Below, one piece after another: positions 1-51,383 of a stretch of 51,383 nucleotides of DNA (within the stretch, counting starts at the first letter, position 1; every line of letters begins with the position of its first letter). Location of the stretch: positions 682,001-733,383 of the forward strand of contig BROI01000016.1 in assembly GCA_027923505.1 (NCBI GenBank), in the 5' to 3' direction. Source of the stretch: Mayamaea pseudoterrestris. Lineage: Eukaryota. The notes beneath the pieces are model-generated. The model was given only the letters and a program-made list of their open reading frames with translations. It searched no databases and was not told the DNA's origin. Made by a program: the position numbers and the translations under genes.

Positions 1-3000
1 TGGACTGCACATCCTGCATCCTTTATGCATGCCTAGCTACCGCAGAGACTCATATTGAAGCCAGCTGACGCATGGCTATGGCTATTGAGTGTGTTTGTAT
101 TTGAACAGCTGGACCCATTGCTGAACCCAACCCCGGTCATTTTACTGGAGAGTTTGAAGGTATACCATTGAATGGATTGCACATCCTGCATCCTTTATGC
201 ATGCCTAGCAACCGCAGAGACTCATATTGAAGCAGGCTGGCACATGGCTATGGCTATTGAGTGTGTTTGTATTTGAGTAGCTGGACCCATGCCAAACCCA
301 ACCCCGGTCATTTTCCTGGAGGAGTTGTAGGTATACCATTGAATGGATTGCACATCCTGCATCCTTTATGCATGCCTAGCAACCGCAGAGACTCATATTG
401 AAGCTGGCTGGCTCATGGCTATGGCTATTGAGTGTGTTTGTATTTGAGTAGCTGAAACCATTGCTGAACCCAACCCCGGTCATTTTCCTGGAGGGTTTGA
501 AGGTATACCATTGAATGGATTGCACATCCTGCATCCTTTATGCATGCCTAGCAACCGCAGAGACTCATATTGAAGCAGGCTGGCTCATGGCTATGGCTAT
601 TGAGTGTGTTTGTATTTGAATAGCTGAAACCATTGCTGAACCCAACCCCGGTCATTTTCCTGGAGGGTTTGAAGGTATACCATTGAATGGATTGCACATC
701 CTGCATCTTTTATGCATGCCTAGCAACCGCAGAGACTCATATTGAAGCAGGCTGGCTCATGGCTATGGCTATTGAGTGTGTTTGTATTTGAGTAGCTGAA
801 ACCATTGCTGAACCCAACCCCGGTCATTTTACTGGAGGGTTTGAAGGTATACCATTGAATGGATTGCACATCCTGCATCCTTTATGCATGCCTAGCAACC
901 GCAGAGACTCATATTGAAGCAGGCTGGCTCATGGCTATGGCTATTGAGTGTGTTTGTATTTGAGTAGCTGAAACCATTGCTGAACCCAACCCCGGTCATT
1001 TTACTGGAGGGTTTGAAGGTATACCATTGAATGGATTGCACATCCTGCATCCTTTATGCATGCCTAGCAACCGCAGAGACTCATATTGAAGCAGGCTGGC
1101 TCATGGCTATGGCTATTGAGTGTGTTTGTATTTGAATAACTGAAACCATTGCTGAACCCAACCCCGGTCATTTTACTGGAGGGTTTGAAGGTATACCATT
1201 GAATGAATTGCACATCCTGCTTTCTTCCTAGCAACCGCAGAGACTCATATTGAAGCTGGCTGCCTCATGGCTATGGCTATTGAGTGTGTTTGTAATCGAA
1301 TAACTGAAACCATTGCAGAACCCAACCCCGGTCATTTTACTGAAGGGTGTGAAGGTATAAAATTGAATGGATTGCACATCCTGCATCCTTTATGCATGCC
1401 TAGCAACCGCAGAGACTCATATTGAAGCAGGCTGGCTCATGGCTATGGCTATTGAGTGTGTTTGTATTTGAATAGCTGAAACCATTGCTGAACCCAACCC
1501 CGGTCATTTTACTGGAGGGTTTGAAGGTATACCATTGAATGGATTGCACATCCTGCATCCTTTATGCATGCCTAGCAACCGCAGAGACTCATATTGAAGC
1601 AGGCTGGCTCATGGCTATGGCTATTGAGTGTGTTTGTATTTGAGTAGCTGAAACCATTGCTGAACCCAACCCCGGTCATTTTACTGGAGGGTTTGTAGGT
1701 ATAAATTTGAATGGATTGCACATCCTACATCCTTTATGCATGCCTAGCAACCGCAGAGACTCATATTGAAGCAGGCTGGCTCATGGCTATGGCTATTGAG
1801 TGTGTTTGTATTTGAATAGCTGAAACCATTGCTGAACCCAACCCCGGTCATTTTACTGGAGGGTTTGAAGGTATACCATTGAATGGATTGCACATCCTGC
1901 ATCCTTTATGCATGCCTAGCAACCGCAGAGACTCATATTGAAGCAGGCTGGCTCATGGCTATGGCTATTGAGTGTGTTTGTATTTGAGTAGCTGAAACCA
2001 TTGCTGAACCCAACCCCGGTCATTTTCCTGGAGAGTTTGAAGGTATAAATTTGAATGGATTGCACATCCTGCATCCTTTATGCATGCCTAGCAACCGCAG
2101 AGACTCATATTGAAGCAGGCTGGCTCATGGCTATGGCTATTGAGTGTGTTTGTATTTGAATAGCTGAAACCATTGCTGAACCCAACCCCGGTCATTTTAC
2201 TGGAGGGTTTGAAGGTATACCATTGAATGGATTGCACATCCTGCATCCTTTATGCATGCCTAGCAACCACAGAGACTCATATTGAAGCAGGCTGGCTCAT
2301 GGCTATGGCTATTGAGTGTGTTTGTATTTGAATAGCTGAAACCATTGCTGAACCCAACCCCGGTCATTTTACTGGAGGGTTTGAAGGTATACCATTGAAT
2401 GGATTGCACATCCTGCATCCTTTATGCATGCCTAGCAACCGCAGAGACTCATATTGAAGCAGGCTGGCTCATGGCTATGGCTATTGAGTGTGTTTGTATT
2501 TGAATAGCTGAAACCATCGCTGAACCCAACCCCGGTCATTTTACTGGAGGGTTTGAAGGTATACCATTGAATGGATTGCACATCCTGCATCCTTTATGCA
2601 TGCCTAGCAACCGCAGAGACTCATATTGAAGCAGGCTGGCTCATGGCTATGGCTATTGAGTGTGTTTGTATTTGAATAGCTGAAACCATTGCTGAACCCA
2701 ACCCCGGTCATTTTACTGGAGGGTTTGAAGGTATACCATGGAATGGATTGCACATCCTGCATCCTTTATGCATGCCTAGCAACCGCAGAGACTCATATTG
2801 AAGCAGGCTGCCTCATGGCTAGGGCTATTGAGTGTGTTTGTATTTGAACAGCTCAACCATTGCTGAACCCAACCCCGGTCATTTTACTGGAGGGTGTGAA
2901 GGTATATCATTGAATGGTTTGCACATCCTGCATCCTTTATGCATGCCTAGCAACCGCAGAGACTCATATTGAAGCAGGCTGGCTCATGGCTATGGCTATT

Positions 3001-6000
3001 GAGTGTGTTTGTATTTGAGTAGCTGGACCCATGCCAAACCCAACCCCGGTCATTTTCCTGGAGGGTCTGTAGGTATAAATTTGAATGGATTGCACATCCT
3101 ACATCTATAGTTCATGCCTAGCAACCGCAGAGACTCATATTGAAGCAGGCTGGCTCATGGCTATGGCTATTGAGTGTGTTTGTATTTGAATAGCTGAAAC
3201 CATTGCTGAACCCAACCCCGGTCATTTTACTGGAGGGTTTGAAGGTATACCATTGAATGGATTGCACATCCTGCATCCTTTATGCATGCCTAGCAACCGC
3301 AGAGACTCATATTGAAGCGGGGTGGCTCATGGCTATGGCTATTGAGTGTGCTTGTATTTGAGTAGCTGGACCCATGGCTGAACCCAACCCCGGTCATTTA
3401 ACTGGAGGGTTTGAAGGTATACCATTGAATGGATTGCACATCCTGCATCTTTTATCCATGCCTAGCAACCGCAGAGACTCATATTGAAGCAGGCTGGCTC
3501 ATGGCTATGGCTTTGTATTTGAATCACTGAAACCATTGCTGAACCCAACCCCGGTCATTTTACTGGAGGGTTTGAAGGTATACCATTGAATGGATTGCAC
3601 ATCCTGCATCCTTTATGCATGCCTAGCAACCGCAGAGACTCATATTGAAGCAGGCTGGCTCATGGCTATGGCTATTGAGTGTGTTTAGATTTGAGTAGCT
3701 TGACCCATGCCAAACCCAACCCCGGTCATTTTATTGGAGGGTTTGAAGGTATACCATTGAATGGATTGCACATCCTGCATCCTTTATGCATGCCTAGCAA
3801 CCGCAGAGACTCATATTGAAGCAGGCTGGCTCATGGCTATGGCTATTGAGTGTGTTTGTATTTGAATAGCTGAAACCATTGCTGAACCCAACCCCGGTCA
3901 TTTTACTGGAGGGTTTGAAGGTATACCATTGAATGGATTGCACATCCTGCATCCTTTATGCATGCCTAGCAACCGCAGAGACTCATATTGAAGCAGGCTG
4001 GCTCATGGCTATGGCTATTGAGTGTGTTTGTATTTGAATAGCTGAAACCATTGCTGAACCCAACCCCGGTCATTTTACTGGAGGGTTTGAAGGTATACCA
4101 TTGAATGGATTGCACATCCTGCATCCTTTATGCATGCCTAGCAACCGCAGAGACTCATATTGAAGCAGGCTGGCTCATGGCTATGGCTATTGAGTGTGTT
4201 TGTATTTGAATAATTGAAACCATTGCTGAACCCAACCCCAGTCACTTTACTGGAGGGTTTGAAGGTATACAAGTGAATGGATTGCACATCCTGCATCCTT
4301 TATGCATGACTAGCAACCGCAGAGACTCATATTGAAGCAGACTGGCTCATGGCTATGGCTATTTAGTGTGTTTGTGTTTGAATAGCTGAAACCATTGCTG
4401 AACCCAACCCCGGTCATTTTACTGCAGGGTTTGAAGGTATACCATTGAATGGACTGCACATCCTGCATCTTTTAACCATGCCTAGCAACCGCAGAGACTC
4501 ATATTGAAGCAGGCTGGCTCATGGCCAGGGCTATTGAGTGTGTTTGTATTTGGACAGCTGGACCCATTGCTGAACCCAACCCCGGTCATTTTACTGGAGA
4601 GTTTGAAGGTATACCATTGAATGGATTGCACATCCTGCATCCTTTGTGCATGCCTAGCAACCACAGAGACTCATATTGAAGCAGGCTGGCTCATGGCTAT
4701 GGCTATTGAGTGTGTTTGTATTTGAATAGCTGAAACCATTGCTGAACCCAACCCCGGTCATTTTACTGGAGGGTTTGAAGGTATACCATTGAATGGATTG
4801 CACATCCTGCATCCTTTATGCATGCCTAGCAACCGCAGAGACTCATATTGAAGCAGGCTGGCTCATGGCTATGGCTATTGAGTGTGTTTGTATTTGAATA
4901 GCTGAAACCATTGCTGAACCCAACCCCGGTCATTTTACTGGAGGGTGTGAAGGTATACCATTGAATGGATTGCACATCCTGCATCCTTTATGCATGCCTA
5001 GCAACCGCAGAGACTCATATTGAAGCAGGCTGGCTCATGGCTATGGCTATTGAGTGTGTTTGTATTTGAATAGCTGAAACCATTGCTGAACCCAACCCCG
5101 GTCATTTTACTGGAGGGTTTGAAGGTATACCATTGAATGGATTGCACATCCTGCATCCTTTATGCATGCCTAGCAACCGCAGAGACTCATATTGAAGCAG
5201 GCTGGCTCATGGCTATGGCTATTGAGTGTGTTTAGATTTGAGTAGCTGGACCCATTGCTGAACCCAACCGCGGTCATTTTACTGGAGGGTGTGAAGGTAT
5301 ACCATTGAATGGATTGCACATCCTGCATCCTTTATGCATGCCTAGCAACCGCAGAGACTCATATTGAAGCAGGCTGGCTCATGGCTATGGCTATTGAGTG
5401 TGTTTGTATTTGAATAGCATGACCCATGCCAAACCCAACCCTGGTCATTTTACTGGAGGGTTTGAAGGTATACCATTGAATGGATTGCACATCCTGCATC
5501 CTTTATGCATGCCTAGCAACCGCAGAGACTCATATTGAAGCTGGCTGGCTCATGGCTATGGCTATTGAGTGTGTTTGTATTTGAGTAGCTGGACCCATGC
5601 TGAACCCAACCCCGGTCATTTTACTGGAGGGTTTGAAGGTATACCATTGAATGGATTGCACATCCTGCATCTTTTAACCATGCCTAGCAACCGCAGAGAC
5701 TCATATTGAAGCAGGCTGGCTCATGGCTATGGCTATTGAGTGTGTTTGTATTTGAACAGCTGCAACCATTGCTGAACCCAACCCCGGTCATTTTACTGGA
5801 GGGGTTGAAGGTATACCATTGAATGGTTTGCACATCCTGCATCCTTTATGCATGCCTAGCAACCGCAGAGACTCATATTGAAGCAGGCTGGCTCATGGCT
5901 ATGGCTATTGAGTGTGTTTGTATTTGAGTAGCTGAAACCATTGCTGAACCCAACCCCGGTCATTTTACTGGAGGGTGTGAAGGTATACCATTGAATGGAT

Positions 6001-9000
6001 TGCACATCCTGCATCCTTTATGCATGCCTAGCCACCGCAGAGACTCATATTGAAACAGGCTGGCTCATGGCTATGGCTATTGAGTGTGTTTGTATTTGAG
6101 TAGCATGACCCATGCCAAACCCAACCCCGGTCATTTTACTGGAGGGTTTGAAGGTATACCATTGAATGGATTGCACATCCTGCATCTATAGTTCATGCCT
6201 AGCAACCGCAGAGACTCATATTGAAGCAGGCTGGCTCATGGCTATGGCTATTGAGTGTGTTTGTATTTGAATAGCTGAAACCATTGCTGAACCCAACCCC
6301 GGTCATTTTACTGGAGGGTTTGAAGGTATACCATTGAATGGATTGCACATCCTGCATCCTTTATGCATGCCTAGCAACCGCAGAGACTCATATTGAAGCA
6401 GGCTGCCTCATGGCTAGGGCTATTGAGTGTGTTTGTATTTGAACAGGTCAACCATTAATGAACCCAACCCCGGTCATTTTACTGGAGGGTGTGAAGGTAT
6501 ATCATTGAATGGTTTGCACATCCTGCATCCTTTATGCATGCCTAGCCACCGCAGAGACGCATATTGAAGCAGGCTGGCTCATGGCTATGGCTATTGAGTG
6601 TGTTTGTATTTGAACAGCTCAACCATTGCTGGACCCAACCCTGGTCATTTTACTGGAGGGTTTGAAGGTATACCATTGAATGGATTGCTGAAGGTATACC
6701 ATTGAATGGATTGCACATCCTGCATCCTTTATGCATGCCTAGCAACCGCAGAGACTCATATTGAAGCAGGCTGCCTCATGGCTAGGGCTATTGAGTGTGT
6801 TTGTATTTGAACAGGTCAACCATTAATGAACCCAACCCCGGTCATTTTACTGGAGGGTGTGAAGGTATATCATTGAATGGTTTGCACATCCTGCATCCTT
6901 TATGCATGCCTAGCCACCGCAGAGACGCATATTGAAGCAGGCTGGCTCATGGCTATGGCTATTGAGTGTGTTTGTATTTGAACAGCTCAACCATTGCTGG
7001 ACCCAACCCTGGTCATTATACTGGAGGGTTTGAAGGTATACCATTGAATGGATTGCACATCCTGCATCCTTTATGCATGCCTAGCAACCGCAGAGACTCA
7101 TATTGAAGCAGGCTGGCTCATGGCTATGGCTTTTGAGTGTGATTGTATTTGAACAGCTCAACCATGCCAAACCCAACCCCGGTCATTTTCCTGGAGGGTC
7201 TGTAGGTATAAATTTGAATGAATTGCACATCCTACATCTATAGTTCATGCCTAGCAACCGCAGAGACGCATATTGAAGCAGGCTGGCTCATGGCTATGGC
7301 TATTGAGTGTGTTTAATTTGAATAGCTGAAACCATTGCTGAACCCAACCCCAAACATTTTACTGGAGGGTGTGAAGGTATACCATTTAATGGATTGCACA
7401 TCCTGCATCCTTTATGCATGCCTAGCACTCGCAGAGACTCATATTGAAGCAGGCTGGCTCATGGCTATGGCTATTGAGTGTGTTGGTATTTGAGTAGCTG
7501 TAACCATTGCTGAACCCATTCCCAGTCATTTTACTGGAGGGTTTGAAGGTATACCATTGAAAGGATTGCACATTCTGGAACTTTAATCAATGCCTAGCAA
7601 CCGCAGAGACTCATATTGAAGCAGGCTGGCTCATGGCTATGGCTTTGAGTGTGTTTGTTTTGGTGCGAACCCACCCCCCCCGGTCTTTTTCTGGAGGGTT
7701 TGAAGGTATACCATGAGTGGTTGCATCCCTCCTTTATGCATGCCTGCCACCGCGAGACTCATATTGAAGCAGGCTGGCTCATGGCTTGGCTTTTGAGTGT
7801 GTTTGTTTTGATTAGCTGCGCCCATGCCGCCCTCCCCGGTCTTTTCCGGGGGTGTGTAGGTTACCTTTGAATGGATTGCACTCCTCTTTATCTGCGCCCG
7901 CGAGACTCTATTGAAGCAGGCTTGGCTCATGGCTATGGCTTTGAGTGTTGACTGCCCCCAAACCCTCTTTTCGGGGGGTGTGGTTACCTGATTGCTTTCC
8001 TTATTGCTTACACCCACCGAGACTTAAAGCTGCTGGCTCATGGCTATGGCTATTGAGTTGTGTTTGTATTTGAGTAGCTGGACCCATTGCTGAACCCAAC
8101 CCCCGGTCATTTTCCTGGAGGGTTTGAAGGTATACCATTGAATGGATTTCTCACCCTGCATCCTTTATCCATGACTAGCAACCGCAGAGACTCATATTGA
8201 AGCAGTCTGGCTCATGGCTATGACTATTGAGTGTGTTTGTATTTGAATAGCTGAAACCATTCTGAACCCAACCCCAGTCATTTTACTGGAGGGTTTGAAG
8301 GTATACATTGAATGATACATCCTGCATCAACTATGCCTAGCAACCGCAAGACTCATAGTGAATCAGGCTAGCTCATGGCTATGGCTATTGAGTGTGTTTG
8401 TATCTGATTAGCTGAGACCAATGCTGAACCCAACCCCGGTCATTTTCCTGGAGGGTTTAAGGTATCACCATTGAATGGATTGCATCATCCTGCATCTTTA
8501 GCATGCCTCAACCGCAATATTGAAGGCTGGCTCATGGCTAGGCTGTTGAGTGTGTTTGTATTTGAGCAGCTGGACCCATTGCTGAACCCAACCCCGGTCA
8601 TTTTCCTGGAGGGTTTGAAGGTATACTTGAATGGATTGCACATCCTGTCATCCTTTATGCATGCCTAGCAACCGCAGAGACCATATTGAAGCAGGCTGGC
8701 TCATGACTATGGCTATTGAGTGTGTTTTTAAATTTGAGTAGCTGAACCCATTGCCGAACCCAACCCCGGTCATTTTCCTGGAGGGTTTGTAGGTATACCA
8801 TGAAATGGAATGCACATCCTGCATCCTTTATGCATGCCTATTAAGCTATGGCATGGCTGCTGAGTGTGTTTGTATTTGAATAGCTAAAACCGATTGCTGA
8901 ACCCAACCCCGGCATTTACCTAGAGCAGAGAAATTGAAGGCTGGCACAGGCTATGCTATTGAGGATATGAGTAGCGCCCCCGTCACTGGGGCATATGCCT

Positions 9001-11780
9001 AGCAACCGCAGAGACTCAGAGTGAAGGAGGCTGGCACATGGCTATGGCTATTGAGGGTGTTTATATTTGAGTAGCTGGACCCATGCCAAACCCGACCCCG
9101 TTCATTTTCCTGGAGGAGTTGTAGGTATACCATTGAAAGGATTGTAGATCCTGCATCCTTTATCATGCCTAGCAACCGCAGAGACTCATATTGAAGCTGG
9201 CTGGCACATGGCTATGGCTATTGAGTGTGTTTGTATTTGAATAGCTGAAACCATTGCTGAACCCAACCCCGGTCATTTTACTGGAGGGTTTGAAGGTATA
9301 CCATTGAATGGATTGCACATCCTGCATCCTTTATGCATGCCTAGCAACCGCAGAGACTCATATTAAAGCTGGCTGGCTCATGGCTATGGCTATTGAGTGT
9401 GTTTGTGTTGGAGTAGCTGGACCCATTGCCGAACCCAACCCGGTCATTTTACTGGAGGGTTTGAAGGTTCCATTGTGGTTCACATCCTGCATCTTTTATC
9501 CATGCCCAGCAGCCGCAGAGACTCATATTGAAGGCTGGCTCATGGCTATGGCTATTGAGTGTGTTTGTGTTTGCGTAGCTGAAACCACCGCTGAACCCAA
9601 CCCGGTCATTTTACTGGAGGTGTGAGGGTATACCATTGAATGGATTGCAGATCCTGCATCATTAATCCATGCCTAGCTACCGCTGAGATTCAGATTGGAG
9701 ATGGCTGGCACATGGCTATGGCTATTAAGTGTGTTTGTATTTGAATAGCTGGACCCATTGCTGAACCCAACCCCAGTCATTTTACTGGAGGGTTTGAAGG
9801 TATACCATTGAATGTATTGCACATCCTGCATCGTTTATGCATGCCTTGCAACCGCAGAGACTCATATTGAAGCAGGCTGGCTCATGGCTAGGGCTGTTGA
9901 TTGTGTTTGTATTTAAATAGCTGAAACCATGGCTGAACCCAACCCTGGTCATTTAACTGAAGGGTTTGAAGGTATACCATTGAATGGAATGCACATCCTA
10001 GATCTGTAATCCATGCCTAGCAACCGCAGAGACTCATATTGAAGCGGGGTGGCTCATGGCTATGGCTATTGAGTGTGCTTGTATTTGAGTAGCTGGACCC
10101 ATGGCTGAACCCAACCCCGGTCATTTTACTGGAGGGTTTAAAGGTATATTAAACATTGGATTGCACATCCTGCATCGTTTTTGCATGCCTTGCAACCGCA
10201 GAGACTCATATTGAAGCAGGCTGGCTCATGGCTATGGCTATTGAGTGTGTTTGAATAGCTGAAACCCATGTCATGCCTGCCAGCCACCACCAAACCCCAC
10301 CCAACCCCGGTCATTTTACTGGAGAGTTTGAAGGAATGCCATTGAATGGATTGCATATCCTGCATCTTTAATCCATGCCTAGCAACCGCAGCGACTCATA
10401 TTGTAGCAGGCTGGCACATGGCTATGGCTATTGAGTGTGTTTATATTTGAGTAGCTGGACCCATTTCTGAACCCAACCCTGGTCATTTTACTGGAGGGTT
10501 TGTAGGCATACCATTGAATGGATTGCACATCTTGCATCCTTTATGCATGTCTAGCAACCACCGAGACTCATAATGAAGCTGGCTGGCCCATGTCTATGGC
10601 TATTGAGTGTTTTGAATAGCTGAAACCATTGCAACCCAACCCCGGTCATTTTCCTGAGAGGTTTGAGGTATACCGTTGAATGGATTGCACATCCTGCATC
10701 CTTTATGCACATGCCTAGCAACCGCAGAGACTCAGATTGAAGCTGGCTGGCTCATGGCTATGGCTATTGGGGTTGTTGGACCCGAAACCCATTTGAACGT
10801 TTTTCCTGGGGGTTTGTGTTCCTGTGCTGCAGAGACTCATATGAAGCATCTTGCGTCTTGCATGCGCCCCAGACTATTGTACGGGCTGGCTCGTGGCTGT
10901 GGCGGGTGTGTTTGTTTTGAATAGCTGATAGCCGCTGAAACCCAACCCCGGTCCTTTTACGGAGGGTGTGGGTATACCGTTGAAGGATTGCACATCCTGC
11001 ATCCTTTATCTGCCTATGCAACCGCAGCGACTCGTATTGGAGCGGGCTGGCCCGTGGCTGTACTGGTGGTCCAAATCAACCTTGGTCTTTTCGGATCTGT
11101 GGTGTAAATGAATGGCCATCCTGCTCTTCGCTGCTGCAACACGGCTCATATTGAAGCAGGCCTGGCTCATGGCTATGGCTTTGAGTGTGTTTGTATTTGA
11201 GATAGCGGAACCCATGGCTGAACCAACCCCGTCTTACTGGAGGTTTGAGGGTATACCATTAGTGGATTGCCACCTTCATCCTTTATACGCCCCGCAGCCG
11301 CAGAGGCTCATATTGAAGCAGGCTGGCTCATGGCTATGGCTTTTGAGTGTGTTTTATTTGCCCCCGGTCATTTTCTGGAGGGTGTGAAGGTATACCATTG
11401 AATGGTTGCACATGCCTCTTTAATATCCTTTTTGTGAACCGCAGAGACCCATATTGACAGGCTGGCTCAGGCTGTGGCTGTGAGTGGGTTTGTTGATAGC
11501 TGGAGCATGTTGCTGACCTCTTTGAAGAGAAAGGTATCGAATGCTCTCCCGCCTTTATTTGTTATGGTGGGTTCTGCTGGTGTGGCTTTTGTCACGGAAC
11601 CTTTCCGCCTGTCATTTGGTCGTTGTTGGATGCGCCCCCATCCTTGGGCTTGTTGAGCAGGCTGGCTCCTGGCTCGCTTTTGGTCTGTTCGATTTGTGCC
11701 CCCCAATTCGTCTGTTAGGTATTTGCCCGCATCCCGCCTCTCTGGGGGTTGCGGCTGTTCTTGGTGTGTTTGTTTGAGAA
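1..11780. repeat. Satellite A: tandem array of a 172-bp monomer (about 68 copies, open at the left window edge)
   Basis: TGGA(T/C)TGCACATCC recurs at 1, 173, 344, 516 and 688 (period 171-172). Monomers are highly similar up to ~7600 and increasingly degenerate from ~7640 to ~11780. Confidence 0.98.
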
Positions 11781-11849
11781 ATGCGCAACTAGTAGGCACC
11801 CTCCTCCTAGCAGCCCGCCACTAGGAAGACTCTAAGCTGCCAATGCCTG

Positions 11850-12330
11850 CTAGCGAGATAACGGCTATTGTTGATGGAGTGATCGGAGAGTCGGTCCTGC
11901 CTATTGTCCCCTGGAATGTGATTTGCCTGGATGCGGAGAGCAAGCGGTTGGTAATCGTGATGGCATGGAAAAATGCAAGTCTCCGCACTTCTGGTTTTTA
12001 CAGCGGGCCGCGTCGCATCCAGGAAAGCGCCAGGTGTTGTCTGACAATACGTTGAGAATGTGTTGTCGATCGCGAATGGCTGGTGTGTGGCAGATGGCAC
12101 CCAAAGACAGCACCACGTTAATGACAATGGCAACAAACTCCAAAATATTGATGTGGTATTCGTCCGTGACGAGTGGTCTCGGAAGGCTTGGATTGAACTG
12201 CGCATTTTGAATTTGCAGGTAGCCAAGTCCTCGTCATTCAAGCGCCACATAAAGAGCAAGGTGAGATTCCATCCCCGACTCCTCGTGCTGGCACACTCCG
12301 CATGGAGTTATTTGGCTCCCGGTCAACCAT
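11850..12330 (-). pseudogene. RNase H domain of the DIRS-like element, frameshifted
   Basis: Motifs spread over different frames: INILEFVAI, ILNVLSDNT and IQANHIPG..DRLS match the HINxLE / SDN / HIPGxxNxxADxLSR pattern. Confidence 0.7.
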
Positions 12331-12673
12331 GAGGCCAATAGGTTTGTGCCACACGTGTCGCTAGGCTGGATTGTTCAAAGTAGGATACAGCATGCGCAAG
12401 TCATCTAAGACTTCCTTTGAGAGCGCAATCCACTTTGCGCCACCAAGCCTTAGGGTGAAGTGCGTCAGCTACACGCATGCTGTATCGTTCGGGTCGCATT
12501 GAAAGAGACTGTTGGACTCGAATGGAAAGAAAATCTGCCAGGTTGCCACAAAGGCCCGTGTCGCATCAAAACCAACAATGGAGGATTTATCGGCGGCCGT
12601 AGATACCTTAAAGTTTGACCAAACCTCCAACATGGGAGCTCCAACTCGTTGTTTTGCCTCTGGCCCACCACCG

Positions 12674-14617
12674 TCATTGCCAGTCCCAGTCAAGCCAAGG
12701 TAGGTTAACTGGTGGTTTAGTCTTCCATTTCCCTTTCATTGATACACGGTGAGCGATGTTTAGATCGGTGCCAAAGACAACACGTGCAGCAATGACACTT
12801 CGATGGATGGCCTCTCGTGAACGGCCTTGTGGTACCACAGCTTGGTCGTCAACAAAACTGGAGAATCCAAACTTGTAATCTTGGCCCAAGATTGCCCGAC
12901 TGCCATTGTTGTAGCGGTCCTGTACTGCTGAGACAATGGAGGACTTGCCAGCAGCATCCAACTCGGCACCCAAAGTAATGTTTTCTGACAGGTCCGTGGA
13001 GGCGTTGCCAATATCCAGAGTGGCTGCAATGTGACCGCGCAGTTCACCCAGGATCATGTACCAGCCCGGTGAGAAGCGACCACCAAAGATCATGCCCACT
13101 GGGATCACCAACCAATGCGACAAAACCGTTCCAAAGGCAACCGCAATGTCTGGGTGATAGTGTAGCCAGCGGAAAGCAGCCGAGATGTCATCTGCCGCCA
13201 TGTAGAGCTCTTCGGTAGGATGATCCAGGCGAAGGTTATAGATTAATTTTACAAGGCGGTGAATGACCGTGCCGTAGTGAACCTTTGGATTTTGTAGCTG
13301 CGCATGGTTACTCATTTTAATTTTAGGTATTTGTCCATTAACGTTTCCCTTGTCGCCCGGATAAAGAGGCGTTGAAGGGTCGTTGATGAGTCTGCCTTCA
13401 TCACCAATACGCCCCGGTTTGGGTGGTATGTATGAGATCAAAGCGATGAACAACCCCGGGATGTATTTCCACAAAAAGCGAGGAAACATGATGTGGTATG
13501 AGAGCTTCTCTTCCTTCCAATATTTGTCCATGATTTCCTCCCAGCAGTGTTCCAAACCGCGATTGTCTTCTCTTTCCCGACGGGCAACGTCTCGGATTGG
13601 GCAGCGGAAGCGACTAATGCCTGGAACTCCTTCGTCAACAGCCTGCAATGCGGCCTCAAAATCAATTGGTGGGTACCGTGGCGGAATGTTGCTTTCGCGC
13701 ACGGTTGCAATGACATCTTTGAGAAGAGAACGATCCTGATTTTGTTGTGTATATTCACCGCCCAACCAGCGCACCAGGTCTCCATAGTTGAAGTCACAGC
13801 GAAGCAGTGCCGCCCCCATGTCGAGTACTCTTGTTTCGCAAATAGGACTGAGATCCAGAGCTGGATAGTGCCGCTCCACGCGAAGATGCTCCACTGGACG
13901 GGTGGCCGCCCGCTGCCGCAGTTTGGCGTATGCATGCGTCTTGTCGAGCAGCGCTTTTGACACCAGTCGACGAAGCGAGACCCGAAGGTAGTCCCACAAG
14001 ATGTGCACAATATGGTAAATCGAGGGGCATTCATGTTCTGTCTGAATCTTATTTGTTTCCTTGCCCCAGCCATGACGTCGCCGTTGCCAAATTTTCGTGT
14101 CCAGGTATCGCATGCTCGTCGAACCGTAGAGAGGATGATTATTTTGTGGATTTGCTGCCTGCAATGCCAATGAATCATCGGCTGGCAGATACTCCCAAAC
14201 TGGAGCGATTACTGTGGCGAAATATTGATTGTATGAGGACGGACAGGGCCAGTACGCCTTGGTGTGGCACGTTTTTGACGCTCTCGACGATGGCGGAATC
14301 GTCGTGTAGCTATGCCGCTTTGGTAAAGGAGGTAAAAGGTTCTGTAGCGGTGGTCGCTGATCGCCTGGACTAACCGAGACGCTCATTTCTGTGGGGGCAT
14401 CGTCGTTCAATTGGTCGGTGCAAGGTGTGGCGGCGTCGAGGCCTACCGTCGGTAATGTCGGAGCGGTGGTCCCCGAAGGTGCGAGTGTCCGAACGGTGTC
14501 ACGAGTAGGTGCGCTTGCCGGCGAAGTGAGTGTCAATGTAGTCGCTAGTTGCGGCAACTGTAGCGGTTCGCCTGTCGCCCTGCTGTTCAATCGCGGCGGA
14601 CTGGACTCGCCGGCCAT
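12674..14617 (-). CDS. Reverse transcriptase, DIRS/Ngaro-like (647 aa, frameshifted near the C-terminus)
   Basis: GRLINDPS, AADDISAAFRWLHYHPD, VGMIFGGRFSP and FVDD correspond in order to the RLIxDLS, DxxxAF, PFGxxxSP and YVDD RT motifs. Confidence 0.8.
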   Translation of the reverse strand: MAGESSPPRLNSRATGEPLQLPQLATTLTLTSPASAPTRDTVRTLAPSGTTAPTLPTVGLDAATPCTDQLNDDAPTEMSVSVSPGDQRPPLQNLLPPLPKRHSYTTIPPSSRASKTCHTKAYWPCPSSYNQYFATVIAPVWEYLPADDSLALQAANPQNNHPLYGSTSMRYLDTKIWQRRRHGWGKETNKIQTEHECPSIYHIVHILWDYLRVSLRRLVSKALLDKTHAYAKLRQRAATRPVEHLRVERHYPALDLSPICETRVLDMGAALLRCDFNYGDLVRWLGGEYTQQNQDRSLLKDVIATVRESNIPPRYPPIDFEAALQAVDEGVPGISRFRCPIRDVARREREDNRGLEHCWEEIMDKYWKEEKLSYHIMFPRFLWKYIPGLFIALISYIPPKPGRIGDEGRLINDPSTPLYPGDKGNVNGQIPKIKMSNHAQLQNPKVHYGTVIHRLVKLIYNLRLDHPTEELYMAADDISAAFRWLHYHPDIAVAFGTVLSHWLVIPVGMIFGGRFSPGWYMILGELRGHIAATLDIGNASTDLSENITLGAELDAAGKSSIVSAVQDRYNNGSRAILGQDYKFGFSSFVDDQAVVPQGRSREAIHRSVIAARVVFGTDLNIAHRVSMKGKWKTKPPVNLPWLDWDWQ

Positions 14618-14799
14618 ACGAACTGGAGTCAGTAGTCAGGAAGAGGTGATGCGCGTGTACTCGGCTGTCGCTTGAAATTTTCCTCGGACGGGTCCTCGTG
14701 CCAAGAAATTTGTCAGCGGCAATAGTGCTTCTCGTGTCCATGGTTGCTGTGTGTTACTGATATCGATCTCGCATCGCCTGCATGTCACGGCATTGCAGC

Positions 14800-15128
14800 T
14801 GACACGATAATATCAGACGAACCTTTATTCCAGCGACTACAATGGACTCGGAGCGATCAACCTCTTCGTCCAGCGTAAAGCAAACAAACAAACTCAATTG
14901 CTAGAATAGTGCATGTTACTCGCTACTCTACTCGTGCGCTTCTTTCTCGTTCTCACTGGGTTCACGGTCGAGGTTCACGCCTCGATCGTCAGCGATTTCA
15001 CTCATGTATGTGAGGATTCGGTCACAAGTGTGACTCAACCCTGCACAGGATTAAATGCATACAAAACACAGGTAGCTAACCGTCTTGTCATAAGACGCAG
15101 GTCAACTCAACTCAATAATATTGTGTCA
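14800..15128 (-). repeat. 3' LTR of family A copy 1 (329 bp, TG...CA)
   Basis: TGACAC...GTGTCA terminal inverted repeats. Reverse complement of 23411-23739 and 23743-24071. Confidence 0.95.
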
Positions 15129-15136
15129 TCCCCCTT
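15129..15136 (-). promoter_or_regulatory. Polypurine tract
   Basis: AAGGGGGA on the minus strand directly abuts the LTR, just after the RNase H stop. Confidence 0.85.
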
Positions 15137-15139
15137 GAT

Positions 15140-18100
15140 CTAGGCTTGTGACAACGATCGGTTTGCCGTATCACCCTTCCAGAAAAGAATCGGAATGATC
15201 AGGGGTCGGAACGTGGCATGCGGCAAGAACTTGGTAAGAACGTCGGCGACGTTCTGCTTGCCGAAGATGTGCTCAAAGTACAGAACATTGCTTGCAATGG
15301 CCTCGCGAACTCGGTGGTAGGCGAGCGCATTGTGTCGCTTAGAAAGTGTGGAGTGCGGAATCGTTGACGACTTCTTGACACTTTCGTTGTCGCCGAACAT
15401 CCAGGCTGGTCCACTCAAAGGAACTCCCAACATGCGTAGGGAGTATCGGAAATCCATAATCTGTTCCGTCGCGGTCTTGGCGACGACGAACTCGGATCCG
15501 TACGTTGCAGTCTCGACAGTATTCTGACGCTTGCAGAACCATTCGACGGGCGTCTGGTTCAGGAAATGCAGGACTCCCATTGCGGAACGTCCAGTAGTGT
15601 AATCATGGTACAGGTTCGCGTCCATAAAGGTAGTTAGTTGCACAGGCTTGCCCTTCGGGATCGGCATGTTCCACGGAAGCTCTTCGCTTGAGTTGCCGTA
15701 GACCGATTGCAACCAATCATACTTGGTAGGTTCCCCGTGATCGACGATCTTCGTCCGGAAACGAATCGCCGCATCAGGGTACTCAGCTAGGTAACCGCAG
15801 ACTCGCTTGGCTCGGTCCAGGTGTCCGCGACGCGGGGCGCAGCGGAATCGCCAAGTGTCATTACGGCACAATGAATGTCAAGTCGACATAGGGTCACTGC
15901 CCACTGAGGGCACCGATAAGAGACTGGTACTGTTGAATGCCACGGGCATCCAGCTCTTCGGTAAGGTCAAGTTCGGGTGGTCCCCGTCGTCAACGGTGAC
16001 TTGCGCTTTGGCTTGCTCGCCAAACATGGTTTCGTAGTTCTTGAGCATGCGACCGACGTAGGTCTTCGCGCTCATGCAGAGGGTTCCATCGGGATCACGA
16101 TAGAAGTCGGCTCCAAGGTGGTACTTGATGTCGCCGACGCCCTTCAACTTGTACTTGTACTTCTCCTTGAGGAGGTCCGTGAAGGCTTGTGGATCCTTCA
16201 TGGCCATAGCCAGATCGTCGACGAACACGCCGACGTACTCGTAGTGAGTGCCACAGTCTTTCATCCAGACGTCAGGATCCGCATAGCTTGGGTAGAATCC
16301 AATGTCGCGGAGTGTGTCGGCAAAGTGCTCATGCCAACGGCCGCCAGAAGTGCGCAACCGTATAGTGCCTTGTAGATGACCAAGGTATGGCCTTCCAATG
16401 GTCCAAACTTCGGGACCGGCAACAATGTAGACTTTTTCTTGGTCTTGGCCTCGAGGTAGGCGTTACCGACATCGGCAGCCCAAAACTTGAGGTCGTTCAG
16501 TTCAGCTAACAGTGCTATGGTTTGAATGCTTCGCATAGATACAACGCCGAGTAGGCGGAGTCCTTGGGCGGAGCGGTCAATGTCCCCGGCGACGAGTCGG
16601 GCCTTACGTCGTAGATCGTTCTTGCAGTCGAAAACAAGATGCGCGTTGATGCGCTTCCAATCACTTTCCATGAAGGCACCGATGCCCTTGTCGATGAAAG
16701 TGTCGTACTCGTGTAGCTGCTCCATCTCAGTCTTGACGGCGTCAGCCCACAGCGTGTTTCCATTAGCAGCGTCGAGGCGGTTCGCTTCCTTCCAGGTATT
16801 AGGAACTTGAACGCCAAACTTGAAACGCGCTTCTTGGACACGGTTCTTCTTTGCAGCTTTGCACATGCGGTTAAACATTTTAGTGCGTCCTGCCATGCGC
16901 CTCAAGCGCTTCCATCCATCCTTTGCTTGCCGTACTCGGCAACGGTAACAGGGTCGGACTTGATAATCAATGCGAGTGGCTCCCAGGTCTTCTTGCCATT
17001 TGCCCATTGGATGAGCAAGTTGTAGGATGAGCCGCGATACGTAGGCGGCTTGTGTCAGTGGACCTTCATGTCCGGTCAATGAAATCAAACTTGTAGTACT
17101 GTCGTCGTTGTCATCGTCCCCAGTGTAAAGAATCTTGCCGCTCGCAAAGGTCGGCTAGTTCGGTAGGTAATAAGCTCGTCGACGTCGCCGTCCGAGACTC
17201 AATCGAACTTGATAATCTTGTGGTTGGCTTCATCGCGATCGCTCAGTTGTTCGATAACCTTGTAACGCGCGTGGAGCCGTCTTCCTCGTCAAGAAGGACA
17301 GTGCGTCCCATCAGTTCAGCCGAGTAAAGGACGGCATGGGTCCGTCGGGATCCAGACCGGCTAACTCGGCAGCGCTTTCCAACGTGAATGCGTCTTCATC
17401 CACGGTTCCCCAGAATCAGGAGCTGGGGTCGGTGTAAGGTCGTGGTTCAAACACCGGACCGACTAGGTCATATCTCATCGCCAAACTCGTCGACAGTTCT
17501 CGACTTGACTCGCTCACGCGCAGGGCGCGCGTCGCGAAGACAGGTTCCGCGAACAGTGGTCGTTCGGACTTGTCAGGAGCGCTTTCAGCCTCAGCGTAGG
17601 TTACGTCCTCTCGGAGAAGGGACGAACGTTGATCGGACGACAACCATTCCAGTCCGATCGGATCGAACTTGGTACGTGAGGATGTCACCCTTGTTCTCTG
17701 CAATGCCGACCCAGCGTCCTGCTGCTTCCTTGGTGTGAGGAAATGTCGCGCTCGTCGGCTCCAGCTCTAGACTCGTTCCCAGAACTTGAACTGCAGGAAC
17801 GGCGAAATGTCGGGTACTCGGTTGAAGGCAGCTTCAGTAGGAGTCTTCCAGTTGAGGGACTCGGTCGCCAGATTGTTGAATACAAGGCGATGACAGCGCG
17901 CATAGGAGCCAGGCCCAGCGGTGCACCCGCACGGTTCATGATGTTCTGGACTGATGACTTGACTTCCTGGATGCGACGCCGGCAGGGTTCTGGTTCTGGT
18001 ATCCGGGCTTGCTCTGTTGGTCACGAATCGCGTAGAATCGCAACAAGGTTTCAACTTGCTTCCCAAGCTGCACACGCGAGTTATCGCTAATGAGCAAGTC

Positions 18101-20892
18101 GGCAAAGCCAATCTCTCCACTCAACTCTTCGAGCCCGATGGGAATGTCACTCTCGGTTATCAGTGGGTACCCCCTCGTCAGCAAGCTCTTCTCGCCGACG
18201 AACAGTTGCATCATCTTGACTCCGCCATGGCCGGATTCCGGAAGGCAGGTTCCTTGGAAAACCAGGTATCTGTGCGATCGCATGGAAACGAACCACATTG
18301 GCGCGGGAATCGCGACTTAAAGTGTTGGCGAAATGGGGTGTGTGCCGATGCACGGAAAAGCTGTGTCGTATTCTTAATGGTGCGCTTGACTCGTTCAAGT
18401 GGCGTGTAGCCAAGGTAGGGTCGAAGCGCTGGTAGTCAGGTTCTTGTGGCATTGTCGCGCCATTGGCTTGGCGCGTCGTATCAGCCTGATTGCGATCGAC
18501 ATACTGCACCACACGTTCCACTGAATTCATGTTGTTCCGGTAGGTGGCGTCGCCGAAGTCATCCATGCGGGCGTCGACGAAACCATGGGTTTCTTCCAAT
18601 TCGTCGAGGTGACGATTAAACTCAAGTTCTTCTTCGTTCCATTCATTGTCCAAGTCTGCCGGATCCCAAAGGGTGTCCGCAGAGAAAATGACCGTCGGAT
18701 ACATTTCCAACTCTGCGTCCGTCGGCGGACGCATATCCATTCGAGGCAAACCGTCGCGGATCGCCAAAGGGATGGTCTTGCCACAACTGGTGACAATGGC
18801 TTGTGTTCCATTCTGGGAGCGAGCAACGTCGTCGATCAGATGGCCGAACGAACGAAGCTGCGATGGTGCATGAATGGATTCAGCACCGTCGTACAAAGCA
18901 TACTGGTTGAACTGACCGATAATGGGTCCAGTCCGAGTCTCAATCAATGCGACGCCAGTTCCGACTTGGAGGTCGCGAACCGTGTGGTCGCCAAACCCGT
19001 CACGCAACGGTGGGTTGGTAGTACTCAAGATTCTCATATCGCTTCCAGCGAGTCCACCGTTCGCACCGCCGTCAATCAGCGATCCTTGGCGGGTCTCGTT
19101 GCTGCGAGCTCGATTCACAGTGTAGCGCACCGATACCATTGCGCGGTACCGACGCCCATCGCTTCCCATAAACTCTTGCTGGGTGTTATTCGCAGCTTGA
19201 GTGCGAGACGACGCGGCGTTCGCAAGGAAAGATCTAATCATGTCATCCGGTGCACCTTGAGTGGCTGTCGTCGGGGCGATCGAGACAGCGTCATTCTGAT
19301 ACAGGATTGTACCAGGCACCGAGGCAGCCGCTTGTGACTGCTGGTTATTCGCGCGGTTGCCATTGTTCGCGCGTCTTGTCGTGGCTGGTCTTGGGACGGC
19401 TTCGCGTCGAGCCATGAGCTGAGCGTATTCGTCCTCGTTAAGTCGGCCGAGTCGCTCGCGACATGTACGACCAGGGGTTCTGCAACAACTGTTCAAAGTT
19501 CAGATAATCACCAGGGAATCGCTCCCATGCGCTTGCATCGGCTGCTGGTAGTGGCGCGGAAGAGCCCCCGTCTCCGGAACCACGGCTCACTTGGGAACCG
19601 CGTCCACCGTCTCGCCCACCGCCGCGTCCGCTTCGGCCGCGTCCTCCGCCACGACCGGAACGCGTCCATTACCACGTCCTTGTCCGGAAGTGTTCGCGTT
19701 CGCTTGGCGGTCGGCGTTCTTCTTGCCCTTGTTAAGCTTGGCGTTCTTGTTGTCGACGCGCAGAGCCTGCTGCGACAACATGTCGAAAAGATAGTCATAA
19801 TCTTCCGTCACGACGGCGTCTGGGTCACCGTTTGCACTAATGATGCGTCGTCGTTCAAATAACAGGTGCTGGTCGAACGTCGTGGCATGCGGGGCCGAAT
19901 TCTTCGTCGCTTCCACTGCAGCTCGGAGCCAGTAGTACTTCTTCTTGTCATCCGTCACTCCAGGACGGAACTCTTCGAGATTCTTCATGAGCTGTTCGAT
20001 GTAGTTTAGGAACTTGTAGTGTCCTTTCGTCCAGGTCGAATCTAGGCGAATCGTCGCAAGCTTGGCTTGCAGTTCGTTCGCTTGGATGGTAGCTAACTCG
20101 CCGGAACCAAACTTGGTCGCGAGTTCGCGATAGACGCTTTGAGCGTCAGACTTGTCGCCGTACTTCATCAGGAGCGACTGGTGTCCAGGGACTTCGAGAC
20201 AATTGCGAAACGCAGTGTACATGAAGACTTGCTGATTCTCGAATTCTAATTTCTCTTCTTCCGTGACTGGTACGTACTTGCTGTCGAGCACGTTAGAACA
20301 GCCATGGAGCTTGGCGATTGCCTTGGTAGACGCGCTCCAACTCAACCACGCGTGGGGATGTTGGAACGTTTTGTAGTCCTTGTAGTCTCGTTTCGTCTTG
20401 AGGTTCGAGAAACGACCCTTGGCATCTTCTTCCTTTTCGGCCTTCTCAGCCTTGATGGTCTCATTTTCGAGTTGCTTGGCAAGTAGCTCGGCTTGCTTCT
20501 TCTTGGACTCGAGTACGTAGTATCCTTCTTCACGCTTCCGCGCGATTTCTTGTTCCGCGAGAATCGCTTGGTATCGCTCGAGCTTGCCTAAATCAAGCAA
20601 CGCCCATTTCTTGGTGTTCGGGGGTCCGTCGTGCATGGTAAACCATTCGCATGCATCGAGGACAAGGTTCACGTAGACTGGTGCTAGTGTCGTTTCGTAT
20701 CGTTCTGGGGCGGCGGCTGCTTGTTCCTCGGCCGGTTCCTTGGCCGGCTCGTCGCCCGGCGCATCGTCAGGTTGCGCCCCCTTCAGGTTGTCCAACGCCA
20801 GCTTGATGGCGGCTCTGTCGACCCAGTAGGGGGCTTCAAGTTGCTCCTTGGTCAATCTCAACATCTGGGTAGTGGTGGTTACATTCCAAAAC
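15140..20892 (-). pseudogene. gag-pol of family A copy 1 with multiple frameshifts
   Basis: Protease LIDGGANG, integrase LLISDNS..YQNQNP, RT KARLVAG / ADVGNAYLEA / VFVDDL, RNase H FMDAN, ETATYGSEF, FGDN, NVADVLTK. Confidence 0.9.
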
Positions 20893-20960
20893 ACAAAACA
20901 CAGGTAGCTAACCGTCTTGTCATAAGACGCAGGTCAACTCAACTCAATAATATTGTGTCA
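20893..20960 (-). repeat. First 68 bp of the family A 5' LTR fused directly to gag
   Basis: Identical to 15061-15128. Confidence 0.92.
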
Positions 20961-22270
20961 TATTTGGTGACAACTTATCACCTGTCTCAGACGGGAAATT
21001 CACCTGCAAGCCCTGTAGGTGCCCAAATTACACCAGAATGGTGCCAACATCATTATTCAGGCTGCGCTACAAGATGGTAGGCCTGGCTGGTGTCTCAGGG
21101 AGGTAATGATTTGGTGACAACTTGTCACCAGTCTCAGCGCCCACAGATGCCGTGACATTCAAATGCCCCTACAGCAAGGCCATGTAGGTGCCCAAATCAC
21201 ACCAGAATGGTGCCAACATCATTATTCAGTCTGCGCTACAAGATGGTATGCCTGGCTGGTGTCTCAGGTGATGGCAATGTATTTGGTGACAACTTGTCAC
21301 CAGTCTCAGCCTGCTGATGCCATGACATTCAAACGCCCTACAGCAAGCCATGTAGGTGCCCAAATGACACCAGAAATGGTGCCAACATCATTATTCAGGC
21401 TGCGCTACAAAATGGTACTGGCTGGCTGGTATCTCAGGTAATGGCAATGTATTTGGTGACAACTTGTCACCAGTCTCAGCCCGCAGATGCCGTGACATTC
21501 AAACGCACAAACAGCAAGCCAGGTATAGGTGCCCAAATTACACCAGAATGTTGCCAACATCATTATTCAGGCTGCGCTAAAAGTTGGTATGCCTGGCTGT
21601 GTCTCAGGGCATGGTAATGTATTGGTGACAACTTGTCACCAGTCTCAGCCCGCAGATGCCGTGACATTCAAACGCCCAAACAGCAAGCCCTTAAGGTGCC
21701 CAAATTACACCAGAATGTTGCCAACATCATTTTTCAGGCTGCGCTAAAAGATGGTAGGCTTGGTGTGTGTCTCAGGGCATGGCAATGTATTTGGTGACAA
21801 CTTGTCACCAGTCTCAGCCCGCAGATGCCGTGACATTCAAAGCCCATACAGCAAGCCCTGTAGGTAGCCCAAATGACACCTGAGTGGTGCCAACATCATT
21901 ATTCAGGCTGCGCTACAAGATGGGAAGCCTGGCTGGTGTCTCAGGGGATGGCAATGTATTTGGTGACAACTTGTCACCAGTCTCAGCCCGCAGATGCCGT
22001 GACATTCAAACGCCCAAACAGCAAGCCCTGTAGGTCCCCAAATTACACCAGAATGTTGCCAACATCATTATTCAGGCTGCGCTACAAGTTGGTAGGCCTT
22101 GGTGTGTCTTAGGGCATGGCAATGTATTGGTGACAACTTGTCACCAGTCTCAGCCCGCAGATACCGTGACATTCTAAACGCACCTACAGCAAGCCCTGAA
22201 GGTGCCCAAATTACACCAGAATGTTGCCAACATCATTTTTCAGGCTGCGCTGCAAGATGGTAGGCATGGC
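20961..22270. repeat. Satellite B: about 169-bp monomer, about 7.7 copies
   Basis: TTGGTGACAACTTGTCACC at 21111, 21283, 21453, 21622, 21791, 21960 and 22127 (spacing 167-172). Confidence 0.95.
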
Positions 22271-23410
22271 TAGTGCATTGCACTCGATTTTGGCTGCAGG
22301 TCATCAGCATTGCCAACTGAGCCCTTCAATTGCCCTTTCAATTCATGATTGTTGTCATGATGGGTCAGTATTCCCCACAACATGGTATGCCGATAATAAG
22401 AGTCAGACGGTTCAATAATTTGTTACAATCTGCTCAGTGCAACTCCAGTAGCATGTCAGACTTGCAAAATGCGCCTACACACCCTGGGCAGTTGCAACAG
22501 AAGCTGTAGCATTCATGCTGCCATAAAGCAATGATGAAGATGACCAACCCTGTTCATCACATGATTATTTGCTAGCTCAACTCGTTACGCATGGAGACAA
22601 AGTTTGGGTACCAACAAGAATGCAAATGCACAGGCATTTCATCCCTTACTATTTGCATGAACTGCAGGACTGAGTTATGAACATGCTGTTGGTGCAACTT
22701 TAAATTTTTTAACTTCTTTGCGAGGCTCTGCGTCTACATTTTTTCCAGCTGCACACCAATTTTCAGCTTCCTAAACGTGCAGAAACACCAACTGGCAAAC
22801 CATCAACAAAAAACACCTCTAAACCACAATCTACATTCCAAGTGGGCAATTGAGGCTGCATATGCATCCCTGCAAACAGAGTGGTCGCGCAGCAACAGTG
22901 TTGACCTTCACACCGATGACATGTGAAGTGGTTTACCGGGACAAAAGAAAAAGAATATCCACTGTGCCAAGCTTGTGTTCACACCCTTATTCCTTTGAAG
23001 TTGACTAGAATAATGTCAGCCGGGAGGTGAAACATTTTATGAGGCATGCAGATTACTTGCCATCCAAATGAGCAGCTGTAGAGAAGAACTTTGATGCCAA
23101 GGCAATGTGATGTGTTGCTTATTTGAGTGAAGGTTCAACATTTGAATTTGATGACTACATCATGGCTCCATTCGACAATACAGGCTTGTACCTGGCATTA
23201 TTGTTGTGAAACAGTCAACAAAGATACTTAGAGTTGGGTTCAAATTGGACATGTATGTGATGGGAGATTGTGGGGAGATATTGACGGTATTACTGCCACA
23301 AACAAAGAAATTGTGTTGGTCTGTGTCTCTGGTTGAGACAATGGCGTTTGTTAAGTATTTCAGGATTTGGTTTGGCGTTTGCCAGACATAACTGAATAGA
23401 CTCTGTTTCA

Positions 23411-23739
23411 TGACACAATATTATTGAGTTGAGTTGACCTGCGTCTTATGACAAGACGGTTAGCTACCTGTGTTTTGTATGCATTTAATCCTGTGCAGGG
23501 TTGAGTCACACTTGTGACCGAATCCTCACATACATGAGTGAAATCGCTGACGATCGAGGCGTGAACCTCGACCGTGAACCCAGTGAGAACGAGAAAGAAG
23601 CGCACGAGTAGAGTAGCGAGTAACATGCACTATTCTAGCAATTGAGTTTGTTTGTTTGCTTTACGCTGGACGAAGAGGTTGATCGCTCCGAGTCCATTGT
23701 AGTCGCTGGAATAAAGGTTCGTCTGATATTATCGTGTCA
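23411..23739 (+). repeat. Family A LTR, first tandem copy (329 bp)
   Basis: TGACACAATA...ATCGTGTCA. Confidence 0.96.
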
Positions 23740-23742
23740 GAT

Positions 23743-24071
23743 TGACACAATATTATTGAGTTGAGTTGACCTGCGTCTTATGACAAGACGGTTAGCTACC
23801 TGTGTTTTGTATGCATTTAATCCTGTGCAGGGTTGAGTCACACTTGTGACCGAATCCTCACATACATGAGTGAAATCGCTGACGATCGAGGCGTGAACCT
23901 CGACCGTGAACCCAGTGAGAACGAGAAAGAAGCGCACGAGTAGAGTAGCGAGTAACATGCACTATTCTAGCAATTGAGTTTGTTTGTTTGCTTTACGCTG
24001 GACGAAGAGGTTGATCGCTCCGAGTCCATTGTAGTCGCTGGAATAAAGGTTCGTCTGATATTATCGTGTCA
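23743..24071 (+). repeat. Family A LTR, second tandem copy (329 bp)
   Basis: Direct repeat of 23411-23739, separated from it by GAT. Confidence 0.96.
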
Positions 24072-24086
24072 GATTAACAGTCTTGC
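24072..24086 (+). promoter_or_regulatory. Putative primer-binding site complementary to a tRNA-Asn(GUU) anticodon arm
   Basis: GATTAACAGTCTTGC follows the LTR directly. Its reverse complement is G-CAAGA-CT-GTT-AA-TC. Confidence 0.65.
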
Positions 24087-24290
24087 TAGCTTGTCTTGAC
24101 CTGAGAGAGCTGTGCGAAAGAGAGAGAGTGAAAGAATCGAGAAATTGAGAGAGAAAGAGCAGATTCCTTGCGGCGTCGTCAATCCGAATACTTGGCACGA
24201 GCGCGTAGAACAGGATCGTATAAGGCTCGACTGCATTGAGAGCGGTTGTTGTGTAAGAAAGGACTTGCGGAAAGCGAGGTATTCACTATC

Positions 24291-26450
24291 ATGGTTGCGA
24301 TTACTGCGGAAGCTTTGCAGCTTCTCTGCACGAACGTTTTCGGACGAGACATCCAAGAAGCGTTCTTGTTTTGGAATGTAACCACCACTACCCAGATGTT
24401 GAGATTGACCAAGGAGCAACTTGAAGCCCCCTACTGGGTCGACAGAGCCGCCATCCAAGCTGGCGTTGAGCAAGAAGAAGGCGCGCAAGACGACGACGCG
24501 CCGCCGGGCGACGAGCCGGCCGAGGAACCGGCCGAGGAACAAGCAGCCGCCGCCCCAGAACGATACGAAACGACATTAGCACCAGTCTACGTGAACCTTG
24601 TCCTCGATGCATGCGAATGGTTTACCATGCACGACGGACCCCCGAACACCAAGAAGTGGGCGTTGCTTGATTTAGGCAAGCTCGAGCGATACCAAAGTGT
24701 GCTCGCCGAACAAGAAATCGCGCGTAAGCGTGAAGAAGGATACTATGTCCTCGAGTCCAAGAAGAAGCAAGCCGAGCTACTTGCTAAGCAACTTGAAAAT
24801 GAGACTATGAAGGCCGAGAAGGCCGAAAAGGAAGAAGATGCCAAGGGTCGTTTCTCGAACCTCAAGACGAAACGAGACTACAAGGACTACAAAACGTTCC
24901 AACATCCCCACGCGTGGTTGAGTTGGAGCGCGTCTACCAAGGCAATCGCCAAGCTCCATGGCTGTTCTAACGTGCTCGACAGCAAGTACGTACCAGTCAC
25001 GGAAGAAGAGAAGGAAGAGTTCGAGAATCAGCAAATCTTCATGTACACTGCGTTTCGCAATTGTCTCGAAGTCCCTGGATACCAGTCGCTCCTAATGAAG
25101 TATGGCGACAAGTCTGACGCTCAGAGCGTCTATCGCGAACTCGCGACCAAGTTTGGTTCCGGCGAGTTAGCTACCATCCAAGCGAACGAACTGCAAGCCA
25201 AGCTTGCGACGATTCGCCTAGATTCGACCTGGACGAAAGGACACTACAAGTTCCTAAACTACATCGAACAGCTCATGAAGAATCTCGAAGAGTTCCGTCC
25301 TGGAGTGACGGATGACAAGAAGAAGTACTACTGGCTCCGAGCTGCAGTGGAGGGCGACGAAGAATTCGGCCCCACGTGCACGACGTTCGACCAGCACCTG
25401 CAATTTGAACGACGACGCATCATCAGTGCAAATGGTGACCCAGACGCCGTCGTGACGGAAGATTATGACTATCTTTTCGACATGTTGTTGCAGCAAGCCT
25501 TGCGCGTCGACAACAAGAACGCCAAGCTGAATAAGGGCAAGAAGAACGCCGACCGCCAAGCGAACAACGCGAACACTTCCGGGCAAGGACGTGGTAACGG
25601 GCGCGGTTCCGGCCGTGGCGGAGGACGCGGCGGTCAAGGCGGACGCGGCGGTGGACGAGACGGTGGACGTGGCACTCAAGTGAGCCGCGGTTCCGGAGGA
25701 CGAGGCTCTTCCGCGCCACTACCAGCAGCCGGTACGCAAGCGCATCGGGAACGATTCCCTGGTGATTATCTGAACTTTGAACAGTTGTTGCAGAACCCCT
25801 GGTCGTACATGTCGTACGAACGACTCGGCCGACTTAACGAGGACGAATACGCTCAGCTCATGGCTCGACGCGAAGCCGTCCCAAGACCCGCCACGACAAG
25901 ACGCGCGAACAATGGCAACCGCGCGAATAACCAGCAGTCACAAGCGGCTGCATCGGTGCCTGGTACAATCTTGTATCAGAATGACGCTGTCTCGATCGCC
26001 CCGACGACAGCCACTCAAGGTGCACCGGATGACATGATTAGATCTTTCCTTGCGAACGCCGCGTCGTCTCGCACTCAAGCTGCGAATAACACCCAGCAAG
26101 AGTTTATGGGAAGCGACGGCCGTCGGTACCGCGCAATGGTATCGGTGCGCTACACTGTGAATCGAGCTCGCAGCAACGAGACCCGCCAAGGATCGCTGAT
26201 TGACGGCGGTGCGAACGGTGGACTCGCTGGAAGCGATATGAGAATCTTGAGTACTACCAACCACACGTGTAACGTGACAGGTTTGAGCGACCACACGGTT
26301 CGCGACCTCCAAGTCGGAACTGGCGTCGCATTGATTGAGACTCGGACTGGACCCATTATCGGTCAGTTCAACCAGTATGCTTTGTACGACGGTGCTGAAT
26401 CCATTCATGCACCATCGCAGCTCGCTCGTTCGCCATCTGATCGACGACGC
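24291..26450 (+). CDS. Gag-protease of family A copy 2 (frameshifts at about 26425 into the rest of pol)
   Basis: Long ORF 24246-26627 with the first ATG at 24291. Contains an RGG-rich region and the protease motif LIDGGANG. Confidence 0.88.
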
Positions 26451-26825
26451 CGCCGCCCAGAATGGAGCACAAGCCATTGTCACCAGTTGTGGCAAGAAGA
26501 CCCCCTTGGCGATCTGAGACGGTTTGCCTCGAATGGATATGCGTCCGCCGACGAACGCAGAGTTGGAAATGTATCCGACGGTCATTTTTTCTGCGGACAC
26601 CCTTTGGGATCCGCAGGAGTGGGATAATAAATGGAACGAAGAAGAACTTGAGTTTAATCGCGCCGTCGACGAATTGGAAGAAACCCACGGTTTCGCCGAC
26701 GCCCGCATGGACGACTTCGGCGACGCCACCTACCGGAACAACATGAATTCAGTGGAACGTGTGGTGCAGTATGTCGATCGCGAATCAGGCTGATACGACG
26801 CGCCCAAGCCAATGCACGACGGATA

Positions 26826-27540
26826 ATGCCACAAGAACCTGACTACCAAGCGCTTCGACCCTACCTTGGCTACACGCCACTTGAACGAGTCAAGCGCACC
26901 ATTAAGAATACGACACAGCTTTTCCGTGCATCGGCACACACCCCATTTCGCCAACACTTTAAGTCGCGATTCCCTGCCGCCAATGTGGTTCGTTTCCATG
27001 ACGATACGGCGACAGATACCTGGTTTTCCAAGGAAGCCGCCTTTAACGACGGAATCCGCGGCCATGGCGGATGCAAGATGATGCAACTGTTCGTCGGCAA
27101 GAAGAGTCTGCTGACGAGGGGATACCCACTGAGAACCGAGAGTGACATGCCCATGGCGCTCGAAGACTTCATTCGAGACATTGGCGCCCCCGACTTGCTC
27201 ATTAGCGATAACTCGCGAGTGCAGCTCGGGAAGCAAGTTGAAACCTTGTTGCGATTCTACGCGATTCGTGACCAACAGAGCGAGCCCGGATACCAGAACC
27301 AGAACCCTGCCGAGCGTCGCATCCAAGAAGTCAAGTCATCAGTCCAGAACATCATGAACCGTACGGGCGCACCCGCTGGAGCCTGGCTCCTATGCGCGCT
27401 GTACGAATCGCCTTATTCAACAATCTGGCGACCGAGTCCTCAACTGGAAGACCCTACTGAAGCCGCCTCAACCGAGTACCGAATTTCGCCGCCCTGCAGT
27501 TCAAGTTCTGGTGGGAACGAGTCTGTACAAGGACCGACAT
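26826..27540 (+). pseudogene. Integrase core of family A copy 2, truncated
   Basis: DDE residues in TATDTW, LISDNS and QNPAERRI. Confidence 0.88.
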
Positions 27541-27987
27541 TCGTCTTTAATCTATCCAGAGCGAAGCCATCGTCAAGGCCAAGACGTCGCTGGATAGTCT
27601 CGTTATCGTTGGCTTGAGCTAGCGATGGAAGTCTGTCCATGCCGAGAGTCGGCCGACTGATCGTCATGGATGCGTTAGCCAGCGAATGATGCACATAGAG
27701 GTTCAAAAAAGTCAATGTCGATCCAACACGGGAGTTTCAGGAGAGAATGCAGTAAATCTTTGTTCGTTTGTTTGAATTGCTGGCTGTCTTCTTTTGTTGA
27801 TCGCGAAATGGTCGTCAGTTGTCGACGCAAAGCATGAGAATGACTTATGCTGTCTATTGCATTCAAAATTGATCGATGATCATGAAATGAGACATAACAA
27901 GAGATTCGGCAGACCTCAAGATAGGTGCAAATGATCAGATCAGTAGCTGCTGATGTAACATCAGCAGCCAGCCGCAAAAACGGATAG

Positions 27988-28125
27988 TGAAGATTTCCAG
28001 CGACAAACAATGCACCCAGAAAAGTCCCACGAGGATATGGAGACTTTAAGAGCAACAAAAGAGCAAAGGATCGAGAAATAAAGGAGCTGGGTGAGATGAA
28101 TAACTGCCATTTATCACTGTTCAAT
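27988..28125 (-). repeat. Degraded 3' LTR of family B
   Basis: Gapped match to 35652-35830 (TGAAGATTTCCAGCGACA, ATGGAGACT, TTAAGAGCAACA, AAGAGCAAAGGA). Confidence 0.7.
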
Positions 28126-28199
28126 AATTACGCCAATTAATCATTTTGACCCAATTCGAGATATCAGGGTGAAGTAGGCCTGTAAAGTCTGTGTACACA

Positions 28200-29552
28200 G
28201 ATCAAATTCACCGCGTTCATGGCTCCAGAACCAATGGAACCCAACCAGAAAGTACTTAGTGCGGTTTGTCAACTTGTGGTTGATGGCGAAAGTAGGGCCT
28301 TGATTGTCTCAAAGACGCGAGCTTGATGGAAGTCTTGAGAGGAGATAAATCTAGAACGGCAATCACCTCGGATAGAATTCGCTTTAAAGGAAGTAAAAGT
28401 CTTGAGGGCAAAAGGAGAGCGTGTACTGTGGACGAGAGCGAAATTTCGGTCTGCAACTGGGATTTCCACACTAACGGACAACCAGACAGCAAGATGATAC
28501 CCAGTGTGGGATTGAACTGAGACTGGCAATTTCTGGTTCCCGCGAGAGACCGCAAAATCAGCATCAACGAGAGACTAAGGCGAGAGTTCGTTGTTTGAAA
28601 GTGCCATGATACGGCAGCTCTTGAGGTAGCGCACAATCATTTTAACTGCAGCGCATGACCGCTTTGGAGCAAATTGAACGGGCAGTTGACGACAGATGCA
28701 TGTGGGGCGAGTATTGATTGACAAGTAAAGGAGCATCCCGGGACAATGACCAGCAGCCCCAAGTTTCTTTTGTCTGGACATGGGGATCCGAGCCGAGAGC
28801 CAAGAGACTTGTTGTGCCAAAGGATTAGCATGAGTCATATTTAGCAATCTTGTCAATCAATCCTGGCTGGTCAAGGTAATGGTATTTTCTGTCGTCGTTG
28901 GCCCATTTTAATTCCAAGGTATTCACAACATGTTTCCTTGGCAAGTCAAAACAGATCGCGAATTTCAATGAAGGACGACAAGTTTGGATGTCTTAGCCGA
29001 AAAGATGGAATCGTCCACAAAGCAACACATCACCAAGTTTTTTCCAATAGAACAAACAAGGATCAGTAGCTTTGTTTCAGACCATGAAAGGGTGCTCAAA
29101 TGTTCAAACAGGGTACAGTCAATCCAAAATCTAGGAGGCGCAAACACATGCCGGGAGTCTTTTACTCGTGTGAAAACGAGTGGAGATGGATCCACACTGG
29201 GTCATGGAGTCGGCCTGACAAATGCACTGGCAAAATCCGTGGAGCAAGCATACCAGTTAAGGTTAAGGGCTAGAATCAACATCAATCGGATGGTCGACCA
29301 TGCCACAACTGGTGCGTACGTTTCAAAGTCGCCTTCTTGCAGATCACCTCGAACGCAGTAGCGAGCTTTGTACTTCTTAATTGTCCCATCTGGGGAGCGC
29401 TTATAAACACCCAAGTACCTGGAAGAATTTTTGGTCTTGGCTTCCGACTTGGGGACTTCAGTCCATGTTCCTTTGACACCAACGATTGAATCTCCTCGGC
29501 GGCAGCTTGCCAATGCTTTACATGAGCATGATCAGCCATGGCTTGATCCCAG
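28200..29552 (-). pseudogene. RT and RNase H remnants of family B
   Basis: KYKARYCVRGDLQ, TYAPVVAWSTIRL, DFASAF, FVDDSIF and CPLVWKSQLQTEISLS in shifting frames. Confidence 0.85.
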
Positions 29553-32500
29553 TTAAAGTATCTGATCCGATGCGGCAGCCTTGTAGAGGGCTGGAGCAGC
29601 AATATTAAAAGCAGCAAAGTAGGAGACGAAACTGGCGTCACAAACCGACTCGATTTGGGCTCCGGAGGCGTCGTAAGAGAGGCGAGATGGCTTCTTAGTG
29701 GCGCGACTGGAACGGCGAGTACTTGGCGTAGCTGTTGGAGCTGTAGGATTCTCCCTCGGAGACTCATTGTTGGAGACCGAAGCAGGCGATGGATCAGCCG
29801 GCAGCTCCCTCAGAGGCGAAGATTCTTCTTGCACTTCAATTGGAAGCTCCCTCGGAGACTCGGGCTCCCTCGCTTGGGCGGGCTCTTGGCTTGGTGCCGA
29901 CGAAGGCGGCGCTGGCAACTCAGCAGGAGGAGGGACTTGCAAATCTCGAGGAGGAGCATGGCGCTCAAAAGCATCCCGAACGGCATCCGCTCGAGTGGAG
30001 ACGGCAGGCTCAGCCTCAAATTCAGCAGAAGCTATGGCTTCATCTTCATCATCCAATGGGATATATTGAAGAGACGTGTTTCCAAAGAGATTATACCACT
30101 CAGTGGAGGCAAAATCCGGCATTTGCGACTCAGTTACAGCCACAGTGGCAAACCAATCATCAAAGACGACGTGAAACTGCGGCGTAATGGCGCCCGAGTG
30201 CGGATTTAAAACCAAAGGAACGGAGCTAGCATGGGCTTCACTCATTCCAACAAAGATGCAGCGATGGGACCGCGGCTGCCAGCGGGGCAACTTGTGGCCG
30301 TCCGATATCGTTTTATCAAGGACATATACTGGAGACCCCCAAACGTGCAAGTCATGGAACTTGGAATGGGGCCATCGAGTGCGAGTAAAGATATCTTGGG
30401 GAGAAAGGCCGCTCTGAAGATTAGGGACCTTGTTCCAAAGATACACGGCATGCTTGGTGACCATGGGCCAAAGTGAAACATCGGCGACATTGGGCCAATG
30501 GATCTTAGCATGCATCAACATGGCGCGCGAAATAGACATAATGGTCTGTATGCAACGCTCGGCAATCCCATTATGATGGTGAGCGCCGACTCCAGCAAGC
30601 GCACTGACTTGATGGAAAGTTGTAAGATGCTTGGAGAAGCCTTGTGACGTAAAGGCACCACCATTGTCGGAGAGATACTCAAGGGGAATGACTCCAACAT
30701 CACGGCAGAACAACTCGAAAGCTTCTTTAGATCTTAATGTATCATCCGTATTTAAATGCTGTTGCAGCTCAAGATGAACGTAGCCGGATGCATGATCAAC
30801 AAACACACAACCGCCAGTGTTCATGGCAGTTTCCTTTGTCTTGCCACGCGAGAAAAAAAGGCGTCCTTTTGTAGAGCAAACAAAGTGATCAACGGAGATG
30901 CGCTGGCCTGGGAGAAGATTGTCTCGGCGCAAAGCATCAACTCGGTCTTTAACAACTTTGGTTGTTTGACCAGGAGATGAACGCACTCGCTGCTTGGCGT
31001 ACATGCAGGCAGTGCACTTGGGACACGGCTGCAAAGTTGCGCAAGCTCTATGGAGACGGCGTGCCGACTCAGAGTTAGCAAGCGTTCCACCACGCATTAG
31101 AAACTGAATGGTTTTAAAGTTCAAATGGCCAAGACGGAAATGCCAACGGAGCAATTCCTTTTCAGCCTCAGACAAGTTGGTATTCGAGCTGGCGACGGTG
31201 GAGCTTTGGCTTGGCGGTGGTCTTGGCTCACGGCGAGGGCGTCTTGTGGGCGCACTTGCTCCTCCATCACTTGGAGGACCATTGGCGGGCGGTGGACCGC
31301 GCGGCGGCTGCTGAGCAGGAGCTGGACCAGGACCAGGACCAGGCGGAGGCAAAGGCGCCTCGCCAGCACTGTAAGAACTTGGCATGCCACTGAGATCGTA
31401 TGCGATAGCAGTCGGCAAGTTGGTAAGAGGATCAATTGGAGCCTCAACACCATCATTTGTTATAGAGCCATCCTTGTGGACTCGCTCCACAGAACCGCTC
31501 AAGTAGATAGCTCGGCGATCGGCATATATAACTTCATTTGGATACTGTTGCAGCAATCCTGGCATACTCAACAGACGCACTTTGGCCTCAGGAATCCAGT
31601 ATGCTGGAACCTTTACTGTGCGAAGCATGCCTCCATTGTCAAGAAAGCTCCAGGCGACAAACCCTTTGCCTTTAACTCGACCATCTTTGAAGAGACCATT
31701 CAAACGAACAGTTGGCGCTGGCTGAATGGGGCCAACAAAGTCGTCGCGGCTTGGCGAAATGGAGATGCTTGCTCCTGAATCCCAGATTACTGGCAGCATC
31801 TTGTCCTTCTCCTTGCACGGTGGTGTTGGTGGGGACTTGCGATATTTATTGTTAAAGAGAGATTGGCTCAATGTTGGTATATTCGGCTGGGCAGATTCCA
31901 AGTGGGACGCTTGGTAGGCTTCTCCAAAATCGTCGAAATCTGAAAAATCCCCAAACACAACAGACGCAAACACCTCTTGTGGCATTGGATCAATTGATTG
32001 AATTGAAGCTTGCGGCACTGGTGGAGGCAAAGGCGTTGGCGCCTTGTCAGTTTTAAAGCGGAACGGTTGACGCCGACGGGCTTGCCGCTCCCGATCTGCG
32101 TGAGCTATACTGAAGTAGGTGACTCCATCAGGCGTCGTAATCAATGGATCATTACGCCATTCTCGATTGCGAATCCGATGGCGCTCTTCATATTGATAAA
32201 GAAGCGTATCATTTAGCCATGCGTTCCAATCTTCCTCTTGGGCGCGAAGGCGGTCACTGATTATATTCTCGTAAGCCTCATTAACTTGATTGGCAGCTTG
32301 AGCTTGTCGAAAGGTTGAACGGAGAGCCTCAGCGCGAGCATTAATTACCAAGGGCGGAGCAACGGCAACTGCGTGGGCAGTCCGAGGGCGCCATGGTTGG
32401 TCGCGAGCTGGGCGACGGCGCGGCACTTGGCTTTGGTCTGGGCCTTGGCGAGGACGCTGGCGATGGCGCTGCGCTTGGTTTGGACTTGGGCGTGGGCGCT

Positions 32501-34319
32501 GTCCATGGTTTCGACCATTGCGATGATGCTGCTGAGCACGGTTTCTTGGTTGGACTCGAGCTGGGCCTCGTCTTCGAGCATGCAAATGCCATGGTTCTCC
32601 CTCGTTGGAAGGCAACCTGCATAAAATGGCGCGCAAGAAGGCAAGGAACTTGGCTTGGAGACGCAAAAACCAAGGGATTACCCGCTTCCGAAACCGACGG
32701 AGACGGTGAAACCGATGGAATAAGAAACGGAACCGTTGGAACCTTGAAACAGAGCGACGATTGCGGCGATCTTGATGGATATAGGCGCGACGATGGCGTC
32801 GATCCGAATGCCGAGGAGGCTTTGCAGGTGGCTTCCAAAATATCAAGGCAATGGCGACACTAGTGAGCGTCAACCAAAGAATCCCAGGCACCATCAAACG
32901 CCAATGATGGTAAATCAAACGGCCGATGACATGGACAAGAGAAAGGCTCTCGCAACCAACTGTCATGATGGAATGGCCAAGTTGATCAGCCAAATGGAGA
33001 CTCTCGCCAAGGGCGGCTGTTGTATTGGCAAACTGCTGGGCCACAGCAGTATGCAAAGCCTGAGTCTCAGTTGCGTTGTTTGAACAAACAAGAGATGAAA
33101 CAGTTCGAGTCACAGTGAAGAATGCCTCACTTAAAGTCGAATGGCTCACAGGCAGGGCCGAAGCTGGGCGCTTAACCAATCGAGCTGCTGAGCACGAATT
33201 CACCAAGCAAATCAATCCAATCATAAGCACAAATGAAAGTGCACTTGGAGAGAGACTGCGAGAGCGACGGTAAAGCACCTTGTTTGGCTTGGTAGGGCGC
33301 TTGGCAGATGGCTCGGAGCTGGGGCTCGAAGGAGGCGTCCAGGCTGGAGCAGCAGGATTCAACTTAGCAATCTTTGCAGGGGGAGCGTTAACACCACTTG
33401 CAAGCTCCCTCGCTTGAATAGCTGCATTCCGAGCAAACTGCACATCAGACTCATAGCGATCATCACTAGGAGAGCGCTCAATATTGCAGAGCTTGGCGAC
33501 GATGGCCGCTGGCGTATGCTCATCAATGATCATTGGATCATCGGCAACAATGGAAGCAATGGCATCCTCGCCATCCACCATGGCAGACGCAATCTCGTCA
33601 ATGACAGCTTCTTCACCTTCTTCAAGAGAACAATCGTCATTGGCTAAAGCAAGGGCTTTGGCGTCAGCGGCGGCTTGGGCGCAAACTGATGGATCCTCGA
33701 TAGCTAGATAGGCAGCTGGCGTATCAAACCAAGCAAGATGACCACCATTGGGAGCAACAGCCGGAGCAGTTTTACTTCCAGTGTGCTCGTCAGTGCCATG
33801 GTTAAGTTGCCACTTGTTGCAATGCGCGCACCAATGGTAGGTCTTTCCCCCTTTTTCAATGGTAGATGGCTGCGATGCTGAAGGAGCAATTCGCCGCCAT
33901 GGCGCATGGTAGTGATGGACATCGTCAATGGCCTTTGACGGAGCACCCTTTCCACTCTTTGGAGCAGTCTTGGGCTTCCCTTTTCCATTTCCTTTGGGAG
34001 CGCCGCGCTTGTTGCTAGTTTTCACGGTCGTTGCCTGTGGGCAATCGCGCTGAAAATGGCCGGTCTTATGGCAAATGTGACAAGTCTTCTCCTCCTTTGC
34101 TCCCCTTCCGTTTGCCTTGGCTTTGTCAAGTTGAACAACGCCTCCAAAGGCGGGCGGAATGGCAGTCTTGTCGCGCGGATTCTTGGCGGGAACCCAGTCA
34201 TTGGCCGCATGAATCTGGCGGTAAGCAGTATTAGCTACCTGCGCCAAATCCTTTAATGTTAGATGCTCACGCGTCATGTAAGCATCCTGATCCGTTGGAG
34301 TTGTGTCATATTCGAGCAA
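29553..34319 (-). CDS. Family B polyprotein: Gag C-terminus with zinc knuckles, membrane module, protease and integrase (1588 aa open)
   Basis: CHICHKTGHFQRDC, YHWCAHC..H..H, VIWDSGAS (D at 31781), WHFRLGH..CTAC, ISVDHF / SDNGG / NGIAE, VVFDD. Confidence 0.92.
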   Translation of the reverse strand: MLEYDTTPTDQDAYMTREHLTLKDLAQVANTAYRQIHAANDWVPAKNPRDKTAIPPAFGGVVQLDKAKANGRGAKEEKTCHICHKTGHFQRDCPQATTVKTSNKRGAPKGNGKGKPKTAPKSGKGAPSKAIDDVHHYHAPWRRIAPSASQPSTIEKGGKTYHWCAHCNKWQLNHGTDEHTGSKTAPAVAPNGGHLAWFDTPAAYLAIEDPSVCAQAAADAKALALANDDCSLEEGEEAVIDEIASAMVDGEDAIASIVADDPMIIDEHTPAAIVAKLCNIERSPSDDRYESDVQFARNAAIQARELASGVNAPPAKIAKLNPAAPAWTPPSSPSSEPSAKRPTKPNKVLYRRSRSLSPSALSFVLMIGLICLVNSCSAARLVKRPASALPVSHSTLSEAFFTVTRTVSSLVCSNNATETQALHTAVAQQFANTTAALGESLHLADQLGHSIMTVGCESLSLVHVIGRLIYHHWRLMVPGILWLTLTSVAIALIFWKPPAKPPRHSDRRHRRAYIHQDRRNRRSVSRFQRFRFLFHRFHRLRRFRKRVIPWFLRLQAKFLAFLRAILCRLPSNEGEPWHLHARRRGPARVQPRNRAQQHHRNGRNHGQRPRPSPNQAQRHRQRPRQGPDQSQVPRRRPARDQPWRPRTAHAVAVAPPLVINARAEALRSTFRQAQAANQVNEAYENIISDRLRAQEEDWNAWLNDTLLYQYEERHRIRNREWRNDPLITTPDGVTYFSIAHADRERQARRRQPFRFKTDKAPTPLPPPVPQASIQSIDPMPQEVFASVVFGDFSDFDDFGEAYQASHLESAQPNIPTLSQSLFNNKYRKSPPTPPCKEKDKMLPVIWDSGASISISPSRDDFVGPIQPAPTVRLNGLFKDGRVKGKGFVAWSFLDNGGMLRTVKVPAYWIPEAKVRLLSMPGLLQQYPNEVIYADRRAIYLSGSVERVHKDGSITNDGVEAPIDPLTNLPTAIAYDLSGMPSSYSAGEAPLPPPGPGPGPAPAQQPPRGPPPANGPPSDGGASAPTRRPRREPRPPPSQSSTVASSNTNLSEAEKELLRWHFRLGHLNFKTIQFLMRGGTLANSESARRLHRACATLQPCPKCTACMYAKQRVRSSPGQTTKVVKDRVDALRRDNLLPGQRISVDHFVCSTKGRLFFSRGKTKETAMNTGGCVFVDHASGYVHLELQQHLNTDDTLRSKEAFELFCRDVGVIPLEYLSDNGGAFTSQGFSKHLTTFHQVSALAGVGAHHHNGIAERCIQTIMSISRAMLMHAKIHWPNVADVSLWPMVTKHAVYLWNKVPNLQSGLSPQDIFTRTRWPHSKFHDLHVWGSPVYVLDKTISDGHKLPRWQPRSHRCIFVGMSEAHASSVPLVLNPHSGAITPQFHVVFDDWFATVAVTESQMPDFASTEWYNLFGNTSLQYIPLDDEDEAIASAEFEAEPAVSTRADAVRDAFERHAPPRDLQVPPPAELPAPPSSAPSQEPAQAREPESPRELPIEVQEESSPLRELPADPSPASVSNNESPRENPTAPTATPSTRRSSRATKKPSRLSYDASGAQIESVCDASFVSYFAAFNIAAPALYKAAASDQIL

Positions 34320-35542
34320 GCTTTCAAGCCAATGACATGCTTAGCTTTCCAAGCTTTCATTTCGTCAATGAACTCCTCGCCGCCAGTGTTTTCAAGGCAG
34401 CGATCGCCTCCTGCTTGGAGAAGGTTTTTCAACACTTTGGTGGTCAGGGAATGCGGATACTGACCCGCATTAATCAATGGCTTTGCTTTGATAATAAGCG
34501 CATCCATGTAGGTGGTAATATTTTGGCCTGGCTCCGCTTGCGGCTTGTAGGCGGCGACTTCTTGTTCCACTTTCAAGTACCAGTCGCGGGATTGGTGAAG
34601 AATCATCTCCATTACTTGGAAATAGACGACACAGAAGCTATCCTGGGCGCTAGCGCTGGTATAATGATCCAGGCGCGTGCGAAGCTCCTCGTTGCACGAA
34701 TTCTTGAAGAATCTAATGAGATCCTTGTCGTTGCCGCGATCATATTCGTCGTAGCTGGCGACGAAAGGAGCAATGGCTTCCTTGACCGACTCAATGCTCT
34801 CGAACAGCGAATAATATTGAAGGAAATTAACCAACTTGGTCTTGGTTGGATCGCGCGGGTCGATGACGTAACAATATGTGTCGTTGCCACAGAGCTCCGC
34901 CTGTTCCTTAAAGAGCATTTGTTGATGCTGCAAGTTGCATGTCAACGTAAACTTCGTTGGAAGTCCTTTCTGCCGCTCTTGTTGCTTTGAATCGTTCAAG
35001 GGACGAAGCATCAACGAGTTGCTTGGCTTGGCTCCGTCGGCGACTGGCTTTTCCAATCCCGACCAATCCACATTTGGTGGACCGCCGCCCATGCATGCCG
35101 CTCGCTCCTTGGTGGAGATTTGGACGACAGTGCCCATGATGGGTTTGTTTGGCGTGTACACTTGGACAGGTGCGCGATGCTGACGTAGCATCTCTTTGGC
35201 GATTTCGGAATCCATGTGTTTGGCGATGGCTTCGTCGACGACACGCTGTCGGTCACGCGCGGCTTCTTCCATCGCCTGACGAACGGCGTCATCGATGGCA
35301 GCCTGCTGCTCTTGCTTGGCTTTGAGCTGAGCAGCAATCTTCATCCGCTGCTGTTGTTCGTTATACAGCTGGCGAATTTCATCCTCGGCGTCTCGCTCAG
35401 CTTGGGTGAGCTTGGCGCGTCGTTCACGTTCCATCCGATTGATCATTTCGGTTCGCTGGACTTCGGCAGCTTGTAGGAGCGTGCGCTGGTCATCCGTCAA
35501 CTGGACGGGAGGCCGTGGTGGTGTTGGCGTTCCTGGCGCCAT
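34274..35542 (-). CDS. Family B Gag N-terminal part (continues by frameshift into the 29553-34319 ORF)
   Basis: 422-aa ORF starting about 90 bp after the PBS, with a coiled-coil N-terminus, overlapping the knuckle-bearing ORF. Confidence 0.82.
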   Translation of the reverse strand: MAPGTPTPPRPPVQLTDDQRTLLQAAEVQRTEMINRMERERRAKLTQAERDAEDEIRQLYNEQQQRMKIAAQLKAKQEQQAAIDDAVRQAMEEAARDRQRVVDEAIAKHMDSEIAKEMLRQHRAPVQVYTPNKPIMGTVVQISTKERAACMGGGPPNVDWSGLEKPVADGAKPSNSLMLRPLNDSKQQERQKGLPTKFTLTCNLQHQQMLFKEQAELCGNDTYCYVIDPRDPTKTKLVNFLQYYSLFESIESVKEAIAPFVASYDEYDRGNDKDLIRFFKNSCNEELRTRLDHYTSASAQDSFCVVYFQVMEMILHQSRDWYLKVEQEVAAYKPQAEPGQNITTYMDALIIKAKPLINAGQYPHSLTTKVLKNLLQAGGDRCLENTGGEEFIDEMKAWKAKHVIGLKACSNMTQLQRIRMLT

Positions 35543-35633
35543 GGTAACTCGAGTGTGATTAAAGCTTTGGCTTCTGTCTTAGTTGCTTGCTTGGGCGTGC
35601 ACTCCCTTGGCAAGACGACGACTGCAGAAGAAC

Positions 35634-35649
35634 CGTGGGGCTCGTAACC
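35634..35649 (-). promoter_or_regulatory. Primer-binding site of internal (half) initiator tRNA-Met type
   Basis: Minus strand reads GGTTACGAGCCCC 2 nt after the LTR end. Resembles the GGTTATG(G/A)GCCC site of half-tRNA-primed copia elements. Confidence 0.72.
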
Positions 35650-35651
35650 AG

Positions 35652-35947
35652 TGAAGATTTCCAGCGACAGCAATGGCTGCACTAGCAAATGCTTCTCACT
35701 CAATAGGATTGAATGGAGACTGTTATTAAGAGCAACAACAAGAGCAAAGGACTCGAGTAATTGCAACTGCTACAACAACGAAGGCGTTGGTGATTAACTG
35801 AGAGGATTTAATTAACTGCTATTGATTTACCTCGCTCGCCCATCGTGGGCATCACGATTGCTCGTCCACGATGCCGTTGGGGCGTCAACTTACACATATA
35901 GTAAGAGAGGTGCTTGCACCTCGGTAGGAAGGTAGGATACACCTTCA
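35652..35947 (-). repeat. 5' LTR of family B (outer end tentative)
   Basis: TGAAG...CTTCA inverted ends, adjacent to the PBS and similar to 27988 onward. No TSD found. Confidence 0.6.
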
Positions 35948-36386
35948 ACTTCGACTCGGATCGAGCAAGTTGTAAAACCGCTAAGACATGTCGCGTTGTC
36001 GGGTGGTTAACATTGATACTATAATGGTATTAACCATCTACTACTATCATCATAAGCTAGTTCTACAGCTCTCAAGCATCAGTTGCTGCTGTAGAGCTTT
36101 CGAAGGATGACTCTGTCCTTCTGAGGATTGGATTTGAACAAATAGCTAGCTTTCACTCCCAATCGGACCGTTGACGAGAAAACCATAAACCATAAGTTTC
36201 AAGTGATATCTTTTGGATTGCGCGTGACGCGCTCATCGCTTCATCGCTCCGCTCGGCCATGCCCATAACAGCAGCGACGGCGGAAGAGAAACGAGCAAGC
36301 GGGGAATTAATAAACAAACTTTGCGTCTTTGATCAAATACTAGCGGATCGAAATCGTTCATCTACTTATTCTAGGCGCGTCACAAA

Positions 36387-37042
36387 ATGCCGACAGCTCA
36401 ACAATCAAAGCGCGAGAAAGCGCGCCTCAAAGAACAGCGTAATTGTGAACACTTGCGACTCATGAGCCGAGGATACGTAAAGTCATGGCCAAGCTTTTAC
36501 AAAAGACTCAAAGCCTACAAGGGAAAATATGGAATTATGGCCGTCCCGTCATCATCTCGGACGGATTCAAGTCTTTACCAATTTGTCATGAGTCAGCGGA
36601 ACGCTTTCGTCCACGGCACCCTATTGCCAAGTCGACTAATCAAGCTGGAACGGCATGGTTTTATCTGGAACATTCGAAAGGCAGAAGAAGCCTGGCAGAA
36701 GAAGGCAAAGGAGCTCTCAGATTACAAGGACAAGGTTGGAAATTGCAATGTTCCGCTTGGCGAAAGTCACGACCATGCGGCTTTGGCACTATGGGTTTTC
36801 TTGATGCGGTACAAGTACAAGAACAAGACTCTCGAGGAGAATCGAATCCACCAGCTCAACAAGATTGGAATTGACTGGGACTGGATGCCAAAGTTGGCGA
36901 GCGGCGACGCTCACTGCATGGAAGGTACTGAATCGCAAAGTTCAAGTGACGAGTCGGATGACGATGAATGTGCGAGTTACACGGAGAGTGGTACCGACGA
37001 CGATAGCGAGTCGAGTGGTTCAAAATATGCCTTTGATGCCAG

Positions 37043-37075
<33 letters not shown>

Positions 37076-40000
37076 AAGTCGTGGCGATGTGGAGATTTTA
37101 GCAGGGGAGGATGTCACCGGAGGAGCAACGAGAGGCGCCATGACGGGCTCTGACGATGGCGACTTGAAACAATCTAGCAAGCGTCATCGCTCTGACAGCT
37201 CGAGCTCCAATCCAGAAAAAGTCAAGGCGAAGTCACCCTACGAGGCGCCGAACCTTGACGCTAGCGATGAACCTCGGCGCATGAAGAAGGTGCGCCATGA
37301 GCATGCTGCTGGAATAGCCAATGACGAGGTGAAGGAGCAGGAAGAGGAGGCGTTGGCCGATCCAGTTTATTCTAATCCAGAGCTGAATCTTACTCGCTGG
37401 TTCGAAGATGCCGTCGAAGTTCCAATCTTACGAACAGCTAACGGCGGTCATGCTATCACCGGATCGCCGTCGACAGAGTCATGTGCCTTTTCGCAACGTC
37501 TATGGTTCGAAAATTTTGACCGTCTCGCGGCCCACATAGAGGAGCAGGGGCACATGCATGACCTTTCCACACCGCTTCGACGTTGGTCTAAACGCCAGCG
37601 TCTTTATTTACGAAATGGCTGCTTAATGACACAACAAGTTCTTGCTTTGGAAGAGCTTGGATTCATTTGGTTTCTGGACTTGGAGAAGGAAGAGCATTAT
37701 TGGCAGCATAATTATCAGATCCTGCTTACCTGCCGAAAACAATGGGAACAGTGCTTGCGCCAACACGTAATGGAGGACTTTCTTACTCTGGAGTTCCGAC
37801 TTTGGGCCGTTTTGCAGAAAGCTCAGTACAAGACAAGAACTCTTAGTAGCACGCGGACGGATCAGTTGAATGCCATAGGATTTTTGTGGAATTTCAGCGA
37901 CGCGTGTGATAAACCCTGGGAAAACGAAAAACTAGAGGAAGAAGAACAGCCCGAATATGGCAACATGGATTCAGTGCGTCAGGATGTAGCGATGCCGCTT
38001 GCAACTACGTCTGCTGCAGCCGACGAGCGATTCGTCCGAGACGCAAGCAGTGGTGACGGTCACTGTCGTTGTTACAAATGCATGAATGCGCAAGTAGCAC
38101 TGCGTGATGACATGTGCACCGATTGGAAAGTCGCACATAATAAACTGAAAAGGAAGAATACAAAGCTGCAGGCCGAGATTTTGGAGCTCAAGAAGCAGCA
38201 AAGACCGGTCGTCGCAGCAACAGCCGAACAGCGTGCTTCACAGCAATCGTCTTCGGACGAAAAAGCAGCACTCAAGGTTGAGATACGACTGCTCCAAGCC
38301 GACAAAGCAGCCTTGCAGGATAAGATTACTGATTTGGAAGAAGCAGAGAACACGTCAGTCCAATCGGTAAGCGCCATGCGAGCAAAGATTCGAGATATGA
38401 GATTTAAGATTTATGATTTGGAAAAGCAAGTAAGTGCTCAAGCGAAATGGCCTACCACCGACGACGTTAACATTGACGATGACGTATTTTACGTCCCTTG
38501 GGATGGAGTATCCTTGACCCGCGGAAATGCAACTCTACAGATTTCATCGCCAGCCGCTCATCCAAGAGTCGATACGAATCTAAGCCCATTGAAAGCGGTG
38601 GTTCTTCATTACATTCAAGCTTACTTGAATGTTAAAAACAGTCGTGTTGGTCGGCTAGAGCTGGCGCGAATTCAACCGATGACTCACGAGAACCTCCGTC
38701 GATTTGGGGTGGAATATGTCAAAGCGTCACCGACATTCAACGTACCAAAAGCTTGCACAGCGCAGCGGGTGATTCATTACCTGACTAGCCAACTGGCCAA
38801 CGCTATACGCAAAAGCGGGCTGCCGGTCCAGCCTGCAATAAAAGGGAGCAGAATGTTGGATGCTTGGACGTTCTTTGCAGAGGATAAAGTACACGACTTT
38901 CTCAAAGTCATGCATGCGTCATCAGAAGGTGCGGGTAGACCTTGGCGGCTAGCGTTGGAAGATGAACATGAAGAGGCATCAGATGAGGCGTGGGGCAAGT
39001 ACGTCGCTCGACTTTTCCTTTGCTGCTCGCTTTGCGAGATGTGCCAAAATCAGTCTTATGAAAGAATCTCGATCTGTCATGCGTGCGCAGCTGAACGGCG
39101 GAAGATAGCCAGTCAGGAGGTGAGTCGTTTTGTTACAGAAGTCCGATCAATCTTTAAAAACAAGTTTTTTAGAACCAAAGAGGATACAGTTTTCCGAACC
39201 ATGCTTGACGATATCATCCCTGGATCGGACGAGGATCTAGTATTCAATGCTGTCGTTGCGTTGATGGCTGCGATTCAGCTGACAAATCTAAAGCGTATTT
39301 CCGCTGCGACGAAGGGATTTGCGCCAGATGATCCACCAAAAAAACACATGGACAAAGTATTGGCATCTGCAGGCGAAAAAATGTTGAAGAATCGTTTGTT
39401 AGAGGTGCGGGGTGCACGTGCGAAGGTCAATGAGCCGACCATCGAAACCGACCAGACACTTTTCGCATTATACAAGGAAGCCACAAGTGGCGAGAGGCTT
39501 GGATGGAATAATAAATCGGTCTTTCGCATTTTCGACGGAGACGACTCGTGCGTCGTGGCAATTTTGTAAGTATGGTAGCGAGTGTTTTACATTTGTCTTC
39601 GTTGGCTCGCTAATCGAGCTCAATCGATTCGAATTTCGCAGCAAGAAACCGCTTTAATTCCTTTCAACGATGATTGGGTCGAAAAGGCGGAAACGGAAGT
39701 GCGCCTTGCTGTACGGGCGAGCGATGCTCTTGAGGACGCTGGCCATGTAAATGCATGCCTTGACAAGCTGGGATCTTGTGGCGCCAAGGTGACCAGATAT
39801 GGCCGTTGTACCGATGAAACGTAAGTTTGGAATGCTTTTATGCAGCTTTAACTATATCAACTGATGACTTCTCTATTTTGCAGGACTGGCGAGGAAATGG
39901 TCATTATGGCAATGGAAGCTGGGCATCCATTGGACGATTGGTGTGACATGGTTTTGCGAAAATTAACTGGCGGCAAAGCGAAATTGGCTGTTTACGATCT

Positions 40001-40799
40001 TTTCACGGGGCTATGCTCGGTGGCTTTTTTCTTAGAAACTGTCATCGGTGAGATCCATAATGACCTCAAACCTGCGAACATTATTATGACGGATGTCAAG
40101 GGCACTGAGCTTTGGTTGACCAATAAGGGGACGCTGGATAATATTCCAGTCGGAGCTGCGAAGCAGCCCAAAATTATTGACTTTGGTTCATCCGTTCCAG
40201 ACGGTATTTACACGGGTCTGCCGCTGAGTTCACCTGAATTCGACGGTATCGAGAAGCTACTTGGCATGTCTCACGTGTGGGCGACTGCGTATGATAGATT
40301 CGCTCTGGGTCGCATTCTTGTAATTGTTGCCAACCAAGGAACGGACCCGTGGAAAATGCCAGTTGGAGACACCGTGCGCTGCCCGCCAGAACTGCGAGAG
40401 TTTTTTTACAAAGCAATTGACTTTGATCGCATTGGCGGAAAGGAAGTGGAGGTGTTAGTCATCAACCTCGTTTACCGTTACCTTGTTTTCATGGACACTG
40501 ATGATCGTTGGGTTGCAAAGCAGTTGATCAAGGACTCTCCGAATCTCTCTGGTGTGGACAAGGAACTAGCGACGAACGAGACTTTTAAAACGCATGTCGA
40601 CCTCATATCGCTGACAAAGGGCAGCTCCATGAAGGGCGTCCGCTCCAGCCCAATTTTCAAATGCAAGGAGGCTGCTATCATGGCATTCTTTGGCCTCATG
40701 GATCCGTCGCCATCGAATCGTTTACCACCGGAAGTAGTCATGACGTTTTTGAAAGATCGTCGGTGCATGGTCAATAACGATGATAGTACTTGTTACTAA
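36387..40799 (+). CDS. Host-like gene: helicase-associated (HA) repeats, coiled coil and C-terminal Ser/Thr protein kinase; introns 39566-39641 and 39821-39883
   Basis: Four HA-like repeats (W...L..YK...G..VP.....L..W...QR.....L...R...L...GF.W). Kinase motifs IHNDLKPANI, IIDFG, SPE and DRFALG. Both introns are GTAAGT...CAG, and intron 2 splices in frame. Exon 2 needs one extra base near 39652-39655. Confidence 0.75.
37044..37073 (+). repeat. (GCT)10 microsatellite encoding poly-Ala
   Basis: Read directly from the sequence. Confidence 0.95.
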
Positions 40800-41244
40800 A
40801 GGAACATCAGTACGCGTCAAGGAGCGACGATGCCAGTAAGGGTTGACGCTATCGTATACTTTCAAATAATAACGTTTATATGTGCATGATGTGAGTGAAT
40901 CTGTAGGTAGACCTCACCTCATTAGGCGAGTGATCTGGGCGACGAGCAGTCACCTACTACTTAGCACCAGCCTACCTGTACCAGTGGTCTTGACCCGGCT
41001 TCTCGAAATGCATTTTTATTCTTAAGCTCAGACAAATACATTGATACGTTTACAAGCAACGACTTTATGTTAGTCGCTACAAGACACTGGAGAGCATTTA
41101 CGGTCTCTCAATTTTTGCCACCGACTTGCTTGGCGAAACTCATTGCAATGGAATATTCGCAAATACAAGCATTCGTTGAAGCACAATCTGTGATGCGTTC
41201 TGGTTCGTTTGAGTCCGTCGTTTACATGGCCCAAGCACACTTAG

Positions 41245-41560
41245 CTAGCATGGGCGTCGGATCATCTTGATCGAAACAACAACATTAGGGCTCAAATCAA
41301 TTGATCGGAGGCGCAGGAACGCAACAATCCGCAGCAGCGACGCAACAGCAACAATAACAACACCAACCAGCGCAATAGAAACAACACGCGACCAATCAAG
41401 CATTGCGACGTACATGGTGATTGCGCGCATGATACCGTCATTAACTGTAAGTGTCGTCGCGAGGATCAGCAGCGCGGCGGCCACGGCAACCATCGTGACA
41501 ATTTTGATGGCGACAGACGCGAGCAGCCAAGGCGCGAGATCAACGTGCAATCGACAGGCA
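41245..41560 (-). CDS. Possible small membrane-protein exon or fragment
   Basis: Two hydrophobic stretches (IVTMVAVAAALLILATTLTV and VVSIALVGVVIVAVASLL). No recognisable family and no clear start. Confidence 0.2.
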
Positions 41561-42981
41561 GAGAAGCTACGATAGTGACAGCGAAATGCTTGTCGAGCGC
41601 CTCGAGGAAGAAACGATGGACGAGGTGAGTGCAGCAGATCAATATATGATGCATACCTCAACCATTCCACGCCCAACGTCACTCACCGATTCACCATTCA
41701 CTTCTCGATTGACGCCGCGTCGTTGGATTGATGTTCAAATGATCGGTAATTCAGCAAGCCAATTGACGTGCATGGCGACTAAAGTGACCATCCTATACTT
41801 GATTTGCCATCGTCATCGCGTTAAGCGTGTATTCTTTTGCTCGTTGCAATTTGTGACGGTGAAAGGACCGTAGCGGTCGACACACACGGTGTGCCGTACG
41901 TTGGGATTTGCAACATCCCAATTGCGGCACTTTTAGTCCCGAATCAGTACAACGGCCAGAAAATGCTTTGTGTACATGCAGCATCGGCCTGCGCCGCGAT
42001 ACAACAATAGAACGTGATTTGTAAAGTCCATCAAAGAATCAGCGGCAGCTGCAGGAAGAAGCGACTTGTGAAGCACAGAGCGACGATGATGCGCTGGAGT
42101 ATGATCGATACCTCCAACCAACAGCTACAGGAGCTGCATGCATGCAGCTGCCGTCCCCAGCGGTTGACATTCATTTTGCGCCGATACGGTGCAGAGGCTT
42201 TACCATGTGCACGCGCTTGATATGAGAGAACGACCCGATCCGAGACATGTCGCTCGAGACGCCATTGCTGCGTCTTGGATGTTTGATGGCGCCAGTTGAC
42301 GCAAATGTCTTGCTGCCCAACGCCAAAGCAAAGAGAGACATGGCAAAAGACGTGTGTGGAGTGTAGTAGATTCCGATGATTCGTGCATGTATCCTCCTCA
42401 TGAGTGATAGCAATTTAGGAACCTGAATGCTTTCGGTCGTCCAATCTTCATCTGATTCAAGGTTTCACAAGCAGGTAATTACACGAAACACAGAGAGTCC
42501 AATCATTGCAAAAGTACGTGTAAATTCCGACGAATGTAGCATGCCCTTCCATCCTCGTCCCTCGTCACCCATTGCCAGTCGCTCAGAGGCTAGTGTACCT
42601 GTACATCTTGCCAACACTTTTTTCGAAAAAATAAAGCCTTAATTCTGTTGAAACGCTTTGCTCAGTAGTCAATATATGCACTTATGGAGAATCACTGGAA
42701 CTTGGACAACGTAGATGAAAGTGGCTGACGAAGGATGCTGCTCGCCCGATCGTGCGCGTTGCGTCGAAACAAACCACCTGGCGCCATGGACCAGCTTCCG
42801 TCTTGCTGCTATAGACAGAGAGTACATAACTTTGGAATCTCCCAGCCAATATAACGAGATGGCGAGTTCATGGTTAGTCTCGAGACATACGGTATGAAAG
42901 GTCGAAAGGACGAAAGGACGAAAGATGATGGTGAGTGCTCGCCATCATATTGGTACACTTTTCATCTATAGTAGTTTGATT

Positions 42982-43326
42982 GAAGCGAGTGCCAGTGAAA
43001 ACTGCGTCATGAGGCAATAGTATGAAACGGGTGCCAGTGTCATTTACGTCATAAGGGTATAGTATGAAACGAGTGCCAGTGTCAATAACGTCAACAGGCA
43101 ATAGTGTGAAACGAGTACCAGTGAAAACTGCGTCATCTTGAGGTTGAAAACTGTGTCATACCTCGATAGTGAGAAACAAGTGCCAGTGAAAACTGCGTCA
43201 CTAGGCATATACGCGAAACGAGTGCCAGTGAAAACTGCGTCACAAGGTTTTATTACGAAACGGGTGCCAGTGAAAACTGCGTCATGCGGCTATAGTACGA
43301 AACGAGTGCCAGTGAAAACTACGTCA
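42982..43326. repeat. 42-bp minisatellite (28-bp conserved core plus 14-bp variable part), 8 cores and one partial
   Basis: GAAACGAGTGCCAGTGAAAACTGCGTCA-like cores at 42982, 43024, 43066, 43108, 43173, 43215, 43257 and 43299. Confidence 0.92.
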
Positions 43327-43357
43327 CCGGGCTCAACATCGGTACATTCCTCCATTG

Positions 43358-43565
43358 CAATTTGGGTGCGCCATAGTCGACCAAAATATCGTGTAAGACT
43401 CAGATTGGAATATCGAGTCTGGTACACGAAGAGTCTTGCGAGCGGCAGGCTCGGATGTCGAGTAGTGTAATAGTCTCACAATTTGGCTCGGATCTCTACG
43501 AGATCGAGTGTTGTCACACAATACAAATATACCGTATTCTCGTACACTACGACGTATATTTATTG
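43358..43565 (+). repeat. 5' LTR of family C
   Basis: CAATTTGGG...TTTATTG, matching 51078-51285. Confidence 0.9.
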
Positions 43566-43768
43566 GTTTATCAGCTACCCATAGAACACTACACTTGTGT
43601 ATGTTACATAGTTGGGCTTTACCATTGTCGGTACGCGCCAGGGATGGCAGGTAGAAAGAATATCCGATGCAATCAGATGGACTTGATAGTAGCATCGCTC
43701 ACACTGGAGGATCCATGGACGTGATCGCACGGTTCGTTCCCTTCATTAATGTCAGCTCATCCGGCTGA

Positions 43769-43978
43769 GTGATACCGCACGAGGTATTAATGGCAGAGCA
43801 AATATTGCGCGCGATGGACAGCGCAGCAGATCCTTTGGCCGTGCGCAAGGAAATCCATGTTGTTGCGCTTGAGACAGCGAACTCTCACTTGAACAATGAG
43901 TATCGGAGACATGGTGGCCAGGGCCTGACCCCGATGACGGCAATGCTGGTCGGCGGACGTTCGCGTCGCCAATAAATG
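43769..43978 (+). CDS. Possible small ORF in the family C leader
   Basis: About 68 aa with helical, protein-like composition. No recognised homology. Confidence 0.2.
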
Positions 43979-44133
43979 ACTGAGATAAGTACAGAGATCG
44001 CACTCGTCGTACTAGTCAATCCGAGCGAATCACGACAATGATGAGCGGCGTGCAAGTGCGCGTGCGCGACATGCATGACTACGGACGAGAGTCAGTGCGT
44101 GAAAAGTCTGTGAATGAAAATGTGTCGCTAACA

Positions 44134-44667
44134 TTAGATTGCTCTATTGTAAGCGTTCATTGCAGCAATGTATCCTCTGGAATAATCCTTTTTGCCAGGA
44201 GGAATGACATAATGCAAGCCTCGGTACCCAGAGTCCAGGCTGTCCTGACTCTCTGACATCATCACAGAGTAGGGCGCGGAAGTGTCGTCGGAGTCGCTCG
44301 AACACGACAACACTGCAGGATAAACATGAAGTTGATGGAACTGGCGCAAGCAATAGTCTCGGCACGTGAACTCGATGTTCCACGCAGCAAAGAAATAGTA
44401 CTTGTTCGGACCTTGTCCGTAAGGAAAGATTGCGCTGACGAGAACATTGTCGAATTTCTCCACGCCAGGGCGATGACAGCTTGGTTCCAGAATCAACGAA
44501 CGCGGAGGCGTCTTGTTCGCTTCGGCGACATCGAACATGAGTTCTTGGCAGTTGCGTCGCATGATCAGAATAGCGCCGTCCAACATTCCGAGTTCCTTGA
44601 GTGCAGCCTCAAGGGCGTCTTGGCTTTCGAATGGTTCGAAGGGGACGCGGCCCGTCTTGCTTGCCAT
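44134..44667 (-). CDS. Antisense ORF of unknown function inside the family C leader
   Basis: Open 44134-44733 with a plausible ATG at 44667 (MASKTG). Globular-looking composition with aromatic and Cys residues. Confidence 0.45.
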   Translation of the reverse strand: MASKTGRVPFEPFESQDALEAALKELGMLDGAILIMRRNCQELMFDVAEANKTPPRSLILEPSCHRPGVEKFDNVLVSAIFPYGQGPNKYYFFAAWNIEFTCRDYCLRQFHQLHVYPAVLSCSSDSDDTSAPYSVMMSESQDSLDSGYRGLHYVIPPGKKDYSRGYIAAMNAYNRAI

Positions 44668-45110
44668 GATGGCACGGGTGGACCTGTTGTGAAGTATCGA
44701 ATTAACGCACGACATTCTTTCGCTGGCTCTCATTTAATGAGAAAGAATTGTGTGGCGAATTCTCGGGCACGAAAACTTCAACGGTCGAAACGGTGTCGTT
44801 GGAATGACGTCGCCTGGCGTTGAACGCGAGGTGACCGCAGTGCACGCACCGCGCACCGTCGCGAGTGTGTCGCGCACCGAATAATTTCAAAACGCACGCG
44901 CGACAAGACTTAAGCTAAGTACACTCGTGGCGAATAAATGACTCAACTGCTACCGTTGAATCATGCCAAACTGCGCGTTGACACATGTGCACATTCGTTA
45001 CACTCACAAATTTGCTGATCGTCTCGACAGATCGATCGTGTCAACGAAGCCACACGCGCCACACCAAGAAATTACCCTATACTACCATATAAGCCCAAGA
45101 CACTTCCAAA

Positions 45111-46572
45111 ATGGCCCAAGTCATGAACAACGAACTTGTTAACTACTTGTTACCGTTAGGCTTTACTGTGGACCAGATGTTTGCGATTGGTCGTCAAGGA
45201 GTTCTCTCGTTCGAGGGACTCAAGATCTTCGATGACAAGGCTATCGATTCGGTTGCAGCTGGATGCAAGAACCCTGGAGGAACTTCTGTGAATGCCGCTG
45301 GGGCCACGATACGTGATCCTGGAGTGTTGCTTCCGGTTCCATTTATCCTGACGCTGAAGGCGCTCGCATATGGCTTACGTCATTGCGACAAGACACAAGT
45401 CGTCTTCAATCCGATCATTCACGGGGCGGCATGGCTTAACTCGCTCATGCACTTTAGAACGTTTATCATCAAGGCCTACACGGCTCCAACGGACAAGCCG
45501 GCGAAGATGACGAAGGTGACGCTTATCCGCGATTCATTTGACGCGATCATCTTGTACTTGTCAACTTTGCGCGGCGTTGGCGAAACGTTTCTTGCATACG
45601 TCGTTCGCGACGAGTATGACCCTGAACCGGAACCAATCGGAGGTTGGTTGTCGTTGGACAAGGAGATGATTGCTAGAGCACCACTGCAAGGACCATTGTA
45701 TGAGGCCGACAATCAATCTGTCTATCTGATCTTGAAGAGTGTGTTTGGTGGAACCGACGCTTACTCTTGGATGATGGCTCATGAACGGGCTGGCGACGGT
45801 CGCGGAGCTTATCGCAGCGTCTACGATCATTACATGTCGATATCCAGTCGTTCGGCCACAAGACAGAAAGCGGAAGCGACGATTCGTTCGCTTGTCTGCA
45901 ATGAAAACAAAATGACGTTTGAGCAGTACGTGTCGAAACTCCAGCTTGCGCATACTGACCTTGAAAGAGAGGGACATCCGATGAGTGATGACGACAGAGT
46001 CTTACATCTCAACACTGGGATTTTGAGCGACGTGTTGTCGGCGGCGAAGCACAGCCACACTTTGGATGAAGCAAGAGAGCCGGATGACCGTACTTTGGAC
46101 ACTTTTGATAAAGTTGTCAGCTTTTACCAGTCCATTATCTCCAAGCACCTGGCGAGTTCTGCACCGGCAGCGCGTCGCACGTTCGTGGGCAGGAACTACG
46201 CATGAAGGCGGAGGCCGCGGAGGCGGTGGGCGCGGCGGACGTGGAGGCCGAGGCGGACGTGGCGGAAGAGGCCGCGGCGCCGGCAGAAACGTGCCAGCAG
46301 CCGAATGGAATAAGCTCAGCCATGAGCAGAAGGCCAAGGTCATTAGTGATCGCAAGAAGAAGCAGAAGACTGGCAATGGTGGTGGTGGTGGCGGTGCTGG
46401 TGGAACTCCAGGAGCAGGCAGCTACAATTCCCAAATTGCTGCTCTCAACTCCTCGATGCTCCAAGTCCAGCAGCAGCTTGCGGAGCGTGCTGAAGGGACG
46501 GATGAAGCGCCTCCTGCGGGAAGTGGCGGCAGTGGTACGCAGCTTGGCGCAGCCATGGGCGGACGCCGTTGA
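45111..46572 (+). CDS. Gag of family C (one frameshift near 46190)
   Basis: LAYVVRD, DNQSVYLIL and DGRGAY capsid-like motifs, followed by an RGG-rich tail ending in TGA at 46570-46572. Confidence 0.85.
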
Positions 46573-49500
46573 CTCATTGGGGTCGACAATTGTAACGAGG
46601 AGGGAAGTCAAGAGCCGGGGGACAAGGACAATAAGGAAGTAAGAGAGCAAAACATGCTTGATATAGAGAAATCTCTAGAGCAAGTTGCACTTTACTCGCC
46701 TGTTGTTGGACTCTTGAATTCTAGTCGTACATTTGGACCGAGTCAGAAATTCATCAAAGCGTTCTCCACGGAGAGAACAGTAGCGCGCGCGGCATCTGAG
46801 AGGCCTTCGGAAGGACAAGCTTTTCCAATTGAGTTGGATTCGCACGCCGACACATGTTGCTTTGCAAGGGCGCATGTGAGCATACTTGCCGAAAGGGATC
46901 AGACAGTCACCGTGACGCCGTTCCTGGAAGGAATGGGAAGGATCAAGAACGTCAGAGTCTGCGATGTACTCGTGGCGTATGATCATCCGATTGATCTGAA
47001 GACGTTTTGTCTGCGATTTAATCAAGTACTTGTGTTCGATGCCTTAACGTCGCATCTGCTCAGCCCGAACCAAATGCGCTTGAATGACATCGAAGTTAAC
47101 GAATGTCCAAGGCACTTGAGCAGCAAGCGAGACAAGGATACACATACGATCAAAGTACCGGACGAAGATTTGACGATTCCACTCTACGTTCATGGAGTAA
47201 TCAGTCAGTTTCACGTTCGGAAGCCGACGGAGGATGATAAGGAAGAGTGTCCCTGGATTGACATGACCTACGAGAATCCACCGTACGATCCATACGACAA
47301 GAGCATGGCGGATCGTGAAGCAGCCCTTATCGGAATCGAATATCCTGGCGCCAACATTGACAATTTCGATCGTAATGTTGCGGCAGCCTTGACAGCGGAG
47401 TTTGCCAATGCACCACACTGGCTTACTGATCAAGATGTGTTGGAAGAGGATCTACTGGCTCAAGAGACCTTTACACATGAGGATATGATAAGGATCCAGT
47501 CTGCAGTTCGAACCAGGAAAAGAGAAGGAGTTGTGACAGCCGAGAAACTCCAGCAGAGGTGGAACATTGGCCTGGAGACGGCACGGAATACTCTCAAGGT
47601 TGTCACGCAGAAGGGCGTTCGTCGCTTCGCTGGCGATAGACCTTTGAAGAGGATGTGGTCGCGCGCGGAAGCGCTGCGCTTCCGGCAGTTAAACTGCGAG
47701 ATGTTCACCGATACAATGCAGGGTCCTTGCAAATCAAGGAAAGGCTACAAGTACCTTCAAGTCTACACGACAGACGCCAGCTTCACAACAGTATACCCCA
47801 TGAAAAAGAAGAGCGAAGCCCCGGAGACACTGGACTTATTACACAGGGAATTTGGTGTACCAAGTGTTCTGGTGCCGGACAACGCTCCAGAGCTTGTTGC
47901 AGGCGACTTTTTAAAGAAGGCTCGCGCTGCAGGCTCACATATCCACTCGATTGAACCCTACACACCCAACCATCAGCGTGCAGAATCCACCAACAATGTG
48001 CTAAAGCAAATGTACAGGCGGGCTATGCGCAAGTCAAACTCGCCGGCGGTATTTTGGGCTGATTGCTTTGTGCTGCAAGCTGCTATTTACAGTCGCATTG
48101 CGCATGACAGAGTAGTACTCGATGGAGACACTCCGTATAAGCATTTAATGGGAGACTCGGCTGATATTTCGCATCTGGCAGAATTCAGCTGGTATGAGTA
48201 TGTGTGGTTCTGGAATCAAGATGGAGACGATAATTACGCTCTGGGGAGATACTTGGGGCCATCTCGCGACGTTGGTCAGGCCATGACGTCGCAGATCCTC
48301 ACTGAGAAAGGCACGGTTGTGCATCGCTCGTCGACATTTCCATTGTCGGACGAAGACCTTCGTAGCGAACCGCTGAAGGCCCGGATGAAAGCCTTTGATG
48401 AAGCAATCCAGGAGCGATATGGAGCTGGATATAATGATGATCCACAGCTTGTGGAAACGCCAGAATATCCTGAGTTTGAACCTCCTACCTACGAGCCCTA
48501 CGAGGATGAGGAAAGGAAAGAGGAAGAGGTTCCGGATGCAGATGACATTGATCACGATACAGTTGACAAGTATCTGACGACGGAAGTGCTCTTACCTGAC
48601 GGCAACAGTACGGCGATTGGCACCGTGGTTGGCCGCAAAAGAGACGTTCACGGTAACCCCGTGGGACGGTCAAACATTAATCCACTCCTTGATACGGCAA
48701 TCTACAGTGTCGCTTTCCCGGATGGGCGAATCAAGGAGTACTCTGCTAACGTAATTGCAGAGCACATCTACTCCAGTGTCGATGACGCAGGGCACAGACA
48801 CATGCACCTGAGGGAACTCATTGATCACAAGAGTGATGCTACAGCAGTCTCGCAAGAAGACAAGTACGTTCGCAACACAGACGGCAGTCTCTTCCAAGGC
48901 CGAGAGCAGCTGCGCAAAACAACCAAGGGTTGGTGGCTATTGGTCAAATGGAGTGATGAGACTGAGTCGTGGGAGCGATTGGCTGACCTGAAGGAATCAT
49001 TTCCAATCCAGGTAGCGGAGTATGCAGTTGGGAACCGCATCTCAATGGAGCCTGCTTTTGAGTGGTGGGTTCCGCAGTTTCTCAAGGACAGAGACCGGAT
49101 AATCAAACTCGTCAAGGCCAGAGTTGCCAAGAAGACGCATAAGTTTGGCGTCGAAGTACCGCGCAGTGTCAAGCACGCAATTGAAATTGACGAGGCTACC
49201 AAAACGACGTTTTGGACGGACGCTATTAATCTGGAGATGACTAATGTGAGTCCAGCGTTTAAAATCCTGGAGAAGGATGCGCCAACTCCGATTGGGCATC
49301 AACACATTCGGTGTCATATGATCTTTGATGTCAAGGGGACTCTGCAGCGCAAGGCACGGATCGTCGCAGGAGGGCACGTCACAGACACGCCTTCGGCTAT
49401 GACTTACCAGAGTGTCGTTTCGCGAGAGAGCGTCAGAATTGCGTTTCTGATCGCAGCTCTAAATGACTTGGATATCTGCTGGCAGACATTCAGAACGCCT

Positions 49501-50837
49501 ACATTACTGCTCCATGCCGCGAAAAGATCTGGACTGTTCTCGGACCAGAATTCGGCGCGCAATTACAAGGACGCAAGGCTGTTATAGTCAGGGCATTGTA
49601 CGGTTTGAAGTCGGCTGCAAGAGCTTTTGGCTCGTTTCTTGGCGGAGAAACTGCAGGACTTAGGCTGATGCCATGTCGTGGGGAGTCAGATGTGCGGATG
49701 AGGTCACGAACCAAGGAAAATGGGGAGAAGATTTGGGAGTATCTCCTGGTCTACACAGATGACCTGTTGTGCGTGGCGGTAGACCCGACAGCAGCGATTA
49801 AAGAAATTAATGAACATTTCACCCTCAAGAAGACTTCCATCGGTGAGCCTACATCATATCTTGGGAGTACCATCTCCAAGTACAGTCACGCAGCATGACC
49901 CGACGAAAAGAATACTGGGCAATGGGCTCAGAGAAAATACGTGCGAGAGGCTATCAAAGTCGTCGAGATGCACTTGGAAAAGGACAATTTAATATTGCGG
50001 AAGAATCCGACAGTTCCTTTACCACCACCAGGCTATGCACCAGAGATGGACGTCTCGCCGAGCTGGAGGACGATGAAGCAACATTCTTCATGTCGCAAGT
50101 CAGCGTACTGCGATGGGCTGTTGAGCTTGGAAGGATAGACATTGCTGTCGAAGTCTCTATGCTGGCGTCGCATATGGCTTTGCCAAGGCGAGGGCACCTG
50201 GACGCAGTGTATCACATTTTCGCATATCTAAAGAAGCATGATCGCTCTAAGATTGTCTTTGACTCGAGATACATGCAACTTGAAACTGAGAGTCACCTCA
50301 AGAATGGTCGGAATTCTATCAGGGAGCTGAAGAGAAGATTCCAACCGACATGCCCGAACCACGGGCAAGCCAGTGCAAATGATTGTTTTCGTTGATGCGA
50401 GTCATGCATGTGATAAGCTGACGAGAAGATCGCGAACGGGGGTTCTAATGTACTTGAACCGGGCACCAATCGCATGGTTATCCAAGAAGCAAAGCACTAT
50501 CGAGACGAGTAGTTTTGGATCGGAATTCACAGCTATGAAAGTCGCTGCTGAAATGATTCTTGCTCTACGGTTTAAGCTGCGCATGATGGGTATACCGCTG
50601 GATGGCGCAGCGCACGTTCGCTGTGACAATGAGGCTGTAGTGAAGAACACTTCAATTCCGGAGTCAACATTACAGAAGAAGCACAATGCGGTGAATTATC
50701 ACTTTGCGCGAGAGCGAGTAGCTGAGGGTACGATGCAGGTCTTCAAGGAGGACGGCAATACCAATCTCGCGGATATGCTCACGAAATGTCAACCTGGACC
50801 AAAGCGTCAGGAGATGGCAAGCCATGTTTTGAAGTAG
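46573..50837 (+). CDS. Pol of family C (PR, IN, chromo-like domain, RT, RH); frameshifts after about 49480
   Basis: ELDSHADT, MFTDTM / PDNAPE / QRAE, RKARIVAGGH, LVYTDDLL, FVDASHA, ETSSFGSEF, RCDN, NLADMLTK. Confidence 0.92.
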
Positions 50838-51070
50838 ACATGGAGATTACAGGGTTTGGAGGTTTTTCCCTTGATTCGATGCACTGAATCAGAAGTCACG
50901 CTAATGTACCTGCTGGCACCTTACAACCAAGTTGGACAACTTGGACCAATGAGTAAAGATTAAAGGAGACACTATTCATCGAGAGATGTGGAGCATGAAT
51001 GGCTTACAGGTGAAATTGATTGATCTCAGTAACTGCTTGAGGCGGCAGGAATGAGATGCAGATCAATTCC

Positions 51071-51077
51071 AGGGGAG
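51071..51077 (+). promoter_or_regulatory. Polypurine tract of family C
   Basis: AGGGGAG directly before the 3' LTR. Confidence 0.75.
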
Positions 51078-51285
51078 CAATTTGGGTGCGCCATAGTCGA
51101 CCGAAATATCGTGTAAGACTCAGATTGGAATATCGAGTCTGGTACACGAAGAGTCTTGCGAGCGGCAGGCTCGGATGTCGAGTAGTGTAATAGTCTCACA
51201 ATTTGGCTCGGATCTCTACGAGATCGAGTGTTGTCACACAATACAAATATACCGTATTCTCGTACACTACGACGTATATTTATTG
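51078..51285 (+). repeat. 3' LTR of family C
   Basis: Direct repeat of 43358-43565. Confidence 0.9.
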
Positions 51286-51383
51286 ATTGCATATCATACC
51301 ACCGGCAATATGCTCGCCTTCATCCTCCTCATTCAAATCCTTTGACGCGGTCACTATCTTGTGCAACGCAACTATGAAATAAG

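Follow-up and report, generated by a model that had tools for sequence, protein, structure and literature searches.

A candidate Gag-Pol membrane anchor: a conserved hydrophobic hairpin at the Gag/Pol junction of a diatom-type copia clade

The module lying between Gag and the protease of a copia element in Mayamaea pseudoterrestris is probably a membrane-insertion unit at the Gag/Pol junction, acting as a two-pass anchor that tethers Gag-Pol to endomembranes. The element was found in the window, by which we mean the whole stretch of 51,383 nucleotides that was analysed, and the anatomy of the module, its conservation and its position relative to recoding sites were read from the sequences directly. 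As proposed here, the unit would consist of two (sometimes three) hydrophobic helices arranged as a hairpin, followed by a polybasic stretch, a YPxRLR motif, a spacer and then the protease. On leaving the ribosome the hairpin would insert into an endomembrane, most likely the ER, with the upstream Gag and the downstream PR-IN-RT remaining cytosolic. Gag-Pol and the RNA under translation would in this way be tethered to the membrane, where particle assembly and protease activation would be concentrated.

The copia element of the window and its membrane module

The window element is a copia-type (Pseudoviridae) LTR retrotransposon, as judged by the Ty1/copia criteria: a Pol domain order of PR - IN - RT/RNase H, an RT of the RVT_2 type and a Gag with a CCHC knuckle. 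Residues are numbered from the upstream stop, which places them 7 above the numbers used in a preliminary description of this DNA. The features of the element were as follows.

29553..34340, (-) strand: main stop-free frame of 1595 aa, with the C-terminal part of Gag, the membrane module, protease and integrase, up to the start of RT
34274..35578, (-) strand: N-terminal part of Gag, a 434-aa stop-free frame that differs here from the frame of the main ORF
34041..34082, (-) strand: CCHC zinc knuckle of Gag, C-x2-C-x4-H-x4-C at aa 87-100
33783..33833, (-) strand: second Cys/His motif, WC-x2-C-x2-W...H...H, located by regex and used as the upstream landmark of the module
31767..31781, (-) strand: protease active-site motif DSGAS (aa 854), aligned with the invariant D-x-G of relatives
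30156..31205, (-) strand: integrase region, with Pfam PF13976 at aa 1046-1117 and PF25597 at aa 1328-1395
28207..29552, (-) strand: decayed RT/RNase H, interrupted by stops in frame and by four or more changes of frame

The CCHC knuckle, the DSGAS motif and the integrase domains flank the module, which lies where the preliminary description had put it, between the Gag knuckle and the protease of a copia element. PF13976 is the GAG-pre-integrase domain and PF25597 an SH3-like domain; the Pfam zf-CCHC model matched aa 85-102 with a score of 17.8, below its curated cutoff of 20.8. By tblastn, the N-terminal Gag frame aligned with residues 44-336 of the relative P0003, and the broken RT with residues 1772-2083 of the same protein, the RT/RNase H alignment jumping among frames -1, -3, -1, -2 and -3. 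RVT_2 (PF07727) was present in P0003 (9.2e-38) and was precomputed for most relatives. Five nucleotides at 34300 are absent from a 99.2% identical copy in public runs, in which Gag and the main ORF form one frame of 2006 aa. The window copy is dead, since its Gag is frameshifted and its RT broken. No direct repeats of at least 40 nt and no clear LTR pair were found in 27000-37000, the sole LTR candidate being a 113-nt match of 74% between 35650-35761 and 27986-28079.

Within the main frame, the membrane module was resolved into the following parts.

33243..33302, (-) strand: basic n-region, aa 347-366 (KRPTKPNKVLYRRSRSLSPS), with 7 K/R and 0 D/E in 20 aa
33186..33242, (-) strand: hydrophobic segment 1, aa 367-385, resembling a signal peptide, its h-region of 14 aa being followed by NSCSA
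32898..33185, (-) strand: loop of 96 aa, aa 386-481, proposed to be lumenal, with two sequons and two Cys
33069-33077 (NAT) and 33018-33026 (NTT), (-) strand: the two N-x-T sequons of the loop
32835..32897, (-) strand: hydrophobic segment 2 (TM2), aa 482-502, aligned as homologous to the last TM of the clade
32616..32834, (-) strand: polybasic tail, aa 503-575, with 25 K/R against 2 D/E in 73 aa

Hydropathy suggests that the module is inserted into a membrane. Kyte-Doolittle means over 19 residues (KD19) peaked at 2.12 in segment 1 and at 2.17 in segment 2, and a mean of at least 1.6 was reached at just these two places in the whole 1595-aa frame. A Hessa-type insertion scale gave sums of ~0.8 kcal/mol for segment 1 and ~0.1 kcal/mol for segment 2, with the next best window at 6.4. 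The run of basic residues ahead of a signal-like segment, the loop of about 95 aa with NAT, NTT and two Cys (C419 and C463) and the TM helix leading into a very basic tail had all been described before and were all recovered. The suggestion of two membrane passes, with Gag and PR-IN-RT left cytosolic, likewise agrees with the two TM-grade segments and with strongly basic flanks on the sides expected to be cytosolic. By inspection, segment 1 has the anatomy of a cleavable signal peptide, its n-region and h-region being followed by a small-x-small ending. A clade hairpin was defined here as one or more segments between the WC-x2-C motif and PR, together with a P-x2-3-W TM, a polybasic stretch and a YPxRLR-type motif. 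The window module has all of these: its two segments are TM-grade, TM2 reads 'VPGILW', in keeping with P-x2-3-W, and FHRFHRLRR in the basic tail aligned to the columns of the clade motif H.LHR.YPLRLR.

AlphaFold2 placed helices at TM1 (model residues 25-45) and at TM2, the second half of the loop forming one long helix into TM2 with a pLDDT of 87-98. An amphipathic helix had been described in the tail, and aa 557-575 were indeed predicted as a helix; its amphipathicity, however, did not stand out, since the hydrophobic moment of 0.95 was equalled or exceeded by 24.5% of shuffles (mean 0.70), and neither this helix nor that of the loop lay above shuffles at the 5% level. Pfam gave no match within the module. 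Foldseek of the module model returned 0 matches at E <= 0.001 in BFVD and PDB, a null that says little because the model is mostly long helices.

Conservation of the hairpin across the clade

The module is a conserved, regular part of a large diatom-type copia clade and no private insert. The protein sample held 121 sequences (120 relatives and the window ORF), with both landmarks present in 96; in 95 of these 96 the upstream anchor was the second Cys/His motif, which is near-invariant in alignments A1 and A3. At least one segment with a KD19 of 1.6 or more was found in the linker of 91/96 relatives, as against ~10.8/96 after shuffling of the linker residues, and a segment of at least 2.0 in 62/96, as against ~1.9/96. 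Per 1000 aa, the linker held 4.44 segments (147 in 33,104 aa) and the rest of the same proteins 0.38 (59 in 156,528 aa), and peak hydrophobicity in relatives was 2.0-2.8 over 19 residues. The longest charge-free stretch was also tried as a discriminator and was uninformative, with a median of 33.5 aa in the linker and 31 aa in the rest of the proteins.

A metagenome scan with A3 yielded 80 loci, 28 of which had the PR motif and at least 250 aa upstream in one ORF. A hydrophobic segment lay upstream of PR in 25 of these 28, compared with 1/28 in an equal length downstream. The three misses differed in kind: L005 ends inside the last TM, L063 has weaker aromatic-rich segments together with the motif, and L018 is truly without the module. 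The module is dispensable in some lineages, because it is missing from two clade loci, L014 and L018. The preliminary description had proposed a search of stramenopile copia polyproteins for TM pairs at this position, and had held that a module unique to this copy and evolving neutrally, such as a captured host fragment, would tell against it; the segments at the same place in relatives and metagenome loci show that the module is neither unique to this copy nor a captured host fragment. All homologues found were retrotransposon polyproteins and not host genes, and the relatives with names come from the diatoms M. pseudoterrestris and Fistulifera solaris.

Homology searches gave a mixed yield. 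HMMER against 1.84 billion representatives found P0122 (3.7e-14, the match continuing into the protease) and P0123 (1e-9). Within 122 fetched proteins, jackhmmer reached 91, always at the same position and with matches that cover the tail region, composition-driven drift being possible with hydrophobic and basic segments. Word-based protein searches found nothing with window aa 330-620 at E <= 0.001 among proteins of 877-2792 aa, and nothing with the 4-sequence alignment A2 among proteins of 798-2275 aa, each of which is weak evidence. A search of the ESM Atlas with the module gave nothing usable, and a metagenome scan with A2 gave 242 pattern matches, 0 of them confirmed.

Alignment indicates homology of the last TM, and of the basic tail behind it, throughout the clade. 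In a 52-sequence alignment the TM2 Pro was invariant and the Trp at least 90% conserved, as were R174, R178, R208 and R212 of P0001. Profiles of the 52 sequences anchored on this Pro were nearly charge-free from ~-60 to +11, with a moderately hydrophobic loop between the peaks; K/R/D/E were absent at the sampled offsets 0 to +10, and K/R rose to 0.33-0.56 per site between +32 and +48. Net charge over the 30 aa that follow the last segment was +3.3, and the flank before the first segment was, family-wide, slightly acidic (-1.2) and not basic. The hairpin region was also helical in the P0118 model. The inter-segment loop had a family-wide median of 29 aa and no sequon enrichment was found between segments, at 0.67 sequons per 100 aa versus 0.58 after and 1.25 before. 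At a KD of at least 1.4, three segments were called in 20/96 relatives and one only in 28/96. A simple two-pass topology may thus not hold in all relatives, because an odd number of true passes would place Pol in the lumen.

Recoding sites, selection and rival readings

Two other lineages place the hairpin relative to the start of Pol. L072 and L076 have a conserved GGGAAAC heptamer and a TAG stop, and after a -1 shift the hairpin follows within ~12-20 aa; in both L024 and L025 the hairpin comes after a TGA that is in frame and conserved. Because nothing but a -1 frameshift site or such a TGA stands directly ahead of it in these lineages, the hairpin is assigned to the start of Pol. This position points to a Pol-anchoring role rather than to cell-to-cell transfer, the other possibility raised in the preliminary description.

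Evidence that the hairpin is under purifying selection is thin and comes from one suitably diverged pair, L002 and L003, in which omega was ~0.16 for the hairpin (pN 0.234, pS 0.673, 57 codons) and ~0.14 for the tail. For L072/L076 the hairpin omega was 0.44 on 24 codons, and for L024/L025 dS was saturated, with a hairpin pN of 0.44 equal to that of the spacer. The pair L003/L004 was set aside, its hairpins being near-identical (1 change) and its tail spoilt by a 1-nt indel in an A-run. Over the whole ORF, the window copy differed from its 99.2% twin at 19 synonymous changes in 1140 sites and 18 nonsynonymous in 3645 (dN/dS ~0.3). The dN/dS check proposed in the preliminary description was answered in part only, with constraint seen in L002/L003, but with 4 nonsynonymous changes and 1 synonymous change in the module between the window and its 99% twin, a count compatible with neutrality; one of these differences replaces a loop Cys (C419R). 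We also observed that the sequence of the hairpin changes fast while its hydrophobicity stays.

That the module has no function, and is either a spacer under neutral drift or a piece of host sequence, captured and hydrophobic by chance, is the reading we consider least credible of all. It could draw on the dead state of the window copy, the 4 nonsynonymous changes and 1 synonymous change in its module, the two loci without a module and the empty Atlas and word-based searches. It is at odds with the recurrence of segments at one position in relatives and metagenome loci under strong shuffle and downstream controls, with the invariant Pro and the conserved Trp and Arg clade-wide, with the low hairpin omega in L002/L003, and with homologues that are all retrotransposon polyproteins. 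A monotopic hairpin, which would dip into the cytosolic leaflet of the ER or of lipid droplets and act as a tether without lumenal exposure, is unlikely. Presumably resembling oleosin-type or reticulon-type hairpins, it would suit the nearly charge-free stretch of ~70 aa with its invariant Pro, the moderately hydrophobic inter-peak loop, the short median distance between segments and the lack of sequon enrichment, and both ends would be cytosolic whether one, two or three segments are called. Against it, KD peaks of 2.0-2.8 over 19 residues are what true TM helices typically show, and the polar 96-aa loop, the two conserved sequons and the signal-like segment of the window subfamily make sense only if the loop is lumenal.

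A viroporin-like product, in which the excised hairpin would oligomerise into a channel or membrane-remodelling unit that aids particle maturation or release, seems to us very improbable, and marginally more so than the fusogen reading discussed below. Two close TM helices and a basic stretch within a polyprotein are the usual layout of viroporins, of which p7, 6K and 2B are examples in RNA viruses. That layout is present here, and the fast evolution of the hairpin with its hydrophobicity kept would also fit; the conserved Pro/Trp, however, and the length and conservation of the basic motif suggest a tether that binds on the cytosolic side, and not a pore. Pseudoviridae are moreover described, in the ICTV profile (PMC8515867), as lacking an extracellular phase.

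The bolder reading of the preliminary description had seen in the module an Env- or fusogen-like unit with the layout of reovirus FAST proteins. Spelt out, this would be a small type I glycoprotein, set free by a signal peptidase cut after segment 1 and a cut of the element protease in the tail, and active in membrane fusion or in carrying particles between cells or gametes. Such a role is very unlikely. Its favourable points come from the layout of the window subfamily, with a small-x-small signal, a sequon-bearing ectodomain, a TM, 5 K/R in the first 15 aa after it (KPPAKPPRHSDRRHR; the FAST polybasic criterion asks for at least 3) and a predicted tail helix, and from a precedent, the FAST-like sORF2 of MDG1-group Ty3/gypsy elements, as described in a preprint (bioRxiv 10.1101/2025.03.14.642691). 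Most defining features of FAST proteins were nevertheless lacking. In place of a separate small protein (~60-210 aa) with its own start, the module lies inside a frame of 1595 or 2006 aa; it has no N-terminus of its own and no MGxxxS/T myristoylation motif; and its ectodomain of 96 aa compares with ~30 aa in FAST/sORF2, by the same preprint. FAST proteins have a single TM, N-out/C-in; two TM-grade segments were seen here, and a single-TM product would arise if signal peptidase cut after segment 1. The features of an Env (an env ORF downstream of pol, an SU/TM organisation and a fusion-protein fold) were not found either. The amphipathic moment is not above shuffles, neither Foldseek nor Pfam gave a match, the loop is short and hydrophobic across most of the clade, elsewhere in the clade the hairpin is simply the first part of Pol past a recoding site, and the named relatives are walled unicellular diatoms.

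Known systems, the window subfamily and implications

The two-pass anchor has parallels in layout in the polyproteins of positive-strand RNA viruses, in which a capsid is followed by a signal-like small-x-small segment and a membrane hairpin lies just upstream of the protease. In flavivirus polyproteins, a capsid anchor follows the capsid, and the NS2B and NS4A hairpins adjoin the protease and tether it to the ER. Those polyproteins, however, have true glycoprotein genes downstream, whereas here it is PR-IN-RT, which must stay cytosolic, and no sequence or fold relation of the module to them was found, Foldseek having covered BFVD and PDB. Among Pseudoviridae, Ty1 offers co-translational ER targeting: according to Doh, Lutz and Curcio 2014 (PMC3945221), translation of Ty1 RNA involves SRP and nucleates the site of particle assembly. 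Ty1 Gag is reported to enter the lumen and return. Ty1 is not known to have a TM hairpin, whereas in the present clade targeting would fall to a hairpin built into the start of Pol.

According to the ICTV profile (PMC8515867), Pseudoviridae are purely intracellular, with a Gag of CP and NC and a Pol of PR-INT-RT-RH. A membrane protein has so far been ascribed to copia-type elements in one case only, that of the Sirevirus env-like ORF, a third ORF downstream of pol and confined to plants. The module differs from it in lying in frame between Gag and PR, upstream of PR. In MDG1-group Ty3/gypsy elements (bioRxiv 10.1101/2025.03.14.642691), sORF2 has its own ORF, of 63-107 aa and upstream of gag; it carries an N-terminal myristoylation motif, one TM and an ectodomain of ~30 aa, and is tied to cell-to-cell transmission. 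Like sORF2 and reovirus FAST proteins, the module is a small membrane unit in which a TM leads into polybasic juxtamembrane residues and then into a cytosolic tail; unlike them, it lies in frame inside the Gag-Pol of a copia element and has two hydrophobic segments and a 96-aa loop. No sequence relation of the module to sORF2/FAST was found.

In its Gag-CCHC, PR, IN and RVT_2-type RT/RNase H, the element is like the CoDi-type Ty1/copia elements of diatoms (Maumus et al. 2009, PMC2806351; Llorens et al. 2009, PMC2774666). The words 'transmembrane' and 'membrane' are absent from the main texts of these two papers, and likewise from a 2025 diatom TE preprint. No description of the module emerged from full-text literature searches or from the papers on diatom copia elements. 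The hairpin at the Gag/Pol junction of the diatom-type copia clade is thus apparently undescribed, in agreement with the preliminary description.

In the window subfamily the anchor appears to have been modified. Four sequences, at 32-33% identity, represent three lineages (P0122 and P0194 are near-identical), and the reading of sequons and signal peptide rests on these three lineages. Here the first helix would have been replaced by an internal signal-peptide-like segment, with n-h-c anatomy and small-x-small ends of CSA in the window, AHA in P0194 and ANA in P0123 (aligned c-regions NSCSA, NAHA and GANA), and the loop enlarged to 96 aa with two conserved N-glycosylation sequons. Both N-x-T sequons are aligned in the window, P0122, P0194 and P0123, N99 and T101 being invariant, and a lumenal, glycosylated loop is therefore predicted. 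Host signal peptidase could cleave behind Gag, in the manner of the internal signal sequences of flavivirus polyproteins. It is conceivable, if improbable, that in this subfamily the hairpin has gone further and become a full cassette for a type I glycoprotein within gag-pol, an Env/FAST-like surface protein. Such a cassette would open with a signal peptide that is internal and can be cleaved, continue with a helical, N-glycosylated ectodomain of 96 aa and close with a TM and its polybasic tail; its release would fall to host signal peptidase together with the protease of the element. If true, a copia element would have gained an Env/FAST-like protein along a path not known from any retroelement, and might pass from one diatom cell to another in enveloped form or by membrane fusion, for instance when gametes fuse.

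A clade-wide membrane hairpin at the start of Pol, if true, would mean that the particles of these elements are built or matured on a membrane, and would link them mechanistically to the ER-dependent assembly reported for Ty1 and to the membrane-tethered proteases of RNA viruses. The glycoprotein-like variant of the window may show how an Env-like unit could arise from an anchor, and the hairpin itself gives a simple way to approach the question of how Gag and Pol might be separated or regulated in copia elements that have a single ORF.

The element and its hydrophobic module

The element lies on the minus strand of the window, and its module, situated between Gag and protease (PR), consists of a basic stretch, a first hydrophobic segment, a loop, a second hydrophobic segment (TM2) and a polybasic tail. 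Hydrophobicity is given as the 19-residue Kyte-Doolittle mean (KD19), and residues are those of the main frame.

Features of the element, all on the minus strand
34274-35578: N-terminal part of Gag, stop-free in a frame other than that of the main ORF
29553-34340: main stop-free frame, 1595 aa (ORF call)
aa 87-100: CCHC knuckle (motif)
33783-33833, about aa 170-186: second Cys/His motif, WCAHCNKW...H...H
Between the second Cys/His motif and the module: acidic, Ala-rich stretch (reading of the frame)
Before segment 1: basic stretch, 7 K/R and 0 D/E in 20 aa
33186-33242: hydrophobic segment 1, KD19 peak 2.12
Between the segments: loop of 96 aa with sequons NAT and NTT and two Cys
32835-32897: hydrophobic segment 2 (TM2), KD19 peak 2.17
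After TM2: tail of 73 aa, 25 K/R versus 2 D/E
aa 854: protease motif DSGAS
aa 1046-1117: GAG-pre-integrase domain (domain match)
aa 1328-1395: retroviral SH3-like domain (domain match)

The domain order, relatives that carry the copia-type reverse transcriptase family RVT_2 in the order PR-IN-RT, and an RT/RNase H region downstream of the main frame that in-frame stops and four or more frame changes have disrupted (tblastn with the relative P0003) together identify the element as a decayed Ty1/copia. A repeat search around it (27000-37000) found no clear LTRs. Contigs of public sequencing runs contain a near-identical copy (99.2% identity, 45 differences over about 6 kb) from which 5 nt at window 34300-34304 are missing (runs X1, X2 and X5), thus bringing Gag and the main ORF into one frame of 2006 aa, in which the segments lie at residues 766 and 881 and PR lies at 1253. 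A further, more diverged copy in X1 and X2 (record 2850-2936 nt), matched to window 32655-33205, could be aligned over the module in pieces only, with skips of 34-131 nt, indicating that, between paralogous copies, no other part is as rich in indels as the module region.

A frame of 1064 aa with three helicase-associated domains (HA, PF03457; E 5.3e-33) lies immediately upstream of the element, at 36375-39569 on the plus strand. The copia element is also adjoined by a different retroelement-like coding region at 24240-27617 (plus strand). In its frames of 795 and 319 aa there are a stretch rich in RGG, the motif 'IDGGANGG' and a part resembling integrase; they gave no Pfam match at 1e-3. An inverted, 89% identical fragment of the 3' part of this region lies at 17769-18273.

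All parts listed in the preliminary description, from the basic stretch to the tail, were found, with residue numbers shifted by 7. Outside the two segments, KD19 stays below 1.6 throughout the 1595-aa frame; on a Hessa-type insertion free-energy scale the segments total about 0.8 and 0.1 kcal/mol, compared with at least 6.4 for every other stretch of the frame. AlphaFold2 modelling of the module with the clade alignment (mean pLDDT 74.5) placed helices at both segments and rendered the second half of the loop as a single long helix continuous with TM2 (pLDDT 87-98). An amphipathic helix had also been proposed for the tail; a helix is indeed predicted there, but its hydrophobic moment does not exceed that of shuffled sequences.

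Conservation across the clade

A search of 1.84 billion representative proteins with the module alone (P0001, 247 aa) gave just two homologues, namely P0122 (E 3.7e-14, 31% identity), a protein that continues into the protease motif, and P0123 (1e-9, 34% identity); word-based searches of length-restricted protein sets gave no match at E <= 0.001. For the whole ORF there are 186 relatives, most of them polyproteins around 2000 aa long, and the named ones belong to two diatoms, Mayamaea pseudoterrestris and Fistulifera solaris. We scanned 120 listed relatives together with the window ORF (121 proteins), 96 of which had both landmarks of the linker, the WC-x2-C motif and PR. In 91 of these 96 the linker held at least one segment of KD19 >= 1.6, compared with about 10.8 of 96 when linker residues were shuffled, and in 62 of 96 segments reached 2.0 or more (about 1.9 shuffled). 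Segments were twelve times denser in the linkers (147 in 33,104 aa) than elsewhere in the same proteins (59 in 156,528 aa). Their position is fixed, with medians of 45 aa between the WC motif and the segments and 243 aa between the segments and PR.

An independent sample of 80 metagenome loci, found with a clade alignment, yielded 28 usable loci, in which the PR motif is preceded by 250 aa or more of the same ORF. A TM-grade segment was present upstream of PR in 25 of the 28, and in one of 28 over an equal length downstream. Among the three misses, L005 is cut inside the last TM and L063 has weaker, aromatic-rich segments with the basic motif present, while the module is truly absent from L018 (linker of 239 aa), as it is from the short linker of L014 (118 aa). 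Both L014 and L018 have WC-x2-C and PR, and apparently either lost the module naturally or represent a lineage in which it was never present. The module is confirmed far beyond chance, and is not unique to the window copy.

An iterative HMM search from the window module, a procedure open to composition-driven drift, converged on 91 of 122 fetched proteins, and the polyprotein position of the significant match did not vary. In an alignment of 52 sequences TM2 had an invariant Pro (in the window, that of VPGILW), and the Trp four residues past it and four Arg of the tail were conserved at 90% or above, giving the core consensus AP.LW ... PR..RR ... H.LHR.YPLRLR. In a profile anchored on this Pro, hydrophobicity peaks first between -60 and -40 and again between -4 and +11, where the sampled offsets 0 to +10 have no charged residue. 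The link joining the peaks is moderately hydrophobic and almost devoid of charge, and further on K/R amount to 0.33-0.56 per site over +32 to +48. Distant lineages, 31-35% identical in PR-IN to the typical clade member P0118, retain hairpins and motif variants such as RYPRQYHLRLR. The AlphaFold2 model of P0118 has three helices over the hairpin, at moderate confidence, and folds the second Cys/His motif as a small beta structure (pLDDT 75-91). This motif, W-C-x2-C-x2-W ... H ... H, about 60-80 aa past the CCHC knuckle, is nearly invariant in the clade (anchor in 95 of 96 proteins with both anchors) and has no Pfam match.

The window subfamily was aligned as the window module with P0122, P0194 and P0123 (32-33% identity), four sequences that amount to three lineages as P0122 and P0194 are near-identical. 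Here segment 1 is built in three parts like a cleavable signal peptide: the n-region is basic, the h-region measures only 12-14 aa and the c-region has a small-x-small end (CSA, AHA, ANA). Both sequons are aligned as N-x-T, and WKPP follows TM2, in all four sequences. Family-wide, the region between the segments is short (median 29 aa) and shows no sequon enrichment, so the glycoprotein-like loop is a feature of the subfamily and not of the clade. Judged from these alignments, the window subfamily is a remodelled version of the clade module.

Position at the Gag/Pol boundary and selection

Most relatives have a single ORF. In the metagenome loci L072 (1033-1083) and L076 (1795-1845), 71% identical in nucleotides, a conserved GGGAAAC heptamer directly precedes the gag stop TAG, and translation continued in the -1 frame gives ...GKLEGHRY.DWSVYA and then the hairpin; the heptamer looks like a programmed -1 frameshift site. 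L024 (2666-2730) and L025 (1348-1412), 74% identical, share an in-frame TGA between gag and pol (...GGAWNPV*G...) with the hairpin about 30 aa after it, which suggests stop-codon readthrough. Since the hairpin in these recoding lineages would be on the Gag-Pol product only, the module is most readily understood as the N-terminal portion of Pol.

Selection was estimated by the Nei-Gojobori method on pairs of metagenome loci. For L002/L003 the hairpin gave an omega of about 0.16 (pN 0.234, pS 0.673, 57 codons), with pS near saturation and a cautious bound of pN/pS = 0.35; values were 0.14 for the tail, 0.10 for Gag and 0.04 for Pol. In L072/L076 the hairpin gave 0.44 (24 codons), the tail 0.22 and Pol 0.105, and in L024/L025 dS was saturated and hairpin pN (0.44) equalled that of the spacer. 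Thus the hairpin evolves fast in sequence while retaining its hydrophobic character, and selection is seen in part, codon-level constraint on the hairpin being clear in one pair only. Between the window and its 99.2% copy, the 37 listed ORF differences divide into 19 synonymous and 18 nonsynonymous (dN/dS about 0.3); in the module there are one and four (including C419R), too few to read further and compatible with neutrality.

A putative membrane anchor and its alternatives

According to the ICTV profile (PMC8515867), Pseudoviridae encode Gag (CP, NC) and Pol (PR, INT, RT-RH), have no extracellular phase, and carry an env-like third ORF in plant sireviruses only. The word 'transmembrane' is absent from the main texts of the founding diatom CoDi papers (PMC2806351, PMC2774666) and of a 2025 preprint, and full-text searches on copia, Pseudoviridae and diatom polyproteins gave no account of such a module. 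As far as searched, the module is a membrane unit conserved in a copia clade and not previously described.

The module resembles internal signal or anchor sequences and the protease-adjacent TM hairpins of RNA-virus polyproteins. Our most likely reading of it is a two-pass membrane anchor at the Gag/Pol junction. The main rival is a monotopic hairpin, associated with the membrane without two passes. Segment number at KD >= 1.4, which is three in 20 of 96 relatives and one in 28 of 96, and a slightly acidic flank upstream of the first segment family-wide, argue against the simple picture.

The preliminary description had gone further, reading the module as an Env- or fusogen-like unit. Its membrane-anchor part is supported; a fusogen is unsupported, though it keeps a low probability for the window subfamily. 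In function the closest precedent is the FAST-like small TM protein sORF2, encoded by Ty3/gypsy elements of the MDG1 group (bioRxiv 10.1101/2025.03.14.642691), and the module fails most of the defining features of sORF2 given there. A FAST- or Env-like fusogen is less likely than the anchor, as are a viroporin, which would make the hairpin a channel or membrane-remodelling unit, and a neutral spacer, a reading that has against it the conserved position of the segments and the constraint in L002/L003.

Under the two-pass anchor, the hairpin would enter a membrane during translation, that of the ER being the likeliest; for Ty1, of the same virus family, PMC3945221 offers a precedent for ER-linked assembly. 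Gag and PR-IN-RT would remain cytosolic, with the polybasic YPxRLR region at the cytosolic face. For the window subfamily this predicts a glycosylated loop on the lumenal side, and signal peptidase might cut behind Gag. Gag-Pol and the RNA under translation would be tethered to the membrane by the anchor, where assembly and protease activation may be concentrated.
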